Assembly: GCF_046105845.1 (NCBI RefSeq)
Contig: NZ_CP151004.1
Source of the DNA: Escherichia coli
GTDB taxonomy: Bacteria; Pseudomonadota; Gammaproteobacteria; Enterobacterales; Enterobacteriaceae
Strand: one strand, 5' to 3'
DNA: 64,000 nucleotides
In this document: positions 1 through 64,000 of the stretch, piece after piece
How positions within the stretch are numbered: position 1 is the stretch's first letter
Layout: the number at the start of each line of letters is the position of its first letter
Notes under the pieces: model-generated
What the model was told of the DNA's origin: nothing
The model's database searches: none
Seen by the model: the letters and a program-made list of their open reading frames with translations, nothing else
Translations under genes and position numbers: made by a program

Positions 1-2
1 TG

Positions 3-500
3 GTTTACACCACCGGATGCGGTGTTCACGCCTTTACTTACGATCCTTCGCTCGGCGTTTTCTGCCTGTGCCAGGAACGGATGCGCTTCCCGGAGAAAGG
101 CAAAACCTACTCCATCAACGAAGGAAACTACATTAAGTTTCCGAACGGGGTGAAGAAATACATTAAATTCTGCCAGGAAGAAGATAAGTCCACCAATCGC
201 CCGTATACCTCGCGTTATATCGGCTCACTGGTTGCGGATTTCCACCGTAACCTGCTGAAAGGTGGGATTTATCTCTACCCAAGCACCGCCAGCCACCCGG
301 ACGGTAAACTGCGTTTACTGTATGAGTGCAACCCGATGGCATTCCTGGCGGAACAAGCGGGCGGTAAAGCGAGCGATGGCAAAGAGCGTATTCTGGATAT
401 CATCCCGGAAACCCTGCACCAGCGCCGTTCGTTCTTTGTCGGCAACGACCATATGGTTGAAGATGTCGAACGCTTTATCCGTGAGTTCCCGGACGCGTAA
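3..500 (+). CDS. fbp: Fructose-1,6-bisphosphatase class 1, C-terminal 165 aa (5' end outside window)
   Basis: Frame is open from the window edge ([26 protein letters not shown] precedes the listed Met81). Sequence recognised as the E. coli Fbp C-terminus ending [14 protein letters not shown] terminator hairpin follows. Confidence 0.93.
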
Positions 501-507
501 TCCCCTG

Positions 508-534
508 CGCCTCTCCACACGGAGAGGCGTTTTT
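508..534. terminator. Bidirectional rho-independent terminator between convergent fbp and yjfF
   Basis: 9-bp stem CGCCTCTCC (508-516) / GGAGAGGCG (521-529), loop ACAC, T-run 530-534. Overlaps the yjfF stop codon at 533-535. Confidence 0.75.
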
Positions 535-1528
535 ATCGCTGCGCAATGTTGACTCTTGTCACTGGCGAACTCTGACGATTCTCCCACAGCACTGTTAATC
601 CACGCTGTAATGCTATAAAAATAAACAACAAAATGCCGATGGCGATTTTCGTCCACCAGGAACTCAGCGTACCGTCAAAGTTGATATATGTCTGAATCAG
701 TCCCTGAATCGCCACACCAAATAGCGTTCCCAGCACCGTTCCTACCCCACCACTTAACAACGTACCGCCAATCACCACCGACGCGATGGCGTCCAGTTCC
801 ACACCTACGCCCGCCAGCGCATATCCGGCCTGGGTATAAATCGAGAAGACAATCCCCGCCAGCGTTGCCAGTCCGGTGGAAAGCATATAAATGCGAATAG
901 TGGTGCTGCGCGTGGAAATCCCCATCAGGTTCGCCGACGTTGTGTTGCCGCCAATGGCGTACACCTGATTACCAAAACGCGTACGATGCGCGAGGAATAT
1001 GCCGATAACCACCACCGCCAGCATCAGCAGCCCCATCGCACTTAAACGACCGCCGCCAGGGATTTTCCATGCAAGGCTTGAGAGCGTGTCATAAACAGGA
1101 TGATTTATCGGGATCGACTCTTCCGAAACGAGATAGCTGACGCCACGCAAAAAGAACATTCCTGCCAGAGTAATGATAAACGCCGGGATCTTCAGGGCGT
1201 CGATCAAAAGCCCCATAAATGCGCCAAAGGCACAGCCCATCACCAGCACCAGTGGAAACGCCAGCAGCGGCGAGAGGCCGAAATCGCCAATCACTTTTGC
1301 CAGAAACACGCCGGTAAAGGCGATCACCGAACCGACGGAGAGATCGATCCCACCGGAGAGGATCACAAAGGTCATGCCAACAGCGATGATCCCCAGAAAA
1401 GCGTTATCGGTCAGGATATTGCAGATCACTCTTGTGGAAGCAAAACCGGGAAACTGGGTCAGGCAGTAGAAATAACCCAGCACAAAGACGCCGATGGTGA
1501 TCATCAGTGGCAAATTACGTTTTATCAC
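533..1528 (-). CDS. yjfF: Galactofuranose ABC transporter permease
   Basis: 331-aa polytopic membrane ORF recognised as E. coli YjfF. Overlaps ytfT by 14 bp in an operon with ytfQRT. Confidence 0.92.
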   Translation of the reverse strand: MIKRNLPLMITIGVFVLGYFYCLTQFPGFASTRVICNILTDNAFLGIIAVGMTFVILSGGIDLSVGSVIAFTGVFLAKVIGDFGLSPLLAFPLVLVMGCAFGAFMGLLIDALKIPAFIITLAGMFFLRGVSYLVSEESIPINHPVYDTLSSLAWKIPGGGRLSAMGLLMLAVVVIGIFLAHRTRFGNQVYAIGGNTTSANLMGISTRSTTIRIYMLSTGLATLAGIVFSIYTQAGYALAGVGVELDAIASVVIGGTLLSGGVGTVLGTLFGVAIQGLIQTYINFDGTLSSWWTKIAIGILLFIFIALQRGLTVLWENRQSSPVTRVNIAQR

Positions 1529-2540
1529 GGCTACGCACTCCTTTAATCAGACTGATAAAGCGTTGCGACTGGACAATCAGCACGCAAAGCACCACCACCG
1601 CTTTCACCACCTGGTTCATCTCCGGCGGAAAGCCCGAAAGCAAAATTCCGGTGTTCATCCCCTGAATAATCAGCGCCCCCACCACCGAAAGCAGTAGGTT
1701 AAAACGTCCGCCCATCAGCGAACCACCGCCAATCACCACCGCGAGAATGGCGTCCAGCTCCAGCCATAATCCGGCGTTGTTGGCATCGGCACCGCGAATA
1801 TCCGCCGCCACGATAATGCCCGCAATCGCCGCACACAGCCCGCTCAACACGTAGGTGAGCATGACGATGATTCGCGTGTTGACTCCGGCATTTTTTGCCG
1901 CCCGAATGTTGATACCAACGGCTTCGATAAACATCCCCAGCGCCGTTTTGCGGGTCAACAGCCAGAACAGGAGAAGCGTCAGCACCGCGATAATGACCGG
2001 CGTTGGCAGGAACAATAGCGATCCGCTGCCAAACCATGAGAGATCCGGCGAGTTAAACGTGACGATCTGTCCGGAGGTGATCAGTTGCGCCACGCCGCGC
2101 CCGGCGACCATCAGGATCAGGGTGGCAACAAACGGCTGAATTTTGAGGATCGCTACCAGTATGCCGTTCCACAATCCCGCCAGGATGCCAGTGCCCAGGG
2201 AGCTTAACAAAACAATCGGCAGGCTGAATCCAGCGACCGTCATCGCAGCCGTTGTGGCTCCGGCGATAGCCATCACCGCCCCCACGGAGAGATCAATCCC
2301 ACCAGTGGCGATCACCAGCGTCATACCAATCGCCAACAGCGCAACGGGGGCGGCGCGATTAAGAATGTCGATAGGGCTACCGAACAAACGCCCATCCTGA
2401 AGCACCACCTGCCAGAAATGCGGGGCTACCAGGCTGTCGACCAGCAGCACCAGCAATAGTGCTACCAGCTGCGGCATTCCTGTTGGCCAGCGAAAGCGCC
2501 TTTTCGGCGGCGTAGTGTCCGGGAGAGATTGAGGCATCAC
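1515..2540 (-). CDS. ytfT: Galactofuranose ABC transporter permease
   Basis: ORF track gives 348 aa. Start set at GTG 2540 (341 aa, the K-12 length), with AAGGAG 6 nt upstream. Recognised as YtfT. Confidence 0.9.
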   Translation of the reverse strand: MMPQSLPDTTPPKRRFRWPTGMPQLVALLLVLLVDSLVAPHFWQVVLQDGRLFGSPIDILNRAAPVALLAIGMTLVIATGGIDLSVGAVMAIAGATTAAMTVAGFSLPIVLLSSLGTGILAGLWNGILVAILKIQPFVATLILMVAGRGVAQLITSGQIVTFNSPDLSWFGSGSLLFLPTPVIIAVLTLLLFWLLTRKTALGMFIEAVGINIRAAKNAGVNTRIIVMLTYVLSGLCAAIAGIIVAADIRGADANNAGLWLELDAILAVVIGGGSLMGGRFNLLLSVVGALIIQGMNTGILLSGFPPEMNQVVKAVVVLCVLIVQSQRFISLIKGVRSRDKT

Positions 2541-2550
2541 ACTGTTCTCC

Positions 2551-4053
2551 TTACGCCGCAATGGCGTTCATGATCGCCGGAACGGAAAGCTCTGCCAGCG
2601 GGATCTCCGCTACCTGTTTGCGATCGCGCATGATAATCACCCGGTCGGCATAGCCCACCAGCTCTTCCAGCTCGGAGGAGATCACCAGCAGCGCCAGTCC
2701 ATCGGCGCACAGCGTTTCAATCAGGCGGATGATCTCGGCGTGGGCACCAACATCAATTCCGCGCGTTGGCTCGTCGAGGATCAGAAATTGCGGTCGGGTC
2801 AGTAGCCAACGTGAAAGCAACACTTTTTGCTGATTGCCGCCGGAGAGAAATTCAATCGGTTGTTCGGTTGAAGGTGTGCGAATGCCAAGCTGGCGGATAA
2901 AGCGTTGGGCAATCTCTTGCTGTTCTTTGCGGGAAATCGGTCGTAGCCAGCCGCGCTGGGCCTGGAGAGCGAGGATGATATTTTCCCGCACCGAGGCGGC
3001 GGCGATGATGCCATCGGTTTTCCTGTCTTCCGGGCAGAAGCCGATGCCCAGTACCGAAGCCTGATGTGGCGATCGCAGGGTTTGCGGTTTGCCTTTGATC
3101 AACGCCGTGCCGCTATCAGCTGGTTTGATACCGAAGATCACTTCGGCAGTTTCGGTACGTCCTGATCCCAGCAAGCCTGCCAGACCGACGATCTCGCCGG
3201 GGCGTACTTCGAGATCAAACGGTGCGATCGTTCCTTTTTTGCCGTAATTTTTGAACGCGGCAACGGGTTTGTCGCTCAGCAATGTTCGTCCGGCACGCTG
3301 TAGCGCGTGGGTGTCCAGCTCGCGCCCCAGCATCATTTTTACCAGTTCGATCTGCGGTAGCTCGCGGGTTTCCCGACAGCCTACGAAACTGCCGTTGCGT
3401 AAGACGGTGATCCGATCGCTGACCTGATAGACCTGATCGAGAAAGTGAGTAACGAAGATCAGGCTGACGCCGCGATCGCGCAACTGACGCATCAGGCCAA
3501 ACAGTAACTCTACTTCCTGAGTGTCGAGGCTGGCGGTGGGTTCATCGAGGATCAGCACTTTGGCGGAGAGATCGATGGCCCGGCAAATGGCGACGATTTG
3601 CTGCATCGCGACTGAAAAGCGGTTGAGCGGTTCGCGCACGTCGAGGGAGAAACCGTAAGATGCCATCAGTTCGGTGGCGCGCTTTTCCATCTCTTTACGG
3701 CGTAGAAGGCCGAAACGTTTGGGTTCGCGACCTATGAATAGATTATCAGCGACCGACATATTGGGTAGCAGGTTGACTTCCTGATAGACGGTGCCGATGC
3801 CGAGTTGTTGTGCATGGGCGGTATTTTTCGGTGAAATAGTCTGGCCTTCCAGCCAGATGGTGCCACGATCGGCGTGGTAGACACCGGTTAATGCTTTGAT
3901 TAGCGTTGATTTTCCCGCCCCGTTTTCACCGAGCAGCGCCATGATTTCACCACGGCGCAGGCTGAAATCAACGTTGTCTAACGCTTTGACACCGGGGAAA
4001 AATTTACTTAATCCTTCGGTGCGGAGGATTTCCTGGTGTTGGTTAGTATTCAT
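2551..4053 (-). CDS. ytfR: Galactofuranose ABC transporter ATP-binding protein (duplicated ABC domains)
   Basis: Two Walker A motifs (GENGAGKST, GLLGSGRTE) and an LSGGNQQK signature. Start set at MNTNQHQEIL (500 aa) rather than the 517-aa longest ORF. Confidence 0.92.
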   Translation of the reverse strand: MNTNQHQEILRTEGLSKFFPGVKALDNVDFSLRRGEIMALLGENGAGKSTLIKALTGVYHADRGTIWLEGQTISPKNTAHAQQLGIGTVYQEVNLLPNMSVADNLFIGREPKRFGLLRRKEMEKRATELMASYGFSLDVREPLNRFSVAMQQIVAICRAIDLSAKVLILDEPTASLDTQEVELLFGLMRQLRDRGVSLIFVTHFLDQVYQVSDRITVLRNGSFVGCRETRELPQIELVKMMLGRELDTHALQRAGRTLLSDKPVAAFKNYGKKGTIAPFDLEVRPGEIVGLAGLLGSGRTETAEVIFGIKPADSGTALIKGKPQTLRSPHQASVLGIGFCPEDRKTDGIIAAASVRENIILALQAQRGWLRPISRKEQQEIAQRFIRQLGIRTPSTEQPIEFLSGGNQQKVLLSRWLLTRPQFLILDEPTRGIDVGAHAEIIRLIETLCADGLALLVISSELEELVGYADRVIIMRDRKQVAEIPLAELSVPAIMNAIAA

Positions 4054-4077
4054 AGTTTCCCCCGTTGTAAAGCGTGC

Positions 4078-4178
4078 GCCAGATAAGACACAACAGCGTC
4101 GCATCAGGCATCTCGCACAACCGCCGGATGCGGCGTGAATGCCTTATCCGGCGGCCCACAAGTCGGCATCAGGCATTG
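4078..4178. repeat. REP/BIME cluster between ytfQ and ytfR
   Basis: Canonical REP unit GCCGGATGCGGCGTGAATGCCTTATCCGGC at about 4123-4152. Flanked by inverted REP-like units (CAGATAAGACACAACAGCGTCGCATCAGGCA and GTCGGCATCAGGCATTGATGCC). Confidence 0.75.
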
Positions 4179-4185
4179 ATGCCCC

Positions 4186-5142
4186 TCAATACCCCATGTT
4201 TTTCTTCTTCTCTAACTCTTCTTTTGCGGTATCAGGCAGGTAAAGGGTGGACTTGGTCAGGGTCAGCTTTTCAGGCATGGTGCCGTCTTTTTTATATTTC
4301 TCCAGCGCATCAAAAGCGGGGCCTGCCATGTTCGGCGTCAGTTCAACGCTGGCGTTCGCTTCGCCATCAATCATCGCTTTGTAGATGTCCGGCACGCCGT
4401 CGATAGAGCCTGTCAGGATATCTTTGCCCGGTTTCAGGCCCGCTTCTTTAATTGCCTGAATTGCACCAATCACCATGTCATCGTTATGGGCGTAAACCAT
4501 GCAGATGTTTTTGCCGTTGTTTTCCGCTTTGATAAAGCTCTCCATGACTTCTTTGCCTTTACTGCGGGTGAAGTCACCTGACTGCGAGCGGATAATTTTG
4601 ATATTTGGCGCATTCTTTATGGCTTCGGCAAAGCCTTTCTTACGGTCAATGGCGACGCTGGCCCCAACAGTGCCCTGCAGCTCCACCACGTTGCATGGTT
4701 TGCCATTCACTTCTTTTACCAGCCAGTCACCAATCAACTTGCCTTCGAGGATGTTGTCGGCAGTGACGGTGGTCATATAGAGAGACTTGTCTTTCACATC
4801 GATGGAACGATCGAGCAAGAAGACCGGGATTTCGGCATCTTTCGCCTCTTTTAATACCGGCTCCCAACCGGTCGCTACCACTGGAGCGATAAAGATCGCA
4901 TCCACCCCTTGTGCAACGAAGGAACGTACCGCTTTAATCTGGTTTTCCTGCTTTTGTTGACCATCGGCGATTTTCAGTGTGATACCGCGTTTTTCGGCTT
5001 CACTTTTCGCCACGTTGGTTTCAGCGGCACGCCAGCCGGATTCCGATCCGACCTGCGAAAATCCAACGGTTAATGGAGCGGCCAACGCCATAGACGACAT
5101 GGCTGCCGAGACTGCAGAGACTACAAGTAAGCGTTTCCACAT
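4186..5142 (-). CDS. ytfQ: Periplasmic galactofuranose-binding protein
   Basis: 318-aa ORF with signal peptide MWKRLLVVSAVSAAMSSMALA. Recognised as YtfQ, first gene of ytfQRT-yjfF. Confidence 0.93.
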   Translation of the reverse strand: MWKRLLVVSAVSAAMSSMALAAPLTVGFSQVGSESGWRAAETNVAKSEAEKRGITLKIADGQQKQENQIKAVRSFVAQGVDAIFIAPVVATGWEPVLKEAKDAEIPVFLLDRSIDVKDKSLYMTTVTADNILEGKLIGDWLVKEVNGKPCNVVELQGTVGASVAIDRKKGFAEAIKNAPNIKIIRSQSGDFTRSKGKEVMESFIKAENNGKNICMVYAHNDDMVIGAIQAIKEAGLKPGKDILTGSIDGVPDIYKAMIDGEANASVELTPNMAGPAFDALEKYKKDGTMPEKLTLTKSTLYLPDTAKEELEKKKNMGY

Positions 5143-5212
5143 AGGGTTGTCCTCGTCGGGGTAATTATTATTGGTGAAAAGATGTTCGCGAAAAAACTAT
5201 AGACAATTCGTT

Positions 5213-5233
5213 ATGTAACGGATTGCGTTACAT
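5213..5233. promoter_or_regulatory. Candidate operator palindrome upstream of ytfQ
   Basis: Perfect 8-bp inverted arms ATGTAACG (5213-5220) and CGTTACAT (5226-5233) around GATTG, about 70-90 bp upstream of the ytfQ start. The TGTAAnCG half-sites resemble LacI/GalR-family operators. Confidence 0.4.
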
Positions 5234-5451
5234 CACACTTCAAAAAAGTAAATAAAACGTTAATCACAAGTTTGTAATCGCTTTCATCTCACTATGAAAA
5301 ATGCGGCTACGGTTATGGATTTTCCTGCTCTTTAAACCACCTTAAAACTGGCTAAAAAGGAAAATGAAGAAGAAAACAAGCGAAGACATTCGGCGCGAGT
5401 TGGCTATAATACTCGGCACTTGTTTGCCACATATTTTTAAAGGAAACAGAC

Positions 5452-5982
5452 ATGAGCTTACTCAACGTCCCTGCGGGTAAAGATCTGCCGGAAGACATCT
5501 ACGTTGTTATTGAGATCCCGGCTAACGCAGATCCGATCAAATACGAAATCGACAAAGAGAGCGGCGCACTGTTCGTTGACCGCTTCATGTCCACCGCGAT
5601 GTTCTATCCGTGCAACTACGGTTACATCAACCACACCCTGTCTCTGGACGGTGACCCGGTTGACGTACTGGTCCCGACTCCGTACCCGCTGCAGCCGGGT
5701 TCTGTGATCCGTTGCCGTCCGGTTGGCGTTCTGAAAATGACCGACGAAGCCGGTGAAGATGCGAAACTGGTTGCGGTTCCGCACAGCAAGCTGAGCAAAG
5801 AATACGATCACATTAAAGACGTTAACGATCTGCCTGAACTGCTGAAAGCACAGATCGCTCACTTCTTCGAGCACTACAAAGACCTCGAAAAAGGCAAGTG
5901 GGTGAAAGTTGAAGGCTGGGAAAACGCAGAAGCCGCTAAAGCTGAAATCGTTGCCTCCTTCGAGCGCGCAAAGAATAAATAA
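5452..5982 (+). CDS. ppa: Inorganic pyrophosphatase
   Basis: 176-aa ORF recognised as E. coli Ppa ([36 protein letters not shown]). TATAAT at 5405-5410 upstream. Confidence 0.97.
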
Positions 5983-5998
5983 GTTCTTCTAGCGCAAT

Positions 5999-6036
5999 AA
6001 CCCTGAACGCCGGGCTTCGGTTAGTAAGGGTTTTTT
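5999..6036 (+). terminator. ppa terminator
   Basis: AACCCT (5999-6004) pairs with AGGGTT (6027-6032), enclosing a small inner hairpin. Followed by a T-run to 6036. Confidence 0.65.
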
Positions 6037-6060
6037 ATGCCCGCGATAAATAAACACGCC

Positions 6061-6411
6061 TTATTCCACCACCGCCTGCAAACGTAATAACGCCTCTTCC
6101 ACCACTTCACCCGCAGCCAGACCAATACGCTTTGCCAGCCGGGCGCGTAGATCCATCATCCGCACCTGATTCACCAGCACCACGCCGTGCACATCGCCTT
6201 CTTCGCAATGTAAAGGAACGCTGAATCCTGCATAACGGGCAAAATTTCCGCCCTGCGTAATGGGGGCCACCAGCGTCATTCCCAGTTGATTAAAGGCTTG
6301 AACGGAGAGCACAAGCGCAGGTCGACCAGCACCTTGCTGTTCATGGCCGCTTGCTGGATCAAAGCCAACCAGCACAATGTCTCCCCGTTCAAATTCACTT
6401 TTCTTTACCAT
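6061..6411 (-). CDS. chpB: MazF/PemK-family mRNA interferase toxin ChpB
   Basis: 116-aa ORF recognised as ChpBK. Overlaps chpS by 7 bp. Confidence 0.93.
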   Translation of the reverse strand: MVKKSEFERGDIVLVGFDPASGHEQQGAGRPALVLSVQAFNQLGMTLVAPITQGGNFARYAGFSVPLHCEEGDVHGVVLVNQVRMMDLRARLAKRIGLAAGEVVEEALLRLQAVVE

Positions 6412-6656
6412 ATTTCGTCACCCGCAGGGGTGGATTTACCCCAGACATCCTGCTCGCTAAGTTCCGTGGCGTTCATGTCACACTGTGCCAGCAGTTCATC
6501 AAGCGAGTAGCGCCTGGAGATGGGTGTCAGAATCAGTTGATTGTTGCTCACTTGCGCCTCCACGCTCTGCCCCGGCCGTAAGTTAAGTTCTTTCATCACA
6601 ACATTAGGAATGACCATACCTGAACTATTCCCCCATCTTTTTATGGTAATACGCAT
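6405..6656 (-). CDS. chpS: AbrB/MazE-type antitoxin ChpS
   Basis: Start set at ATG 6656 (MRITIKRWGNS, 83 aa). AAGGAGGT lies 4 nt upstream (6661-6668). Confidence 0.9.
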   Translation of the reverse strand: MRITIKRWGNSSGMVIPNVVMKELNLRPGQSVEAQVSNNQLILTPISRRYSLDELLAQCDMNATELSEQDVWGKSTPAGDEIW

Positions 6657-6670
6657 CTGCACCTCCTTAA

Positions 6671-6687
6671 GTTATACAAAGTATAAC
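6671..6687. promoter_or_regulatory. Candidate chpSB operator overlapping a -10-like TATACT
   Basis: Perfect inverted repeat GTTATAC (6671-6677) AAA GTATAAC (6681-6687), immediately upstream of the chpS Shine-Dalgarno. The minus strand reads GTTATACTTTGTATAAC. Confidence 0.45.
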
Positions 6688-6829
6688 TCACGGTGCTACA
6701 GGAAACGTTTTACCCCTGCGCATTTGTGAACGCCAGCAGAGTTTTTTATGCGTTAACAGATATGGAAAGCGGCTCGGAGAGAAAAGCAAAAGGTGAGGGA
6801 ATTACAAAACAGAATGCGAGTCGTCTCGC

Positions 6830-6857
6830 AAAAAACAACGCCACCCGAAGGTGGCGT
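6830..6857 (-). terminator. Rho-independent terminator of tamA-tamB-ytfP
   Basis: Minus strand reads ACGCCACC TTCG GGTGGCGT TG TTTTTT, 5 nt after the ytfP stop. Confidence 0.85.
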
Positions 6858-6861
6858 ATGG

Positions 6862-7203
6862 TTACTTATCCCTGTCTAACCAGTCGCCGCTTTCAATTAG
6901 CTTTAATCCATCGACGGGTCGTTGATAAACGTACATCCATGCACTCCCGTACGGCGTCTGAATCAACTGGCGCGCGTATTCACCGCCCCTGGTGCGCAAG
7001 GCATCAAGTTCGGCCAGCGTGGCGTTGTCAATACGATAAACTTCACCGTGTACTGTTCCGTTCCCCGGAACTGCGCCTGGATAGTGGCCCAGGCTATACA
7101 ACTGGTAGTTATCGATACTGAAATCGCCCAGTAACTGGGCATTGGTCATCCAGTGACTGTTGCCTTGTTTGTGGCGTAAACTGCCGTAGACAAATATTCG
7201 CAT
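6862..7203 (-). CDS. ytfP: Gamma-glutamylcyclotransferase-like (AIG2/GGCT fold) protein
   Basis: 113-aa ORF beginning MRIFVYGSLR (the YGSL motif of the GGCT family). Recognised as YtfP. Its start lies 2 nt after the tamB stop. Confidence 0.9.
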   Translation of the reverse strand: MRIFVYGSLRHKQGNSHWMTNAQLLGDFSIDNYQLYSLGHYPGAVPGNGTVHGEVYRIDNATLAELDALRTRGGEYARQLIQTPYGSAWMYVYQRPVDGLKLIESGDWLDRDK

Positions 7204-7205
7204 TG

Positions 7206-12757
<5,552 letters not shown>

Positions 12758-12920
12758 TTAAACGGCTTAACAAAAATCCAGTAATATGGATTAAAAAGCA
12801 GACTAAACCCCAAATATTTCTTATGTTTTACTTTAGACCTATTCACAGCGGTTATTGTGTGCAAATACGCCTCTTGTTACAACCTTAACCCCAATGACCG
12901 ATTTTCGGGAGAGCGACACC

Positions 12921-13559
12921 ATGAGTTTATTTGATAAAAAGCATCTGGTTTCCCCCGCCGATGCCCTGCCTGGACGTAACACCCCGATGCCCGTAGCCAC
13001 GCTGCATGCGGTCAACGGTCACTCAATGACCAATGTACCTGACGGAATGGAGATTGCCATTTTTGCGATGGGTTGTTTCTGGGGTGTGGAGCGTCTGTTC
13101 TGGCAGTTACCCGGCGTTTACAGCACCGCCGCAGGCTATACCGGCGGCTATACGCCAAATCCGACTTATCGGGAAGTGTGTTCCGGTGATACTGGTCATG
13201 CCGAAGCGGTACGCATTGTTTACGATCCTTCCGTCATCAGCTATGAGCAGTTGCTACAGGTATTTTGGGAGAATCACGATCCCGCCCAGGGAATGCGTCA
13301 GGGCAATGACCACGGCACGCAGTATCGTTCAGCGATTTATCCACTGACCCCAGAACAGGATGCTGCTGCTCGCGCCAGTCTGGAACGTTTTCAGGCGGCG
13401 ATGCTTGCCGCCGATGACGATCGTCACATCACCACGGAAATCGCGAACGCCACACCGTTTTATTATGCCGAAGATGACCACCAGCAATATCTGCATAAAA
13501 ACCCGTATGGTTACTGTGGAATTGGCGGAATTGGCGTCTGTCTGCCGCCGGAAGCATAG
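12921..13559 (+). CDS. msrA: Peptide methionine-S-sulfoxide reductase
   Basis: GCFWG active-site motif. Start set at [11 protein letters not shown] (212 aa) rather than the 234-aa longest ORF. Confidence 0.95.
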
Positions 13560-13605
13560 CGTTACGGGTACAAATGTAGATTGTTGATAAAGTGCTATTT
13601 GTCTA

Positions 13606-13705
13606 TGCCGGATGCGGCATAAACGCCTTGCCAGGCCTACAAAACCCTCCAAATTCAATATATTGCAGGGACTTCGTAGGCCTGATCGGCATAGCGCATC
13701 AGGCA
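13606..13705. repeat. RIP/BIME-type element: two inverted REPs flanking an IHF-like site
   Basis: TGCCGGATGCGGCATAAACGCCTTGCCAGGCCTAC (13606-13640) and GTAGGCCTGATCGGCATAGCGCATCAGGCA (13676-13705). They flank AAATTCAATATATTGCAG, which matches the IHF core WATCAANNNNTTR. Confidence 0.7.
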
Positions 13706-13881
13706 GTTTTTCATTTATCAACAGTCTGAATTTTAACCCTCTGGCGGCTTTACAGTACCTTACGCTATACTAGCCACTGAAAATGCCGGTTCACTTTCTT
13801 CGAATCGGCTTTCAATGTGTATTTCACACAAATTAATCAACTTCCCCTTCCGAGGATCTGGCCTGAAAGGTCGGATAAGAT

Positions 13882-15225
13882 ATGTTAAACAGTATTTTAG
13901 TCATACTCTGTTTGATCGCTGTAAGTGCGTTCTTCTCGATGTCCGAGATCTCGCTTGCCGCCTCACGCAAAATCAAACTTAAACTGCTGGCTGATGAAGG
14001 CAATATAAATGCCCAACGCGTTCTGAATATGCAGGAAAATCCCGGCATGTTCTTTACCGTGGTCCAAATCGGTCTGAACGCAGTGGCGATTCTCGGCGGT
14101 ATCGTCGGTGATGCGGCATTTTCTCCAGCTTTTCACAGCCTGTTCTCCCGCTATATGTCGGCAGAACTCTCTGAGCAACTGAGCTTTATTCTCTCTTTCT
14201 CGTTAGTGACTGGCATGTTTATCCTGTTTGCGGATTTAACCCCGAAACGCATCGGTATGATTGCGCCAGAAGCGGTGGCTTTGCGTATCATCAACCCGAT
14301 GCGCTTCTGCCTGTACGTTTGCACCCCGCTGGTGTGGTTCTTCAACGGACTGGCGAACATAATCTTCCGTATTTTCAAACTGCCAATGGTACGTAAAGAT
14401 GACATCACTTCTGATGACATCTACGCGGTAGTGGAAGCCGGTGCGCTGGCGGGCGTGTTACGTAAACAGGAACACGAGCTGATTGAAAACGTCTTTGAAC
14501 TAGAATCCCGTACCGTTCCGTCTTCAATGACACCGCGTGAAAACGTGATTTGGTTTGATCTCCACGAAGATGAGCAAAGTCTGAAGAATAAGGTGGCGGA
14601 ACATCCGCACTCTAAGTTCCTCGTCTGTAATGAAGATATTGACCACATCATCGGCTATGTCGATTCTAAAGACCTGCTGAACCGCGTGCTGGCTAACCAA
14701 AGCCTGGCACTGAACAGCGGCGTACAAATTCGCAACACGCTGATTGTGCCGGATACGTTAACCCTTTCAGAGGCGTTGGAAAGTTTTAAAACCGCAGGTG
14801 AAGACTTCGCGGTGATCATGAACGAGTACGCGCTGGTAGTGGGGATCATCACCCTCAACGACGTGATGACCACGCTGATGGGCGATCTGGTCGGTCAGGG
14901 GCTGGAAGAGCAGATTGTCGCCCGTGATGAGAACTCATGGCTGATTGACGGCGGCACTCCGATTGACGACGTCATGCGCGTGCTGGATATTGACGAGTTC
15001 CCGCAGTCGGGCAACTACGAAACCATCGGCGGCTTTATGATGTTTATGCTGCGTAAGATCCCGAAACGCACCGATTCGGTGAAATTCGCCGGCTACAAAT
15101 TTGAAGTGGTGGATATCGATAACTACCGCATCGACCAGCTGCTGGTGACCCGAATCGACAGCAAGGCCACCGCCCTTTCGCCAAAACTGCCTGACGCTAA
15201 AGATAAAGAAGAAAGCGTCGCGTAA
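13882..15225 (+). CDS. ytfL: CNNM/CorC-HlyC family membrane protein (DUF21-CBS-CorC); K-12 YtfL, also called PaeA
   Basis: 447-aa ORF recognised as YtfL. N-terminal TM domain followed by CBS-pair-type sequence. Confidence 0.9.
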   Translation: MLNSILVILCLIAVSAFFSMSEISLAASRKIKLKLLADEGNINAQRVLNMQENPGMFFTVVQIGLNAVAILGGIVGDAAFSPAFHSLFSRYMSAELSEQLSFILSFSLVTGMFILFADLTPKRIGMIAPEAVALRIINPMRFCLYVCTPLVWFFNGLANIIFRIFKLPMVRKDDITSDDIYAVVEAGALAGVLRKQEHELIENVFELESRTVPSSMTPRENVIWFDLHEDEQSLKNKVAEHPHSKFLVCNEDIDHIIGYVDSKDLLNRVLANQSLALNSGVQIRNTLIVPDTLTLSEALESFKTAGEDFAVIMNEYALVVGIITLNDVMTTLMGDLVGQGLEEQIVARDENSWLIDGGTPIDDVMRVLDIDEFPQSGNYETIGGFMMFMLRKIPKRTDSVKFAGYKFEVVDIDNYRIDQLLVTRIDSKATALSPKLPDAKDKEESVA

Positions 15226-15240
15226 CCCCCAGAAACATCA

Positions 15241-15263
15241 ACGGCTCCTGAATCAGGAGCCGT
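15241..15263. terminator. Shared hairpin terminator between convergent ytfL and ytfK
   Basis: ACGGCTCCT GAATC AGGAGCCGT, a 9-bp perfect stem. Modest T-tracts on both sides. Confidence 0.6.
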
Positions 15264-15286
15264 CTTATTACTGCATAGCACTTTGG

Positions 15287-15493
15287 TTAAGCCATCTCTG
15301 TTTGCAGACGCATAACCTGACGGTTAACTTCGGACATCACTGACAAATGCAGCTTATCCTTCACTTTTGGGATAAGAATCTTACCCTTATCAAATTCAAA
15401 AGCGCCAACGTCCTTGATGTATAACCGTCCACGGAACAGGATCTTTACGTACTTCGCCACCTGAAGTGGGTTGTACCGTTGGAAAATTTTCAT
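15287..15493 (-). CDS. ytfK: Small protein YtfK (DUF1107)
   Basis: Start set at [16 protein letters not shown] (68 aa) with GGAG upstream. Recognised as YtfK. Confidence 0.9.
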
Positions 15494-15817
15494 TGTTATC
15501 TCCTGCTGAGTATTACGCCTGTGCGGTGCCACAATCGGCCCAACTATTATGAGGCGCAAATTTTAATGCCTAGTGACTATAGACTATCCGGGCAATGTTT
15601 CCACCGCGTATAACTTTTTTTACCTAAAGGTTACAATTATTCAGAATTATCTTTTTACCGAAGCGCGGTCTTCAGTATAAGCATTCATTTTTCATATGAT
15701 TTGTGCGCTTGACCGCAAACTGGCATCACACTTGCGGGAAATTCGATAAATAGCACATATGATTAAAACTCAGACCCAAGTGGTCGGATCACCTGCATAT
15801 CATAAGAAGGAAACACC

Positions 15818-16372
15818 ATGACCCTACGCAAGATTCTGGCACTCACCTGCCTGCTGTTGCCGATGATGGCTTCCGCACATCAGTTCGAAACCGGTCAGCG
15901 AGTGCCGCCGATTGGCATTACCGATCGTGGCGAGTTGGTGCTTGATAAAGATCAGTTTAGCTACAAAACCTGGAACAGCGCGCAGTTAGTGGGAAAAGTG
16001 CGAGTACTGCAACATATTGCTGGTCGCACCTCTGCAAAAGAGAAAAACGCGACGCTGATTGAAGCGATTAAATCAGCAAAGTTACCGCACGATCGTTACC
16101 AGACCACCACCATTGTTAACACCGACGACGCGATTCCGGGTTCCGGCATGTTTGTGCGCAGCAGTCTGGAGAGTAATAAAAAGCTTTATCCCTGGTCGCA
16201 GTTTATTGTCGATAGCAATGGCGTCGCGCGCGGTGCCTGGCAGCTGGATGAAGAAAGTTCCGCTGTAGTGGTGCTGGATAAAGACGGTCGCGTGCAATGG
16301 GCCAAAGACGGGGCGCTCACACCGGAAGAGGTACAGCAAGTGATGGGCCTGCTGCAAAAGTTGCTCAAATAA
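15818..16372 (+). CDS. ytfJ: Periplasmic protein YtfJ
   Basis: 184-aa ORF with signal peptide MTLRKILALTCLLLPMMASA. Recognised as YtfJ. Confidence 0.9.
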   Translation: MTLRKILALTCLLLPMMASAHQFETGQRVPPIGITDRGELVLDKDQFSYKTWNSAQLVGKVRVLQHIAGRTSAKEKNATLIEAIKSAKLPHDRYQTTTIVNTDDAIPGSGMFVRSSLESNKKLYPWSQFIVDSNGVARGAWQLDEESSAVVVLDKDGRVQWAKDGALTPEEVQQVMGLLQKLLK

Positions 16373-16403
16373 TGGCAATAACATAAATTCTGCAAAAATA
16401 ATT

Positions 16404-16434
16404 TTCCCCTATCGTTATCTATGGGATAGGGGAA
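16404..16434. terminator. Hairpin between convergent ytfJ and ytfI
   Basis: TTCCCCTATC (16404-16413) pairs with GATAGGGGAA (16425-16434); 10-bp perfect stem. Confidence 0.6.
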
Positions 16435-16461
16435 TTAAGCCTCTGAGTTCTTACGCCGAAC

Positions 16462-17373
16462 TCATACTGGTAACGCTAGTTGCTTTTTTTTAAACGCCTC
16501 AATGGTCGATTTATATTTCTCGCAAATCTTTTCTTCGGTAATATCACTATCTGCGGCCAGATTCGCACTTACTATCGCATCCACTTGTTCGGCTAATTCG
16601 ACTTGTTGGCAACCTGCATTAACCAGAAAATTATAAATAAGAGAGTAATCTTCATCCTCCAAAACAACAGAGGAACCATTACGAAAACGTTCATCCCCTC
16701 CATAGATTTTAAGCGCAAAGCCCAAAGATTCTATGACTATGGCAAAATTATCATCAATTATTTTTTCGTAAATATACCATCCATCGCATTCTTTAATTCC
16801 ACCTCCTGGAATTTGGAGGTCAAATTTACCCCGTTTTAATTTACTTACTATATCATCCAATACAGCATAACCTAAAGACACGTCACCAAACGCCTGGCGA
16901 ATATAACCTTTAATCCTTTCCGGTATGTCAGACTGTTTTTTCTGCAAAATATCCCAGGCATACAATCTTCTGTTTTGTTCTAACGGAAACTCGCGGTTTT
17001 TGAAATCCATGAATGAGTTATACTCATTTATTGTTATGGGAATTTCTTCGTATTCAAATCCACTGCCTCGCAATGTCATTATATATTCGGCACCGTTATC
17101 TTTAAGGCTGAAACTGATAAGAAACTTATCCATGGTGTTAACAGTTTCATTTTTTGATGAAAGTACCTGATAACTATTTTTATCAATCTGAGTTGCGCAA
17201 CGAAAGAACTCCCGCAAAGTTAACAGGCTATCATAATTTGAAATCCAATCTTTTTTATTAAATGCATGCTGGATATTGTTAAAAAAATTGTTTGAATGTG
17301 TTTTTGTATGCGATGATTTTATAAATAACTCCACCGCACCAATAAAATTATTGTGTCTGATCCTGGGTAACAT
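16462..17373 (-). CDS. ytfI: Uncharacterised protein YtfI (AT-rich orphan gene)
   Basis: 303-aa ORF recognised by position and sequence as YtfI. Visibly AT-rich relative to neighbours (by eye, not computed). Confidence 0.8.
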   Translation of the reverse strand: MLPRIRHNNFIGAVELFIKSSHTKTHSNNFFNNIQHAFNKKDWISNYDSLLTLREFFRCATQIDKNSYQVLSSKNETVNTMDKFLISFSLKDNGAEYIMTLRGSGFEYEEIPITINEYNSFMDFKNREFPLEQNRRLYAWDILQKKQSDIPERIKGYIRQAFGDVSLGYAVLDDIVSKLKRGKFDLQIPGGGIKECDGWYIYEKIIDDNFAIVIESLGFALKIYGGDERFRNGSSVVLEDEDYSLIYNFLVNAGCQQVELAEQVDAIVSANLAADSDITEEKICEKYKSTIEAFKKKQLALPV

Positions 17374-17543
17374 ATGGCTACCTTATTTTATTTGGTTATT
17401 TTATGTCGCCATTAAATATCTCATTATAGAAGTAAACTATCAAAAAACGCTCATTATTAAAATGTAACTTATTAGCAATTGAATTTTTGCACTTTAAATA
17501 CAATCTCTTTTTATTTATAACTTTTTAGGTTGGGAGAAATCAG

Positions 17544-17579
17544 GATGGCAGAATCAGGAAATACACTGTTTCTGCCATC
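17544..17579 (-). terminator. Hairpin downstream of cysQ
   Basis: GATGGCAGAA (17544-17553) pairs with TTCTGCCATC (17570-17579); 10-bp perfect stem starting 6 nt after the cysQ stop. The T-tract is weak. Confidence 0.5.
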
Positions 17580-17584
17580 TGAAT

Positions 17585-18325
17585 TTAGTAAATAGACACT
17601 CTGAATCCCGGATTCAGGAACGACTCGCGCGGAGTGTAATCCAGCGGTTTACCCTGCCAGTCGTGAACGTGCGCTCCGGCAGCTGCGGCCACAGCATGTC
17701 CAGCGGCGGTGTCCCAAATATTCGTTGGTCCGAAGCGCGGGTACAGCTGCGCCTGTCCTTCCGCCACCAGGCAGAATTTCAGCGAAGAGCCGATGGACGT
17801 GGTCTGATGTTCGCCAAGCTGTTGCAGATACTCTTTCAGCTCCGCATCTGCATGGGAACGGCTGATAACCACCAGCGGCGGGCGCGCATCGCGGACCTGA
17901 ATCTGCTTGCGCACACCGCACTCTTCTTTCCAGGCTTTGCCTTCTGCCGCGCTGTACATTACGTTCATTACCGGCGCATACACCACACCTAAAATCGGTT
18001 TTCCATGGTCAATGAGCGCAATGTTAACGGTGAATTCGCCATTACGTTTAATAAACTCTTTAGTACCATCCAGTGGGTCTACCAGCCAGTAACGCTGCCA
18101 GTGCTGACGGACTTCCCAACCGGGAGGATCTTCTTCAGAAAGGACCGGAATATCCGGTGTCAGCGTACGTAAACCGTCCATAATAACGGTGTGAGCGGCA
18201 ATATCCGCTGCCGTTACCGGAGAATTGTCCGCTTTGCTGACGACGTCCATCGGTTTCGTCCCGTCGTAGACCTGCATAATGGCATCGCCTGCATTCCGTG
18301 CAAGCTGGCATACTTGATCTAACAT
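17585..18325 (-). CDS. cysQ: 3'(2'),5'-bisphosphate nucleotidase
   Basis: 246-aa ORF with inositol-monophosphatase-family motifs ([15 protein letters not shown]). Recognised as CysQ. Confidence 0.95.
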
Positions 18326-18514
18326 TTCTCCACCTCGTCTCTGTGAGCGGTGTTAACTTATTGTTTTACTTATACCCTATCGTTAATGAATGCGCCAACT
18401 GTGATAGTGTCATCATTTTCAAAGCGTAAAATTGTGGCATTCTTCACTGTTCTATAAGTAAGACGTTTATTCTCCCTTTTCTTTCGTATTCCCGATGATA
18501 AAAGGATGTCCCTG

Positions 18515-20458
18515 ATGATTAAGTTTAGCGCAACGCTCCTGGCCACGCTGATTGCCGCCAGTGTGAATGCAGCGACGGTCGATCTGCGTATCATGGAAAC
18601 CACTGATCTGCATAGCAACATGATGGATTTCGATTATTACAAAGACACCGCCACGGAAAAATTCGGACTGGTACGTACCGCAAGCCTGATTAACGATGCC
18701 CGCAATGAAGTGAAAAACAGCGTACTGGTCGATAACGGCGATTTGATTCAGGGGAGTCCGCTGGCCGATTACATGTCGGCGAAAGGTTTAAAAGCAGGTG
18801 ATATTCACCCGGTCTATAAGGCATTAAATACGCTGGACTATACCGTCGGCACGCTTGGCAACCACGAGTTTAACTACGGTCTGGATTACCTGAAAAATGC
18901 GCTGGCGGGAGCGAAATTCCCTTATGTAAATGCCAACGTCATTGACGCCAGAACCAAACAGCCAATGTTTACACCGTATTTAATTAAAGACACCGAAGTG
19001 GTCGATAAAGACGGAAAAAAACAGACGCTGAAGATTGGCTATATTGGCGTCGTGCCGCCGCAAATCATGGGCTGGGATAAAGCTAATTTATCCGGGAAAG
19101 TGACGGTGAATGATATTACCGAAACCGTGCGCAAATACGTGCCTGAAATGCGCGAGAAAGGTGCCGATGTTGTTGTCGTTCTGGCGCATTCCGGGCTGTC
19201 TGCCGATCCGTATAAAGTGATGGCGGAAAACTCAGTTTATTACCTCAGTGAAATTCCGGGTGTTAACGCCATTATGTTTGGTCATGCTCACGCCGTTTTC
19301 CCGGGTAAAGATTTTGCTGATATCGAAGGGGCTGATATCGCCAAAGGCACGCTGAATGGTGTTCCGGCGGTAATGCCGGGCATGTGGGGCGATCATCTTG
19401 GTGTGGTCGACTTACAACTCAGTAATGACAGCGGTAAATGGCAGGTGACGCAGGCGAAAGCGGAAGCAAGACCGATTTACGACATCGCTAATAAAAAATC
19501 CCTCGCGGCGGAAGACAGCAAGCTGGTAGAAACACTCAAAGCCGATCACGATGCCACACGCCAGTTCGTCAGCAAGCCAATCGGTAAATCCGCCGACAAT
19601 ATGTATAGCTATCTGGCGCTAGTGCAAGACGATCCGACCGTGCAGGTGGTGAACAACGCGCAAAAAGCGTATGTCGAGCATTACATTCAGGGCGATCCGG
19701 ATCTGGCAAAACTGCCGGTGCTTTCAGCTGCCGCACCGTTTAAAGTTGGTGGTCGCAAAAATGACCCGGCAAGCTATGTGGAGGTGGAAAAAGGCCAGTT
19801 GACCTTCCGTAATGCCGCCGATCTTTATCTCTACCCCAATACGCTGATTGTGGTGAAAGCCAGCGGTAAAGAGGTGAAAGAGTGGCTGGAGTGCTCTGCC
19901 GGACAGTTTAACCAGATTGATCCTAACAGCACGAAACCACAGTCACTCATTAACTGGGATGGTTTCCGCACTTATAACTTTGATGTGATTGATGGTGTGA
20001 ATTATCAGATTGATGTTACCCAGCCCGCCCGTTATGACGGCGAGTGCCAGATGATTAATGCCAATGCGGAAAGGATTAAGAACCTGACCTTTAACGGCAA
20101 GCCGATTGATCCGAACGCCATGTTCCTCGTTGCCACCAATAACTATCGCGCTTACGGCGGCAAATTTGCCGGTACGGGCGACAGCCATATCGCTTTTGCT
20201 TCACCGGATGAGAACCGCTCGGTGCTGGCAGCGTGGATTGCTGATGAGTCGAAACGTGCGGGGGAAATTCACCCGGCGGCAGATAACAACTGGCGTTTAG
20301 CACCGATTGCTGGCGATAAGAAACTGGATATCCGTTTCGAAACCTCTCCGTCAGATAAAGCCGCAGCGTTTATTAAAGAGAAAGGGCAATACCCGATGAA
20401 TAAAGTCGCGACCGATGATATCGGGTTTGCGATTTATCAGGTGGATTTGAGTAAGTAA
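18515..20458 (+). CDS. cpdB: 2',3'-cyclic-nucleotide 2'-phosphodiesterase / 3'-nucleotidase
   Basis: Start set at [19 protein letters not shown] (647 aa). Metallophosphoesterase motifs (DLH, GNHEF). Recognised as CpdB. Confidence 0.95.
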
Positions 20459-20491
20459 TACACTTCTTTTTCGGCCTATAAATCATCAACC

Positions 20492-20584
20492 GCATCCGGC
20501 ACTTTTGTCGGATGCGATGCTGGCGCATCTTATCCGTTCTACAAGCCATGCACCGTTGGCCGGATAAGCGCAGCGCATCCGGCA
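20492..20584. repeat. REP cluster between cpdB and ytfH
   Basis: GCATCCGGCACTTTTGTCGGATGC, CGGATGCGATGCTGGCGCATCTTATCCG and GGCCGGATAAGCGCAGCGCATCCGGCA are REP-type palindromic units. Confidence 0.7.
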
Positions 20585-20585
20585 G

Positions 20586-20966
20586 TTATGCCGCACGTTC
20601 ATCCCGCACCGCTAACACCTCGGGCAAATTCAGCTCAATCCAGTCCGCCAGTGCAGCAACCTTTTCGCTCACCTGCTCGCCCAGCGGCGTGAGGCTATAT
20701 TCCACATGCGGCGGCACCACCGGATACGCGATACGGTTAAGAAAACCATCCTGCTCTAGCGCCTGTAACGACTGCGCAAGCATCTTTTCACTTACCCCGC
20801 CGATTTTGCGCCGCAGGTCGCTAAAGCGATGAGTACCTTCGCGTAGCGCCACCAGAATCAACACCCCCCAACGGCTGGTGACGTGTTTCAAAACCTCGCG
20901 CGACGGACACTGTTCAGCGAAGAGATTTCCCTCTTTCAGTTGTTGCGACAGGCTAACCTGACTCAT
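20586..20966 (-). CDS. ytfH: HxlR-family transcriptional regulator
   Basis: Start set at MSQVSLSQQLKEGN (126 aa). Winged-helix HxlR-type sequence. Recognised as YtfH. Confidence 0.88.
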   Translation of the reverse strand: MSQVSLSQQLKEGNLFAEQCPSREVLKHVTSRWGVLILVALREGTHRFSDLRRKIGGVSEKMLAQSLQALEQDGFLNRIAYPVVPPHVEYSLTPLGEQVSEKVAALADWIELNLPEVLAVRDERAA

Positions 20967-20970
20967 CTCA

Positions 20971-21006
20971 TACTTACCTTTTTGTACGTACTTACTAAAA
21001 GTAAGT
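20971..21006. promoter_or_regulatory. Repeat cluster in the ytfH/ytfG divergent promoter region (candidate YtfH operator)
   Basis: TACTTAC occurs at 20971-20977 and 20989-20995. Inverted repeat ACTTAC TAAAA GTAAGT at 20990-21006. GTACGTAC palindrome at 20984-20991. Confidence 0.4.
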
Positions 21007-21054
21007 TTAGGTGTTAGCGTATTTAAACACAAGACAAAACGATGGAGACTTCCT

Positions 21055-21915
21055 ATGATCGCAATTACTGGTGCCACTGGCCAACTTGGTCACTATGTTA
21101 TTGAATCCTTGATGAAAACGGTTCCTGCCAGCCAAATAGTGGCTATCGTTCGTAATCCGGCAAAAGCCCAGGCCCTGGCAGCACAAGGCATTACCGTGCG
21201 TCAGGCTGACTACGGCGATGAAGCCGCACTGACATCTGCACTACAGGGAGTGGAAAAACTACTGCTGATCTCTTCCAGCGAAGTGGGTCAACGTGCCCCG
21301 CAGCATCGTAATGTTATTAATGCCGCAAAGGCGGCTGGCGTGAAATTTATCGCTTATACCAGCCTGCTACATGCAGATACCTCCCCGCTCGGCCTCGCCG
21401 ATGAGCACATCGAGACGGAGAAAATGCTGGCTGATTCTGGCATCGTTTACACCCTGCTGCGCAACGGCTGGTACAGCGAAAACTACCTCGCCAGCGCCCC
21501 GGCAGCACTGGAACACGGCGTATTTATCGGTGCCGCGGGCGATGGCAAAATTGCCTCGGCAACGCGGGCAGATTATGCGGCAGCTGCGGCGCTCGTGATT
21601 AGCGAAGCCGGTCACGAAGGCAAGGTTTACGAGCTGGCGGGCGATAGTGCCTGGACGCTGACACAGTTAGTGGCAGAGCTGACCAAACAGAGCGGAAAAT
21701 CGGTTACCTATCAAAATCTGAGCGAAACCGATTTCGCTGCGGCGCTGAAAAGCGTTGGCCTGCCTGACGGACTGGCGGATATGCTGGCGGATTCTGACGT
21801 TGGCGCATCGAAAGGCGGTCTGTTTGATGACAGCAAAACGCTGAGCAAATTGATTGGCCGCCCAACGACAACGTTAGCCGAAAGCGTAAGCCATCTTTTT
21901 AATGTTAATAACTAG
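21055..21915 (+). CDS. qorB: NAD(P)H:quinone oxidoreductase, NmrA-like SDR (YtfG/QorB)
   Basis: 286-aa ORF with N-terminal Rossmann motif ITGATGQLG. Recognised as YtfG. Confidence 0.9.
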   Translation: MIAITGATGQLGHYVIESLMKTVPASQIVAIVRNPAKAQALAAQGITVRQADYGDEAALTSALQGVEKLLLISSSEVGQRAPQHRNVINAAKAAGVKFIAYTSLLHADTSPLGLADEHIETEKMLADSGIVYTLLRNGWYSENYLASAPAALEHGVFIGAAGDGKIASATRADYAAAAALVISEAGHEGKVYELAGDSAWTLTQLVAELTKQSGKSVTYQNLSETDFAAALKSVGLPDGLADMLADSDVGASKGGLFDDSKTLSKLIGRPTTTLAESVSHLFNVNN

Positions 21916-22022
21916 TTAATTAAAGTGGCATCCTCCCGTATCCTCTCTGATAATGACGGGATGCGGGGAGCAATCATGTCTGCTTCCTGAACTTTCTTCT
22001 GACAGACCAATGGATGCCAGTA

Positions 22023-22988
22023 ATGATTAGCGGCGTGCTGTACGCCCTGTTAGCAGGGTTGATGTGGGGGCTTATTTTTGTCGGGCCGTTGATCGTGCCG
22101 GAATACCCGGCGATGTTGCAGTCGATGGGGCGTTATCTGGCGTTAGGGTTAATTGCGCTGCCCATTGCCTGGCTGGGACGCGTGCGTCTGCGTCAGTTGG
22201 CGCGTCGCGACTGGCTTACCGCCTTGATGCTCACCATGATGGGCAACCTCATCTATTACTTCTGCCTTGCCAGTGCCATTCAACGTACTGGCGCGCCTGT
22301 TTCCACGATGATTATTGGCACCCTGCCGGTGGTGATTCCCGTTTTTGCCAATCTGCTTTATAGCCAGCGCGACGGCAAACTCGCGTGGGGAAAACTCGCC
22401 CCGGCACTGATTTGTATTGGCATCGGCCTGGCGAGTGTGAATATTGCTGAGTTAAACCACGGACTCCCCGATTTTGACTGGGCACGTTATACCTCTGGCA
22501 TCGTGCTGGCGTTAGTTTCCGTGGTCTGCTGGGCATGGTATGCCCTGCGCAACGCCCGCTGGCTGCGGGAAAATCCCGACAAACATCCGATGATGTGGGC
22601 GACGGCGCAGGCGCTGGTCACGCTGCCGGTTTCGCTTATCGGCTATCTCGTCGCTTGTTACTGGCTGAATACGCAAACGCCGGACTTCTCCCTACCTTTT
22701 GGCCCCCGTCCGCTTGTATTTGTTAGCCTGATGATTGCGATAGCTGTGCTTTGCTCATGGGTCGGCGCACTTTGCTGGAACGTCGCCAGCCAGCGATTAC
22801 CAACGGTGATTCTCGGGCCACTGATTGTCTTCGAAACGCTGGCAGGTTTGCTGTACACCTTTTTGTTACGCCAGCAAATGCCGCCACTAATGACGCTGAG
22901 CGGTATCGCACTGTTAGTGGTTGGCGTGGTCATTGCGGTCAGAGCAAAACCAGAAAAACCTTTAACTGAATCTGTTTCAGAAAGTTGA
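22023..22988 (+). CDS. ytfF: DMT/EamA-family inner-membrane transporter
   Basis: Start set at MISGVLYALLAG (321 aa); the alternative ATG at 22014 gives 324 aa. Polytopic membrane protein recognised as YtfF. Confidence 0.87.
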   Translation: MISGVLYALLAGLMWGLIFVGPLIVPEYPAMLQSMGRYLALGLIALPIAWLGRVRLRQLARRDWLTALMLTMMGNLIYYFCLASAIQRTGAPVSTMIIGTLPVVIPVFANLLYSQRDGKLAWGKLAPALICIGIGLASVNIAELNHGLPDFDWARYTSGIVLALVSVVCWAWYALRNARWLRENPDKHPMMWATAQALVTLPVSLIGYLVACYWLNTQTPDFSLPFGPRPLVFVSLMIAIAVLCSWVGALCWNVASQRLPTVILGPLIVFETLAGLLYTFLLRQQMPPLMTLSGIALLVVGVVIAVRAKPEKPLTESVSES

Positions 22989-23046
22989 CACGCTGGCAGT
23001 GAGTTAAATAAGCCTCTGCTACGTAAGGGTTATAGCTTTTGCCTTA

Positions 23047-23069
23047 AAGGTGCATTTAAAATGAATCTT
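23047..23069. promoter_or_regulatory. NsrR operator of the ytfE promoter
   Basis: AAGGTGCATTT A AAATGAATCTT is an 11-1-11 inverted repeat matching the NsrR consensus (AAnATGCATTT-n-AAATGCATnTT). It lies 27 bp upstream of the ytfE ATG. Confidence 0.8.
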
Positions 23070-23095
23070 ATCTTATTAAGAATGAGGTATCAGCT

Positions 23096-23758
23096 ATGGC
23101 TTATCGCGACCAACCTTTAGGTGAACTGGCGCTCTCTATTCCTCGCGCTTCGGCTCTGTTTCGTAAATATGATATGGATTACTGCTGCGGCGGTAAGCAA
23201 ACGCTGGCGCGTGCGGCGGCACGTAAAGAACTGGATGTTGAGGTCATTGAAGCTGAGCTGGCAAAGCTTGCTGAACAACCGATTGAGAAAGACTGGCGTA
23301 GCGCCCCGCTGGCAGAAATCATCGACCATATCATCGTGCGCTACCACGATCGTCACCGCGAGCAACTGCCGGAGCTGATCCTGCAAGCGACTAAAGTCGA
23401 ACGCGTTCACGCCGACAAACCGAGCGTTCCAAAAGGGCTGACAAAATACCTGACTATGCTGCATGAAGAGCTTTCCAGCCACATGATGAAAGAAGAGCAG
23501 ATCCTCTTCCCGATGATCAAACAAGGCATGGGCAGCCAGGCAATGGGGCCAATCAGCGTAATGGAAAGCGAGCACGATGAAGCGGGTGAACTGCTGGAAG
23601 TAATCAAACACACTACCAATAACGTCACACCGCCGCCGGAAGCCTGCACCACCTGGAAAGCGATGTATAACGGCATTAATGAACTGATTGATGACCTGAT
23701 GGAGCACATCAGTCTGGAAAACAATGTGCTGTTTCCGCGCGCACTGGCGGGTGAGTGA
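23096..23758 (+). CDS. ytfE: Iron-sulfur cluster repair di-iron protein (RIC)
   Basis: 220-aa ORF with ScdA_N and hemerythrin-like sequence. Recognised as YtfE. Confidence 0.95.
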
Positions 23759-23765
23759 TCTAAAA

Positions 23766-23790
23766 GCTGGATGGCATTGCGCCATCCAGC
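23766..23790. terminator. Shared terminator hairpin between convergent ytfE and cycA
   Basis: GCTGGATGGC ATTGC GCCATCCAGC, a 10-bp perfect stem. The minus strand is followed by TTTTA. Confidence 0.75.
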
Positions 23791-23802
23791 ATGATAATGC
23801 GG

Positions 23803-25215
23803 TTATTTCCGCAGTTCAGCAGCCCGCTTCTTACCAATAAACAACCAGCCCAGCCCCAGAGCGATAAACCACAGCGGGGTAACCAGCAGCGCCTGGCGGG
23901 TATCATCTTCCAGTGTCAGCAGCACGACCACGAACACAAAGAATGCCATACATACCCAGCACATCAGCTTGCCGAGCGGCATCTTGTAGATTGATTTCTC
24001 ATGCAGGTGCGGACGCTGTTTGCGATACACCAGGTACGAGCAAAGGATAATCGTCCAGACGAACATAAACAGAATCGCGGAAACGGTTGTAATCATCGTG
24101 AACGCGCCAATCACGCTGGGATTCACATACAACATCACCACGCCGCCGAGCAGGCAGATGCAGGAGAAGGTCAGCCCTTTCGCGGGTACTGCGCGCTTAG
24201 AGAGTTTAGCGAACGCTTTCGGTGCCACACCTTCCTGCGCCAGACCAAACAGCATACGACTGGTAGAGAAGACGCCGCTGTTAGCGGAAGACGCCGCAGA
24301 GGTCAGCACCACAAAGTTGATCACGCTGGCAGCCGCAGGCAAACCTACCAACACAAACAGCTCAACGAACGGGCTTTTCTCCGGGACTACCGAACTCCAC
24401 GGCGTCACGGACATAATCACAATCAGCGCGAAGACGTAGAACATAATGATACGGATCGGAATGGAGTTAATCGCGCGTGGCAGTGATTTCTCTGGATCTT
24501 TGGTTTCCGCAGCTGTTGTACCTACCAGCTCAATCCCTACGAAAGCGAAAACCGCTATCTGGAATCCGGCAAAGAAGCCACTTAAACCTTTCGGGAACCA
24601 GCCGCCATCATTCCACAAATGCGCGAATGACGCTTCCACACCGGTCGGTGACTGAAAGTGCATCGCCACCATGACCAGGCCGACGACAATCAGCGACACA
24701 ATGGCGACGATTTTGATCATCGCAAACCAGAACTCCATCTCACCGAACATTTTCACGGTGGCGAGGTTGAGCGTCAGCAGCAGCACTATCACCGCCAGCG
24801 AGGCGACCCAGTCGGAGAGCTCGGGGAACCAGAACTGAGCATAAGCCGTGATCGCCACCACGTCTGCCATACCGGTTACAACCCAGCAGAACCAGTAAGT
24901 CCAGCCGGTGAAATATCCTGCCCACGGCCCGAGTAAATCGGAAGCGAAGTCACTAAAAGATTTGTATTCCAGATTCGAAAGCAGCAATTCCCCCATTGCC
25001 CGCATCACGAAAAAGAGCATAAAACCGATGATCATATAAACGAAAATGATCGACGGCCCGGCAAGGCTAATCGTTTTGCCGGACCCCATAAACAACCCCG
25101 TACCAATGGCACCGCCAATGGCAATAAGCTGAATATGTCGGTTTGTGAGATTGCGCCGTAGCGACTGTTCAGCCGGAGCCTGATCATCGGCAACGACTTT
25201 TACCTGATCTACCAT
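23803..25215 (-). CDS. cycA: D-serine/D-alanine/glycine:H+ symporter (APC family)
   Basis: 470-aa polytopic ORF recognised as CycA. Confidence 0.95.
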   Translation of the reverse strand: MVDQVKVVADDQAPAEQSLRRNLTNRHIQLIAIGGAIGTGLFMGSGKTISLAGPSIIFVYMIIGFMLFFVMRAMGELLLSNLEYKSFSDFASDLLGPWAGYFTGWTYWFCWVVTGMADVVAITAYAQFWFPELSDWVASLAVIVLLLTLNLATVKMFGEMEFWFAMIKIVAIVSLIVVGLVMVAMHFQSPTGVEASFAHLWNDGGWFPKGLSGFFAGFQIAVFAFVGIELVGTTAAETKDPEKSLPRAINSIPIRIIMFYVFALIVIMSVTPWSSVVPEKSPFVELFVLVGLPAAASVINFVVLTSAASSANSGVFSTSRMLFGLAQEGVAPKAFAKLSKRAVPAKGLTFSCICLLGGVVMLYVNPSVIGAFTMITTVSAILFMFVWTIILCSYLVYRKQRPHLHEKSIYKMPLGKLMCWVCMAFFVFVVVLLTLEDDTRQALLVTPLWFIALGLGWLFIGKKRAAELRK

Positions 25216-25236
25216 GTTTTTTTCTTCCTGTACCTG

Positions 25237-25247
25237 TCTGTGTTGTT
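25237..25247 (-). promoter_or_regulatory. C/A-rich element in the cycA 5' UTR (candidate GcvB pairing site)
   Basis: The minus strand reads AACAACACAGA about 20-30 nt upstream of the ATG. cycA is a reported GcvB target, and GcvB pairs with CA-rich leaders. Confidence 0.35.
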
Positions 25248-25523
25248 CAGGCTCTACGGCCTTTAGTCAGTCTATGATACGACGAATCTGTATCGGGACT
25301 CATCGATATTAGGTAACAATACGCGGGATGAATACTAAGATTTAGATCTAATGTTAATTTTATGTTTAAAGTGAGTGTCATATCACGGTGATAACGCGAA
25401 ACAGCTCACAAAAATACACGCTTACGCGGTCTTTGCAACACAAAATAGCGCCGTTTGGCAAACTGAAGGGGTTATTGCTGAATGCCTGCTCCCCTCTGGC
25501 TCGAGGGGAACAGAATGCGCTGC

Positions 25524-26144
25524 TTAGAGGATTTCCAGCAGTTCGACTTCAAACACCAGGGTGCTGAACGGAGGGATGGACGCGCCTGCGCCACGCTCGC
25601 CATATGCCAGTTCCTGCGGGATAGTCAGTTCCCATTTAGAACCTACCGGCATCAGAGTCAGTGCTTCAATCCAGCCAGGGATCACGCCGTTAACCGGGAA
25701 TTCAGCTGGCTCGCCGCGAGCAACGGAGCTGTCAAACACGGTGCCGTCGATCAGTTTTCCGGTGTAATGAACACGAACGCGGTCGGTACGTGCCGGAATT
25801 GCGCCTTCGCCCTGGTTGATCACGCGGAATTGCAGGCCAGATTCGGTGCTATTTACACCTTCTTTTTTGGCGTTTTCTTCCAGGTATTTCACACCTTCAG
25901 CAGCCATCGCCTGGAAACGCTGACGACGAACGGCATCGGCGCGTTCGTGGATTTCACGCAGCGCGCGGTGCACCACATCAACCGGAACAGCCGGATGTTT
26001 GCCTTCCAGCGCATCAGCAATGCCTGCAACCAGTGCTTCTGGCAGCAGCCCTTCCAGGCCAGATTCACTTAGTTGTTGCCCTACCTGCAAACCAATGCCG
26101 TAGCTTGCTTGCGCTTCGATGGTGTCAAAAGTTGGGGTGGTCAT
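25524..26144 (-). CDS. fklB: FKBP-type peptidyl-prolyl cis-trans isomerase (FKBP22)
   Basis: Start set at [12 protein letters not shown] (206 aa). Recognised as FklB. Confidence 0.93.
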
Positions 26145-26361
26145 CGTATTTCCTTTCTTAGGGTATAAAGTAGCGGGCAGCATATCAGCCACACTTCTTT
26201 GGGTAAAACTTTGTCGCGGGAATGATGACAAATCCCGGGGAAAAAGAAACAATAGCAATATCCCGTATGAATATAATAAAGGCGGGTTTACCACGGACAT
26301 CATAGCGTTAGCTTATTCATAGGCTATGATTGAGGAACAAGACGCGGAGCAGGAGGAAACC

Positions 26362-27000
26362 ATGCCCGGGCGCTTTGAACTAAAACCAACCCTGGAGAAA
26401 GTCTGGCACGCGCCGGACAATTTTCTCTTCATGGACCCGCTGCCGCCGATGCATCGTCGGGGGATCATTATTGCCGCCATTGTATTGGTGGTCGGATTTC
26501 TGCTTCCATCTGATGATACGCCCAACGCGCCGGTGGTGACGCGTGAAGCGCAGTTAGATATTCAGTCGCAATCACAACCACCGACAGAAGAACAGCTGCG
26601 GGCGCAATTAGTCACGCCACAAAATGATCCTGATCAGGTGGCTCCGGTCGCTCCAGAACCAATACAGGAAGGCCAGCCAGAAGAGCAGCCGCACCCCCCC
26701 CAAACGCAACCATTCCAGCCAGATAGCGGAATTGATAATCAATGGCGCTCTTACCGTGTCGAACCCGGTAAAACGATGGCACAGCTGTTCCGCGACCACG
26801 GGCTGCCCGCTACCGATGTCTATGCAATGGCGCAGGTAGAAGGCGCGGGTAAGCCGCTGAGTAATTTGCAAAACGGGCAGATGGTGAAAATCCGCCAGAA
26901 CGCCAGCGGCGTGGTGACGGGCTTAACCATTGATACGGGGAATAATCAACAGGTCCTGTTTACCCGTCAGCCGGATGGCAGTTTTATTCGCGCGCGGTAG
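26362..27000 (+). CDS. ytfB: OapA/LysM-like domain cell-division protein YtfB
   Basis: Start set at [10 protein letters not shown] (212 aa), with AGGAGG at 26351-26356. Recognised as YtfB. Confidence 0.88.
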
Positions 27001-27091
27001 ATGAAGGGTCAACCAGAAGCCAGCTAAGGAGCGTCTCTTTGATGACCTTACGTCTGGCTTCCAGTGCCTGGGGTGAAACCATACTGATATG
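26984..27091 (-). pseudogene. ytfA: ytfA 3' fragment, separated from its 5' part by the IS insertion
   Basis: Joining 28840 to 27091 continues the ytfA frame: ...LGLVY|[35 protein letters not shown]. The 35 codons end at TAA 26984-26986. Boundary uncertain by a few nt. Confidence 0.55.
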
Positions 27092-27260
27092 TTGACATCC
27101 TCCACGCCCTGAAGGACGTGGATCCCTGCTACGTTCAGGCTGTCGCCTGAATCATTTCGGTGGGTTCCTGCTTCAACGAGCGGCCTGACTGCACCATCTC
27201 TCCACAGGCAAGAACGGCGTGCCCCGCCGCTAAAATGTTACGAGCGCCGTTTACATCGGC
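27076..27260 (-). ncRNA. Predicted omega-RNA (reRNA) of TnpB: scaffold from the tnpB 3' end plus RE, guide from flanking DNA
   Basis: Inferred by analogy with characterised TnpB systems; there is no direct sequence proof of a transcript. The putative 16-nt guide is CATATCAGTATGGTTT (27091 down to 27076, minus strand). Confidence 0.4.
27102..27121. repeat. RE subterminal imperfect hairpin
   Basis: CCACGCCCTGAAGGACGTGG: CCACG/CGTGG plus CC/GG stems, TGAA loop, C/A mismatch. Same architecture as the LE hairpin. Confidence 0.85.
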
Positions 27261-28343
27261 GTTCGCTGTATATCCACATGCCTGGCATCTGAATTGACTT
27301 TGTGACAGGCGATTTTCTTTCGCTGTATGACCACAGCACGCGCAACGCTGGCTTGTGTACGCTGGCGGAACAGCAAGCACCTGACCGCCACGCCAGAGCT
27401 GCTTGTACTCAAGCTGGCGGCGCATTTCATACCAGCCCTGATCCTGTATCGAACGGTTTAAACCTGATTTTGCCCGGACATTGCGCCCCGGCTGGCTGAC
27501 CGTACCCGCTGCTGACTTTGACATGTTGCTGACCTTCAAATCCTCAATGACTATCATTGCGTGGTTTTTGCTGACGGTCGTTGTGACTTTGTGAAGGTAG
27601 TCCCTGCGGATATTTGCGATACAGGAATGCAGTCGCTGTATTTTGCGTTTCTGCTTCTGCCAGTTGTTGCTGAATTTGACCTTGCGGCTTAACTGTCGCT
27701 GAAGTCTCGCCAGCGTCTTCTGGTTTTTCTGAAAACTGTTTACAGGCCCAAAGACTGTGCCATCTGACAGCGTGGCGAGTTTAGCCACGCCAGCATCCAG
27801 CCCGACCATTGATGCTGAAGGGTGAACCGGAGTTGATACTTCATTTTCAGTCTGAATACTGATGTACCACTTACCGCAGGACTGGCTGACAGTGACATTT
27901 TTCACAACACCCGTGACCTGACGGCTATTCCGGTAGCGCATACAGCCAAGTTTCGGCAGAAAAATACGGCTGTTTTCCTGATCGAGCTTAACGCCCTGCG
28001 GGTAGCGGAATGCATCATTCTGTCCCCGCTTTTTGAATCGGGGAAAAGCAGCCCGCTTCTGGAAGAAGTTTTTGTAAGCCCGCTCAAGGTCTTTCAGTGA
28101 CTGTTGCAATGGCTGTGACGGGGCATCTTTAAGCCATTGCGTTTCAGTGGCATTTTTCCACTCAACCAGCCAGGAAGCCATTTTCCCGTAAGGGATGTAT
28201 TTATTACCGGCCTCATGATTCTCATTCTGAAGCGCCAGAGCACGATTGAAAACGAAACGACATGCGCCTGCGAAGCGCCTCATTTCACACTCCTGTTGAC
28301 CACCTGGTCTTAACTGGAATTTAAATGCCTGTAATCGTTTCAC
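27135..28343 (-). CDS. tnpB: TnpB (IS605 OrfB family), putative RNA-guided DNA endonuclease
   Basis: 402-aa ORF with a GTG start. RuvC-like motifs GLDAG (D183), IVIEDL (E267) and NADVNGARN (D363). Zinc finger CACC...CQAC (C334/C337, C353/C356). Resembles K-12 InsQ/YdcM as I recall it. Confidence 0.9.
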
Positions 28344-28350
28344 AGGTCAA

Positions 28351-28782
28351 ATGATACTTTGGTCTATGAAAAAAGAAACCGATATCCGGCGTGGAAAGCA
28401 TTGTGTTTTCCTGATGCATGTTCACCTGGTCTTTGTCACCAAATACCGACGCCAGATTTTTGACCATGACGCGAAAGAAAAACTACGCACTTACTTTTCA
28501 AAGGTATGTGCTGATTTTGAAGCTGAACTGGTTGAAATGGATGGCGAACCAGATCACGTCCATTTGTTAATTAACTATCCTCCCAAACTGGCGATATCCA
28601 GTCTGGTAAACAGCCTCAAAGGCGTATCGAGTAGGTGACTGCGACGAGATCGACCAGATATTGCAGTCAGGTATTACTACAAAGGCGTTTTGTGGAGTCC
28701 TGGCTATTTTGCCAGTAGCTGCGGAGGTGCGCCAATATCCGCCATCCGTCAATACATTGAACAACAGCAAACACCTGGTTAG
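28351..28782 (+). pseudogene. tnpA: IS200/IS605 Y1 transposase TnpA interrupted by an in-frame TGA
   Basis: HUH motif HVH (H69-H71) lies in the 95-aa ORF. TGA at 28636-28638. The same frame continues LRRDRPDIAVRYYYKGVLWSPGYFASSCGGAPISAIRQYIEQQQTPG to TAG at 28780-28782. The catalytic Tyr (RQYIE) is downstream of the stop. Confidence 0.8.
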
Positions 28783-28803
28783 GTGGAAAACCGCGCCTTA
28801 TAT

Positions 28804-28823
28804 CCCCGCCCTGAAGGACGGGG
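28804..28823. repeat. LE subterminal imperfect hairpin
   Basis: CCCCGCCCTGAAGGACGGGG. It differs from the RE hairpin at two positions that are compensatory in the stem (A/T versus C/G). Confidence 0.85.
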
Positions 28824-28839
28824 TTTTACGGCGCACTGG

Positions 28840-29055
28840 ATAAACCAGGCCAAGCGTATGCTGGTTGATCAAATAATATCCCCCAAGCGCAGCAATATTA
28901 ATATTCACCTGCAATGGGTCGCTATCTGCCTTAAAAATATTGTGTTTCTTCCCTTCATCCAATAATTCCATTAAATGCAAGTGCGCATGATTAATTTCTA
29001 AGAGACGCTGTGATTTTGCATAATGCACACCTTTACTTTGGTTTTCACTATGCAC
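28840..29055 (-). pseudogene. ytfA: ytfA 5' fragment (TetR-family remnant) fused to IS-derived codons
   Basis: The 85-aa ORF (28798-29055) begins at GTG as [14 protein letters not shown]. Its last 13 codons ([13 protein letters not shown]) are read from the IS LE. The frame stays open upstream to a stop at 29182-29184 with no start codon. Confidence 0.6.
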
Positions 29056-29405
29056 AATTTTTAAAAACCTGGGATTAGCAATATAATAACCCCAGGTAAA
29101 ATCGATGATTTTTTCAATGGATTTTTGTGGCTGGTTAACCTGCTGATTAACGAACGCACCGATACCGACAGCGTAGAATAATTACATACCGCACAACAAG
29201 AATGTATGGTGTAAGGCGTTGTCAGTCATCTCCCTCCCTGGATGCATCGTTATATCCGTGATGAGCGATTTTTGATATTAATATCTTTCACCATCCGCTA
29301 TCTTCACTACTTCAGAAAACAAACTTATTTTTATTAATATCGATTATTTATTCTGTGCACATTCAGCTGCGATATTTATAAAAAAATTAAACAGGCAAAA
29401 ATACA

Positions 29406-30200
29406 ATGACATTACCAACCACTATTTATTCATTTCCTGCATATTCACCCCGTTTTTCGTCCACCGACAAACCAGTAAAATTAAAATTTCATCAATACGC
29501 ACGCGCTACATTACTTTCAAATCGTGGAAGAGATCATAATTGCGATGGCAGACATACTGTTGAGATCCACAAACTAGATCTCTCAGACTGGCAAGCATTC
29601 AATAAGTTAGCGACGAGGTGTAATGCTTACGATGGAATAACAATGAATGGTGATAATTCTTTTGGATGGAACCATGAAGCTACATTAGATAATATTCACG
29701 CCCAGAAATACAATAAAGCTTACGCGGGTGCGAGGTTAACCGCAGAACTGAAATATTTATTGCAAGATGTCGAATCCTTCGAACCCAACAGTAAATACAC
29801 AATACACGAGGTTGTTTTGGGACCTGGTTATACTACTCCAGACTATACCGGCCAATCGATAGGATACGTTGTAACCCTTCCTGCCCAAATGCCTAATTGC
29901 TGGTCATCTGAACTACCAACAATCGATCTTTATATCGACCAACTTCGCACTGTTACAGGCGTTTCTAATTCCCTCGGATTCATCATTGCTGCATTGCTAA
30001 ACGCGTATTCTGATTTACCCCATGATTTGAAAATTGGTCTGCATTCCTTATCAAGTTCAGCAGCAATCTACTCGGGTTTGGGTTTCGAGCGAGTGCCGCA
30101 GGAGCGAGACATCAGTTGCGCTCGTATGTATCTAACGCCAGCAAACCATCCTGACTTATGGACACAAGAGAATGGTGAATGGATCTACTTGCGAAACTAA
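29406..30200 (+). CDS. yjfZ: Uncharacterised protein YjfZ
   Basis: 264-aa ORF recognised as YjfZ. AT-rich upstream region. Confidence 0.85.
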   Translation: MTLPTTIYSFPAYSPRFSSTDKPVKLKFHQYARATLLSNRGRDHNCDGRHTVEIHKLDLSDWQAFNKLATRCNAYDGITMNGDNSFGWNHEATLDNIHAQKYNKAYAGARLTAELKYLLQDVESFEPNSKYTIHEVVLGPGYTTPDYTGQSIGYVVTLPAQMPNCWSSELPTIDLYIDQLRTVTGVSNSLGFIIAALLNAYSDLPHDLKIGLHSLSSSAAIYSGLGFERVPQERDISCARMYLTPANHPDLWTQENGEWIYLRN

Positions 30201-30222
30201 TACCTGACGAAAAATAGAAAGC

Positions 30223-30250
30223 AAAACGCCGACCACTGGTCGGCGTTTTT
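30223..30250. terminator. Bidirectional terminator between convergent yjfZ and rplI
   Basis: AAAACGCCGACC ACT GGTCGGCGTTTT: GC-rich 8-bp stem flanked by an A-run and a T-run. Confidence 0.85.
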
Positions 30251-30270
30251 ACGTCTCGTTGAATAACGAA

Positions 30271-30732
<462 letters not shown>

Positions 30733-30761
30733 TCAAAGTCGTATTAATGGACCGTGACCGA

Positions 30762-31308
<547 letters not shown>

Positions 31309-31314
31309 CAGAAA

Positions 31315-31815
<501 letters not shown>

Positions 31816-32036
31816 TGACATACCCCGCTAAACTCAAGGCCAGCCGACAAATAAATCTCATCTTTCACCAAATCGTACTAACACGCTGATTTGAAGTTCA
31901 TCACACTTCATCATGGTGTTTTTTTGAACAACTGCATCAGAAATGGTCACCATCAACTTCTTTATCATTGATTAAAATTAAATCAGAAGATCATCACAGA
32001 GGAGAGCACACAAAGTCAGCCGTCGAGGAGGTATCT

Positions 32037-32312
32037 ATGTTCAGTCGTGTTTTAGCCCTTCTGGCTGTGCTTTTGCTAAGTGCAAATACATGGGCAGCCA
32101 TTGAAATTAATAACCACCAGGCCAGAAATATGGACGATGTGCAAAGCTTAGGCGTGATTTATATCAACCATAACTTCGCCACTGAAAGTGAAGCACGTCA
32201 GGCATTAAATGAAGAGACAGATGCGCAGGGCGCAACGTACTACCACGTGATTCTAATGCGGGAACCGGGGAGTAACGGCAATATGCACGCCAGCGCGGAT
32301 ATTTATCGCTAG
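32037..32312 (+). CDS. yjfY: YhcN/BhsA-family (DUF1471) periplasmic protein
   Basis: Start set at MFSRVLALLAVLLLSANTWA (91 aa), with GAGGAGG upstream. Recognised as YjfY. Confidence 0.9.
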   Translation: MFSRVLALLAVLLLSANTWAAIEINNHQARNMDDVQSLGVIYINHNFATESEARQALNEETDAQGATYYHVILMREPGSNGNMHASADIYR

Positions 32313-32352
32313 CACCAGGTATAACCAACGAAACATTGCCATAGTTTGCTTT

Positions 32353-32377
32353 GCCCCCTTCGCAGGGGGCTTTTTTT
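32353..32377 (+). terminator. yjfY terminator
   Basis: GCCCCCT TCGC AGGGGGC followed by TTTTTTT. Confidence 0.85.
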
Positions 32378-32440
32378 GAAAAACGGCTGCGGAATTAGAC
32401 CAGTTATCTCCCGAAGAAGGAAATTTCCGCAGCGCGTGTT

Positions 32441-33127
32441 TTACTTCTGCCCGTAATAAGCGTTAGGACCGTGCTTACGCATGAAGTGTTTATTCATGAG
32501 GTAGCTGTCGATATGATTCAGTTGTGGGTTAATGCCGCGGGCAATCCACGCCATTTTCGCCACTTCTTCCATCACTACCGCGTTATGCACCGCATCGTGG
32601 GCATCTTTCCCCCAGGCGAACGGCCCGTGCTGGTACACCACAATCCCCGGTGTATGCAGAGGCTCGGCGTTGCCCAGCGTTTCGATAATCACTTTGCCGG
32701 TGTTCAGTTCGTACTCGCCCTGCACCTCTTCTTCGCTTAATCCGCGCGTGCACGGGATGTCGCCAAAGAAGTAATCGGCGTGCGTAGTGCCTAACGCCGG
32801 GATCGCCAGCCCCGCTTGCGCCCATGCGGTAGCATGAGTTGAGTGGGTATGGACAATACCACCAAGCGACGGATAACGACGGTAGAGTTCGAGATGCGTG
32901 GCGGTGTCGGAAGACGGGCGATATTCCCCTTCCACCACCTTGCCGCTCATATCGACCACTACCATATCGTCTGCTTTCATGGTTTCGTAGGCGACACCGC
33001 TGGGCTTGATCACCACCAGCCTGCGTTCGCGGTCAATGGCACTGACGTTGCCCCAGGTAAAGGTCACCAGCCCGTAGCGCGGCAGATCCATGTTGGCTTC
33101 AAACACCTGCTGTTTTAGCTTTTGCAT
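32441..33127 (-). CDS. ulaF: L-ribulose-5-phosphate 4-epimerase
   Basis: 228-aa class II aldolase/epimerase ORF recognised as UlaF (SgaE). Confidence 0.95.
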
Positions 33128-33981
33128 TATGCCGCCTCCACCATGCCTGCTTTAGCCATACGCGCTTTCACCCAATCACGCGCTTTCGCCACTTCTGCCG
33201 CCGGGTCTTCCGCCGTTTCGCTCCACATCTCAATCAGGTACGGCCCGCAATAGCCACTCTGTTTGAGCGTTTCGAAGCAACGTTCGAAATCCACTACGCC
33301 TTCGCCAAATGGCACATTTTTGAAGACGCCTGGTTTGGTGTCTTTCACATGTACCGCGACGATATGCCCGATTCCGGCCTGCAACTCCATCTGCACATCG
33401 TTGTCCCACGCCGACAGGTTGCCGATATCCGGGTAGAGCTGGAACCACGGGTTGTTGAGATAGTGCGCGTAGCCCAGCGCCTTGCTGATGGAGTTCATCA
33501 ATGGGTAATCCATGATCTCCATCGCCAGCGTCACCTGCGCGCGGCTTGCCATCTCAACGCTCTCTTTCAGGCCGTCACGGAAACGACGACGCGTTTCGTT
33601 ATTGGCTTCCTGATAATAAACGTCATAGCCCGCCAGCTGGATCACACGGATACCGACATCCTGGGCGAACTGGATAGCTTTGCGCATAATCTCCAGCCCC
33701 TGCGCCCGCACCGCGTCATCTTCGCTACCCAGCGGGAAACGACGATGAGCAGAAAGGCACATAGACGGTACACGCACGCCGGTTTCAACAATCGCATTCA
33801 CCAGCGCCAGACGCTGCTCGCGGCTCCAGTCGAGGCGCGACAGGCGATCGTCCGTTTCATCTACCGACATCTCGACAAAATCGAAGCCTAACGTTTTTGC
33901 AAGTTGCAGCCGTTCCAGCCAGCACTCCCCGGCGGGGAGCGCTTTTTCATAGATGCCAAGCGGGATTTGTTTGGACAACAT
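33127..33981 (-). CDS. ulaE: L-ribulose-5-phosphate 3-epimerase
   Basis: 284-aa TIM-barrel ORF recognised as UlaE (SgaU). 1-bp overlap with ulaF. Confidence 0.95.
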
Positions 33982-33990
33982 ATCCGCTCC

Positions 33991-34641
33991 TTAGCCCCAC
34001 AGTTCGGCGATGGAACGTTTGAACTGACGCGCGGCTTCAACCGGAGAAGCGGCATCACGGATGCTGCGACCAGCGATAAACACGTGAATCGGAATGCCTT
34101 TGAACAGCGGCAGATCTTCCAGCGCCAGGCCACCGGTGACGGTCACTTTGAAGCCCATATCGGAAAGACGTTTGATCGCGGTAATGTCCGCTTCGCCCCA
34201 CGCCACGCCTGCGGCCTGTGCGTCACGGCTGCGGTGATAAACCACCTGCTGAATGCCTGCATCGCGCCACTGTTGCGCCTGTTCCCAGGTCCAGTAACCG
34301 GTCAGTTCGATCTGCACGTCGCCGTTAAACTCTTTTGCCACGTCCAGCGCACCTTTGGCGGTGTTGATATCCGCACAGCAAATCACGGTCACCCAGTCAG
34401 CGTTGGCTTCAAAGCACATACGAGAAAGGATTTTGCCCGCATCGGCAATTTTGGCGTCTGCCAGTACGATTTTGTGCGGGTAAAGCGCTTTCAGATCGCG
34501 AACCGCACGCACGCCTTCGCCCACGCACAGAATGGTGCCCACTTCGATAATGTCGACTTCTTCGGCAATCAGGCGAGTGGTTTCGTAGGCGCTATCCATA
34601 GTCTGGTTGTCCAGCGCGACTTGCAACATCGGTAATGACAT
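33991..34641 (-). CDS. ulaD: 3-keto-L-gulonate-6-phosphate decarboxylase
   Basis: Start set at [13 protein letters not shown] (216 aa). Recognised as UlaD (SgaH). Confidence 0.95.
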
Positions 34642-34654
34642 TTTCAATTCCTTC

Positions 34655-35119
34655 TTAAGCTGCCGCGTTGGTGCGGTCAATGAGATCCAGTACTTCCTGC
34701 TCGGTACGGCAGGCGCGTAAACGGTCGAAATTCTCTTCATCTTCAAACAGGTTAACGATCTGCATGATGCCCACTTCCTGATGAGTGTTGGCATCGACCG
34801 CCGCCATGGTGATGAGGATATCCACCGGATCGTTATCTTCGTGGTTGAACTCCAGCGGCTTTTTCAGCGTCACTAGCGCAAAACCGGTTTTCTTAACGCC
34901 CTCTTCCGGGCGACCGTGCGGCATTGCCAGGCCTGGTGCGAGCACAAAGTACGGACCGTGCTGTTCAACCGCATCCAGAATCGCCTGGTAGTAACGCGGC
35001 TCGACAACATCCGCCGCCACCAGCAGGTCAACGCCGATTTTTACTGCGTCCTGCCATGTCTCAGCTTCAGCCTGCAGGCGGATGGATTTATTCTCCGCCA
35101 GCGAATCACGTAATTTCAT
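34655..35119 (-). CDS. ulaC: Ascorbate PTS enzyme IIA
   Basis: 154-aa ORF recognised as UlaC (SgaA). Confidence 0.95.
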
Positions 35120-35128
35120 GGCGCGTCC

Positions 35129-35434
35129 TTACTTCACATCCTGCGGGAAATGCTCTTTGATCACTTCCAGCAGTTTCGGGCCAAAGTCGGCAGGAGAGAG
35201 CATGTTGCGCACACCAACCACGTATTTGTTGCCGGTCACGGTGATTTCGCCCGCAATGTGCGTAGAAGCGATGATGATATCCGCGCCGCTCAACTCGCTT
35301 TTGTATTCGCCAACCGCGCAGCTGTTTACCGTGTGGTCAATGTTTGATTGGGTTAAAAACTGGTCCACTTTCATCTTCATGATCATGGAACTGCCTTGTC
35401 CGTTGCCACACACAGCCAGAATACGTACGGTCAT
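35129..35434 (-). CDS. ulaB: Ascorbate PTS enzyme IIB
   Basis: Start set at [16 protein letters not shown] (101 aa), which contains the active-site Cys motif. Confidence 0.95.
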
Positions 35435-35449
35435 AATCAAAACTCCTTA

Positions 35450-37201
<1,752 letters not shown>

Positions 37202-38266
37202 ATGAGTAAAGTGAAAAGTATCACCCGAGAATCCTGGATCCTGAGCACTTTCCCGGAGTGGGGTAGCTGGCTGAATGAAGAAATTGAACAAGAGCAGGTC
37301 GCCCCTGGCACATTTGCGATGTGGTGGCTAGGCTGCACCGGGATCTGGCTGAAATCAGAAGGTGGCACCAACGTTTGCGTTGATTTCTGGTGCGGCACTG
37401 GCAAACAAAGTCACGGTAACCCGTTAATGAAACAGGGTCACCAGATGCAGCGCATGGCTGGCGTGAAAAAACTGCAGCCAAACCTGCGCACCACCCCGTT
37501 TGTTCTTGATCCGTTTGCGATTCGCCAGATCGACGCGGTACTGGCGACTCACGATCACAACGATCATATCGACGTTAACGTCGCTGCTGCCGTGATGCAG
37601 AACTGTGCTGATGACGTACCGTTCATTGGACCGAAAACCTGCGTTGATTTGTGGATTGGCTGGGGCGTACCGAAAGAGCGTTGCATCGTGGTCAAACCGG
37701 GCGATGTTGTAAAAGTGAAAGACATTGAAATTCATGCGCTTGACGCTTTCGACCGTACTGCACTGATCACCCTACCTGCCGATCAAAAAGCGGCTGGCGT
37801 ACTGCCAGATGGCATGGACGATCGCGCAGTAAACTACCTGTTCAAAACCCCTGGCGGTTCCCTGTATCACAGTGGCGATTCCCACTACTCTAACTATTAT
37901 GCGAAGCACGGTAACGAACATCAGATCGACGTGGCTTTAGGTTCATACGGCGAAAACCCGCGCGGTATTACCGACAAAATGACCAGCGCCGATATGCTGC
38001 GTATGGGTGAAGCCCTGAATGCGAAAGTGGTTATCCCGTTCCACCACGACATCTGGTCAAACTTCCAGGCCGATCCGCAAGAAATCCGCGTGCTGTGGGA
38101 GATGAAAAAAGATCGTCTGAAGTATGGCTTCAAGCCGTTTATCTGGCAGGTGGGCGGCAAATTTACCTGGCCGTTGGATAAAGACAACTTCGAATACCAC
38201 TATCCGCGTGGTTTCGATGATTGCTTCACTATTGAACCGGATCTGCCGTTCAAGTCATTCCTGTAA
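37202..38266 (+). CDS. ulaG: L-ascorbate-6-phosphate lactonase (metallo-beta-lactamase fold)
   Basis: Start set at [12 protein letters not shown] (354 aa). HDHNDH metal motif. Confidence 0.95.
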
Positions 38267-38279
38267 TCTGTCGTTTATA

Positions 38280-38311
38280 CCGGATAGCGTGGAGTAGTTC
38301 GCGCTATCCGG
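38280..38311 (+). terminator. Hairpin downstream of ulaG (REP-like or terminator)
   Basis: CCGGATAGCG (38280-38289) pairs with CGCTATCCGG (38302-38311); 10-bp stem, 12-nt loop, weak T-tract. Confidence 0.5.
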
Positions 38312-38373
38312 CGTAGTATTTCCTGGCTATTTCAAATATCATCTAAAAAAATCAAATTTTATCGGAATAGCTC

Positions 38374-39129
38374 ATGACTGAAGCACAAAGACATCAAATC
38401 CTCCTGGAAATGCTCGCACAATTGGGCTTTGTGACCGTTGAGAAAGTCGTTGAGCGTCTGGGAATTTCGCCTGCCACTGCGCGACGCGATATCAATAAAC
38501 TTGACGAAAGCGGCAAACTGAAAAAAGTGCGCAATGGCGCAGAAGCTATTACCCAGCAGCGCCCACGCTGGACGCCGATGAATCTGCATCAGGCGCAGAA
38601 TCACGATGAAAAAGTACGTATTGCTAAAGCGGCCTCGCAGCTGGTTAATCCGGGCGAAAGCGTAGTCATCAACTGCGGCTCCACCGCGTTTCTGCTTGGG
38701 CGGGAAATGTGTGGCAAGCCAGTGCAAATCATCACTAATTATCTACCGCTGGCAAATTACCTGATCGATCAGGAGCATGACAGCGTGATCATTATGGGCG
38801 GACAGTACAACAAAAGTCAGTCCATCACTTTAAGCCCGCAAGGCAGCGAAAACAGTCTCTATGCCGGGCACTGGATGTTTACCAGCGGCAAAGGGCTGAC
38901 AGCAGAAGGGTTGTATAAAACCGATATGCTGACGGCAATGGCAGAGCAGAAGATGCTAAGCGTGGTAGGGAAACTGGTGGTACTGGTTGATAGCAGTAAG
39001 ATCGGCGAACGCGCGGGAATGCTTTTTAGCCGTGCCGATCAAATCGATATGCTGATCACCGGCAAAAATGCTAACCCGGAAATCCTGCAACAACTGGAAG
39101 CGCAAGGGGTCAGCATTCTGCGTGTTTAA
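38374..39129 (+). CDS. ulaR: DeoR-family repressor of the ula regulon
   Basis: 251-aa ORF with an N-terminal HTH ([24 protein letters not shown]). Recognised as UlaR. Confidence 0.95.
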
Positions 39130-39875
39130 AGATGCTGGCGGAAAAATGTCACGGCAGCATCTAACGCCTCAGGCGTAATGCGGTGACGCACGCCTGGCTG
39201 CCATGAACAGGTTAGCAGTTTATCCCGTCCCGTCTCGCTTAAGGCCTGCTGCAAACGTAGTGATTCGTCGGCAGGCACGACGTCATCGTCAAGGCCATGC
39301 CACAGCAGTAGAGGTCTGTCACCAAGTTGTTCCAGGTGGTTTGTCGCTTCCCACTCTGCCAGCGGCGCGACAATGTTATTGAATTCATTCTGCTGTGCTG
39401 CCGTTTCAGGTATCAGCGGTGGAAACAGTGAACGGGCGAGCGATGTAAAATAGCCCGATCCCATCATGCTGGCGGTACATTTCACCGTGGGGTGGCGAGC
39501 GGTAATTCCCAGTGCCGTCATCGCGCCCATCGACGCGCCACCGACTGCCAGACGGTCAGCAAGCAGCCAGTTTTCTTCGGCTATTGCCGCACGTAACGTA
39601 GTGAATTCCTGCATACTTTGTAGCAAAATTTGCCAAAATTGATTTAACCGCCGCGCTGCGTCGCCCCTAAAACGGCTACCGTGATCGGGCGCATCCGGCA
39701 TGATCACTCGCAAACCAGCCTGCGCCAGCGCAACGGCAAAATAGCTATACACCAGACTGGACGAAGTAAAGCCGTGATAAAAAATCACGCACGGTAATGG
39801 GGTATCTTTTTGCCCGACAGGATAAGCATGAAGAACGGGAATATCTGCCAGCTCGCGTGATTCTATTTCAATCAT
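39126..39875 (-). CDS. yjfP: Alpha/beta-hydrolase esterase
   Basis: 249-aa ORF with nucleophile elbow GASMG. Recognised as YjfP. Its 3' end overlaps ulaR by 4 bp (convergent). Confidence 0.9.
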
Positions 39876-40056
39876 CTGTCTCTCCTTTTTGTCTGGTATG
39901 ACATGAAGAAATCCTTAGCACAAGTTTCTGCTGGCGGTATTAGTTCATAATGTTGAGATGTGGGTTACGCTTTCATCACGTTTTCATTCGAAAATCGCGT
40001 ACCAGGTAACAATTCGGGAACATTCCCCCAAAGTTAAATTAATAAGGCACTACACT

Positions 40057-40386
40057 ATGGTTAGCAGGAAACGTAATAGCGTTATTTACCGGTTTGCCAG
40101 TTTATTATTGGTGTTGATGTTAAGTGCCTGTAGCGCACTGCAAGGTACGCCACAGCCAGCACCGCCAGTAACCGACCATCCGCAAGAGATTCGCCGCGAC
40201 CAGACGCAAGGGTTACAGCGAATAGGTAGCGTAAGCACGATGGTTCGGGGTTCTCCGGATGACGCATTAGCAGAAATCAGAGCGAAAGCTGTCGCTGCAA
40301 AAGCTGATTATTACGTTGTCGTCATGGTGGACGAAACCATCGTCACAGGACAGTGGTATTCACAAGCCATTTTGTACCGTAAATAA
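40057..40386 (+). CDS. bsmA: Biofilm stress and motility lipoprotein BsmA (YjfO), DUF1471 family
   Basis: Start set at MVSRKRNSVIYRF (109 aa). Lipobox LSAC. Confidence 0.9.
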   Translation: MVSRKRNSVIYRFASLLLVLMLSACSALQGTPQPAPPVTDHPQEIRRDQTQGLQRIGSVSTMVRGSPDDALAEIRAKAVAAKADYYVVVMVDETIVTGQWYSQAILYRK

Positions 40387-40534
40387 ATCAGACAACTTAC
40401 ATAGTCAGCTTTACATTGCTTTGCGTCCCTATGCGTTTACCTGTGCACAATAAATTACCGGCTGGAAGCTCGGGCGTTTATTACCGCGATGGAATGCCCT
40501 GCAACATGTGGGGAAACGAAAAATGGAGCTGACG

Positions 40535-40810
40535 ATGAAACAATTACTTGCCTCACCCTCGCTGCAATTAGTGACTTATCCTGCGAGCGCCACGGCACAG
40601 TCTGCAGAATTCGCCAGTGCTGACTGCGTGACGGGCCTGAATGAAATAGGTCAGATCTCAGTTAGCAATATTTCAGGGGATCCGCAGGACGTGGAACGTA
40701 TCGTGGCGTTAAAGGCCGATGAACAAGGTGCGTCATGGTACCGCATTATTACCATGTACGAAGACCAGCAGCCTGATAACTGGCGCGTACAGGCGATACT
40801 GTATGCATGA
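40535..40810 (+). CDS. yjfN: DUF1471-family periplasmic protein YjfN
   Basis: Start set at MKQLLASPSLQLV (91 aa), with GGAG upstream. C-terminus ...WRVQAILYA is typical of the family. Confidence 0.88.
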   Translation: MKQLLASPSLQLVTYPASATAQSAEFASADCVTGLNEIGQISVSNISGDPQDVERIVALKADEQGASWYRIITMYEDQQPDNWRVQAILYA

Positions 40811-40834
40811 GTGTCATCTACAGCAAATGAACAA

Positions 40835-40868
40835 TGCCGGATGCGGCGCGAGCGCCTTGTCCGGCCTA
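40835..40868. repeat. REP element downstream of yjfN
   Basis: TGCCGGATGCGGCGCGAGCGCCTTGTCCGGCCTA, a canonical REP. Confidence 0.75.
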
Positions 40869-40926
40869 TAATTTTCACATATTTCATTGAGTTAATTGAA
40901 ACCAGCGTTGCATCAGTCGTATACGC

Positions 40927-42552
40927 TTACACACACACTCCCCCCGTCGCCCGCAGCAATAAATCATTCTGGATCTGCTCTGACAACCGTACGCCGCCGC
41001 GCGTATCTAACATCACCTGACACCACGCCTGCGCCATTGGCGGAGAGGCATATTTCAACATTTGCGCACCGCAGCCCAGCAGGAATAGCTTATGAGTAAT
41101 CTCTCGCCCCAGTTCTTCAGCTGGCTTACGCAGCTGCTGCTGTAAACGACGAACCGCGCGATCAAAATAGCGATCCTGCCCTTTCACTTCCACAAATGCT
41201 TCCGACAATAAGTCGTATACACCCGCTTGCTTATTGAGAACACGCAGTACATCCAGGCACATAATATTACCGGAACCTTCCCAAATACTGTTTACCGGCA
41301 TCTCCCGGTAAAGCCGCGGCAGCTCGCTCTCCTCGCAATAACCAATGCCGCCCAGCACCTCCATCGCTTCGGCCACAAACGGCATACCTCGTTTGCAGAT
41401 CACAAATTTCACCGCAGGCGTAAATAAACGCGCCCACAGGGCTTCTTTAGCATCGGCACGCCGGTCCCACGCTCGCGCAAGACGAAACAGCAACGCCGTT
41501 TGCCCTTCAAGCTGAAGTGCCATGCGACTTAAGACATGACGCATAAGGGGCTGTTGGATCAATGGATTACCAAAAACATGGCGTTGATGGGCATGATAAA
41601 TCGCCAGCGAAAATGCACGGCGCATCATGGCATGGCTACCCAGGGCGCAATCAAAACGCGTCATCCCTCCCATTTTCAGGATCAGACGAGTTCCTTCCCC
41701 TTCCTGCCCTAACAACCAGCCAATGGCATCCTGAAACTCCACTTCGCAGCTGGCGTTAGAGCGATTACCCAGCTTATCTTTCAGCCGCTCGAGGCGAATC
41801 GCGTTGCGTTGCCCGTCAGGCAAAAAGCGCGGCACAAAAAAGCAGGACAAACCGCCCGTAGTCTGCGCCAGCACCAGATGCGCATCGCTTTGCGGCACCG
41901 AGAAAAACCATTTATGCCCCACCAGCCGATAAGAGCCATCTTCCAGGCGCTCTGCGCGGGTGGTGTTGCTCATGACATCGGAACCGCCCTGCTTTTCCGT
42001 CATTCCCATGCCAATCAACAAACCGCGTTTTTGCCCACCTGGCAATAAGTGAGAATCGTAGCGATCGCTCAACAGCGGCGTGGTCCAGTCCTGAAACGGC
42101 GTGGGTAACATCTGTAACAACAATGGCGTGGCGGCAAAGGTCATCGTTATCGGACATAACGACCCTGCCTCAACCTGTGCGTGCAACATAAAACGCGCCG
42201 CGCGCGCCACAAATGCGCCGGAGCGAGCGTCTTCTTCCCAGGCAAGATTGTGCACCCGATTGGTACATAGCGCCTGCATCAGCAAGTGCCAGGCGGGGTG
42301 AAAACGCACATCGTCCAGATGGCGTCCTTGCGCATCGTAGCGCAATAATTCAGGCGGATTCACATTCGCCAGCCGCCCCAGTTCAAGAGATTCAGCCGTT
42401 CCTAACTGCTGACCAATACTGGCTAGAAAATCGCTATCCCAGCCAGCACCTTCACGCGTTACCGCTTCACAGAGCGCGCCATCAGACAGGTATAAGTTAC
42501 TGTTATTTAATGGTATAGGTTGATTAAAAACGGTGTGAGTTTGCCAGTGCAC
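40927..42552 (-). CDS. aidB: Acyl-CoA-dehydrogenase-like adaptive-response protein AidB
   Basis: Start set at GTG 42552 (VHWQTHTVFNQP, 541 aa), with GGAGGGAG upstream. Recognised as AidB. Confidence 0.93.
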   Translation of the reverse strand: MHWQTHTVFNQPIPLNNSNLYLSDGALCEAVTREGAGWDSDFLASIGQQLGTAESLELGRLANVNPPELLRYDAQGRHLDDVRFHPAWHLLMQALCTNRVHNLAWEEDARSGAFVARAARFMLHAQVEAGSLCPITMTFAATPLLLQMLPTPFQDWTTPLLSDRYDSHLLPGGQKRGLLIGMGMTEKQGGSDVMSNTTRAERLEDGSYRLVGHKWFFSVPQSDAHLVLAQTTGGLSCFFVPRFLPDGQRNAIRLERLKDKLGNRSNASCEVEFQDAIGWLLGQEGEGTRLILKMGGMTRFDCALGSHAMMRRAFSLAIYHAHQRHVFGNPLIQQPLMRHVLSRMALQLEGQTALLFRLARAWDRRADAKEALWARLFTPAVKFVICKRGMPFVAEAMEVLGGIGYCEESELPRLYREMPVNSIWEGSGNIMCLDVLRVLNKQAGVYDLLSEAFVEVKGQDRYFDRAVRRLQQQLRKPAEELGREITHKLFLLGCGAQMLKYASPPMAQAWCQVMLDTRGGVRLSEQIQNDLLLRATGGVCV

Positions 42553-42571
42553 TGTGTCTCCCTCCATCAAT

Positions 42572-42599
42572 GGCAGTCACCATTAGTATGGTCACTGCC
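42572..42599. promoter_or_regulatory. Imperfect 12-bp inverted repeat between yjfC and aidB
   Basis: GGCAGTCACCAT TAGT ATGGTCACTGCC, with one mismatch. It lies 20 bp upstream of the aidB start and 37 bp downstream of the yjfC stop. Confidence 0.4.
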
Positions 42600-42635
42600 A
42601 TGGATTCATGACAGAAAGAGATTGCTAAAACATTC

Positions 42636-43799
42636 TTATCCAGCAATGTAATGCGGAACGAAACGTGAGGTGTCTTTGGTGATCAGCGTGTTATCTTCAC
42701 GGATCCCCATTCCGCACGCTTCATCATCGACAATCCAGCTACCGATGAGTGTGTAGCTATCGCCAAATCGCGGCAGAGGTTGAAACGCCTGGTAGATCAT
42801 CGGTTCATCGGCGTAATCACCATCAGCGTGGTCAACGACGTTATTCTGACCGTCGAAAATGGTGACATTGCCGCCTTCGCGCGAGTAGATCGGTTTACGC
42901 ACATAGCTTTCGCCAGCGGCAATCTGCGGTTTTTCGCCCTCAAACCAGGATGCAAGAAGGTTAGGATGACCAGGGAAGAAGCGCCAAAGCAGTGGCATTA
43001 GCCCTTTATTACTCAAGATACTTTTCCATAACGGCTCCACCCATTGCTCGCGACGCTTGCGCAGCAGCGGACCGTTATCGTCACGCATCATCCACTCTAG
43101 CGGATACAGCTTAAATGCACGCTGGATGACATTATCATCAAGATCGGTCAGTACACCGCCGACGCCCAAACCGAGATCTTCAATGTAGATAAACCGCGAC
43201 TCCTGCCCTGCCTGCTGGGCGCAGTCCTGCAAATACAGCACGGTAGTCCTGTCTTCATCGGTGTCCTGACAGCAGCAAAAATAAAACGGTTCCCGACTGT
43301 AAAGCTCGCTAAAGCGTGAAATCAGGCGTTCCTGAATAGCATTGTACTGATCGGCATCACGCGGAATAATGCCGCTGCGCCGGGCATCCTCCAGCCACAG
43401 CCACTGGAAATAAGCCGACTCGTACAATGAAGTTGGCGTATCGGCGTTGTACTCCAGTAGCTTCACCGGCGCATTGCCACACCAGGCAAAATCCATCCGG
43501 CCATACAGCGAAGGATCTCGTGCGCGCCAGCTTTCGGCGATCACATCCCAGTACAATGGCGGGATCGCCAGTTGCGTCAGGATCTCTTCGTCTTTAACCG
43601 CGCGATCCACCACCTCAAGGCACATCTGATGCAGTTCCGCAGTCGGTTTTTCGATCTGCTCTTCAATCTGACGCAGGGTAAAGCGGTAAGCCCGACTCTC
43701 ATCCCAATAGATTTCATTGTCGATGATATGAAAGTCGAAACCGTTGTCAGCGGCGATCTGGTCCAGATCCCACCGTACAGGAACGTTGTGTCTCAGCAT
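42636..43799 (-). CDS. yjfC: Glutathionylspermidine-synthase-like ATP-grasp protein of unknown substrate
   Basis: Start set at MLRHNVPVR (387 aa). Recognised as YjfC, the paralogue of YgiC. Confidence 0.9.
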   Translation of the reverse strand: MLRHNVPVRWDLDQIAADNGFDFHIIDNEIYWDESRAYRFTLRQIEEQIEKPTAELHQMCLEVVDRAVKDEEILTQLAIPPLYWDVIAESWRARDPSLYGRMDFAWCGNAPVKLLEYNADTPTSLYESAYFQWLWLEDARRSGIIPRDADQYNAIQERLISRFSELYSREPFYFCCCQDTDEDRTTVLYLQDCAQQAGQESRFIYIEDLGLGVGGVLTDLDDNVIQRAFKLYPLEWMMRDDNGPLLRKRREQWVEPLWKSILSNKGLMPLLWRFFPGHPNLLASWFEGEKPQIAAGESYVRKPIYSREGGNVTIFDGQNNVVDHADGDYADEPMIYQAFQPLPRFGDSYTLIGSWIVDDEACGMGIREDNTLITKDTSRFVPHYIAG

Positions 43800-43801
43800 G
43801 A

Positions 43802-44440
43802 TTAGCCTCCCCAATGCCCACGGGCGCTGGAAGAACGACCATAGCCGCCGCGAGAAACGGTTGACGCTTTTTTGGTGGTAAAGCCGCCCGAAGAGTAAGA
43901 CTCTTTTTTGCCAGAACCGGAGCGCCAGGAGTAATCACCAGAAGTGTTGCGCCAGACAGGGCGCGAAGCAAAAGAGGAACCGCCGCTGTTATAAACAAAC
44001 TGCTCATCACGATCTTTACGTATAACCCGGCTTAACAAAAATCCAGAAACGACCGGGATCCAACTCTGTTCAACGTTGTCGTAGTAACAATTTTCATACT
44101 TAGACTGACAATTCTGCTGAGTCATATTCTTCGGAACATCGGCATAAAACGCCGCTTTGGCGTTGTTCCAGCCATGAGCACAGATATCTGAATTATTTCC
44201 GTCATCAATACAATCCTGCACAGTCGAGTAAAACGTTCCGTCGCCGTCGTTATCGACATCGCCACTATCGCCACAACCTTTCAATACGAAAAAAGCGGCA
44301 CCGCCCATTAGCGCCAACGTTAAGTATTTTTGTGCGTAACGATTGCGACGCGGTTCAAAAGGATTATTCGGTCTACCAATGCGACTGATCGCTCCGTGAC
44401 CAATTTTACTGTTATTTCTTGATTTGCGTTTTCTGGCCAT
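43802..44440 (-). CDS. yjfM: DUF1190-family protein YjfM
   Basis: 212-aa ORF. Basic N-terminus, one hydrophobic segment (YLTLALMGGAAFFVL), a Cys-containing middle region and a Gly/Ser/Arg-rich tail. Recognised as YjfM. Confidence 0.88.
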   Translation of the reverse strand: MARKRKSRNNSKIGHGAISRIGRPNNPFEPRRNRYAQKYLTLALMGGAAFFVLKGCGDSGDVDNDGDGTFYSTVQDCIDDGNNSDICAHGWNNAKAAFYADVPKNMTQQNCQSKYENCYYDNVEQSWIPVVSGFLLSRVIRKDRDEQFVYNSGGSSFASRPVWRNTSGDYSWRSGSGKKESYSSGGFTTKKASTVSRGGYGRSSSARGHWGG

Positions 44441-44449
44441 GATCGTCCA

Positions 44450-44848
44450 TTACCATGTCATACAAGCTGCGTTAAAAATACCGCCAGCCAGTGCGGCGGT
44501 TCCCATAAACATTCCTGCTGCGGTATTGTGATTAATAATTTTTTCGCTTAATGCGGGCATATAAAGTCTGACGCCAGCAAAAACGAGTAACTGAATCACC
44601 AGTGCGATCCCGCCCCAGGCGAAATAGTCTGGAATACTCACCGCATTGATTGCCGCACTGGATAACGGGATCACGTAACCCAACAATGTACCGCTGAACG
44701 CCAGTGACGCCGCGGTATTATTGTTTTTGATTAACTGCCATTCGTTGTGCGGTGTAATTTTAGAATAGATAAACAGAAAAATAATCACCATAGCCACGCC
44801 AATAAAAAAATAGGCACTAAAGGCAAGAAGAGAATCCAGTATATGCAT
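44450..44848 (-). CDS. yjfL: DUF350-family small inner-membrane protein
   Basis: Start set at MHILDSLLAFSAYFF (132 aa). Four hydrophobic segments. Confidence 0.88.
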   Translation of the reverse strand: MHILDSLLAFSAYFFIGVAMVIIFLFIYSKITPHNEWQLIKNNNTAASLAFSGTLLGYVIPLSSAAINAVSIPDYFAWGGIALVIQLLVFAGVRLYMPALSEKIINHNTAAGMFMGTAALAGGIFNAACMTW

Positions 44849-44865
44849 TGTAAACGTCCTTGTAA

Positions 44866-45525
44866 TTAACCAATAATATGAAGTGATGTCAGCGGGATAT
44901 CGACACCCAACGCGCGCGAAAATAACCACTCTGGCTCGCCGAGATCGTTAAAAGATTCCTCACCATTTAGCAGCAAATATTCGTAAGTATCTTCGGTTAC
45001 TTGCCGTTGGTAGCCCATGGTAAAATTATGGACCTCCCATTTGGCATGGTTTTGATTTTCTACTTTTTCCAGCATGTAGACGGGTTCGATATTTCCCGGT
45101 TCTTCGCTGTTAAAAAATCGCTGCCAGCGTTTTTCCTGCCAGTTTAAGGTCATTGCCCCCATCGCTTTGGCATTGATCGTCTCGCGCCAGTGACTCTCTT
45201 TACTGATACCGTAGCTCTCTTCATAGACAAAGAGCTTGATATCATCAATGTCATCAATATTTTCGCCGCCGGTGGTATTGATTTGCAGAAATTCATCGCC
45301 CGAAGTGTAGTAGCGGAAAATCTGGCTACCGCCGCCCAGATCGATGCGGCTGACGGCGGCTACCGTAAATTCCTCACCCGGCAGCGCAATCAGCAATTCA
45401 TCTTCCAGCAAACGAAACGCTAACGTGTCGAGCGTAAAACCACTATTGAGATGCAGACCCAGCGGACCGCGAGCGATAGCAGGCTTATTATCCTTGCCAA
45501 ACAGACGCTGGAAAAAACCAGACAT
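44866..45525 (-). CDS. yjfK: DUF2491-family protein YjfK
   Basis: 219-aa ORF recognised as YjfK. Confidence 0.88.
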   Translation of the reverse strand: MSGFFQRLFGKDNKPAIARGPLGLHLNSGFTLDTLAFRLLEDELLIALPGEEFTVAAVSRIDLGGGSQIFRYYTSGDEFLQINTTGGENIDDIDDIKLFVYEESYGISKESHWRETINAKAMGAMTLNWQEKRWQRFFNSEEPGNIEPVYMLEKVENQNHAKWEVHNFTMGYQRQVTEDTYEYLLLNGEESFNDLGEPEWLFSRALGVDIPLTSLHIIG

Positions 45526-45545
45526 ATTTTATCCTTAAAATAGTT

Positions 45546-45568
45546 GCCAGCCTTGCAGTGAGGCTGGC
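45546..45568 (-). other. Intercistronic hairpin between yjfJ and yjfK
   Basis: GCCAGCCT (45546-45553) pairs with AGGCTGGC (45561-45568). No clear downstream T-run on the coding (minus) strand. Confidence 0.5.
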
Positions 45569-45575
45569 AAAAAAA

Positions 45576-46274
45576 TTACTCGCCCTGTTGGCGTTGCAGT
45601 CTTGCTAATACATCCTGGGCGCTACTTTTATTGCTACCGCCTATTCCGGCTTCCGCCAGCTTTTCATCAAGATCGCGACCGTCTGCGACTTTTTCCAACT
45701 GTGCAGCAGCATCCAGACGAGCCTGACGTTCGGCCTGACGCGTTTGCAGGCGTTTTAAGGATTCTGCCGCTGTCGAAACGCTGGAAGATGCGCCAACGGT
45801 AGAGGTCGTTACAGCCTGTTGTGCACGCTGCATGGCTTCAGTGGCTTTAACGACTTCCATTTGCTGCTCAAACTGAGCGATACGCTGCGCTGTCGCTGTA
45901 ACTGCTTTTTCCACGCCATCACGGGAGACTTCCAGATTCGACAACACTTGCTCTTCAGCGGTAATGAGATTCTCAAGGCGCGCGATTTCTTCAGCAACTT
46001 CGTTAATCAACGACGGATTAACGTTCTTGCTTAACGCTTCCAGCGCACGAGCTTCCAGACTGGCTTTGCGCTCACGTAAATCTTTCAGCTTATCGTGACT
46101 TAATTTCACCCGCGCCAGCAGATCAACGCGAGATTTTCCGGCTTTATCGAGTTCAGCTTTAGCGTCACGAATATGCTGTTCCAGCATGCGCACGCCCTGG
46201 GTTTCTTCAATGGATTCTTCCGCTTGGGAGATAAACGATTTCCCCAGCGTAAATAAACTTTTTAAAATTCCCAT
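45576..46274 (-). CDS. yjfJ: PspA/IM30 (Vipp1/ESCRT-III-like) family protein
   Basis: 232-aa coiled-coil-type ORF recognised as YjfJ. Confidence 0.9.
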   Translation of the reverse strand: MGILKSLFTLGKSFISQAEESIEETQGVRMLEQHIRDAKAELDKAGKSRVDLLARVKLSHDKLKDLRERKASLEARALEALSKNVNPSLINEVAEEIARLENLITAEEQVLSNLEVSRDGVEKAVTATAQRIAQFEQQMEVVKATEAMQRAQQAVTTSTVGASSSVSTAAESLKRLQTRQAERQARLDAAAQLEKVADGRDLDEKLAEAGIGGSNKSSAQDVLARLQRQQGE

Positions 46275-46292
46275 AAATACCCGTCCTTGTAA

Positions 46293-46694
46293 TTAGTGTG
46301 AATATTCTTCTGTAATTTCAGCCAGATCCAATGCGTTATCTACCAGCGAGGTTATCTCAAGCAGGATATCTTCAAGAGAAGATTTAAGCGATAACGCCCC
46401 GAAAACAATGTAATACTCTTCCTGTTGTACGCTGGAGATCCCTACCGATGACAACGGCATCATCTTCTGATTTCTTAATAAGAAGGTATTAAATTCATCT
46501 GGATTGCTGATACTACTCACCGGACAAATAAAGGTTTCGATAATCATTTGGCGGGAAGTAAAAAGAATATTGATTTGCAAATCGCCATAATCATTCATTT
46601 TAATAATTAATGCGTTCTCGCTATTTGTTACATCAATATTTTGTTCAGGTACAGTTTGCAGCGCCGTCGCCAGCGCCAACGGATTCCATGTCAT
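46293..46694 (-). CDS. yjfI: DUF2170-family protein YjfI
   Basis: 133-aa ORF recognised as YjfI, first gene of the yjfIJKLMC string. Confidence 0.88.
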   Translation of the reverse strand: MTWNPLALATALQTVPEQNIDVTNSENALIIKMNDYGDLQINILFTSRQMIIETFICPVSSISNPDEFNTFLLRNQKMMPLSSVGISSVQQEEYYIVFGALSLKSSLEDILLEITSLVDNALDLAEITEEYSH

Positions 46695-46773
46695 ATATTA
46701 TTCCATATAGATTTAGTTTAAATATTAACAAAATGAATATTTGCAGTACGTAATTATCTTACCAGCTAAACAC

Positions 46774-46801
46774 AAAAAAAAACCATCCAAATCTGGATGG
46801 C
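46774..46801 (-). terminator. Rho-independent terminator downstream of rlmB
   Basis: The minus strand reads GCCATCCAGATTTGGATGG followed by TTTTTTTTT, 20 nt after the rlmB stop. Confidence 0.85.
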
Positions 46802-46820
46802 TTTTCATAATTCAGAGGAA

Positions 46821-47552
46821 CTAGCTGCGCTGTCGCACCGCTTCAAATAAGCAAATCCCTGTCGCAACCGAAACGTTCAGGGAAGAAACGCTTCCTGCCA
46901 TTGGGATGCTGATCAACTCGTCGCAATGTTCACGAGTCAGGCGACGCATACCTTCACCTTCCGCGCCCATCACCAGCGCCAGGCGTCCGGTCATTTTGCT
47001 CTGATAGAGTGTATGATCCGCCTCGCCTGCCGTACCGACGATCCAGATATTCTCTTCCTGCAACATACGCATGGTGCGCGCCAGATTAGTCACCCGAATC
47101 AGCGGAACGCTTTCTGCCGCGCCGCAGGCTACTTTTTTCGCCGTGGCGTTGAGCTGTGCGGAGCGATCTTTCGGCACAATCACCGCATGAACACCTGCGG
47201 CGTCCGCGCTACGCAGGCACGCGCCGAGGTTATGCGGATCGGTTACACCGTCGAGGATCAGCAGGAACGGTTGATCGAGCGAAGCGATCAGATCCGGCAG
47301 ATCGTTTTCCTGATACTGACGTCCTGGCTTCACACGGGCAATAATGCCCTGATGCACGGCACCGTCGCTTTTCTCGTCGAGATACTGACGGTTCGCCAAC
47401 TGAATAACCACGCCCTGGGACTCAAGGGCGTGAATCAGCGGTAACAGACGTTTATCTTCACGGCCTTTTAAAATAAAGACTTCCTGAAAACGTTCAGGGG
47501 CGCGCTCCAGCAGGGCCTGCACTGCGTGGATGCCGTAAATCATTTCGCTCAT
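46821..47552 (-). CDS. rlmB: 23S rRNA (guanosine2251-2'-O)-methyltransferase (SpoU/TrmH family)
   Basis: 243-aa ORF recognised as RlmB. Confidence 0.95.
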
Positions 47553-47576
47553 TAATGTACTCGTTGTTTACGTTTT

Positions 47577-47637
47577 GCCGGGAGCGCCACGCTTGCCCGG
47601 CCTACGGATAATTCACCCTCTTCTGTTTGAAGAGGGT
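47577..47637. repeat. REP-like unit plus hairpin in the rnr-rlmB spacer
   Basis: GCCGGGAGCGCCACGCTTGCCCGGCCTAC (47577-47605). Also the hairpin ACCCTCTTC TGTTT GAAGAGGGT (47615-47637). Confidence 0.6.
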
Positions 47638-47642
47638 TGTGA

Positions 47643-50084
47643 TCACTCTGCCACTTTTTTCTTCGCCGCACGCTTCGCTTTGGTCGCTGCGGCTATTTTC
47701 TGCGTTTTAGCCGATGGCTTTTTCGCTTTTCTCGCGTCTTTCTTCGCCGCTTTCGGCTTCGGTTTTTTCTCGCCGCGGAAGGCACTGTCTGGCTCAAAGT
47801 TTACCTTTTTACCGACCTGACGACGCTTGCCGCCTTTTTTGCCAGCATCGCCTTTTTTCACTTTCTCGCGCGCCGTTTTACCGACGTTGCGCGGTGCGCG
47901 TTCGCTGGAGATCAGGCTAAAGTCGATTTTGCGCTCGTCCATATTAACCGCTTCGACGCGAACTTCCACGCGATCGCCCAAGCGATAAGTCTGGCCGCTG
48001 GATTCACCCATCAGGCGTTGCCCTACCTGGTCAAAGCGATAGTAGTCATTGTCCAGCGAAGAGACATGGACCAGACCATCAATGAACAAGTCGTCCAGAC
48101 GGACGAAGAAGCCAAAGCCAGTGACGCTGGAAATTACGCCTTTAAAGACGTTACCTACCTGGTCGAGCATGAAGTCACACTTCAGCCAGTCAGCTACATC
48201 GCGTGTTGCTTCGTCGGCACGACGTTCCGCCATCGAACAGTGCTGACCCAGTTGCAGCATCTCTTCCATCGAATAATGGTAACCACCGGTTTCAGTGGTA
48301 TTGCCCTGATGCCCCTGCTCTTTCGCCAGCAGATACTTAATGGCGCGGTGCAGCGTCAGGTCAGGATAACGACGAATCGGCGAAGTAAAGTGCGCATAGG
48401 ACTGCAATGCCAGACCGAAGTGACCACGGTTTTCCGGATCGTAAATCGCCTGTTTCATCGAGCGCAGCAGCATGGTTTGCAGCATTTCTGCGTCAGGACG
48501 ATCGGCAACCGACTCTAGCAACTCCGCGTAATCACGCGGTTCCGGCTTGTTACCGCCCGGCAATTCCAGCCCCAGCTCCGCCAGCACTGAACGGAAAGAG
48601 GTAATCGCTTCGGTGCTCGGCTTATCGTGAATACGGAATAGTGCTGGTTCTTTGGCTTTCTCAACGAAACGCGCCGCCGAGATATTCGCCAGAATCATGC
48701 ACTCTTCAATTAACTTGTGTGCGTCGTTACGCTGAGTCTGTTCGATACGCTCAATACGGCGTTCGGCGTTGAAAATGAACTTCGCTTCTTCGCTCTCAAA
48801 TGAGATCCCGCCACGTTCTTCACGGGCTTTATCCAGCACTTTATAGAGGTTATGCAACTCTTCGAGATGCTTAACCAGTGGGGCGTACTGCTCGCGCAGA
48901 TCCTGATCGCCCTGCAGAATATGCCAGACTTTGGTGTAGGTCAGACGTGCGTGAGAGCTCATTACCGCTTCATAGAATTTGTAGCCAGTCAGGCGGCCTT
49001 TCGACGAAACCGTCATCTCGCACACCATACACAGGCGGTCTACCTGCGGGTTGAGCGAACACAGACCGTTAGAGAGCACTTCCGGCAGCATCGGGATAAC
49101 CTGCGAAGGGAAGTACACCGACGTACCACGGTTACGCGCTTCTCTGTCCAGCGGTGTTGGCGGACGCACATAGTAGCTAACGTCGGCAATCGCGACCCAT
49201 AAACGCCAGCCGCCGCCGCGTTTTTTCTCGCAGTAAACTGCATCGTCAAAGTCACGGGCGTCTTCGCCATCAATGGTGACCAGCGGTAAATCGCGCAGAT
49301 CGACACGGCCCGCTTTTGCTTCTTCCGGCACTTCTTCTTTCAGCCCGGCAACCTGTTGCTCAACGGCCTGCGGCCAGATATACGGAATTTCATGGGTACG
49401 CAGAGCGATATCAACCGCCATGCCGGTGCCCATATTGTCGCCAAGTACTTCGACGATTTTACCCACCGCTTTGGTACGGCGAGTCGGGCGTTGGGTCAGT
49501 TCAACCACCACCACAAAGCCCATCCGCGCGCCCATGATCTGATCGGGCGGGATTAAGATATCGAAGCTCAAACGACTGTCGTCAGGAACCACAAAGCCGA
49601 CGCCCGCTTCGGTAAAGTAGCGACCAACAATCTGGCTGGTTTTTGGCACCAGTACGCGGACAATACGCGCTTCACGACGACCTTTACGGTCAGCACCCAG
49701 CGGCTGCGCCAGCACCTGATCGCCATGAATGCAGGTTTTCATCTGCTCGCTGGAGAGATACAAATCATCTTTACGCCCTTCAACCCGCAGAAAGCCGTAG
49801 CCATCACGGTGGCCAATAACGGTACCTTTCACCAGGTCGAGGCGTTCCGGCAGCGCATAGCACTGACGACGAGTGAAGACCAGTTGACCATCGCGCTCCA
49901 TCGCGCGCAGGCGGCGACGCAGGCCTTCAAGCTGCTCTTCGCCTTCAATGTGCAGTTCTACCGCCAGCTCATCACGGCTGGCCGGTTTTTCACGTTTGGT
50001 TAAATGTTCGAGGATAAATTCCCGACTAGGGATGGGATTCGCGTATTTTTCAGCTTCGCGTTCCTGGAAAGGATCTTGTGACAT
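47643..50084 (-). CDS. rnr: Ribonuclease R
   Basis: Start set at [14 protein letters not shown] (813 aa). RNB domain, S1 domain and a Lys-rich C-terminal tail. Confidence 0.96.
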
Positions 50085-50122
50085 CTCGGTTCCTCCGTTG
50101 TCATCTCTGATGAAGATTTTCG

Positions 50123-50548
50123 TCACTCCACCAGCAATAATTTATAAAGCGGTTGATTCTCTTCAACCAAATCGGCAAGCGTGTAGTTATCCAGTTCCGT
50201 AAGAAAACTTTGCACGGCCTTAGAAAGCGCCTGTTTCAACCGACAGGCAGGTGTAATGTGGCAAAACTCACTGCTGCAATTCACCAGCGATAAGGGCTCC
50301 AGCTCGCGCACCACATCACCAATACGTATCGCACTCGCCGGTTTACCCAGACGAATGCCGCCATTTTTTCCACGAACAGCAGTCACGTAGCCGGCACGAC
50401 TAAGTTGATTGATTATTTTGACCATATGATTACGGGAGACGCCGTAGACGTCAGTCACTTCAGAAATACTGGTCATCCGCCCTTCTGGCAATGACGCCAT
50501 GTAGATCAGCGCACGTAATCCGTAATCAGTGAAACTCGTTAACTGCAC
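50123..50548 (-). CDS. nsrR: Nitric-oxide-sensing Rrf2-family repressor
   Basis: 141-aa [21 protein letters not shown] with a three-Cys cluster region. Recognised as NsrR. Confidence 0.95.
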
Positions 50549-50752
50549 ATCAACCTCAAAAGGGAAAACGGGAAAAAATACATTTATATTGATGATAAAC
50601 CAGCCACAAGCTGTGTCGCTAATTTATTTCAGTTCGGGGAAGGAAAAAAGCGAGGATTTAACACTGTGTCGGATAGCGTAATGGCTTACCCGACACAGCA
50701 ATGTATCACACTGTTAGCCCGGCAGGCAAAATATCTGCCAGGCGTACCAGAA

Positions 50753-52054
<1,302 letters not shown>

Positions 52055-52057
52055 TCA

Positions 52058-52087
52058 AAATCACCGTTTGCTTAAAAATGGATTCTA
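52058..52087 (-). promoter_or_regulatory. purA promoter -10 and PurR box
   Basis: The minus strand reads TAGAAT (52087-52082) then AAGCAAACGGTGATTT (52073-52058). The latter matches the PUR box consensus (ACGCAAACGTTTTC-type). Confidence 0.7.
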
Positions 52088-52154
52088 CCATCGCTTTTTC
52101 AGAGTTACAGCACTTTTTGCACTCAAAAATGACCTCGATCAGTCTGTTTTTTGT

Positions 52155-52352
52155 TCAGCCAATCGTTTTCCTCAACATGTAGTAGACCACAACGCCCGCA
52201 ACCACAAGTCCACCGCCAAAACGACGTAAAATATTATCAGGCAAATTGGTCATCGCAGAGATCATCTTCTTCCATGCCTTCGGGTAAAGCATCGGCCCTA
52301 AACCTTCGAGCACCAAAACCAGGGCAAGCGCCAGCCAGATTGTCGAATTCAT
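52155..52352 (-). CDS. yjeT: DUF2065-family small membrane protein
   Basis: 65-aa ORF recognised as YjeT. Confidence 0.85.
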   Translation of the reverse strand: MNSTIWLALALVLVLEGLGPMLYPKAWKKMISAMTNLPDNILRRFGGGLVVAGVVVYYMLRKTIG

Positions 52353-52367
52353 TGATTATCCTTATAG

Positions 52368-52405
52368 AAAAAGAAAACCACCGACATCCCTGAGGATGCG
52401 GTGGC
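52368..52405 (-). terminator. Terminator downstream of hflC
   Basis: The minus strand reads CCACCGCATCC TCAG GGATGTCGGTGG (one bulge) followed by TTTTCTTTTT. Confidence 0.75.
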
Positions 52406-52433
52406 TTTATTGACCTGTACCGCAGTCGTTATA

Positions 52434-53438
52434 TTAACGCGTTGCGGAAGTCGGCGTCTTCATGTAGCGGAAGAAATCGCTATCCGGGCTCATGACCATC
52501 ACGTCCTGATTGCCAGAGAAGCTGTTCTCATAAGCACGCAGGCTACGGATAAATGCGTAGAAGTCCGGATCTTTACTGAATGCATCAGCAAACAGTTTGG
52601 CTGCTTCTGCATCGCCTTCACCACGCATGATGCGGCCCTGACGCTCAGCTTCTGCCAGCGTTCTGGTCACTTCATAGTCGGCAGTCGCACGCAGTTTTTC
52701 CGCTTCTTCCTGACCTTGTGAACGGTGACGACGCGCTACCGCTTCACGCTCGGCGCGCATACGGTTGTAGATCGCTTCAGACACTTCGGTCGGCAGGTTG
52801 ATCTGCTTAATTCGCACATCGACAACTTCAATACCCAGCGCCGCCATACTGTTCGGGTTGATGACCGGAACTTTACCCTTCGTCTCAGCCGTTACGCGCT
52901 CTGCCGCTTCGGCAATGGCGTTATCTGCTGCCGGGGTAGTAACTTCATCTTCTGTACCCGCAGAACCGGAGTTCAGCGCGTCACGTACTTCGAGGGTCAG
53001 ACGACCACGGGAATCGGTGACGATGTCTTTCACGTCCAGGCGACCAATTTCAGAACGCAGACGGTCAGAGAACTTACGTTTCAACAGCACTTCCGCTTGC
53101 GAAATGTCGCCACCACCCGTTGCCAGGTAGTAACGGCTGAAATCGCTGATGCGCCATTTGATGTAAGAGTCGACGATCAGGTCTTTCTTCTCTTTGGTCA
53201 CAAAGCGGTCGGCCTGGTTGTCCATTGTCTGAATACGTGCGTCGAGCATTTTCACCGTTTCAATGAACGGTATCTTGAAATGCAGACCCGGCTCATAAAC
53301 CAGAGGTTTGTTGTCATCGTCACGCAGTACCTTACCAAAACGCAGCGTAATACCGCGCTCACCTTCTTTGACGACAAAGACAGACATGTAAAGCACTACC
53401 AGCACGATGATGATAATCGCGATAACTGACTTACGCAT
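52434..53438 (-). CDS. hflC: FtsH modulator HflC (SPFH family)
   Basis: 334-aa ORF recognised as HflC. Confidence 0.96.
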   Translation of the reverse strand: MRKSVIAIIIIVLVVLYMSVFVVKEGERGITLRFGKVLRDDDNKPLVYEPGLHFKIPFIETVKMLDARIQTMDNQADRFVTKEKKDLIVDSYIKWRISDFSRYYLATGGGDISQAEVLLKRKFSDRLRSEIGRLDVKDIVTDSRGRLTLEVRDALNSGSAGTEDEVTTPAADNAIAEAAERVTAETKGKVPVINPNSMAALGIEVVDVRIKQINLPTEVSEAIYNRMRAEREAVARRHRSQGQEEAEKLRATADYEVTRTLAEAERQGRIMRGEGDAEAAKLFADAFSKDPDFYAFIRSLRAYENSFSGNQDVMVMSPDSDFFRYMKTPTSATR

Positions 53439-53440
53439 CG

Positions 53441-54700
53441 TTATTCCCCCTGACGCTGGTAGTCGTTACGCTGCGCGTTGGCGCGGCGTTGGTCCATAAT
53501 ATCGCCCTGACTGGTGGACGACGTGTTGCTTGCTCCACTGGTTGTGGAGGAAGAGGCTGGCGGCAGACGCAGCAGATTGCTGGCACCGTTATCGCTCTTC
53601 GCCGCAGGGGCGTTACCACCTTTCAGCATCTGGTCTAACGGCAGAACCATCAGGTTGCCACCTTTATCGTTAACCAGCACTTTGCGGGTGTTGCCCAACA
53701 CTTTTTCCATCGTCTCGATATACAGACGCTCGCGAGTAATTTCCGGCGCAGCTTTATATTCCGGCAGAAGTTTAGCAAAGCGCGCCACTTCACCCTGAGC
53801 TTCCAGGATGGTCTGGGCCTTGTACGCACGCGCCTCTTCGAGGATACGTTGCGCCTGACCGTTCGCACGCGGCTGAACTTCGTTGGTATACGCTTCTGCT
53901 TCACGAATGTATTGCTGTTCGTTTTCACGCGCGGCAATCGCATCGTCAAACGCCGCTTTTACTTCTTCCGGCGGACGAGCTGCCTGGAAGTTGACGTCCA
54001 GCAGAGTGATGCCCATGTCATACGGACGAATCGTCTCTTCCAGTTCGCGCTGAGTATCGCTACGAATCACGGTACGACCTTCCGTCAGAATGCGGTCCAT
54101 GGTGTATTTACCGATAACCCCACGCAGGGCACTGTCGGTAGCCTGACGCAGGCTGTCATCCGGGCTGGTCACGCTATACAGATATTTTTCCGGATTGGTG
54201 ACGCGGTACTGCACGTTCATCTCAACGCGCACTACGTTCTCGTCCGACGTCAGCATCACACCAGAAGCGGCCAGTTCACGCACGGCTTCCACGTTCACCG
54301 GTTTGACTTCGTCGATAAACGTCGGTTTCCAGTTCAGACCCGGCTCAACCAGATGGCTGAATTTACCAAAGCGTGTTACCACGCCACGTTCGGCTTCTTT
54401 AATGGTATAGAAACCACTGGCCGCCCAGATAATGACAATCGCTGCCGCTGCGATGGTAACGACACGACCGCCAAGCTGCGGGCGCGGGCCTTGCGATGAA
54501 CTGCCACCGCCAGATCCGGTGCCTTTACCGCCGCCCAGACCACCGAGCTTTTTGCTCAGTTTGCGGAAGATATCATCTAAATCAGGTGGCCCTTGATCGC
54601 GACCGCCTTTGTTTCCATTTCCCTCAGAGTTGCCGCCAGGTTTGCTGCTTCCCCACGGGTCGCGGTCTTGTCCGTTATTACCGGGCTGATTCCACGCCAT
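53441..54700 (-). CDS. hflK: FtsH modulator HflK (SPFH family)
   Basis: 419-aa ORF with a Gly-rich N-terminus. Recognised as HflK. Confidence 0.96.
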   Translation of the reverse strand: MAWNQPGNNGQDRDPWGSSKPGGNSEGNGNKGGRDQGPPDLDDIFRKLSKKLGGLGGGKGTGSGGGSSSQGPRPQLGGRVVTIAAAAIVIIWAASGFYTIKEAERGVVTRFGKFSHLVEPGLNWKPTFIDEVKPVNVEAVRELAASGVMLTSDENVVRVEMNVQYRVTNPEKYLYSVTSPDDSLRQATDSALRGVIGKYTMDRILTEGRTVIRSDTQRELEETIRPYDMGITLLDVNFQAARPPEEVKAAFDDAIAARENEQQYIREAEAYTNEVQPRANGQAQRILEEARAYKAQTILEAQGEVARFAKLLPEYKAAPEITRERLYIETMEKVLGNTRKVLVNDKGGNLMVLPLDQMLKGGNAPAAKSDNGASNLLRLPPASSSTTSGASNTSSTSQGDIMDQRRANAQRNDYQRQGE

Positions 54701-54785
54701 GTTTGTGCTCCATATTTGTTATGCGGTGATCCCTGTTGTCTTTCGACGCCAGAGGATATGACTCCACGCTTCAGACGCTACGCCG

Positions 54786-56066
54786 TTAGATCAGGTAATC
54801 GATCAACGCCGGTTCTTGTTTACAGAGGCGACGCCAGTCAACGATCGGCATACGAACTTGCAGACTTACGCTGCCGTCCTCCTCCATCCACTCTTTTTCT
54901 ATTGCCTGAAGCTGATAAAAACGACTTCTCAGACGCCCTTCCTGCGGTGGCAGACGCAATGTATGCTGCGCCACCTCGCCGGAAAGCCGCTCCGTCAAAG
55001 CCTGAAAAAGCTGTGGTATCCCCGCTCCGGTCTGTGCGGAAAGCCAGACACGGATCGGTTTGTTCTCTTCGTCCCGATCAATACGCGGTTCGAAATCTTC
55101 CAGCATATCGATCTTGTTCATCACCAGCAGGGTTGGGATCTCGTGAGCGTCGATCTCTTCAAGAACCGTATTCACCGCTTCGATGTTTTCTTGTACACGT
55201 ACATCCGCCGCATCAATGACGTGCAGCAGCAATGTGGCTTGCCGCGTCTCTTGTAACGTGGCTTTAAATGCCGCCACCAGATCGTGCGGCAGGTGGCGAA
55301 TAAACCCTACGGTATCTGCCAACACGGTTTCACCGACATCCGCGACGTCAATACGCCGCAACGTCGGGTCGAGGGTGGCAAACAACTGGTCTGCCGCGTA
55401 GACCCGCGCTTCGGTGATGCGATTGAAAAGGGTAGATTTACCGGCGTTGGTATATCCCACCAGCGAAACAGTAGGAACGTCGGCTTTGATACGCGATTGC
55501 CGCCCCTGCTCACGCTGCTTTTCAACTCTTTCCAGGCGCGACTGTATCTGCACGATGCGATTACGCAACAAACGACGGTCGGTTTCGAGCTGGGTTTCAC
55601 CCGGACCACGCAAACCTATCCCGCCTTTCTGTCTTTCAAGGTGGGTCCAGCCACGCACCAGGCGCGTAGCCAGATGGCGCAGCTGCGCCAGCTCAACCTG
55701 CAACTTACCCTCATGGGTACGCGCACGTTGGGCGAAAATATCTAAAATAAGGCCGGTGCGGTCGATGACACGACACTCGCACAAACGCTCCAGGTTACGC
55801 TCTTGCGCCGGGCTCAGGGCATGGTCAAAAAGAACGACCGAAGCACCCGTCGCTTTGACAGCTTCCGCAATTTCAACTGCTTTACCTTCACCTACAAAAT
55901 ACTTTGGGTGCGGCGCTTTACGGCTACCGGTAATCACCTGCAATGCTTCGACACCGGCGGAAGAGACCAGAGATTCAAACTCCTGGAGGTCTTCCATATC
56001 TTTGTCTTGCGTAAAATAGATGTGTACCAGTACCGCCTGCTCACCAGCATCATAACGGTCAAACAA
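54786..56066 (-). CDS. hflX: GTPase HflX (ribosome-splitting factor)
   Basis: 426-aa ORF with G1 motif GYTNAGKST. Recognised as HflX. Confidence 0.96.
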
Positions 56067-56122
56067 GCGTATAACCCTCTAAATAGATCAGCGGGGAACG
56101 CAGGATCGCTGGCTCCCCGTGT

Positions 56123-56462
<340 letters not shown>

Positions 56463-56535
56463 TTATATGCTTATTTGTACTTTGAACCTTTCGATTCTGA
56501 AAAAATTGCGCACGATACGTCTCAATTGTACACAT

Positions 56536-57486
56536 TCAGCCTGCGATAGCACCAACAACCTGTAATACTTCGTCACGCGCCTGTTCTGGTTTTTCACTAT
56601 CAAGCCAGTGAACCCCTTCCCAACCACGCAGCCAGGTTATCTGCCGCTTCGCCAACTGTCTCGTGGCGCAAACACCTCGATAAACCATCTCATCGTATGA
56701 GATTTCGCCTTCAAGGTAAGACCACATCTGGCGATAACCCACACAACGAATGGAAGGCAAATCCGTATGCAAATCTCCTCGGGCAAAAAGAGCCCGGACT
56801 TCTGCTTCAAAACCTGAAGCCAACATCTGATGAAAACGCTGCTCAATTCGTTGATGGAGCAGTTCACGGCTCGCCGGGGCGATGGCGAACTGATGCACCT
56901 GATACGGTAGAGCGTCTCCTGACGTTTGCGTCAGTTCCGTTAAAGTTTTACCCGAAATGAAAAAAACTTCCAGTGCCCGGGAAAGCCTTTGTGGATCATT
57001 TGGATGAATCCTTGCTGCCGCAACCGGATCTACCTCCTGAAGTTGACGATGCAATGACTCCCAACCTTGCTCTGCCGCCTGTTGCTCAATTCTGGCCCGC
57101 ACTTCCGGGTCTGCCGACGGTAGCGGCGACAACCCTTCCAGCAATGCCTTGAAATACAACATCGTACCGCCCACTAACAGTGGGATCCGCCCCGCTGCGG
57201 TGATATCGGCCATTTCCGCCAGCGCATCGCGGCGAAAATCAGCAGCCGAGTAAGCCTGCGACGGATCGCGAATATCCAGCAATCGGTGCGGCGCGGCGAG
57301 TAACTCTTCAGCGTTCGGCTTCGCCGTCCCGATATCCATCCCTTTGTAAATAAGGGCAGAATCAACGCTTATCAACTCTACTGGTAAAATTTTACGCAGC
57401 TCAATGGCTAACGCCGTTTTACCGGAGGCCGTCGGCCCCATCAAAAAAATCGCCTTAGGCAGGCTCGCCTTACTGATATCACTCAT
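56536..57486 (-). CDS. miaA: tRNA dimethylallyltransferase
   Basis: 316-aa ORF with P-loop GPTASGKT. Overlaps mutL by 8 bp. Confidence 0.96.
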
Positions 57487-59326
57487 CTTTCAGGGCTTTT
57501 ATCGCCGGATGTAAATCAACAGATTGTAACAGACCACCCGGCGGCGTTTTCACAAGTTGCGGACATAACCGTTCCACGTCCGCCAGCAGGGTTATGGCCT
57601 GTGCCATTGACCACTGCGCATGTTCGCTCATCAGATTTCGTGCAATCCACTGCGCAATATTGCCAGGTTCGAATACGGACTGCTTCGCCAGGTAGCCTAT
57701 CAGTTCAGGAATCAAGATTTGTAAATTTTGTTGGCGTAAGGGTAAAGGCACGGCCCTGATGGTCACATGCTGCGCATCGGACTGGAAATCAATACCCAAT
57801 TCCGCCAGGGCAGACTGCGCTTTTTCTAATGCCGATTTTTCTTCACCAGAAACTTTTAGCCGCAGCGGAATCAGCAACGGCTGGGCGCAAACTGGCGCTT
57901 CACCCGGCGTCAGTTGCGCCTGACGCAGCCAACGTTCTGCCACTGGCAAGGCTAAAAGTGAAATGTTGCCGTCGCGCTCCAGCAACGCACAGTCGGAATG
58001 GACGATAGTCAGTACCCGACCAAAACTCTGACTGTTCGCCGCAAGTGCAGGTTCCTGCGGTTCTGGCGCTTTTGGTTTTTGCATCGGCGCGGGCGTTTGC
58101 AAAAGCTGGCGATACACTTCACCTTGCTGTTTCTGGTAACCTGGCTGCGCATTCGGCCAGGGGGCAGCCGGACGACTGCCTGAGGCGGGCGCAGGAGTGT
58201 AACGCGGAGCTACTGGCTCACGAACTGCCGGTTCAGCAAAATGATTGCGCCCCGCCGCCACGCGGTTTTCCGGGATGGCGCGCGGTGCAGGTTGTGGTTC
58301 ATCGTCCAGCGGTAGCGGCGTTTCCAGTTGCTGTTGTAGCACGCTCAGCACGCCCTGATAGATAAAATCATGCACCAGACGCGACTGATGGAAACGCACT
58401 TCGTGTTTGGCAGGGTGCACGTTGACGTCCACCTGATGTGGGTCGATCTCCAGATACAACACAAATGCCGGTTGCTGATCGGCCCCCAGTTTGTCTTCGC
58501 AGGCCTGGCGGATCGCGTGATTGATCAGACGATCGCGCATCATGCGACCATTCACATAGCAATACTGAATTTCCGCCAGTGCGGGCGTGGTGTGATTCGG
58601 ATCTGCCACCCAGCCGCGCAGCGTGAGATCGCCGTGTTGCCATTCAATCGCCAGCGCTTGTTCGAGAAAAGCGGTGCCGCAAATCGCCCCTAAACGGCGC
58701 TCTTTTTGTCCACCTTCCGGCACGGCGCGGTACTGGCGGACCATTTTCCCGTTATGCGACAGGTTGATCGTGACGTCGAAACGCGCCAGCGCAATGCGGC
58801 GGATGATCTCATCAATGTGGTTAAATTCGGTTTTCTCGGTGCGCAGGAATTTGCGCCGCGCCGGGGTGTTGTAGAACAGGTCCAGCACCTCCAGCGTAGT
58901 CCCCACCGGATGCGCCGCCGGTTTTACCGTCACGTCCATATCGCGCCCTTCGGCATAGGCCTGCCAGGCTTCCTGCTGTTCTGCGGTACGTGAAGTGAGC
59001 GTCAGGCGGGAAACCGAACTGATACTCGCCAGCGCCTCACCGCGAAAGCCCAGGCTGATAATGGCTTCGAGATCGTCCAGAGAGGCGATTTTACTGGTGG
59101 CATGACGAGCCAGCGCCAGCGCCAGCTCATCTTTTTTGATACCGCAGCCGTTATCACGAATGCGGATAAGTTTCGCCCCACCGCGTTCGATATCAATATC
59201 GATACGCGTCGCACCTGCATCGAGGCTGTTTTCCACCAGTTCTTTGACTACCGACGCAGGTCGCTCGACCACCTCACCTGCGGCAATCTGGTTCGCCAGT
59301 TGTGGCGGTAAGACCTGAATTGGCAT
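57479..59326 (-). CDS. mutL: DNA mismatch repair protein MutL
   Basis: Start set at ATG 59326 ([20 protein letters not shown], 615 aa). GHKL ATPase motifs. Confidence 0.96.
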
Positions 59327-59335
59327 CAATAATCC

Positions 59336-60673
59336 TTAGTTTGGCAGCGTGCGATCTGGCGTCGTCACCGTACTGGCCGTTTGTGCCGCTGCACCCTGCG
59401 GCGCAGATTGCATCGGATGCGCAAGGAAATAATTGCGCAGGCCTTTGTAAATGGCTTCTGCCAGCTGTTGTTGGTAATCGTCGCTCGCCAGCAAACGTTC
59501 TTCGCTGTTGTTGCTGATAAAACCGGTTTCGACCAGTACTGATGGGATATCCGGCGAACGCAGAACGCCAAGGCTGGCGTGTTCTGGTCGACGTTTATGT
59601 ATTTCGCCAATGCGTTGCAACTGACTGATCATACTGGTCGCTACATCATACCCTACCCGCTGGGAATGACCGAACTGTAAATCCAGCACCGCCTGGCTTA
59701 AATAGGGGTCAGACTGACTGTTCGCCAGCACATCGCCCGCTCCGCCCAATAGCTCCGACTGTTTCTCATGCTGTTCCAGCCAGCTTGCCATCTCGCTGTT
59801 TGCACGACGGTTTGAGAGCACCCATACGGAAGCGCCAGTCGCACTGCGGTTCGGTGCGGCATCAGCGTGAATCGACACGAGGAAATTGGCGTTTTGCTTA
59901 CGTGCCACATCGCTGCGCCCCATCACCGAGATAAAGTAATCCCCGTCACGGGTTAAAACGCCTTTAAACATTGGATCGTCATTGAGCAAAGTACGCAATT
60001 TACGTGCGATGGCGATGGTGACATTTTTCTCCCGCGTACCGCCGGGGCCGATAGCGCCAGGGTCCTGACCGCCGTGTCCTGCATCAATAGCGATGATAAT
60101 TTTATCGCCAGTGTTAGCCGTCGCACGCGCTGCCGGACGCGTTACCGTATTACTGCTGATAACACCTGTAGTGCGGTTACTTTCCGTTTTAAACGGATTG
60201 CGCGCCGGTTCGCTGACGCGCGGTGCGACAACCGCAGGCGTTTCAACGCGTTTCGCAACCACAGGCGGCGGAGGAGGCGGTGGCGGCACATCGGCGTTAA
60301 TCGTAAAGACGACAGTGTAATTGCTGCCATTCTGCCGCTTCACCGCTTCGGTTTTACCGTTTTCGGTAAGATCGACCACCAGCCGTAGCGTTTGTGCATC
60401 TTTAGGCGTTCCGGAGCGAATCGCCTTCACCAGATTATTGCCGCTAAACAACAACGGCAGCCCCTGAATTACCCCCGTTTGTTTGATATCGAGCGCCACG
60501 GTGCGTTTGCTTTGATGGCTAAACGCATAATCAGGATCGCCAATAAAACTCAACGTTATCCGCGCCTGTTGGTTGCCGTTAGAAACCTGAATATCAGAGA
60601 GCGTCGCGGCACCCACCTGCGCGCACAGCAGCAGCAACGTCGCTACCAACCAATTTCTGATGCGATACATCAT
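59336..60673 (-). CDS. amiB: N-acetylmuramoyl-L-alanine amidase AmiB
   Basis: Start set at [16 protein letters not shown] (445 aa). Pro8 linker and Amidase_3 domain. Confidence 0.95.
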
Positions 60674-60691
60674 CCCGCCACCTTTCAAAGG

Positions 60692-62670
<1,979 letters not shown>

Positions 62671-62672
<2 letters not shown>

Positions 62673-63810
62673 GTCAGAGCCCCTCGATCTCAATCAGTTA
62701 GCGCAAAAAATTAAACAGTGGGGGCTGGAACTGGGCTTTCAGCAGGTAGGTATTACCGATACCGATCTCAGCGCGTCCGAGCCCAAACTGCAAGCATGGC
62801 TGGACAAACAATACCACGGCGAAATGGACTGGATGGCGCGTCACGGTATGCTGCGTGCTCGTCCTCACGAATTATTGCCCGGTACGCTGCGCGTGATCAG
62901 CGTGCGGATGAATTACCTTCCTGCTAACGCCGCATTTGCCAGCACGCTGAAAAATCCCAAACTCGGCTATGTTAGCCGTTATGCGCTGGGCCGTGACTAT
63001 CACAAGCTTCTGCGCAACCGACTCAAAAAGCTGGGCGAGATGATTCAGCAACATTGTGTTTCGCTGAATTTTAGACCGTTTGTCGATTCTGCGCCTATTC
63101 TCGAGCGCCCGTTAGCTGAAAAAGCAGGACTTGGCTGGACAGGTAAGCACTCACTTATCCTCAATCGCGAAGCCGGTTCGTTCTTCTTTTTAGGCGAATT
63201 GCTGGTCGATATTCCGCTGCCCGTGGATCAACCAGTCGAGGAAAGATGCGGTAAATGCGTGGCCTGTATGACGATTTGCCCGACCGGTGCCATCGTCGAG
63301 CCATATACCGTAGATGCTCGCCGCTGCATTTCTTATCTGACGATAGAACTGGAAGGGGCAATCCCGGAAGAGTTGCGACCGTTAATGGGAAATCGTATTT
63401 ATGGTTGCGATGACTGCCAGCTTATCTGCCCGTGGAATCGCTATTCGCAACTCACTACAGAAGACGATTTCAGCCCGCGTAAGCCGCTACACGCTCCGGA
63501 ACTCATTGAGTTATTCGCCTGGAGCGAAGAGCAGTTTTTAAAAGTCACGGAAGGTTCGGCGATTCGCCGTATAGGTCACCTGCGTTGGCTGCGTAATATC
63601 GCCGTAGCATTAGGCAATGCCCCCTGGGATGAAACGATTTTGACAGCGCTGGAAAGTCGTAAAGGTGAGCACCCACTTCTCGATGAGCACATAGCGTGGG
63701 CGATTGCGCAGCAAATCGAGAGGCGAAATGCGTGCGTGGTCGAAGTGCAATTACCGAAAAAACAGCGTCTGGTTCGGGTGATTGAAAAAGGGTTACCGCG
63801 TGACGCCTGA
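62671..63810 (+). CDS. queG: Epoxyqueuosine reductase
   Basis: Start set at MSEPLDLNQLAQKIK (379 aa). Two 4Fe-4S ferredoxin Cys motifs (CGKCVACMTICP, CDDCQLICP). Confidence 0.94.
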
Positions 63811-64000
63811 TTCATCCACAGCTTGTGAATAAAAATAAAAACGCATTGCAATTCAAGCCGGAAAAAATCGTCAAGTGATCGATACGACAAAACGAAATCT
63901 TAATTTTTAACTTATCTATCAATAGGTTAAAAAAATACTATTCACCGTGCGAAGTTTCTTTGAAATTAAGATTACAGCCTGAGACTGTGGATAACTCTGT

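Follow-up and report, generated by a model that had tools for sequence, protein, structure and literature searches.

The locus described here is very probably a vertically inherited copy of IS609, inserted 3′ of a TTAT within the Escherichia coli pseudogene ytfA, that encodes a canonical TnpB and follows a predicted guide and TAM logic. All positions refer to the window, by which we mean the whole stretch of DNA that was analyzed (64,000 nucleotides). The element and its ends are:

27092 to 28839, minus strand: IS609 element, left end at 28839 and right end at 27092, ends placed using the empty-site allele L002 and independent insertions
28804 to 28823, minus strand: left-end subterminal hairpin, CCCCGTCC-TTCA-GGGCGGGG, read directly from the sequence
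27101 to 27122, minus strand: right-end subterminal hairpin, TCCACGTCC-TTCA-GGGCGTGGA, which is also helix 8 of the predicted RNA scaffold
27092 to 27095, minus strand: terminal TCAA of the right end and right-end cleavage site, which replaces the TAM at the occupied junction

The whole IS609 element spans 1748 bp, belongs to the IS200/IS605 family and is inserted in ytfA, a TetR-like pseudogene, with its top strand corresponding to the minus strand of the window. Over the full 1748 bp it shares 97.4-99% identity with full-length copies that RefSeq labels IS609/insQ, some of which carry the label “IS200/IS605-like element IS609 family transposase”. The ends were set from the empty-site allele, five independent E. 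coli loci (near ytfA, yfaY/yfaV, yeaR/yeaQ, ydcL/ydcO and yedK) and approximately 45 insertions in other genera. The left end begins at the complement of 28839, and each of the five E. coli insertions has TTAT as its left flank, with CC(A/G)GTGCGC directly after it; when 33-34 loci are compared, the motif 5′ of the left end is TTTAY. The right end stops at A27092, reading ...GGAGGATGTCAA on the minus strand, and the same sequence is followed by unrelated DNA in five out of five E. coli insertions. Every right end compared, in the E. coli loci and the other genera alike, terminates in GTCAA with variable DNA after it; this terminus is common to the approximately 45 insertions in Citrobacter, Klebsiella, Yersinia, Serratia, Morganella, Xenorhabdus, Photorhabdus and Erwinia, and also in non-enterobacterial genomes.

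Comparison of the empty and occupied sites, the empty allele reading ...GGTTTAT/CATATCAGTATGGTTTCACC... on the minus strand, reveals a clean 1748-bp insertion after TTAT without target duplication. A conserved short motif on the 5′ side, the lack of a duplication and of terminal inverted repeats, and subterminal hairpins at both ends are the features by which IS200/IS605 insertions are recognized, and this copy has them. The left-end hairpin is kept in homologous elements in which both arms have changed (e.g., CCTCGGCC...GGCCGGGG). The empty/occupied comparison leaves the placement of one G ambiguous, so a boundary of ...GTCAAC with the TAM TTATC was also considered; it was ruled out because the base after GTCAA varies among loci (C, G, G, T, C) and because the left end, with its conserved CC, starts directly after TTAT. 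No second IS609, tnpA or tnpB was found within the 64-kb window. Relative to E. coli strain 1190, the IS shows about as much divergence as its flanks do, which indicates that the ytfA insertion is old and vertically inherited.

The two genes of the element are divergently oriented:

27135 to 28343, minus strand: tnpB (insQ), 402 aa, RNA-guided endonuclease family, identified from its ORF, profile matches and alignment with ISDra2
28351 to 28638, plus strand: tnpA (Y1 HUH transposase), 95 aa, cut short by TGA as codon 96 (28636-28638) of an ORF that ancestrally reached 28782

The tnpB ORF is open from a GTG start, with no frameshifts or internal stops, and its product matches three Pfam domains above their gathering thresholds (HTH_OrfB_IS605, E = 4e-13; OrfB_IS605, E = 5.9e-34; Cas12f1-like_TNB, E = 9.8e-25) as well as the NCBIfam model guided_TnpB (NF040570), with a score of 385.4 bits (cutoff, 100). 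In a phmmer search against PDB sequences, residues 3-376 aligned with ISDra2 TnpB (8bf8/8exa/8h1j; E = 3e-52). The RuvC residues D183 (in GLDAG), E267 (in VIEDL) and D363 (in NADVNG) align to D191, E278 and D361 of ISDra2, and both CxxC pairs of the zinc finger (C334/C337/C353/C356) align as well. In ISDra2 TnpB, cleavage is abolished by the D191A substitution (Karvelis et al., PMC8612924). A preliminary description of this DNA had assigned the ORF to TnpB, called it intact and placed the triad and the zinc finger at these residues. The family assignment, the open frame and the residue positions all hold, and the catalytic residues bear out the word “intact”; what had gone unnoticed is a pair of private substitutions, namely W134C (TGG to TGT, 27942-27944, minus strand) and L300Q (CTG to CAG, 27444-27446, minus strand), at positions occupied by W in 26 of 26 and by L in 25 of 26 close homologues, respectively.

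W134 is also present in ISDra2 and 8iaz and corresponds to W141 of ISDra2, within a conserved LPKLGW motif; a literature search on ISDra2 W141 returned nothing. Judged from these alignments, W134C or L300Q could weaken the protein, and the effect of W134C is uncertain because more distant TnpBs, at 30-40% identity, have W, L, K or E at position 134. Nuclease activity of this W134C/L300Q allele, and any effect in vivo, are inferred. The exact 402-aa protein is found on eight contigs in NCBI, where its name is “RNA-guided endonuclease InsQ/TnpB family protein”. A search of the DNA just upstream of tnpB gave no consensus-like sigma-70 promoter. Only 7 bp separate the ATG of tnpA (28351, plus strand) from the GTG of tnpB (28343, minus strand), and thus each promoter must sit inside the opposite gene. 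A 7-bp stem-loop (28346-28328, minus strand; CCTGTGAAACGATTACAGG) covers the tnpB start codon and could restrict tnpB translation; no clear Shine-Dalgarno sequence is visible in the start region (28328-28351).

The tnpA gene matches Pfam Y1_Tnp (E = 6.9e-28) over profile positions 1-78 of 121 only, and NCBIfam transpos_IS200 with 106 bits. G28637 makes codon 96 a TGA; strain 1190 has a T at this position, which gives TTA and an intact 143-aa protein. The stop precedes the catalytic tyrosine motif (SPGYF, in ...LWSPGYF...), and a TnpA cut before this motif cannot be catalytic. The window copy would thus be unable to excise itself, and any role in retention needs a TnpA from elsewhere in the genome. 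As read from its sequence, the element qualifies as a member of IS200/IS605 by descent, and probably a non-autonomous one.

The same change from TTA to TGA at codon 96 is present at three loci: in the window copy (ytfA), in the K-12-lineage copy at ydcO (L006) and in a yedK-adjacent copy (L007). Other IS609 copies at the ytfA site retain TTA. The window tnpA otherwise resembles that of strain 1190, with S94 where K-12-type copies have G94, so the TGA apparently arose at least twice. A mutational hotspot, selection against TnpA or chance could each account for its recurrence. Gene conversion is an unlikely source of the shared TGA, given the S94/G94 difference two codons away, and no evidence of programmed read-through or recoding at the TGA was found. 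Most of the E. coli copies fetched (L004-L010) have a tnpA that RefSeq treats as a pseudogene, owing to an internal stop, a frameshift or the loss of its normal stop.

By comparison, tnpB is a full 402-aa ORF in eight of nine E. coli IS609 copies. Pairwise pN/pS of tnpB ranges from 0.17 to 0.62 among the nine copies and is ~0.3 for the window copy, which indicates that TnpB has probably been under purifying selection rather than in free decay. In Shigella flexneri and E. coli species-representative genomes (L043, L048-L050, L054, L055 and L080), protein matches to several IS609-related copies are partial or have 57-69% identity, and the ends of the same copies have ~91-95% nucleotide identity, which suggests that tnpB is frameshifted or degraded there.

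The alternative that survives best is that the window copy is a decaying relic, an immobile fossil whose TnpB is inactive or weakened and whose guide/target relation is without present-day consequence. We regard this as possible, though rather unlikely. It would accommodate the premature TGA in tnpA, the age of the vertically inherited insertion, the annotation of tnpA as a pseudogene in many IS609 copies, and W134C and L300Q, which are private, non-conservative and located at positions invariant in the clade. Conversely, TnpB is still full length, with its zinc finger and catalytic triad in place, its pN/pS against the other copies is not near 1, the variation at position 134 in distant TnpBs implies that W is not universally essential there, and the RNA scaffold of the window copy retains all conserved helices. 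Because tnpA decays repeatedly and tnpB stays intact, we also consider, as an improbable case, that selection in E. coli maintains TnpB and its guide RNA for a selfish or host-level role that does not depend on TnpA. If true, TnpB would be a stand-alone allele-drive or “addiction” module that cuts IS-free ytfA alleles arriving by conjugation, transduction or recombination, and the IS-bearing ytfA allele would persist in about one third of the species without transposition.

The canonical reading, in which TnpB is guided by an RNA from its own 3′ end, depends on the following feature:

27092 to 27261, minus strand: predicted omega-RNA (reRNA) scaffold, comprising the tnpB 3′ end and the right end, with an approximate 5′ limit at the first conserved helix

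The minimum-free-energy fold of the 245-nt tnpB 3′/right-end stretch has a z-score of -3.34. Covariation was assessed in an alignment (A1) of the last ~239 nt of 30 homologous elements, whose consensus has 47 pairs in eight helices. In A1, 96.9% of cells are paired, and compensatory (two-sided) changes occur at 17 of the 47 pairs. Sliding the 3′ partners by 1-3 columns lowers these figures to 40-49% and 3-10 pairs, respectively; none of 500 shuffles of A1 reached the observed values. Three helices located inside the tnpB coding region (3, 5 and 7) covary, with double changes at 11 pairs, and a long-range pairing between columns 96-101 and 249-254 is maintained at 100%. The right-end hairpin has compensatory changes at six of its nine pairs across genera, the most of any helix.

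This last result would also be expected if the conserved structure consisted of single-stranded DNA hairpins serving TnpA only, with no guide-RNA scaffold, and the right-end hairpin does resemble that of the left end; in the part of PMC3201880 available, such hairpins are described as a known TnpA recognition element in the IS200/IS605 family. We nevertheless consider this explanation very improbable. Subterminal hairpins alone suffice for TnpA, whereas the covariation extends beyond the right-end hairpin to the helices in the coding region and the fully maintained long-range pairing, and it is this extent that argues for a real RNA scaffold. Weak, sub-threshold Rfam matches to tnpB-associated RNAs cover the same span (HgcC, E = 0.009; RAGATH-18, E = 0.011; sot0042, E = 0.067); as the gathering score was not attained by any Rfam family in this region, these matches serve only as supporting evidence. 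The HgcC and sot RNAs derive from loci overlapping tnpB. Enrichment of non-coding RNAs at tnpB-encoding IS200/IS605 transposons has been reported previously (Karvelis et al., PMC8612924). The alignment supports a putative RNA scaffold of ~170 nt that ends at 27092 and would be followed by a guide derived from the flank. We infer that this omega-RNA is expressed at the ytfA locus; a literature search for a native E. coli insQ small RNA returned nothing.

A third explanation, that TnpB has been domesticated into a TldR-like, RNA-guided repressor of neighbouring genes that is not a nuclease, is the least probable of all. In its favour, TnpB is under purifying selection while tnpA decays, and about one third of E. 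coli genomes have the insertion in a fixed state. It can be rejected because the zinc finger and the whole RuvC triad are intact; TldRs are defined by lost RuvC residues or C-terminal truncation, this protein retains both its triad and its full length and occurs at many unrelated loci, and the guide is ordinary flanking DNA that differs at each insertion locus.

The remaining two features define what the predicted TnpB-RNA complex would recognize:

27076 to 27091, minus strand: predicted 16-nt guide/target CATATCAGTATGGTTT, flanking ytfA DNA, the first 16 nt after the right end
28840 to 28843, minus strand: TTAT, TAM and insertion target (TTTAT with 28844), immediately 5′ of the left end

It has been textbook knowledge since 2021-2023 that the guide is the right-end flank and the TAM is the left-end target motif. 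Since the IS609 ends are fixed from the empty site and from independent insertions, both can be placed, with the predicted guide beginning at C27091 and its 16-nt length borrowed from ISDra2 (PMC8612924). The target occurs once in the 64-kb window, and it is found directly after TTTAT in both empty alleles fetched (L002 and L003); ytfA is truncated in one of them, and in the other the TetR gene is full length. At the occupied junction it is preceded by TCAA rather than TTAT, so the occupied site is protected and self-targeting is not expected. In the available part of PMC12781874 (2026), TTAT is the TAM listed for IS609 TnpB (Table S2), and an IS609-type TnpB was purified and assayed with this TAM; that part gives no outcome specific to IS609. 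The preliminary description had derived the same guide (27091 down to 27076) and a TAM of TTAT or TTTAT, had proposed the tnpB 3′ end plus right end as the source of the guide RNA, and had identified TTTAT followed by CATATCAGTATGGTTT as the uninterrupted ytfA allele. Each of these proposals now has backing, from the right ends of the E. coli and other-genera insertions, the conserved left-flank motif and Table S2, the structured and covarying RNA region in 30 homologues, and the empty alleles of other E. coli, respectively.

Taken together, we propose that a transcript spanning the last ~170 nt of tnpB and the right end would form the folded omega-RNA scaffold and continue for ~16 nt into the flank, yielding the guide CATATCAGTATGGTTT. 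The TnpB-RNA complex would then bind and cut DNA that carries TTAT directly 5′ of this sequence, as ytfA alleles without the IS do, and also the donor joint that excision leaves behind, and repair of the break from an IS-bearing copy would restore the element. This sequence of events corresponds to the homing/retention model, in which the donor joint or empty site is cut by TnpB and recombination restores the element (PMC8612924; bioRxiv 10.1101/2023.03.14.532601). A homing or retention role had been suggested for this locus, and the target logic does fit the published model; what does not carry over is the supply of substrate, as the nonsense-truncated tnpA cannot create the empty site. Without TnpA from another copy, incoming empty alleles would be the sole DNA on which TnpB could act, if it acted on any. 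A self-generated substrate for retention may never arise at the window copy, because tnpA is truncated and there is no second tnpA in the 64-kb window.

Of 5426 complete E. coli genomes, 4858 (~90%) contain IS609 over at least 80% of its length. The occupied ytfA query (IS together with both flanks) is matched to the same minimum extent in approximately 1700 of the 5426, and the joined-flank query is found as a single stretch, over at least 80% of its length, in 3272. Among the same 5,426 genomes, the best match to 26900-29100 has 98.9% identity over 2.2 kb, and the window allele is thus without an exact counterpart in the complete-genome set. The neighbouring genes are cycA, fklB, ytfB, the split TetR/AcrR pseudogene (ytfA), yjfZ and rplI. 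E. coli strain 1190 has an identical arrangement in RefSeq, with insQ and tnpA (“IS200/IS605 family transposase”) at the same site.

In the window lineage, ytfA is an N-terminally truncated pseudogene regardless of the IS. The truncated ytfA is followed by yjfZ (DUF2686) in this lineage (28798-29400; compared with L003 1653-2300). Strain AR_452 (L003) instead has a full-length TetR gene (215 aa), and the genes after it encode a 3-ketoacyl-ACP reductase and a sugar-phosphate isomerase. On this comparison, the region upstream of ytfA is to all appearances a separate replacement polymorphism that is unrelated to the IS.

The mechanism, the family and the IS609 element itself are already known and are annotated in public databases; InsQ is the namesake of COG0675 in its conserved-domain entry. 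The ubiquity and existing annotation of IS609/InsQ agree with the earlier opinion that this is not a new system class. The ytfA guide/target pair, which is newly spelled out here, follows mechanically from the known guide/TAM rule; a literature search for an ISfinder-wide TnpB screen returned nothing. The value of the locus lies in being a precisely mapped native E. coli TnpB locus, with its ends, its TAM (TTAT) and a 16-nt target, for which natural empty and occupied ytfA alleles exist in thousands of genomes. It could serve as a natural system for the retention/homing model in its own host, and could help to ask why tnpB outlives tnpA.

The closest known relative considered is the K-12-lineage IS609 (H74/L006; insP/tnpA and insQ/tnpB, by ydcO), which has 97.7% nucleotide identity to the window copy over the full 1748 bp. 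The two copies are alike in their divergent tnpA and tnpB, their 402-aa TnpB, their left and right ends, their TTAT target and TCAA terminus, and the TGA at tnpA codon 96. They differ in locus (ydcL/ydcO versus ytfA), and hence in guide, and by ~1-2% point differences, which include the W134C and L300Q substitutions private to the window copy.

The ISDra2 TnpB of Deinococcus radiodurans has the same domain order as the window TnpB, the same RuvC D/E/D residues and the same CxxC...CxxC arrangement across the aligned region (residues 3-376, E = 3e-52). In both elements the TAM is the transposon target motif, which is TTAT in the window IS609 and TTGAT in ISDra2. The window tnpA is divergent from tnpB, whereas the ISDra2 pair is co-directional and overlapping, and the two TnpBs also differ by a 15-aa insertion after the RuvC glutamate. 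The ISDra2 guide RNA is made from the tnpB 3′ end and the right end, with ~16 nt of flank as the guide (PMC8612924), and the same logic is predicted here.

Like Helicobacter pylori IS608 and the ISGst elements, the window copy is a member of the peel-and-paste family, with a tetranucleotide target 5′ of the left end. The target motifs differ in their last base (TTAC in IS608 and ISGst, TTAT in the window IS609), and the TCAA terminus of the window copy presumably matches the IS608 right end. In the retention model, TnpB cuts the donor joint (Meers 2023, bioRxiv 10.1101/2023.03.14.532601); the window copy's own TnpA is truncated.

Follow-up and report, generated by a model that had tools for sequence, protein, structure and literature searches.

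An IS609 copy with an interrupted transposase gene lies within the ytfA pseudogene of Escherichia coli

In IS608 of Helicobacter pylori, the left end is cleaved after TTAC and the right end after TCAA, 10 nt from the hairpin; the guide GL (AAAG) pairs with the target TTAC, and the guide GR is GAAT (PMC3201880, PMC5934647). The element IS609, its occurrence in E. coli and the mechanism of its family are already known, and the annotations of about 1700 RefSeq genomes include the insertion site described here. Literature searches on IS609 and on insQ/TnpB in E. coli gave only genome surveys, among which functional work on IS609 or its TnpB activity was not found. ISDra2 TnpB and Geobacillus TnpB serve as the models for the omega RNA and the homing activity of TnpB proteins.

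We analyzed a window of E. coli DNA, meaning the whole stretch of 64 kb under study, which contains the following element and cleavage sites.

27092..28839, minus strand: complete IS609, from its left end (LE) at 28839 to its right end (RE) at 27092; the minus strand of the window corresponds to the transposon top strand.
28840..28843, minus strand: left cleavage/target tetranucleotide TTAT, host DNA directly 5' of LE, retained in empty sites.
27092..27095, minus strand: right cleavage tetranucleotide, the terminal 4 nt of IS609: TCAA, which reads TTGA on the window strand.

We are highly confident that this element is a complete 1748-bp copy of IS609, of the IS200/IS605 family. It shared its ends and 97.65% ungapped identity over 1748/1748 bp with the MG1655 feature annotated 'insertion sequence:IS609' (1503161-1504908), above the full-length identity of at least 95% that we used for IS609. 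By ISfinder convention, copies with at least 95% nucleotide identity are the same IS. In addition, PGAP names the tnpA genes of the same-locus copies 'IS609 family', and the traits of the IS200/IS605 family were present: a Y1 transposase gene, subterminal palindromes and a tetranucleotide target without duplication.

The filled site and the empty sites of K-12 and SF-173 differed by exactly 1748 bp, host bases being neither gained nor lost, and this comparison revealed no target duplication. In both empty sites the sequence is ...CTGATGTG|ATAAACC..., so that the ends are ambiguous by 1 nt (G). Five IS609 copies at other loci start with TTGACATCC and finish with GGCGCACCGG, followed by ATAA. 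Because these copies share both ends, the ambiguity is removed, which fixes the boundaries exactly at 27092 and 28839. The window copy and its closest same-locus copy (L001) finish with GGCGCACTGG where the five others finish with GGCGCACCGG, and the end adjoining ATAA reads GGCGCACYGG across copies. Host TTAT adjoined LE at 6/6 independent insertion sites (ATAA after LE in window orientation; YTTAT on the top strand). TCAA, 7-10 nt 3' of the RE hairpin, formed the terminal bases in 7/7 copies, and the next base outward was variable. Terminal inverted repeats were absent, the tips matching as an inverted repeat at just 6/40 positions.

Each end carries a subterminal palindrome, identified by sequence, single-stranded DNA folding and a motif scan.

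27102-27121, minus strand: RE imperfect palindrome CCACGCCCTGAAGGACGTGG.
28804-28823, minus strand: LE imperfect palindrome CCCCGCCCTGAAGGACGGGG.

The hairpin motif gave just two matches in the 64 kb, with 0 expected (100 shuffles). Folded as single-stranded DNA, the top strand reached -7.7 kcal/mol at RE (z = -2.7) and -14.1 kcal/mol at LE (z = -3.6). The 4 nt 5' of the RE palindrome on the top strand are GGAT (27122-27125), at the position of guide GR, and those 5' of the LE palindrome are AAAA (28824-28827), at the position of GL. By analogy with IS608, AAAA is predicted to pair with the target TTAT, and GGAT with TCAA. The same analogy suggests that TnpA would excise and integrate IS609 as a single strand, in a strand-specific manner.

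An earlier sequence-only reading of the window had placed the two hairpins at these coordinates, and they were confirmed there. The divergent tnpA and tnpB genes that it saw between them, without terminal inverted repeats, were verified by the protein domains and the tip comparison, and TTGA at 27092-27095 is the TCAA that it located 7-10 nt 3' of the RE hairpin on the minus strand. Its boundaries, 27092/28839 with about 3 nt of uncertainty at LE, proved exact when compared with the empty sites and the five other copies. The IS605-type architecture that it recognized is specifically that of IS609. Its expectation from IS608, an insertion 3' of a 4-5 nt target that leaves no duplication and an RE cleaved after TCAA, agreed with TTAT and the empty sites. 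Empty alleles, for which it had suggested a comparison with MG1655 and other E. coli, were found in K-12 and SF-173.

The two genes of the element are divergent and both lie between the hairpins. The nuclease gene and the RNA predicted to accompany it are as follows.

27135..28343, minus strand: tnpB, encoding an insQ-type RNA-guided endonuclease of 402 aa, intact (Pfam OrfB_IS605, Cas12f1-like_TNB, HTH_OrfB_IS605).
27076..27262, minus strand: putative omega/right-end guide RNA of predicted extent; its scaffold, from ~27262 to 27092, overlaps the tnpB 3' end and RE.

The Cas12f1-like_TNB domain (PF07282) was matched at E = 1e-24, and TnpB residues 3-376 aligned to the ISDra2 TnpB structures 8bf8/8exa (E = 3e-52). 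The RuvC residues D183, E267 and D363, as well as the CxxC motifs at 334 and 353, were found in the alignment to the solved TnpB structures. Over the tnpB 3' end and RE, matches to Rfam families were all sub-threshold and fell on the tnpB strand only: HgcC at 27079-27202 (24.6 bits, below the gathering score of 50; E = 0.007), RAGATH-18 (E = 0.0085) and sot0042 (E = 0.05). No match in this region reached the Rfam gathering threshold. HgcC and sot RNAs are RNAs from tnpB 3' ends (PMC4615843). The RNA fold of the putative guide RNA region gave z = -2.9. The guide would be the 16 nt beyond RE (27091-27076, CAUAUCAGUAUGGUUU). TTAT would also act as the TnpB target-adjacent motif (TAM), and the predicted TnpB target is TTAT followed by CATATCAGTATGGTTT; the K-12 allele reads CACATCAG.... 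By analogy with the TnpB models, TnpB with the right-end guide RNA probably acts against the empty ytfA site. As a separate observation, an A/G SNP at 27089, adjoining RE at guide position 3, was considered as a marker of filled and empty alleles and was rejected, since G also occurs in the filled alleles L013, L016 and L019.

The transposase gene of the window copy is interrupted.

28366..28782, plus strand: tnpA pseudogene, Y1 HUH transposase (PF01797 Y1_Tnp, E = 2e-43, full profile 1-121 with the stop masked).

The tnpA frame contains an in-frame TGA at codon 91 (28636-28638); its normal TAG is at 28780-28782. Compared with IS608 TnpA (2a6m; E = 5e-20), the HUH motif and the context of the catalytic tyrosine align, and the TGA falls between them, with HVH before it and RQYIEQQ after it. 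Since the TGA removes the catalytic tyrosine, the copy should not move unaided. Judged from this sequence, the window IS609 should move only if another locus in the genome provided intact IS609 TnpA. In E. coli, UGA with a following C is a weak stop, the weakest of the UGA contexts, and some full-length TnpA may be made from the window copy despite the TGA.

On the host side, the element separates two pieces of one gene.

28840..29131, minus strand: upstream piece of the ytfA remnant, approximately TetR residues 83-179 (TetR_C_29 Pfam, E = 7e-14), in a frame that is continuous without the IS.
26985..27091, minus strand: C-terminal piece of the ytfA remnant, 35 codons plus stop, overlapping the ytfB 3' end; PGAP annotates this piece in L001 too.

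The reconstructed frame, ...LGLVY|HISMVSPQ..., agrees with K-12 ytfA and the SF-173 TetR, and the insertion falls between the codons for Tyr and His. K-12 ytfA is already a pseudogene. It retains the last 133 residues of a TetR/AcrR regulator; this regulator, of 215 aa, is intact in, for example, SF-173. In the window, similarity to the SF-173 TetR gene ends at 29131 and the N-terminal part of the regulator is missing, as it is in every filled genome. All intact-TetR alleles have the empty site, and IS609 adjoined an intact TetR in 0/5426 genomes; a genome with the IS inside an intact TetR gene, which would order both events, was likewise found in 0/5426. We consider that ytfA was probably dead before IS609 inserted. 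Given that ytfA was already a pseudogene, the insertion probably entailed no loss of function. The two small 'TetR/AcrR' fragments and an 85-aa ORF (28798-29055, minus strand) are pieces of one old pseudogene.

The 13 codons and the stop that close this ORF come from the IS, as the sequence-only reading had stated for its last 13 codons. That reading held ytfA to be interrupted; the IS does split it, but the K-12 gene was a pseudogene already. The TGA in tnpA and the C-terminal ytfA piece across the IS at 26985-27091 had escaped it. Its view of the IS as the only break in K-12 colinearity stands at the gene scale, at which the window is colinear with K-12 from fbp to queG (three megablast blocks matching K-12 4455110-4392738), but it had overlooked a ~90 bp intergenic difference at 47605-47615, between rnr and rlmB. 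Small indels of 17, 8, 6, 3 and 3 bp also distinguish the window from K-12. Among the complete E. coli genomes, identity to the window over 20 kb was at most 98.8%.

E. coli carries the ytfA insertion as an old, segregating polymorphism, and a recent event in this strain is rejected. The same junction was present in 1699/5426 complete E. coli genomes, including 55989, an O145:H28 strain and cattle isolates, and on diverged haplotypes, which overturns the earlier claim of a strain-specific insertion. The same-locus IS609 copies differed from the window copy by 1.0-2.2%. Filled alleles occupied flank haplotypes 92.5-100% identical to each other (up to about 7.5% apart) and occurred in both deeply diverged flank groups. 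Furthermore, the empty K-12 allele was nested among the filled ones, its flank being 99.3% identical to the filled allele L019 but 93.4% to the window. Together with the missing N-terminal part of ytfA in every filled genome, these data make it hardly credible that a recent, strain-specific insertion knocked out ytfA here and that the empty K-12 site is ancestral, although the site is empty in K-12, BL21 and the SF-173 type, and the empty state of all intact-TetR alleles indicates that the deepest ancestral state was empty. Scanned across the GTDB species representatives, the RE junction CATACTGATRTGTTGACATCCTCC gave no matches, and the ytfA insertion was not shown outside E. coli. RE alone matched solely in the E. 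coli representative, where the match (L011) is a full-length IS609 copy, and in the S. flexneri representative, where it is a 412-bp fragment at 92% identity.

How an old insertion with a broken transposase has been kept allows further readings. IS609 may have persisted at ytfA since before the split of the deeply diverged haplotypes, with TnpB and its guide RNA under purifying selection and the transposase either decaying or kept low by a UGA-C codon that recurs and may be leaky; on this view, K-12 and other empty alleles would have lost the element secondarily by seamless excision and would not be ancestral. We regard this as unlikely. If true, the best-studied bacterium would offer a natural case of a TnpB homing nuclease maintained for a long time at one fixed locus. 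An equally small chance is given to a domesticated, immobile TnpB locus, in which the transposase is dead, the nuclease or its RNA is kept by selection for a host- or element-level function at this fixed site, and empty alleles such as K-12's arose by seamless excision before tnpA decayed. Among 14 sampled copies, tnpB encoded 402 aa in 11/14, stopped 4 codons early in two and was frameshifted in one. Pairwise dN/dS was ~0.30 for tnpB and ~1.3 for tnpA, values that rest on 3-17 substitutions per pair and that gene conversion between copies could distort. In the first sample of seven copies (the window, L001 and five copies at other loci), tnpA was interrupted in 5/7. The TGA-91 allele made up ~35% of IS609 tnpA copies (3369 vs 6304 places, by exact 31-mers). 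These data and the nested K-12 allele favor a domesticated locus, as does the exact restoration of the donor site when IS200/IS605 elements excise (PMC3201880). However, codon 91 is TTA (Leu) in L001 and encodes Leu in 7/9 ytfA-locus copies, some of which are annotated with an intact tnpA, indicating that the locus is not uniformly immobile. The IS could equally move between haplotypes by recombination, an ordinary selfish homing role also predicts purifying selection on tnpB, and the substitution counts are small. A leaky TGA-91 stop that limits the transposase without abolishing it, leaving the copy weakly autonomous, is very unlikely. The C after TGA, the downstream frame fully preserved to the normal TAG, and the same TGA at three loci (ytfA, yedK and ydcO) and in 2725 genomes are consistent with such a role, but descent of the common ydcO copy and gene conversion explain the wide sharing more simply, the frameshifts and several stops in the tnpA of L009 and L010 show plain decay, and readthrough would put Trp at a conserved Leu position.

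For the old, segregating insertion, we propose the following course of events. As the IS608 mechanism suggests, single-strand 'peel and paste' transposition would have placed IS609 3' of a TTAT in the lagging-strand template. Its target would have been an already non-functional ytfA, a TetR/AcrR remnant without the N-terminal part. TnpB is most likely an RNA-guided nuclease loaded with RNA from the tnpB 3' end and RE, the guide of which would be the 16-20 nt of ytfA adjoining RE. Once the element has excised, this complex would cleave the empty site flanked by TTAT, and the element would be copied back from a sister chromosome. A conserved tnpB, a decaying tnpA and a nested empty K-12 allele fit current ideas that TnpB helps such elements persist. 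The practical gains are exact element coordinates and the recognition of the pseudogene pieces and of the broken transposase, with little import beyond annotation.

Compared with known systems, the window copy is closest to the MG1655 IS609 (yncK tnpA pseudogene and insQ), with which it shares the length of 1748 bp, the ends, the TTAT target, the divergent layout, the 402-aa TnpB and TGA-91. The two differ by 41 substitutions and in their site, ydcL-ydcO in MG1655 and ytfA in the window. The MG1655 tnpA has a GTG start and CAG at codon 139, whereas the window copy has an ATG start and the TAG stop at that codon. The RuvC D/E/D residues and the cysteines of the zinc finger are common to ISDra2 TnpB and the window TnpB, and the RE of the window IS609 gives weak, sub-threshold matches to tnpB 3'-end RNA families; the TAM is TTGAT for ISDra2 and is predicted to be TTAT for IS609. 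With IS608, the element has in common the Y1 HUH TnpA, the subterminal palindromes, TCAA at RE 10 nt from the hairpin, a tetranucleotide target without duplication, and a guide tetranucleotide 5' of each hairpin. In contrast, the target and left guide are TTAC and AAAG in IS608 but TTAT and AAAA in the window IS609, and GR is GAAT in the former and GGAT in the latter. The LE cleavage point lies 16 nt from the hairpin in the window IS609 vs 19 nt in IS608, and tnpA and tnpB, co-directional in IS608, are divergent in the window IS609.

The sequence-only reading had described the IS200/IS605-family element at 27092-28839 in ytfA as a strain-specific insertion. This does not stand: the same insertion, with both flanks, occurs at ytfA in 1699 of 5426 complete E. 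coli genomes, on diverged haplotypes, where a filled site was one single match spanning at least 80% of window 26600-29400. The element is the established IS609, at a polymorphic site that is both common and already known, within a pseudogene. It was 97.65% identical, with no gaps and the same termini, to the MG1655 feature annotated 'insertion sequence:IS609' (1503161-1504908, 1748 bp), and PGAP names the tnpA genes at the same locus 'IS200/IS605-like element IS609 family transposase'. The window holds an isoform of IS609. The exact right end of IS609 was matched, among GTDB species representatives, only in those of E. coli and S. flexneri. The Shigella flexneri representative (L012, 6070-6477) carries IS609 just as a 412-bp RE-proximal fragment, 92% identical.

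The following features were located, the hairpins from the sequence of window 26800-29200:
27102-27121, right-end (RE) hairpin motif, 20 nt
28804-28823, left-end (LE) hairpin motif, 20 nt
27135-28343, minus strand, tnpB, 402 aa; Pfam OrfB_IS605 (E = 6e-34), Cas12f1-like TNB (E = 1e-24) and HTH_OrfB_IS605
28366-28782, plus strand, tnpA; full-length Y1_Tnp match with the internal stop masked (E = 2e-43)
28840-29131 and 26985-27091, pieces of the ytfA remnant on either side of the IS

The divergent tnpA and tnpB are enclosed by the two hairpin motifs, which lie in direct orientation with 18/20 identity and are the only matches to the motif in the 64-kb window (shuffles predict 0). Folding the transposon top strand (window minus) as ssDNA gave the expected stem-loops (z = -2.7 and -3.6). 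No terminal inverted repeats were found at the element tips (6/40 positions match). The domains, hairpins and tips bear out the family assignment, and the hairpin positions had been read exactly.

Comparison with MG1655 and other E. coli, as had been proposed, yielded empty-site alleles in K-12 MG1655 (L003/L005) and SF-173 (L002), which read ...ACCATACTGATGTG|ATAAACCAGGCC...; the filled site in the window reads ...CTGATATG-[ TTGACATCC ... GGCGCACTGG ]-ATAAACC.... Exactly 1748 bp were therefore added, with host bases neither duplicated nor lost and a 1-nt (G) ambiguity remaining. This ambiguity was removed by five IS609 copies, at yedK, yeaQ/DUF1869, K-12 ydcO, yfeD and yidH. The sequence shared by the copies starts at TTGACATCC (27092), the base before it differing from site to site, and stops at ...GGCGCACYGG (28839), with ATAA next in every case. 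Empty sites and copies elsewhere thus agree with the boundaries 27092 and 28839 of the sequence-only reading. On the top strand, TTAT lies directly 5' of the element (YTTAT at 6/6 sites), and the element terminates in TCAA, 10 nt beyond the RE hairpin.

The interrupted ytfA was not a whole gene but already a truncated TetR/AcrR pseudogene, which corrects the sequence-only reading. The 85-aa ORF (28798-29055, minus strand), which does take 13 codons from the IS, matched TetR_C_29. At the same position, SF-173 has an intact 215-aa TetR/AcrR regulator overlapping the ytfB stop, then an ~8 kb operon (3-ketoacyl-ACP reductase, enoyl-CoA hydratase, CoA transferase, FAD oxidoreductase, MFS transporter) and a HipA-type toxin pair (HipA/HTH toxin-antitoxin); yjfZ is absent from this locus. 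The SF-173-type block, from ytfB to rplI (L020, 662-11621), stands in place of window ~29131-30200, and its acyl-CoA/3-ketoacyl-ACP reductase operon carries an IS1 insertion. Similarity of the window or K-12 to the SF-173 TetR gene ends at window 29131; therefore K-12 ytfA, annotated as a pseudogene, is the regulator's C-terminal 133 codons. The K-12-type ytfA is a scar from loss of an SF-173-type block. Once the IS is removed, the window frame is unbroken (...QHTLGLVY|HISMVSPQ...STARE) and agrees with K-12 ytfA and the SF-173 TetR gene, so the IS divides the remnant into its two pieces. When the IS left end was fused to the N-terminus of the intact TetR in one chimeric query, 0/5426 genomes covered both parts. 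In known genomes the IS always lies within an already truncated ytfA, and therefore its insertion probably destroyed nothing functional.

The whole window was compared with MG1655 4385000-4465000 by megablast. Three colinear blocks (1-27091, 28839-47605 and 47615-64000) map to MG1655 4455110-4392738 at 97.2-98.1% identity. That the IS is the only break in K-12 colinearity holds for genes but not for the rnr-rlmB intergenic region (window 47605-47615), the only other break >20 bp, where the window lacks ~90 bp of palindromic, REP-like sequence that K-12 has at 4409122-4409222. Further indels are of 17, 8, 6, 3 and 3 bp; the window is short of 17 bp at 15285, 8 bp at 4078, 6 bp at 6861 and, within the ytfA remnant, an in-frame 3 bp (GGA) at 28966. 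The ytfA-yjfZ spacer (window 28840-29400) is unusually divergent among E. coli haplotypes (down to 92.5%). Over 20 kb, identity to the window did not exceed 98.8% in any of the 5426 complete RefSeq E. coli genomes, so the window's lineage appears not to be represented among them.

Nine same-locus copies were aligned (window, WP4-S18-ESBL-07, Nord58, M11957, O145:H28 RM13516, strain 121, XJ5.2, 2015C-4498 and GmF067). Their junctions are identical, and the IS is 97.8-99.0% identical to that of the window. The flanks diverge far more (right flank 92.5-100%). The empty K-12 right flank is 99.3% and 98.7% identical to two filled alleles (L019, L016) and 93.4% to the window. The deepest split among truncated-ytfA haplotypes thus has filled alleles on both sides, and K-12 is nested within them. 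This nesting suggests either that the insertion is older than the haplotype split and K-12 lost IS609 by the seamless excision typical of the family, or that recombination transferred IS609 between haplotypes.

Codon 91 of the window tnpA is TGA (28636-28638), followed by C; the sequence-only reading had missed that tnpA is broken. This TGA separates the HUH motif (HVH) from the downstream Tyr of RQYIEQQ, which aligns with the IS608 TnpA catalytic region. The predicted product would lack the nucleophile, and the window copy is therefore expected to be non-autonomous. In L001, the nearest copy at the same locus (98.97% identical), this codon is TTA (Leu) and tnpA is annotated as intact. TGA-91 is shared by copies at three loci (window; L006, L008, L013): besides the window, the Nord58 ytfA copy and the copies at yedK and K-12 ydcO have it. 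Exact 31-mers placed the TGA form at 3369 places in 2725 genomes and the TTA form at 6304 places in 3879 genomes, a TGA-91 share of ~35%. Common descent, gene conversion or recurrence may account for the sharing. Other IS609 copies have tnpA with frameshifts and multiple stops. The tnpA stop TAG (28780-28782) is CAG in most other-locus and several ytfA-locus copies, where the frame reads past the left end of the element and on into host sequence, and PGAP marks the genes as 'missing C-terminus'. Pairwise dN/dS (Nei-Gojobori, small counts per pair) was ~1.3 for tnpA at the ytfA locus and ~0.30 for tnpB (78 pairs).

TnpB is 402 aa in 11/14 sampled copies; two at ytfA (M11957 and O145:H28 RM13516) stop 4 codons early (398 aa), and GmF067 is frameshifted by an 11-bp deletion. 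The window TnpB has D183, E267, D363 and two CxxC pairs, and matches ISDra2 TnpB structures (E = 3e-52). Rfam gave sub-threshold matches at the tnpB 3' end and RE, on the tnpB strand only:
27079-27202, minus strand, HgcC, E = 0.007, 24.6 bits against a gathering score of 50
tnpB 3' end and RE, minus strand, sot0042, E = 0.05
tnpB 3' end and RE, minus strand, RAGATH-18, E = 0.0085

HgcC and sot RNAs are non-coding RNAs located at tnpB 3' ends (PMC4615843). The sub-threshold HgcC alignment includes the RE hairpin and a GAGGAnGUCA tail, and the region folds with z = -2.9. By analogy with what is reported for ISDra2, CAUAUCAGUAUGGUUU (27091-27076) would serve as the guide and TTAT as the target-adjacent motif (TAM). 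The excision donor joint GGTTTAT|CATATCAG... would therefore be a fully matched target; a single mismatch, at position 3 of the putative guide, distinguishes the K-12 allele (CACATCAG). This SNP was rejected as a K-12/empty marker, being present in filled alleles.

In IS608, LE is cleaved 3' of TTAC and RE after TCAA, 10 nt from the hairpin, and guide tetranucleotides 5' of each hairpin, AAAG and GAAT, pair with the cleavage sites (PMC3201880, PMC5934647). IS609 has the same target and RE geometry: a tetranucleotide 5' of LE, a TCAA end and the 10-nt distance. The counterparts of the guide tetranucleotides are AAAA (28824-28827) and GGAT (27122-27125); under the published pairing, AAAA with target TTAT would be the shift expected from AAAG with TTAC. 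The two elements differ at LE, where 16 nt separate the cleavage site from the hairpin in IS609 and 19 nt in IS608.

Follow-up and report, generated by a model that had tools for sequence, protein, structure and literature searches.

The tnpA gene of the IS609 copy at the ytfB/TetR site of the window (the whole 64,000-nucleotide stretch of Escherichia coli DNA analysed here, from contig NZ_CP151004.1) is best explained by ordinary decay. We put at about 85% the probability that the copy was vertically inherited at this site and had its transposase gene knocked out by a TTA-to-TGA change, with no programmed recoding. The reading frame and its parts lie in the window as follows:

28351-28782, plus strand: tnpA, whole reading frame (translation)
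28351..28638, plus strand: 5' part of tnpA, 95 codons and the premature TGA, with the HUH motif included
28636..28638, plus strand: premature stop TGA at tnpA codon 96 (alignment with the intact same-locus copies L001 and L002)
28639..28782, plus strand: 3' remnant of tnpA, codons 97-143 and TAG, with Tyr135 in RQYIE kept

Translation of 28351-28785 reads MILWSM...SLKGVSSR, a stop, LRRDRPDIAVRYYYKGVLWSPGYFASSCGGAPISAIRQYIEQQQTPG and a second stop, that is, 95 codons, the TGA, 47 codons and a TAG at 28780-28782. In alignment with IS608 TnpA, the HUH motif (H69-V70-H71, 28555-28563) falls upstream of the TGA and the catalytic Tyr135 (28753-28755, in QYIE) downstream of it. Translation and alignment therefore agree with the sequence-only reading, which had placed an in-frame TGA between HUH motif and catalytic tyrosine next to an open tnpB, and the stop context that it gave, TGA-C, is borne out by the C at 28639 directly after the TGA (local frame GTA TCG AGT AGG TGA CTG). 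With Leu restored at codon 96, the 143-aa read-through TnpA matched Pfam Y1_Tnp (PF01797) at 2e-43 along its full length (positions 1-121 of 121), and aligned with the solved IS608 TnpA (2vhg/2a6m) at about 5e-20. No uninterrupted transposase reading frame in the window copy reaches the catalytic tyrosine. Judged by the Pfam profile and the IS608 alignment, the 95-aa product, which is without the Tyr-bearing C-terminal helix, would not be a complete Y1 transposase, as had been proposed, and would be incapable of Y1 transposition. The 3' remnant is unchanged in six of seven sister assemblies.

Other features of the gene were observed alongside the stop. A private G-to-A change at 28366 converts Val6 to Met and creates a second in-frame ATG in tnpA. 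The two genes diverge from annotated starts (GTG for tnpB on the minus strand, ATG for tnpA on the plus strand) that are separated by only 7 bp (28343-28351), so the promoters must overlap coding regions.

The element that carries tnpA, its ends and the gene that it interrupts were delimited as follows:

27092..28839, minus strand: complete IS609 element (IS200/IS605 family), 1748 bp (empty-site comparison with ATCC 25922; 1-nt ambiguity)
26984..27091, minus strand: 3' fragment of a TetR/AcrR regulator gene (RefSeq annotation of L001 and L002, and the intact ATCC 25922 gene)
about 28840-29130: other fragment of the TetR/AcrR regulator gene, split off by the IS609 insertion
27101..27122: RE subterminal imperfect hairpin, TCCACGCCCT GA AGGACGTGGA (computed on the sequence)
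28804..28823: LE subterminal hairpin, CCCCGCCCT GA AGGACGGGG (read from the sequence)
28840..28843, minus strand: target/TAM tetranucleotide TTAT (ATAA on the plus strand), abutting LE (flank comparison)

The empty-site comparison agrees with the element ends proposed earlier (27091/28840) and revealed no target duplication. On the minus (top) strand of the element the order is TTAT target, LE, tnpA antisense, tnpB sense and RE, and the LE hairpin is nearly identical in sequence to the RE hairpin. The end features of the IS200/IS605 family are all present, with subterminal hairpins, insertion 3' of a fixed short sequence and no terminal inverted repeats. ATAA begins the tnpA-side flank at 14 of 15 distinct IS609 insertion sites; the flanks were clustered on right flanks only, and one group (CTATTTTGCC...) was left out as an internal mismatch. 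Over the whole element, identity to RefSeq copies annotated as 'IS200/IS605-like element IS609 family transposase' and InsQ/TnpB was 97.4-99.0%. IS609 was present in nearly all of 5,426 complete E. coli genomes searched by megablast, at a median of three places per genome, and the ytfB/TetR-site insertion is common to about 2,346 of the 5,426; no second IS609 copy was found within the window.

Relative to ATCC 25922, the insertion splits the TetR/AcrR regulator gene between ytfB and yjfZ. The ATCC 25922 gene is intact and is adjoined by a 3-ketoacyl-ACP reductase gene where yjfZ would be, and these different neighbours indicate that the ytfB-rplI region varies in gene content among strains. 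Directly after yjfZ comes rplI in the window and in the assemblies L138 and L140, and in some sister genomes an IS200-like Y1 transposase gene (135-152 aa) and IS4 or IS1 genes (L137, 4978-5436; L143, 4978-5385; L142, 4906-6213). A 10-nt inverted repeat, GATAAACCAG / CTGGTTGATC, 90% complementary, extends across the junction of the element and the TetR fragment (28839-28870) and is probably a chance match.

The ancestral codon 96 of tnpA is TTA (Leu), and the change is a T-to-G substitution at 28637. Strain 1190 and O157:H7 strain Z866 have intact 432-nt tnpA genes with TTA at this ytfB/TetR site, and the solved TnpA homologues have Leu or Ile at position 96. The sequence-only reading had suggested comparing this codon with other copies for CGA, TGG or TGA; neither CGA nor TGG proved to be the ancestral state. 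The same TGA occurs in IS609 copies at ydcO (in a K-12-like O16:H48 strain and in MG1655), at yedK, at yfeD and in one copy at yeaQ, and PGAP labels these copies 'internal stop'. About half of E. coli genomes, K-12 included, have the TGA96 allele, at several loci and on several haplotypes. Exact 57-mers, distinguished by the base at 28630 and by codon 96, gave the following counts of complete-genome records:

G..TGA (K-12 type): 2,598 records
G..TTA: 2,331 records
A..TTA: 1,759 records
A..TGA (the window's haplotype): 4 records

Among 120 metagenome contigs, the TGA was recovered from 49, which represent several insertion loci. Per-locus allele counts from metagenomes may be distorted because a 1.7-kb repeat can assemble chimerically; the presence of both alleles at most loci in these counts was for that reason set aside as evidence for recurrent mutation.

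At the ytfB locus the TGA is rare but real. Among the approximately 2,346 genomes with the ytfB insertion, none matched window positions 28631-28900 exactly, and the best differed by one base; one such complete genome, OZ197100, has the TGA at the ytfB site on an O157-type haplotype. The best identity between the core flank of the window and a RefSeq complete E. coli genome is 98.7%. The exact 95-aa product was recovered on 28 contigs (NCBI, JGI/IMG, Logan and ENA), including E. coli KTE144, and seven independent assemblies (NCBI, Logan and ENA), 99.1-99.9% identical to the window, encode it at the fklB-ytfB-IS609-TetR-yjfZ locus. Its presence at the same locus in these seven assemblies indicates that the stop is real and fixed in a lineage. 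A sequencing error had been named by the earlier reading as something that would overturn it; given the recurrence of the exact product on 28 contigs and in seven same-locus assemblies, and a change that is a substitution rather than a homopolymer-length error, there is next to no chance that the TGA arose from sequencing or assembly. Among five Escherichia matches in a contig scan with one genome per species, there was no ytfB-locus copy.

A further change, loss of the tnpA stop by TAG-to-CAG at the positions equivalent to 28780-28782, was the sole change in 43 of about 116 sampled IS609 copies. It is also present in nearly all TGA copies and was seen at the loci L003, L005, L006 and L007. 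In copies with CAG the tnpA frame stays open across the left-end hairpin and into flanking DNA; in the window the TAG is retained.

The second gene of the element and its probable RNA lie on the opposite strand from tnpA:

27135..28343, minus strand: tnpB (insQ), RNA-guided endonuclease gene with an open 402-codon frame (Pfam, and alignment with ISDra2 TnpB)
27079..27262, minus strand: probable omega-RNA region, comprising the tnpB 3' end and RE (sub-threshold Rfam matches and position)

The TnpB domains HTH_OrfB_IS605, OrfB_IS605 and Cas12f1-like_TNB (PF12323, PF01385 and PF07282) scored above cut-offs, and the protein aligned with ISDra2 TnpB (8bf8) at 3.4e-52, with residues 3-376 covered. 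This alignment is unbroken through the segments GLDAG, IEDL and ADVNGARN, which are likely to be the RuvC acidic motifs. On the tnpB strand the Rfam matches were all sub-threshold (HgcC, 24.6 bits against a gathering value of 50; RAGATH-18, 29.5 against 44.9; and sot0042), and these matches, which lie across the tnpB 3' end and RE, where an omega RNA would be expected, are probably linked to it. By its position, the guide would probably be read from the flank just beyond RE, at about 27076-27091.

The frame of tnpB is open, and one substitution, W134C (27942), may have impaired its product. Trp is conserved at this position in 102 of 110 IS609 copies; of the four most similar TnpB-type proteins with solved structures, three have it as well (ISDra2, an AI-designed nuclease and 8iaz). 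The change to Cys is common only to the window and its two closest assemblies, L138 and L139. Relative to the nearest TTA-bearing copy, that of strain 1190, the tnpB of the window has four non-synonymous changes, W134C among them, and two synonymous ones. Across IS609 copies retained after identity filters, tnpB had a pN/pS of about 0.35 and tnpA codons 1-95 one of 0.64; codons 97-143, with fewer than 20 polymorphic sites, gave 1.0-1.4 overall and 1.24 when TGA copies were taken separately. Fully intact genes made up approximately 10% of tnpA copies and, under the different filters, about 60-90% of tnpB copies. The earlier reading had taken an inactive tnpA beside an intact tnpB as fitting selection on tnpB independent of mobility. 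This holds at the population level, where tnpA is mostly broken and tnpB mostly open and more constrained, but the window copy alone is a weak argument for it, with its four non-synonymous changes against two synonymous and its W134C.

One of the closest described counterparts is the IS609 copy of K-12 MG1655 between ydcO and ydcL (insQ and a tnpA pseudogene, formerly yncK), which is the same element at about 97.6% identity. Common to both copies are the TTA-to-TGA change at codon 96 with C as the next base, a tnpB open over 402 codons, the end hairpins and the TTAT target. Unlike the window copy, the K-12 copy lies at another insertion site, has lost its stop by TAG-to-CAG, has G at the position of 28630 and differs by four further amino acids absent from intact copies, whereas the window copy keeps the normal TAG and has the strain 1190 haplotype. 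The intact ytfB/TetR-site copies of O157:H7 (WP_000604943.1) and strain 1190 (WP_000604902.1) share the site and flanks of the window copy but have TTA (Leu96) and a full 143-aa TnpA; the tnpA of strain 1190 differs from that of the window by two bases. The K-12 copy was described in a 2010 paper (PMC2891674) as having a stop in its transposase and, because of that stop, not transposing, a statement given there as 'data not shown'. As a precedent for the window copy it also carries other changes, namely V27L, K51N, V106F, A131V and the stop-codon loss.

More distantly, the element resembles IS608 of H. pylori and ISDra2 of D. radiodurans in the order of its Y1 HUH motifs, its subterminal hairpins and its insertion 3' of a short target, and its TnpB is homologous to the RNA-guided nuclease of ISDra2. 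The two genes of IS609 are divergent with closely spaced starts rather than arranged in tandem as in IS608 and ISDra2, and its TTAT target differs from those of IS608 (TTAC) and ISDra2 (TTGAT). The literature searched for IS609 together with TnpB or insQ contained no mechanistic or biochemical study of IS609 transposition. Like the non-autonomous, tnpB-only elements of the IS605 family, the window copy has functional-looking ends, a tnpB and a probable omega-RNA region and no working tnpA; it differs from them in that its tnpA is still full length and interrupted by a single nonsense change, which corresponds to an early stage of decay. The tnpB-only elements rely on a TnpA that acts in trans, and autonomous IS605-family elements appear prone to degradation (Meers et al.).

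With respect to the origin of the TGA in the window copy, the most likely event is gene conversion over a short tract, with another IS609 copy that has the TGA as donor. IS609 copies are mosaics, which makes conversion between copies the likeliest route by which the allele has spread. The same-locus assembly L140 differs from the window at nine positions in 6,288 bp, all of them inside the element and in two tight clusters, and its variant alleles are those typical of other IS609 copies; in L137, 17 of 28 differences lie inside tnpB. The ytfB copy of OZ197100 joins a yfeD-like left part, the TGA included, to an O157-type right part, and the JL05 yeaQ copy, which carries the TGA, is a clear mosaic. 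Some details fit conversion less easily: a G..TGA donor tract would have to start within the 6 bp between 28630 (A in the window) and 28637 and to end before 28742, which leaves a short tract of at most 111 bp, and no donor can be seen any more in OZ197100, where a single IS609 copy is left. We also observed a copy with an identical 95-aa TnpA inside a DUF3251 gene at the nrdR-yajI-tsx locus of an ENA metagenome scaffold (L141, 1742-3494). This yajI copy has a K-12-type 3' end and a tnpB haplotype unlike that of the window, a mixture produced either by conversion or by chimeric assembly.

The alternative of an independent T-to-G change at a mutational hotspot, by which template switching at a quasi-palindrome would re-create the TGA repeatedly without copying between elements, is unlikely. 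The relevant feature is:

28636..28669: short inverted repeat, perfect only with the TGA allele (read from the sequence)

With G at 28637 the two arms of a 7-bp inverted repeat, TGACTGC (28636-28642) / GCAGTCA (28663-28669), become fully complementary; the predicted DNA hairpin energy is -6.9 kcal/mol with TGA vs. -4.2 with TTA, and this speculatively makes the interval a possible quasi-palindrome mutation site. The TGA is found on at least three backgrounds (the K-12 type with stop loss, the A-type of the window with its normal TAG, and the O157-type ytfB copy of OZ197100), and the tnpA of the window differs from the nearest TTA copy at two positions only, with the closest marker 7 bp away. 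Set against this, the hairpin would have a short stem and a 20-nt loop. Nor is site 28637 an outlier, as many other element sites are equally variable within several loci, a comparison based on metagenome contigs that are possibly chimeric; and recombination is suggested by the OZ197100 and JL05 copies, which are mosaic at multiple markers. Gene conversion of an old allele that is common in E. coli IS609 would thus be the most likely source of the TGA in the window copy.

Apart from its origin, the TGA could be a maintained low-activity state, re-created by conversion or at a hotspot, in which either read-through of UGA-C or a 95-aa dominant-negative brake keeps transposition low; we regard this as improbable. 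For the read-through version, UGA-C is reportedly the weakest termination signal in E. coli, a ranking attributed to Poole, Brown and Tate in 1995. Rare decoding of this UGA-C by tRNA-Trp would supply a trickle of TnpA(L96W), so that TGA copies would be attenuated yet autonomous, and the allele could persist, a weakly active transposase being the smaller burden on the host. UGA read-through in K-12 reporters was about 2% at 37 C and 4% at 25 C (PMC10570021). The TGA-C context, the high frequency of the allele at several loci and the lack of any further lesion after the stop in the clade of the window are in line with such leakage. However, the K-12 copy, whose codon 96 is likewise TGA followed by C, reportedly does not transpose (PMC2891674), and TGA copies almost always have the TAG-to-CAG stop loss, some with frameshifts as well, which is a pattern of decay. 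The pN/pS of codons 97-143, at about 1 or higher vs. 0.64 for codons 1-95 and 0.35 for tnpB, albeit on small counts, gives no hint of constraint on the frame beyond the stop. The spread of the allele is accounted for by the mosaic structure of the copies, and Trp may not be tolerated at a position that is aliphatic (Leu or Ile) in solved homologues. A leaky stop taken by itself is improbable. Recoding would lead one to expect a stop conserved in functional homologues, and intact copies have TTA and solved homologues Leu or Ile. Selenocysteine recoding was rejected, the ancestral codon being Leu TTA and an Rfam E-value scan giving no SECIS-type match.

It is very improbable that selection has kept the truncated TnpA(1-95) as a functional protein, that is, as a dominant-negative partner or an end-binding repressor which damps IS609. 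IS608 TnpA is an obligate dimer with active sites built in trans, so a protein retaining the HUH motif and beta-sheet without the Tyr helix could poison dimers. The allele is frequent, and in TGA copies pN/pS is lower for codons 1-95 (0.49-0.64) than for codons 97-143 (1.24). This contrast, however, rests on nine synonymous and 15 non-synonymous sites vs. one and four, most of these polymorphisms are common to TTA copies, and other copies have earlier stops (E62* and Y76*) and frameshifts.

Under ordinary decay of a vertically inherited insertion, the TTA-to-TGA nonsense change at codon 96 would leave a 95-residue product with the HUH motif kept and the Tyr135 helix gone. By homology and by the K-12 precedent, the window copy would be unable to excise or integrate alone. 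Since its ends and tnpB are in place, it may represent a potential non-autonomous element that could move only with a TnpA made elsewhere; mobilisation in trans, by the TnpA of other copies, occurs in IS200/IS605 elements (Meers et al.). The earlier proposal that the element is immobilised is thus supported in cis but not in trans, as both hairpins are intact and members of the family are mobilised by the TnpA of other copies.

The tnpA of the window is an ordinary IS609 pseudogene, and its nonsense allele, already widespread, annotated and described for K-12, is not new. The case matters little beyond annotation, for which the right label is IS609 tnpA pseudogene, with Leu96 changed to an internal stop and tnpB open. 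As TnpA is intact in the ytfB-site copy of most genomes, the lineage of the window may have lost one source of IS609 TnpA, as far as can be seen from the window. The survey of E. coli IS609 indicates that most copies combine a broken tnpA with an open, more constrained tnpB. This pattern fits the published view that IS605-family elements drift toward tnpB-only, trans-dependent forms, and gene conversion between copies can spread a knockout allele among IS609 copies.

Follow-up and report, generated by a model that had tools for sequence, protein, structure and literature searches.

The yjfIJKLMC cluster of Escherichia coli as a possible nested, anciently conserved proteobacterial envelope module with the YjfM tail as candidate ligase substrate

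Introduction

Operons of the kind analysed here have been described in a purely comparative study by Ravi et al. 2024 (PMC11237479), who defined a class combining a CesT/Tir–PspA dyad, a GspS-like ATP-grasp ligase, DUF350, a DUF1190 lipoprotein, DUF2491 and a K+ channel, and proposed that polyamines and the membrane dynamics of PspA are connected. Their "third group" holds the same set as the E. coli yjf cluster (DUF2170, a yjfJ-type PspA, DUF2491, DUF350, a DUF1190 lipoprotein and a GspS-like ligase), and the study takes E. coli YjfI as type for its DUF2170 group. Their architecture differs from the cluster considered here in carrying the K+ channel, and their account covers neither the DUF1190 C-terminus nor a nested structure. 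An initial sequence-only reading had singled out the locus as the best candidate for an undescribed system, a suggestion that this precedent overturns; its companion statement, that no mechanism has been established, agrees with the literature searched, which contains no physiological one for the cluster.

Several other systems share parts of the cluster. Glutathionylspermidine synthetase (GspS) and trypanothione synthetase have the ATP-grasp synthetase fold in common with YjfC, and GspS amidates the C-terminal Gly carboxylate of glutathione with spermidine at the expense of ATP. YjfC (387 aa) differs in lacking the amidase domain and is reportedly inactive on glutathione while accepting other peptides. 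The E. coli tolC-ygiB-ygiC operon carries a paralogous pair that likewise places a DUF1190 gene before a peptide–spermidine ligase gene, with a gap of 5 nt compared to 2 nt in yjfM-yjfC; YgiB ends in Gly-Gly, as does YjfM, and YgiC is about 50% identical to YjfC, both having been crystallised. However, that locus is without PspA, chaperone, DUF2491 and DUF350, is tied to an outer-membrane channel gene, and encodes a canonical LAGC lipobox, whereas YjfM has VLKGC and a 38-residue basic N-terminal extension. Both DUF1190–ligase pairs reportedly matter for growth of tolC mutants, and ygiBC has been linked to the tolC growth defect in the literature.

The classical Psp system (pspF/pspABCDE, pspG) employs an effector from the same PspA/IM30/Vipp1 ESCRT-III-like family as YjfJ, and a role in inner-membrane stress has been proposed for both. 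The yjf cluster nevertheless lacks the PspB/PspC sensors, the PspF activator and an obvious sigma-54 promoter, and its CesT-like chaperone, DUF2491 and DUF350 partners are entirely unlike those of Psp. The YjfI–YjfJ pair has a counterpart in the Pseudomonas aeruginosa bac locus (PA3732-PA3729; BacA/BacB), where the chaperone-like DUF2170 protein BacA (8Q8O) is encoded directly 5′ of a PspA homologue; there the downstream genes are different, with no reported ligase, DUF1190 or DUF350, and the phenotypes concern biofilm and virulence.

Results and discussion

The yjf locus

Six minus-strand genes, evident from the open reading frame listing and the sequence, occupy positions 42636-46694 of the window (the 64,000-nt stretch of E. 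coli DNA analysed), and all six Pfam matches score far over the gathering thresholds:

46293..46694, minus strand: yjfI, 133 aa; DUF2170 (Pfam 1.5e-44)
45576..46274, minus strand: yjfJ, 232 aa; PspA_IM30, full length (Pfam 5.3e-58)
44866..45525, minus strand: yjfK, 219 aa; DUF2491 (Pfam 5.6e-71)
44450..44848, minus strand: yjfL, 132 aa; DUF350 (Pfam 1.3e-33)
43802..44440, minus strand: yjfM, 212 aa; DUF1190 (Pfam 7.1e-18)
42636..43799, minus strand: yjfC, 387 aa; GSP_synth (Pfam 2.2e-149)

The shared strand and the intergenic gaps of 18, 50, 17, 9 and 2 bp (yjfI through yjfC) given in the sequence-only reading are exact, and its six domain assignments are upheld by Pfam. Boundaries and lengths of all six genes equal those of the RefSeq K-12 annotation b4181-b4186, and the locus is almost certainly the catalogued K-12 yjfI-yjfC cluster: real, conserved and already known. 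It occurs in at least 5326 of 5426 complete E. coli genomes, is plasmid-borne in only 3 of 5942 matching places, and retains the order rlmB-yjfIJKLMC-aidB in all Enterobacterales loci with enough sequence. This near-universal presence at a fixed chromosomal site argues against an anti-phage defence system or mobile island, as does a PADLOC search whose only hits were weak ones to YjfJ, attributable to coiled-coil noise; nothing speaks for such a reading beyond the close packing of functionally uncharacterised genes, and we regard it as highly improbable and have rejected it.

Co-conservation and nested structure

A survey of gene neighbourhoods, which the sequence-only reading had suggested, finds the genes co-conserved: metagenomic loci retain the I-J-K-L-M-C order even where protein identity to E. 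coli is only 23–58%. Our distant sample comprised 25 dereplicated metagenomic DUF1190 clusters chosen by the DUF1190 tail pattern itself, and is therefore evidence for adjacency and not for tail conservation. The ligase lies directly 3′ of DUF1190 in 21 of 22 distant clusters and elsewhere in the locus in the other, while DUF350 lies directly 5′ in 20/24. Among seven DUF1190 genes picked regardless of tail pattern, six have GSP_synth 5–66 nt 3′ of DUF1190: three bare dyads on alphaproteobacteria-like contigs, one DUF350 plus dyad from Pseudoalteromonas, and two full six-gene clusters. One locus has I-J-K-M with no ligase within 7 kb. The cluster is thus nested, with a DUF1190–ligase pair that is nearly always adjacent, which DUF350 usually and DUF2170–PspA–DUF2491 often join. 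The six genes proposed at the outset are a genuine co-conserved unit, but to treat them as a single unit is too simple for a nested composite of which only yjfIJKL forms an expression module.

That module raises the question of whether two independent neighbours, a chaperone–PspA–DUF2491(–DUF350) membrane-stress unit and a DUF1190–ligase unit, simply lie side by side with no common mechanism. The yjfIJKL genes are strongly up in heat-adapted or heat-evolved strains, and the co-varying E. coli expression module (iModulon) includes them and not yjfMC (Rychel 2025), so the two layers may be separately regulated. The independence of the dyad in several lineages, and beside tolC in E. coli, is in keeping with such a division, as is the wording "yjfIJ operon" in the BacA paper. 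Terminator-like hairpins also lie 3′ of yjfJ and within the yjfL 3′ end, the former being:

45544..45570, minus strand: GC-rich hairpin in the 50-bp yjfJ-yjfK spacer, 10 bp, –17.1 kcal/mol, z –3.08, followed by CUAUUUUAAG

This spacer hairpin, which was absent from the sequence-only reading, is possibly a partial terminator or an mRNA-stabilising element. It is also the site of the K+ channel gene in related genomes (junctions compared with loci L005 and L007). The channel, which just 19 of 5426 E. coli genomes still carry, is a seventh, movable gene that this E. coli lineage has lost, and channel-bearing genomes show translational coupling across the J/K junction, which argues against independence. 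So does the persistence of the order and tight six-gene spacing where J and K retain just 23–35% identity, together with the presence of I, J and K in 11 of the 13 distant clusters with enough upstream flank. The L045 lineage can be read either way, having the two halves divergently arranged with all six genes still together. Overall, two unconnected modules seem unlikely, and functional coupling of the six genes is very probable.

The YjfI–YjfJ–YjfK layer

YjfI is homologous to P. aeruginosa BacA, as seen from its crystal structure (8Q8O, E 1.1e-16), and, given the published CesT/Tir-like assignment of DUF2170 (PMC11237479, PMC10948618), is by homology a cytoplasmic CesT/Tir-like chaperone fold without a signal peptide. 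The YjfJ family profile matches solved Vipp1/PspA chains over residues 1–227 (6ZVR, 8QBW; E about 1e-15) and E. coli PspA (4WHE) at 2.9e-6. Both this profile and Pfam mark YjfJ as a full-length PspA/IM30/Vipp1 (ESCRT-III-like) coiled-coil protein, in line with the homology first proposed; no pspB, pspC or pspF partner occurs within the cluster, which likewise fits the earlier description of a Psp-independent module.

PspA has a dual role, and YjfJ was formerly annotated as a putative transcription factor, so that YjfJ might be chiefly a regulator, as E. coli PspA is of PspF, and the cluster a transcriptional feedback device instead of a membrane effector. We consider this very unlikely, as the cluster encodes neither a PspF-like bEBP nor any other regulator and the family profile aligns from the N-terminal helix through the full ESCRT-III-like fold. 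PspA-type membrane protection by YjfJ is, by comparison, reasonably likely. YjfK is an all-beta protein without a signal peptide or transmembrane segment, and a search for solved structural relatives found none. In the envelope-module reading, YjfI would hold or deliver YjfJ, which would polymerise on the cytoplasmic face of the inner membrane and stabilise it under stress, with cytoplasmic YjfK acting as an adaptor.

YjfL, YjfM and a conserved C-terminus

YjfL is a small multi-helix inner-membrane DUF350 protein whose C-terminal motif NAACMT[PWY] is kept in distant homologues, and it may serve as membrane partner of the YjfM–YjfC pair. From Pfam, family alignments and an AF2 model, YjfM comprises a basic N-terminal extension, a signal-anchor with the lipobox-like VLKGC, an acidic four-Cys domain and a basic disordered tail. 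Two of its segments are of particular relevance:

44021..44239, minus strand: YjfM four-Cys domain, residues 68–140 (C77, C87, C111, C118)
43805..43855, minus strand: YjfM C-terminal motif SRGGYGRSSSARGHWGG, followed by the stop codon, from comparison of family C-termini

Model confidence is high at residues about 68–130 (pLDDT >90), and the Cys residues of this domain are 98–100% conserved across the DUF1190 family. In the model, a conserved hydrophobic P/G motif within the domain forms beta strands, with no transmembrane helix; its best 19-aa hydropathy average is 0.74, and neither its length nor its hydrophobicity suffices to cross the membrane. The lipobox Cys is present in 95% of family members, and the tail is predicted to lie on the periplasmic side.

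Apart from the Cys residues, this tail (SRGGFG...WGG) is the most conserved part of the DUF1190 family. Of 40 intact YjfM orthologues in enterobacteria, 39 finish in WGG; among representatives of 50%-identity clusters, the last two residues are GG in 92/114 and GS in 15/114, and in a second set GG (68/104), GS (16/104), AG (12/104) or ST (5/104). YgiB terminates in SMGG. In alphaproteobacterial members next to a ligase gene the ending is AST or VAG, not GG, and one subgroup runs beyond WGG to ...SSS. No other protein of the cluster has a conserved last residue.

YjfC and its candidate substrate

YjfC is essentially identical to PDB 7UK6/7UK7 (E 6.7e-273) and aligns to GspS and trypanothione synthetase over the synthetase part only; it is a stand-alone GspS-type ATP-grasp ligase without an amidase domain. 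Its RefSeq product name is peptide-spermidine ligase, and both YjfC and YgiC are reported to show this activity in vitro (Pederick 2023), free peptides being the sole substrates so far demonstrated. The initial view that the YjfC substrate is unknown is therefore outdated as regards spermidine and peptides, and stands for the physiological peptide alone.

A ribosomal substrate and its ATP-dependent carboxylate-amine ligase are encoded as neighbouring genes in several settings, among them graspetide precursors with their ATP-grasp ligases, Pup with PafA, and S6 with RimK. They offer an analogy for a ligase that uses ATP to act on one particular carboxylate of a polypeptide to which it is genetically linked, although the step proposed for YjfM–YjfC would differ in its free polyamine nucleophile and exported lipoprotein substrate. 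Among possible carboxylates for the ligase, the C-terminus of DUF1190 is the strongest candidate on account of its conserved tail, which mostly ends in GG. The physiological carboxylate of YjfC would then be the small-residue, usually Gly-Gly, C-terminus of YjfM, encoded immediately upstream; as in GspS, an acyl-phosphate would form on the C-terminal carboxylate, which a polyamine would then amidate. Since a periplasmic location is predicted for the YjfM tail, while YjfC requires ATP and lacks an export signal, any modification would have to come before export, and YjfM would be modified as a precursor ahead of Sec translocation. A polycationic, carboxylate-free tail could thereby arrive in the periplasm, where it may bind anionic envelope components and/or escape Prc/Tsp tail-specific proteolysis; YgiB is reported in the literature to be up 3–4 fold in a tsp mutant. 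This identification of the YjfM tail as YjfC substrate is a tentative one that we would hold with considerable doubt.

Alternatively, the partner that YjfC joins to spermidine may be a small soluble peptide or a metabolite, as glutathione is for GspS, with the neighbouring proteins handling the conjugate or polyamines: YjfL as exporter or channel, YjfM as a periplasmic binding or sensor lipoprotein whose tail serves binding or as a degron, and the PspA layer answering changes in membrane charge or ion balance. Such chemistry removes the need for a cytoplasmic ligase to act on a tail predicted to be periplasmic, agrees with the activity on free peptides noted above, and would suit the near-constant position of DUF350 between the two layers. 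The genes that join related operons, namely the K+ channel and, according to Ravi et al. (PMC11237479), AdoMet decarboxylase and polyamine oxidase, also point towards small-molecule polyamine chemistry. However, it leaves unexplained both the attachment of the ligase to DUF1190, even as a bare pair without DUF350, and the conservation of the exact DUF1190 C-terminal end, and no candidate small peptide is known. We judge it possible, if on the unlikely side. Our preferred reading is a nested, anciently conserved proteobacterial envelope module with a YjfL–YjfM–YjfC core, YjfI–YjfJ–YjfK as accessory and the YjfM tail as ligase substrate, to which we assign a probability of roughly 40%. To the published operon class it adds the nested dyad–trio–sextet structure and the conserved DUF1190 C-terminus, the tail of the ligase's constant neighbour being a testable candidate substrate.

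Flanking signals

Three further elements lie outside the coding region:

46777..46806, minus strand: rlmB intrinsic terminator, 13-bp stem then 9 T (46782-46774), –19.7 kcal/mol, z –6.05
46695..46776, minus strand: AT-rich upstream/promoter region of yjfI, from GC composition
42570..42601, minus strand: inverted repeat between the yjfC stop and aidB start, from the fold of a 71-nt stretch

The rlmB terminator is the 5′ boundary of the cluster, the low-coordinate end of its T-run lying exactly 80 nt 5′ of the yjfI ATG. The AT-rich stretch begins directly after it (GC 0.34–0.39 across 46450-46899, the upstream side of the cluster), and a consensus scan of 46695..46776 found no sigma-70 site. Both this AT-rich region and the downstream inverted repeat (42601-42570) had been noted in the sequence-only reading, and both are real. 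The 71-nt stretch with the repeat folds at –23.7 kcal/mol (z –3.7); the repeat is without a T-tail, was not called by the terminator scan and lies 17 nt ahead of the aidB GTG start, and it more likely belongs to the aidB control region than acts as a terminator. As a minor observation on gene starts, the ATG of yjfL is nested in a longer GTG-initiated reading frame, and that of yjfC in a longer TTG-initiated one.

Identity of the cluster and its relation to described operons

The cluster (42636-46694, minus strand) is of an already known type, to which the present analysis adds a nested architecture and a testable hypothesis for the substrate of its ligase. The ORF list and sequence upheld six same-strand genes with gaps of 18, 50, 17, 9 and 2 bp, and the six domain calls all lie far over their Pfam thresholds. 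Gene boundaries are identical to those of the RefSeq K-12 annotation (b4181-b4186).

Genes of the cluster, from the ORF list and sequence
46694-46293, minus strand: yjfI, 133 aa, DUF2170
46274-45576, minus strand: yjfJ, 232 aa, PspA_IM30
45525-44866, minus strand: yjfK, 219 aa, DUF2491
44848-44450, minus strand: yjfL, 132 aa, DUF350
44440-43802, minus strand: yjfM, 212 aa, DUF1190
43799-42636, minus strand: yjfC, 387 aa, GSP_synth ligase

At least 80% of the stretch is present in one piece in 5326 of 5426 complete E. coli genomes, and the cluster stretch is 95-99% identical across nearly all E. coli genomes.

The sequence-only reading had proposed an undescribed, Psp-independent envelope module that includes a ligase. 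The module is real and conserved, but it had been described before and the chemistry of its ligase is known: Ravi et al. 2024 (PMC11237479) reported operons that pair a CesT/Tir-like chaperone, of the type of E. coli YjfI, with a yjfJ-type PspA, together with a GspS-related ATP-grasp ligase, a K+ channel, a 4TM DUF350 protein, a DUF1190 lipoprotein and DUF2491, and proposed that polyamines are linked to PspA-based membrane dynamics. The window cluster resembles their group-3 PspA-polyamine operon in carrying the CesT/Tir-PspA dyad, ligase, DUF350, DUF1190 and DUF2491 on the same strand, and differs from it in lacking the K+ channel with its cytoplasmic ligand-sensing domain. Compared with the classical Psp operon, the PspB/PspC sensors and the sigma-54 activator PspF are absent; Pfam revealed none of these three families among the six products, and the cluster is flanked by rlmB and aidB. 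A role in anti-phage defence was considered and rejected, as PADLOC returned only two weak coiled-coil matches to YjfJ (E 5e-4 and 2e-3) and none to the other five proteins.

Assignment of YjfI, YjfJ, YjfK and YjfL

By profile alignment, YjfJ is a member of the PspA/IM30/Vipp1 (bacterial ESCRT-III-like) family. It scores 196.7 bits against PF04012 (cutoff 33.9), with residues 2-232 spanning the whole profile (positions 1-220 of 220). A PDB search with the single sequence was negative; a profile of 10 YjfJ-type proteins aligned to Vipp1/PspA chains from residue 1 to ~227 (E ~1e-15; 3e-15), an alignment that takes in the N-terminal membrane-binding helix, and reached 2.9e-6 against E. coli PspA (4WHE). 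PspA and Vipp1 represent the ESCRT-III membrane-repair machinery in bacteria, and YjfJ is the second such protein of E. coli. The published structure of YjfJ is a template-based model only (PMC12492005).

YjfI carries the Pfam domain DUF2170 (1.5e-44) and matches 8Q8O, the CesT-like crystal structure of the P. aeruginosa DUF2170 protein BacA, over residues 3-128 (E 1.1e-16); its assignment to the CesT/Tir fold comes from the literature (PMC11237479). In all examined loci where both were detected, the yjfI homologue lies directly 5′ of that of yjfJ, and from this adjacency YjfJ is presumed to be the partner of YjfI. The sequences give no support to the published designations (PMC12492005) 'outer-membrane porin' for YjfK and 'periplasmic lipoprotein' for YjfI: neither protein contains a signal peptide, and the homologue of YjfI is a chaperone-like protein of the cytoplasm. 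In YjfL, a C-terminal motif that includes a cysteine, LNAACMT[PWY] (44450-44470), is retained in distant loci where the remainder of the DUF350 protein is just 27-49% identical.

Co-conservation and nested architecture

That the genes belong together across genomes was confirmed by neighborhood analysis, in which gene set and order are kept in distant loci. The Enterobacterales sample comprised 27 loci from a genome-collection scan with a YjfK alignment, from which the derived patterns were too specific. In those loci with enough sequence, the cluster holds its position between rlmB and aidB; the exception is Salmonella enterica subsp. diarizonae (locus L027), in which yjfJ to yjfC are deleted and aidB follows yjfI almost directly. 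Frameshifted yjfM and yjfK variants are numerous in E. coli and Shigella assemblies. A 237-bp contig from a Bacillus sanguinis assembly (L025) encodes a product with 97% protein identity to E. coli YjfK, and almost certainly reflects contaminating DNA in that assembly.

For distant relatives, a metagenome collection was scanned using a degenerate DNA pattern built on the DUF1190 C-terminus and verified on the window, yielding 120 loci of which 65 were distant. Identities to the E. coli proteins in the distant loci were 41-58% for the ligases, 25-44% for YjfJ and 23-29% for YjfK. Across 25 dereplicated metagenome clusters, the ligase gene lies immediately 3′ of DUF1190 in 21/22 and elsewhere in the locus in the other, DUF350 lies immediately 5′ of DUF1190 in 20/24, and homologues of yjfI, yjfJ and yjfK were all found in 11/13. 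One recovered locus (L045) keeps all six genes split divergently, as yjfC-yjfJ-yjfI and yjfK-yjfL-yjfM.

Because these metagenome loci were picked by the tail motif itself, we also took, irrespective of the tail, seven of the DUF1190 proteins that a profile search had returned. GSP_synth lies 5-66 nt 3′ of DUF1190 in six of the seven: three are bare dyads, in Kiloniella, in a MarineAlpha4 alphaproteobacterium and on a 2.8-Mb contig; Pseudoalteromonas has DUF350 together with the dyad; and two are full six-gene clusters. The exception (L154; NODE_10_length_219420) has DUF2170-PspA-x-DUF2491 and then a DUF1190 protein of 307 aa, with neither DUF350 nor ligase within 7 kb; a second DUF1190-like ORF occurs 3 kb downstream in this locus. 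E. coli ygiB-ygiC is another DUF1190-ligase dyad. The occurrence of dyads, a trio and sextets across these loci, together with ygiB-ygiC, therefore defines a nested architecture: the dyad yjfM-yjfC, the trio yjfL-yjfM-yjfC, and the sextet yjfI-yjfJ-yjfK-yjfL-yjfM-yjfC.

A K+ channel as a movable seventh gene

The K+ channel gene occupies different positions: Citrobacter and others have it between yjfJ and yjfK, locus L088 after yjfC, and locus L139 before yjfL. The first arrangement was found in Citrobacter, Buttiauxella, Atlantibacter, Serratia microhaemolytica and 19/5426 complete E. coli genomes.

Channel genes between yjfJ and yjfK in two recovered loci
8932-10000: channel gene, locus L005
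8934-10001: channel gene, locus L007

The channel protein has 355 aa, an Ion_trans_2 domain and the filter TLGFGD, and its gene is translationally coupled at both ends, via TAATG at one and a stop that abuts the yjfK start at the other. Where this gene sits in other genomes, the window has a 50-bp spacer with a GC-rich hairpin (45526-45575). Two marine-type loci contain a further tightly packed ORF of ~178 aa (9212-9748 in L088 and 12337-12870 in L071, re-oriented coordinates), in the order ligase, K+ channel gene, ORF; it has no Pfam match and may also belong to the module.

The YjfC ligase

YjfC scores 498 bits against GSP_synth and matches 7UK6 at E 6.7e-273, being essentially the crystallized protein; structures of the ligases are 7UK6/7UK7 and 7UK8/7UKA. 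Its alignments cover synthetase regions only (residues ~252-444 of GspS and 501-626 of trypanothione synthetase), and in contrast to the bifunctional GspS, the 387-aa YjfC has no N-terminal CHAP amidase domain, scoring 163 bits against the NCBIfam bifunctional model (cutoff 882). GspS-type enzymes activate the carboxylate of the C-terminal Gly of glutathione, which is then amidated with spermidine. Literature reports agree with the sequence-only reading that YjfC and YgiC lack glutathionylspermidine synthetase activity. Pederick et al. 2023 are cited as having demonstrated that YgiC and YjfC are peptide-spermidine ligases, which is now also the RefSeq product name, and both enzymes are reported to take peptides other than glutathione. 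A link has been made between ygiBC and the poor growth of tolC mutants in minimal medium. Dhamdhere and Zgurskaya reportedly found, in 2010, that yjfMC acts in parallel to ygiBC.

The DUF1190 C-terminus as a candidate ligase substrate

The DUF1190 family was defined by alignments and by HMMER, run exhaustively against 1.84 billion cluster representatives. Its members carry a signal peptide of lipoprotein type, the Cys of which is 95% conserved. Their acidic domain has a mean net charge of -6 and contains four cysteines conserved at 98-100%; they also share a conserved hydrophobic P/G motif and a basic, Gly/Ser/Arg-rich tail (mean +7) that contains SRGGFG and usually ends exactly in WGG.

C-terminal ends of DUF1190 proteins
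Intact enterobacterial YjfM orthologues: WGG in 39/40
Diverse representatives (at least 150 aa): GG in 92/114, GS in 15/114
Second set, from profile search: GG in 68/104, GS in 16/104, AG in 12/104, ST in 5/104
E. coli YgiB: SMGG

Comparison with distant loci revealed no conserved terminal residue in the other cluster proteins, and these were rejected as ligase substrates: the terminal Gly of YjfK varies (A/S in some; T, A and I in distant loci), as do the termini of YjfI, YjfJ and YjfC, and YjfL keeps NAACMT but has a variable last residue.

YjfM itself has a lipobox region of VLKGC with an atypical Lys at -2 (tested pattern [LVI][ASTVI][GAS]C); the loose lipobox pattern is fitted by 98/114 DUF1190 members. 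Enterobacterial YjfM also has a strongly basic N-terminal extension of 30-45 residues before the signal-anchor (E. coli residues 1-38; 44327-44440), unlike most DUF1190 proteins, which begin with a short MKRS... lipoprotein signal. Judged from its sequence, YjfM may be held in the membrane by its signal-anchor instead of being processed as a lipoprotein. We considered whether the hydrophobic motif (YjfM 126-140) might form a second transmembrane helix, bringing the tail back to the cytoplasmic side, and rejected this, as its best 19-residue hydropathy averages 0.74 and AF2 places it as beta strands in the Cys domain (residues ~68-130 at pLDDT >90, with the tail disordered). Since the motif is not transmembrane, the tail is predicted to lie on the periplasmic side. 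In a mutant that lacks the tail-specific protease of the periplasm, YgiB is increased 3-4 fold (PMC13435647), which independently hints at a periplasmic location and at the importance of the tail.

The chemistry of GspS, the use of peptides by YjfC and YgiC, and the nearly constant position of the ligase gene next after DUF1190 together suggest, as the simplest hypothesis, that the DUF1190 C-terminus is a candidate for the physiological carboxylate of YjfC/YgiC, to which we assign a probability of roughly 0.2-0.3. Our search of the accessible literature found no paper proposing the DUF1190 tail as substrate; Pederick et al. 2023 may discuss the tail. With a periplasmic tail and a cytoplasmic, ATP-dependent ligase, the precursor would have to be modified before Sec export, which is possible in principle.

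A fuller mechanism can be outlined, in which YjfM and YgiB would be dedicated substrates, their Gly-Gly (or other small-residue) C-termini being amidated with spermidine in the cytoplasm prior to export. Amidation would put a polycation on an envelope lipoprotein, and would remove the carboxylate needed by the tail-specific protease Prc/Tsp. This protease recognizes free C-termini with small uncharged residues, and amidation would, we infer, mask a degron in the tail. In six-gene clusters, the modified lipoprotein would work with a chaperone-controlled, ESCRT-III-like polymer. Taken together, polyamination of the DUF1190 C-terminus, pre-export modification, masking from Prc/Tsp and the ESCRT-III-like partnership make a composite that we consider unlikely. 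If true, protein C-terminal polyamination would be a previously unknown post-translational modification, and polyamines, envelope lipoproteins, TolC-related fitness and PspA-type membrane protection would be connected; if the link is false, the cluster is a well-conserved but ordinary 'y-gene' operon. With the ligase nearly always right after DUF1190 and the extreme C-terminus conserved, the substrate question becomes directly testable.

Terminators, hairpins and expression

The intrinsic terminator of rlmB (46806-46777) marks the start of the cluster and is followed by an AT-rich leader, the base composition of which bears out the AT-rich upstream region proposed from sequence inspection. A sigma-70 consensus scan found no promoter upstream of yjfI, and none for yjfM. 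Rychel et al. 2025 (PMC12492005) placed yjfIJKL in an expression module (iModulon) of its own, with yjfMC outside, and found it strongly induced in strains evolved at 45 °C, attributing the induction to the loss of a single nucleotide 80 bp before yjfI, termed a 'promoter mutation'. With the yjfI ATG at 46694, this deletion falls where the 9-T run of the rlmB terminator (46782-46774) ends, and may alternatively act via read-through from rnr-rlmB.

Within the cluster, the hairpin in the yjfJ-yjfK 50-bp spacer (45570-45544) has a folding energy of -17.1 kcal/mol (z -3.1) and a weak U-tract. At the 3′ end of yjfL (44500-44480), in the last 50 nt before yjfM, a terminator-like stem, ACCGCCGC...GGCGGT followed by AUUUUUAACG, would fit an iModulon of yjfIJKL without yjfMC, with a predicted fold barely more stable than that of shuffled sequence (z -1.8). 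The inverted repeat noted earlier downstream of the cluster is real (42601-42570; 14-15 bp, CCATGGCAGTGACCAT-ACTA-ATGGTGACTGCCAT) but has no T-tail; lying 17 nt before the aidB GTG start, it is probably a regulatory element or mRNA leader structure of aidB rather than a terminator of the cluster.

Follow-up and report, generated by a model that had tools for sequence, protein, structure and literature searches.

What does the ligase YjfC modify in the cell? YjfC and its relative YgiC have been reported to act as peptide-spermidine ligases on short peptides in vitro, where spermidine is joined to the C-terminal carboxylate of the peptide in an ATP-dependent manner (Pederick et al. 2023, as cited in the review PMC11762307), and Gsp synthetase activity has been reported to be absent for both (Sui et al. 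2012, as cited in PMC11762307 and PMC12506659). According to the former review, from 2025, no physiological substrate of YgiC or YjfC has yet been described, and work on YgiB and YgiC is called for. In the window, by which we mean the whole stretch of 64,000 nucleotides of Escherichia coli DNA analysed here, yjfC is located directly downstream of yjfM, a gene encoding a DUF1190 protein. This family almost always ends in Gly-Gly, which makes YjfM a testable candidate for the natural target of the enzyme.

The module itself is known. The paralogy (2010), the operon context, the crystal structures of YjfC and YgiC (PDB 7UK6-7UKA) and the in vitro ligase activity (2023) have all been published. 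What is new here is that almost all ligases of this kind are directly preceded by the gene for a protein with a selected -[W/F/M]-G-G carboxylate end. This upstream -GG protein reduces the question of the YgiC and YjfC substrate to a test by one experiment.

Genomic context and pairing of the two genes

The genes yjfM and yjfC are the last ones of the PspA-type operon yjfIJKLMC, with yjfI, yjfJ, yjfK and yjfL located upstream at 44450..46694 on the minus strand (Table 1). In most yjf-type loci the direct upstream neighbour of the DUF1190 gene is yjfL. Inspection of the operon ORFs and their Pfam matches revealed no other encoded peptide substrate. The start of yjfC was set at the ATG used in K-12 RefSeq; the longest ORF would reach a TTG at 43814.

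Table 1. Features of the yjfM-yjfC locus, with positions in the window.
Feature	Position	Strand	Description and basis
yjfC CDS	42636..43799	minus	387 aa + stop, GspS-like ATP-grasp; RefSeq product peptide--spermidine ligase
Gene junction	43797..43813	minus	TGG GGA GGC TAA TC ATG (TAATCATG); read from sequence
yjfM CDS	43802..44440	minus	212 aa + stop, DUF1190; Pfam PF06693 match, same gene annotated in K-12 RefSeq
YjfM tail, residues 182-212	43805..43897	minus	Disordered, basic, Gly/Ser/Arg; motifs T-V-S-R-G-G-[FY]-G and terminal W-G-G; pLDDT 49-62 (AlphaFold2)
YjfM folded domain, residues 68-181	43898..44239	minus	Acidic, alpha/beta; four invariant Cys, second hydrophobic segment 126-138
YjfM export signal / membrane anchor, residues 39-56	44273..44326	minus	Lipobox-like end (YLTLALMGGAAFFVLKGC); hydropathy, conserved Cys
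YjfM basic N-terminal extension, residues 1-38	44327..44440	minus	Net charge +11; charge count
yjfL	44450-44851	minus	DUF350; Pfam match and K-12 annotation
yjfK	44866-45525	minus	DUF2491; Pfam match and K-12 annotation
yjfJ	45576-46274	minus	PspA/IM30; Pfam match and K-12 annotation
yjfI	46293-46694	minus	DUF2170; Pfam match and K-12 annotation

YjfC matches the Pfam family PF03738 (GSP_synth) over residues 14-385 (498 bits, E 2e-149), as does YgiC (E 4e-164). It is near-identical to the K-12 'YjfC' of PDB 7UK6/7UK7 (E 7e-273) and also matches 'YgiC' of PDB 7UK8 (E 3e-129). With the NCBIfam equivalog for bifunctional GspSA it scored 163 bits, where the cutoff is 882, and it is thus not assigned to that group. 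The protein is strongly acidic, with a net charge of -26 and a pI of 4.6.

A reading of the sequence alone had proposed that yjfM-yjfC is a paralogous copy of ygiB-ygiC, and that a DUF1190 protein and an ATP-grasp enzyme form a conserved dyad. The first proposal is borne out by BLASTP, where both alignments were significant (YjfM against YgiB 23% identity, E 3e-12; YjfC against YgiC 51% identity, E 2e-142), and by the shared Pfam families. YjfM matches DUF1190 (PF06693) over residues 69-211 with 65.9 bits, where the cutoff is 22 (E 7e-18), and YgiB matches it with 187 bits (E 3e-55). The placing of ygiBC upstream of tolC had to be corrected: the K-12 order is tolC-ygiB-ygiC on one strand, so that ygiBC is located downstream. 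Dhamdhere & Zgurskaya 2010, as cited in PMC11762307 and in a bioRxiv paper, treated yjfMC as homologues of ygiBC. The same two sources state that yjfMC together with ygiBC made the growth defect of a tolC mutant worse.

The dyad is conserved well beyond E. coli. A GspS-like gene is located directly downstream and on the same strand in 45/45 genome loci anchored on DUF1190, which span Enterobacterales, Steroidobacteraceae, Dyella and Luteimonas. In the other direction, 80 metagenome loci were retrieved with patterns for the ligase only; 76 could be evaluated, and 73 of these carry a DUF1190 ORF directly upstream. In a profile search aimed at more distant GSP_synth clades, the relatives listed all had at least 48% identity. 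The pairing is thus near-obligate, which to date had not been part of the published picture. When 42 ligases were arranged in a neighbour-joining tree, those of the tolC context formed one clade, and their partners all end in -RS[ML]GG; the partners of the yjfL-context ligases mostly end in -[WF]GG. Judged from these ligase sequences, the tolC-context pair is one derived clade. The DUF1190 gene and the ligase gene have been duplicated as a unit, which is likewise new here.

YjfM and its conserved C-terminus

The features that had been read from the YjfM sequence (a basic N-terminus, a hydrophobic segment with a lipobox-like end, several Cys residues and a disordered-looking tail) were all recovered (Table 1). 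The basic extension is specific to the enterobacterial YjfM subfamily, whereas the wider family mostly begins directly at MKRS... It is followed by the one strong hydrophobic segment, 39-53, which ends in ..FFVLKGC and reaches a 15-residue Kyte-Doolittle hydropathy of 1.97. A Cys in the lipobox column, after L-[ATS]-[GAS], is found in 118/122 family members and is missing from two YjfM-type relatives. The L-K-G-C of YjfM itself has a Lys at -2, outside the consensus [LVI][ASTVI][GAS]C, and the positively charged stretch ahead of its hydrophobic core is 38 residues long; the wider DUF1190 family fits the consensus.

YjfM encodes five Cys residues (C56, C77, C87, C111 and C118). The last four are the invariant ones of DUF1190: C77, C87 and C111 are each present in 124/124 aligned sequences and C118 in 123/124. 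YjfM also has the W/F-x-P-x-M-x-G-F core motif, in which P129 (124/124) and G133 (121/124) are conserved. Across the family, the stretch from the lipobox Cys to the second hydrophobic segment carries a median net charge of -6. An AlphaFold2 model from a 131-sequence alignment places segment 126-138 in two beta strands within a confident globular domain, with a mean pLDDT of 96 over residues 121-130 and of 88 over 131-140. The lipoprotein signal of the family, the invariant Cys and this predicted domain point to a periplasmic location of the mature YjfM tail and a cytoplasmic one of the ligase. Mutation of the periplasmic tail-specific protease Tsp raises the YgiB level 3-4 fold (PMC13435647), in keeping with a periplasmic location. 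Furthermore, proteomics and Cpx studies count YgiB among the envelope proteins (PMC13435647; bioRxiv paper).

The C-terminus of YjfM reads TVSRGGYG...HWGG. In this analysis the family motif was defined as a C-terminal T-x-S-R-G-G-F-G followed by a terminal [W/F/M]-G-G. Within the DUF1190 alignment the tail residues R197 (122/124), G199 (120/124) and G201 (123/124) are nearly invariant. When full-length DUF1190 proteins were clustered at 50% identity, 102 of the 122 representatives ended in -GG and 116 in -G[GS]. When the last 30 residues were shuffled, on average 6.1 and at most 15 of the 122 proteins ended in -GG, against the 102 observed. In 44 proteins the RGGFG motif is followed by more than 14 further residues; 40 of these still end in -GG, and 35 repeat [WF]G[GS] such that it is terminal again. 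The extreme C-terminus of DUF1190, [W/F/M]-G-G-COOH, is under strong selection. There is also a charge complementarity, the ligases having a pI of 4.6-4.7 and the tail a pI of 11.

Three of the exceptions without a terminal GG were looked up. Those ending in -RH and -SS both adjoin a GSP_synth gene, and the contig of the third ends too early for its downstream ORF to be identified. Since the -SS and -RH members have kept the ligase neighbour, a terminal GG is not strictly needed for the pairing.

The sequence-only reading had placed the yjfM stop and the yjfC start 2 nt apart and had taken this to imply translational coupling. The spacing agrees with the junction as read. The GGAGG Shine-Dalgarno-like motif of yjfC (43806-43810) moreover coincides exactly with the last two Gly codons of yjfM. 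Spacing and motif support coupling but fall short of proving it, and the two genes are probably translationally coupled. Since the terminal Gly codons also serve as the Shine-Dalgarno sequence of yjfC, part of the Gly-Gly conservation is, locally in Enterobacterales, an RNA-level constraint.

It could then be asked whether the terminal Gly-Gly is kept solely because the codons GGA GGN form the ribosome-binding site of the coupled ligase gene, with no message about protein function. Among the 87 distinct junctions, the GGA GGN arrangement recurs across Enterobacterales loci, the penultimate Gly codon is nearly always GGA in the yjf-type loci of this order, and GGAGG is present in 26/72 short-gap junctions. 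The arrangement is absent elsewhere, however, where the terminal codons are mostly GGC GGC or GGT GGC without GGAGG, and a Shine-Dalgarno-like tetramer is located no more than 20 nt from the start of the ligase in only 29/87 junctions. A -GG end and a gap of at most 12 nt occur together in 72/87 distinct junctions, but nine distinct junctions (eight distinct loci) have gaps of 15-408 nt and their proteins still end in -GG or -GS. The two terminal Gly codons vary synonymously (GGC/GGA/GGT/GGG 35/26/14/4 and 55/10/13/1), and the residue preceding them is also restricted, to W, F or M. This codon variation and the long-gap junctions place the selection for the terminal GG at the amino-acid rather than the RNA level. 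A Shine-Dalgarno by-product, although true locally in Enterobacterales, thus fails as a general account; as the sole explanation it is largely refuted and we consider it very improbable.

A role for the tail: proposal and alternatives

We propose that the YjfM tail is the natural substrate of YjfC and is modified before export, which we regard as quite possible if somewhat short of probable. YjfM is made with an export signal, a small disulfide-type domain and then a disordered basic tail ending in a free -W-G-G carboxylate. The ATP-grasp enzyme YjfC, in the cytoplasm, would activate the YjfM precursor at its C-terminal glycine, the carboxylate of which would be converted to an acyl-phosphate and then amidated with spermidine. 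The reaction would take place before or during Sec export, and its product would be an envelope protein with a tethered polyamine. YgiC may act likewise on YgiB, the tail of which ends in -S-M-G-G. The wider suggestion, that DUF1190 proteins in general are ribosomally made carriers on whose invariant C-terminal glycine the neighbouring ATP-grasp ligase installs spermidine in the cytoplasm, ahead of Sec export, such that polyamine is covalently tethered to an envelope lipoprotein, is more tentative still.

That the DUF1190 protein might be modified by the ligase was one of the roles considered in the sequence-only reading, next to those of a membrane anchor and a specificity factor. The peptide-spermidine ligase chemistry and the selected terminal [W/F/M]GG strengthen this idea, and the near-obligate pairing, the co-evolution of the pair, the charge complementarity and reduced variants of the pair are consistent with it. 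At two loci, the DUF350 gene is separated from the ligase by ORFs of 84-139 aa, which match the family profile weakly (2-9 bits). All that these ORFs retain is a basic N-terminus with its hydrophobic segment, a motif like RGGFG and the terminal -GG, much as in a precursor peptide. What speaks against it is the compartment. DUF1190 proteins appear to be exported lipoproteins with the tail located after a folded, Cys-containing domain, which would leave the mature YjfM tail and the ATP-dependent ligase in different compartments. With a periplasmic tail, a shared compartment fails for the mature protein, and only the precursor could, transiently, meet the ligase. For this reason the modification would have to precede or accompany export. 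We know of no Sec-exported lipoprotein with a C-terminal modification introduced before export.

The compartment problem would vanish if YjfM spanned the membrane twice, with its N-terminus in, its Cys-rich loop out and its tail permanently in the cytoplasm and accessible to the ligase. The charges follow the positive-inside pattern (N-terminus +7 to +13, loop -7 to -10, tail +5 to +9), loop and tail being negative and positive, respectively, in 63/63 family members scored. Furthermore, a conserved hydrophobic W-x-P-x-M-x-G-F-L-L lies between loop and tail, and on one metagenome contig (L103) DUF1190 is fused in frame to the ligase. The hydrophobic motif is only 12-15 residues long, however, with marginal 15-residue Kyte-Doolittle values of 0.5-1.5, and the L103 fusion is one base away from a normal junction (TCA for the stop). 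Natural DUF1190-ligase fusions were in general found to be unreliable as evidence of topology, since the 'fusions' of E. coli in the databases are frameshifts within the tail into an open +1 frame. We reject the two-span topology, to which we give hardly any credence, because segment 126-138 is modelled by AlphaFold2 as beta strands of the globular domain and because the reduced variants have no second hydrophobic segment. A different explanation accepts the two compartments: the proteins would serve the same pathway, but not as an enzyme with its substrate. As a periplasmic lipoprotein, YjfM would sense or bind something in the envelope (for example a metal, a polycation or a peptide-polyamine product), with the tail and its GG serving a periplasmic interaction, and the target of YjfC would be located in the cytoplasm, in the form of a small peptide or of a different protein. 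In favour of this are the features that put YjfM outside the cytoplasm (its export signal, invariant Cys and folded acidic domain), the treatment of YgiB as an envelope protein, the in vitro activity of the ligase on short peptides as cited in PMC11762307, and the ligase neighbour retained by the -SS and -RH proteins. A comparative-genomics paper on PSP also sees DUF1190 as a 'metal-chelating lipoprotein', a cell-surface partner connecting extracellular stress sensing with PspA-based membrane dynamics and polyamine metabolism. This explanation gives no reason, however, for the selected terminal [W/F/M]GG or for its return after tail extension. It also leaves unexplained the reduced variants that keep only signal, RGGFG and terminal GG, and the position of the DUF1190 gene nearly always immediately before the ligase with a gap of at most 12 nt, and the operon encodes no alternative peptide to be modified. 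We consider it possible, but on balance doubtful.

Should YjfC indeed modify the YjfM tail, this would be the first C-terminal polyamination of a bacterial protein and would provide the physiological role of YgiC and YjfC. It would constitute a new bacterial protein modification by which polyamine metabolism is covalently linked to the cell envelope, and a bacterial ATP-grasp counterpart to the conjugation of SUMO and ubiquitin with spermidine in eukaryotes. If the substrate proposal is false, the strongly conserved C-terminus of DUF1190 still calls for a periplasmic explanation.

Comparison with known systems

In GspSA, spermidine amidates the C-terminal glycine carboxylate of glutathione, a chemistry like in kind to that of YjfC. 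YjfC belongs to the same ATP-grasp synthetase family (PF03738) as GspSA and trypanothione synthetase, and matches PDB 2IO7 (E 1e-32) and 2VOB (E 8e-38). Unlike these enzymes of 619-652 residues, the 387-residue YjfC has no amidase (CHAP) domain and matches only about residues 250-626 of them, the aligned parts of GspSA being ~252-444 and 501-626. Furthermore, its proposed acyl donor is a ribosomally made protein tail and not glutathione.

Some ATP-grasp enzymes are well established to modify one specific folded protein at the C-terminal carboxylate of its exposed tail. RimK with ribosomal protein S6 and tubulin tyrosine ligase are examples, and by analogy YjfC may do the same. Those enzymes differ in that they add amino acids rather than a polyamine, have cytoplasmic substrates and belong to other ATP-grasp subfamilies. 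Modification before export has precedents as well. The adhesins AIDA-I and HMW1 are modified by the cytoplasmic enzymes Aah and HMW1C prior to Sec export, and microcin E492 receives its modification from MceIJ, likewise prior to export, on the C-terminal carboxylate of a Gly/Ser-rich tail. In all three the cytoplasmic modifier is encoded beside the exported substrate, an arrangement that the yjfM-yjfC pair would share. The modifications are glycosylation or siderophore esterification, however, the substrates are not lipoproteins, and microcin E492 leaves by a dedicated exporter and not by Sec.

Amidation of a protein C-terminal diglycine with spermidine has been described in eukaryotes, where E1/E2 enzymes act on SUMO and ubiquitin (PMC12270671). 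As proposed for YjfM, the diglycine carboxylate is joined to spermidine; in SUMO and ubiquitin this is an ATP-dependent reaction at N1 and possibly also at N8 of spermidine (PMC12270671). The eukaryotic route differs in proceeding through adenylation and a thioester, without an ATP-grasp acyl-phosphate, and the beta-grasp carrier is unrelated to DUF1190.

The PSP comparative-genomics paper lists PspA-linked polyamine operons with PspA, a CesT/Tir-like protein, an ATP-grasp ligase, DUF350, a 'DUF1190 lipoprotein' and DUF2491. The operon of the window corresponds to their 'third group', in which the CesT/Tir-like protein and PspA form a dyad, but it is without the K+ channel gene that Citrobacter has between yjfJ and yjfK. 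DUF1190 was not proposed as a substrate of the ligase in that study.

The closest system is ygiB-ygiC. It differs in location, as ygiBC follows tolC whereas yjfMC is located at the end of yjfIJKLMC, and YgiB has a classical LAGC lipobox and an -RSMGG end, whereas YjfM has an LKGC lipobox, an -HWGG end and the 38-residue basic extension. The two pairs share both protein families and the gene order, with a gap of 5 nt between ygiB and ygiC. YgiB and YjfM both have a signal, a Cys at the lipobox position, four Cys, the TxxRGGFG motif and a terminal GG, and YgiC and YjfC are both reported peptide-spermidine ligases.

The yjfM-yjfC pair and its paralogue

The yjfM and yjfC genes are a real and already known gene pair, correctly described in the sequence-only reading. 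The window is chromosomal DNA of E. coli. Of 5,426 complete genomes of this species, 5,425 contain the 1.8-kb stretch, for the most part at 95–99% identity, and it is annotated as yjfM and yjfC there. The genes end a six-gene block encoded on one strand (see table). The junction confirms that the yjfM stop and the yjfC start are 2 nt apart, and the ribosome-binding site of yjfC, GGAGG, is made of the final two glycine codons of yjfM. These bases are therefore under a dual constraint, on protein and on RNA. In Citrobacter and some other Enterobacterales, yjfJ and yjfK are separated by a K+ channel gene (selectivity filter TLGFGD), which the window lacks; at this site it has a hairpin resembling a terminator.

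Features of the yjfM-yjfC block and of the comparison loci
Feature	Locus	Coordinates	Strand	Description
yjfI	window			first gene of block; DUF2170
yjfJ	window			second gene; PspA/IM30
yjfK	window			third gene; DUF2491
yjfL	window			fourth gene; DUF350
yjfM	window	43802-44440	minus	fifth gene; DUF1190, 212 aa
yjfC	window	42636-43799	minus	sixth gene; GSP_synth, 387 aa counted from the ATG used in K-12 RefSeq
yjfM-yjfC junction	window	43797-43813	minus	TGG GGA GGC TAA TC ATG
Upstream yjfC start	window	43814		TTG
Homopolymer run	window	~43868-43876		T on plus strand, A on coding strand
Basic extension of YjfM	window	44327-44440		residues 1-38
Site without K+ channel gene	window	45526-45575		
Hairpin	window	45544-45570	minus	10-pair stem
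tolC-ygiB-ygiC	K-12 tolC region (L001)	2616-6082		
K+ channel gene	Citrobacter (L008)	3849-4916		355 aa
Pair with neighbours	L128	3285-6614		
Short ORF	L111	3576-3995		
Short ORFs	L125	759-1154, 1191-1445		
Single in-frame ORF	L103	41-1837		598 aa

The proposed paralogy with ygiB-ygiC was borne out. Identity is 23% between YjfM and YgiB (E 3e-12), which both match Pfam DUF1190, and 51% between YjfC and YgiC (E 2e-142), which both match GSP_synth. The ygiBC genes had been placed upstream of tolC, but in K-12 they follow it on the same strand in the order tolC-ygiB-ygiC, with gaps of 147 and 5 nt, and are thus located downstream. A neighbour-joining tree was made of 42 non-redundant ligases, tagged with genomic context and the last six residues of the partner. 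The tolC-context ligases form a single clade with partners all ending in -RS[ML]GG, and partners of yjfL-context ligases end mostly in -[WF]GG. The tree is consistent with duplication and inheritance of the two genes as one unit.

Much of this was known. As cited in the review PMC11762307 and in a Citrobacter Cpx study, loss of ygiBC and of the homologous yjfMC aggravates the growth defect of a tolC mutant (Dhamdhere & Zgurskaya 2010). Citations in PMC11762307 and PMC12506659 credit Sui et al. 2012 with the finding that neither YgiC nor YjfC is active as a glutathionylspermidine synthetase. Structures of both were solved by Pederick et al. 2023 (PDB 7UK6-7UKA), who, as cited in PMC11762307, also demonstrated peptide-spermidine ligase activity. 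RefSeq names both products 'peptide--spermidine ligase', and the physiological substrate is still unknown according to the same review. Operons of this kind had already been described in a comparative-genomics study of PspA-linked operons, in which DUF1190 is labelled a 'metal-chelating lipoprotein' and is not put forward as ligase substrate. Paralogy and dyad are therefore confirmed here and are not new.

Conservation of the pairing

The proposal that DUF1190 and the ATP-grasp protein form a conserved dyad holds outside E. coli as well. A GspS-like gene is located directly downstream on the same strand in 45 of 45 DUF1190-anchored species-level genome loci from Enterobacterales, Steroidobacteraceae, Dyella and Luteimonas. 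Conversely, 80 metagenome loci were anchored on the ligase, a choice unbiased as to DUF1190, and in 73 of the 76 with enough upstream sequence to judge, a DUF1190 ORF lies directly upstream. Among the three exceptions, one (L104) has no upstream candidate at all. The other two, L111 and L125, are high-GC loci in which ORFs of 84–139 aa separate the ligase from the DUF350 gene, two of them in tandem in L125. The folded domain is missing from these ORFs. What is retained is a basic N-terminus that includes the KRS..L.LMG hydrophobic segment of the family, together with two Cys, a stretch rich in Ser and Gly, a motif resembling RGGFG, and -GG at the end. Their match to the DUF1190 family profile is weak (2–9 bits), and Pfam does not recognise them. 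Their resemblance in sequence to precursor peptides is suggestive only.

In a distant locus (L128), the genes after the pair encode a small fragment of a K+ channel (Ion_trans_2), a GapR-like DNA-binding protein and a Band_7 protein, neighbours consistent with the membrane-stress context reported for such operons. On a 3.8-kb metagenome contig (L103), DUF1190 and ligase share one ORF (..SWGG-S-MLRV..) with TCA, one base away from a stop codon, at the expected stop position; this could be a genuine fusion or a single-base error. Several 'DUF1190+GSP_synth' proteins of E. coli in the database (548–601 aa, one cluster with 130 members) were rejected as fusions. They are frameshifts within the yjfM tail, just past ..FTTKK, after which the open +1 frame runs into yjfC via ..GRLIMLRHN... 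The frameshift probably lies in the homopolymer run encoding ..FTTKK, and the entries could be assembly errors or pseudogenes. The same +1 frame supplies the upstream start listed for yjfC.

The C-terminus of the DUF1190 family

Searching 1.84 billion representative sequences with a family profile yielded 625 matches at E <= 1e-3. Among the best 150 of these, 122 are full-length, each representing one 50%-identity cluster; 102 of the 122 end in -GG, 116 in -G[GS] and 82 in [WFYMLVI]GG. Shuffling the last 30 residues of each protein gave a mean of 6.1 -GG ends (maximum 15 in 2,000 trials). Between the near-invariant motif T-x-S-R-G-G-F-G and the C-terminus lie 1–46 residues. Of the 44 extended tails, 40 keep the -GG end, and in 35 a repeated [WF]G[GS] unit restores this motif at the terminus. 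Selection is therefore directed at the terminus itself, not solely at an internal motif. Furthermore, an alignment of 124 sequences revealed invariant or near-invariant C77, C87, C111 and C118, an invariant Pro inside a W/F-x-P-x-M-x-G-F motif, and a lipobox Cys, preceded by L-[ATS]-[GAS], in 118/122.

Since GGA GGN also spells a Shine-Dalgarno sequence, 87 distinct DUF1190-ligase junctions were read. At yjf-type loci of Enterobacterales, GGA is nearly always the penultimate Gly codon, giving GGAGG in 26 junctions, and in E. coli this constraint at the RNA level is genuine. It does not account for the family-wide -GG: in other lineages GGC GGC or GGT GGC predominates, a Shine-Dalgarno-like tetramer lies within 20 nt of the ligase start in only 29/87 junctions, and nine distinct junctions, from eight distinct loci, keep the -GG or -GS end in spite of gaps of 15–408 nt.

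Location of YjfM and its possible role as substrate

YjfM has all the features noted earlier: its first 38 residues are very basic (net charge +11), its single strongly hydrophobic segment ends in ..VLKGC, and there are five Cys and the Gly/Ser/Arg tail. The signal is atypical, with its 38-residue basic extension, Lys at lipobox position -2, and a Cys that is absent in two close relatives. It may be an uncleaved anchor in the YjfM subfamily, which would leave the tail location unaffected. In the enterobacterial YjfM subfamily, such extensions (30–45 residues, +8 to +13) precede the usual MKRS.. signal and are conserved in composition, not in sequence; the extension would remain cytoplasmic if the signal is uncleaved.

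The Cys-rich region of YjfM carries -9 and the tail +8, and a negative loop with a positive tail is found in 63/63 scorable family members. This charge pattern first suggested two membrane spans with the tail back in the cytoplasm. The second hydrophobic stretch is short and of marginal hydropathy, and an AlphaFold2 model (131 aligned sequences, mean pLDDT 72) argues against a second span, placing residues 126-129 and 131-138 as beta strands in a compact alpha/beta domain. Mean pLDDT per block is 94–96 (71-130), 88 (131-140) and 85–93 (151-170); the tail (182-212) is disordered, with 49–62. This model, the lipoprotein-type signal and the invariant Cys together predict a periplasmic location for both the mature domain and the tail. 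In agreement with this location, YgiB increases 3–4 fold when the periplasmic tail-specific protease is mutated (PMC13435647). YjfC has no signal peptide, requires ATP and is strongly acidic (pI 4.6), and is therefore placed in the cytoplasm. Contact between ligase and tail would thus be limited to the precursor, either ahead of export or in the course of it.

We tentatively favour the reading that the DUF1190 precursor is the substrate of the adjacent ligase, at somewhat less than an even chance. The ligase would activate the terminal Gly carboxylate of the precursor and amidate it with spermidine, with export of the modified protein to follow. Several observations speak for this reading. The gene order, putative substrate before enzyme, is near-obligate and the spacing minimal; the free -GG terminus is under selection; the ligase has a demonstrated chemistry and is missing its substrate; ligase clade and tail type co-segregate; the reduced variants look like precursors; and ligase and tail are complementary in charge. 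Against it count the compartment problem and the family members ending in -SS or -RH, which keep their ligase neighbour. Alternatively, the two proteins could belong to one pathway and act on either side of the membrane, the tail having a periplasmic role. To this main rival we give slightly less weight, and it leaves the DUF1190 terminus unexplained.

The idea of the YjfM tail as substrate, the sole part of the sequence-only reading with discovery potential, is thus sharpened by the terminal GG and the near-obligate adjacency, qualified by the exported tail, and still speculative. The analysis reduces the YgiC/YjfC substrate question to one decisive mass-spectrometry test. The proposed ligase step on the terminal Gly of DUF1190 would be like that of GspS, which amidates the Gly of glutathione with spermidine. 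Sec-exported proteins modified in the cytoplasm by the product of an adjacent gene are exemplified by AIDA-I/Aah and HMW1/HMW1C. For a protein C-terminal diglycine amidated with spermidine, the eukaryotic SUMO and ubiquitin provide a precedent (PMC12270671).
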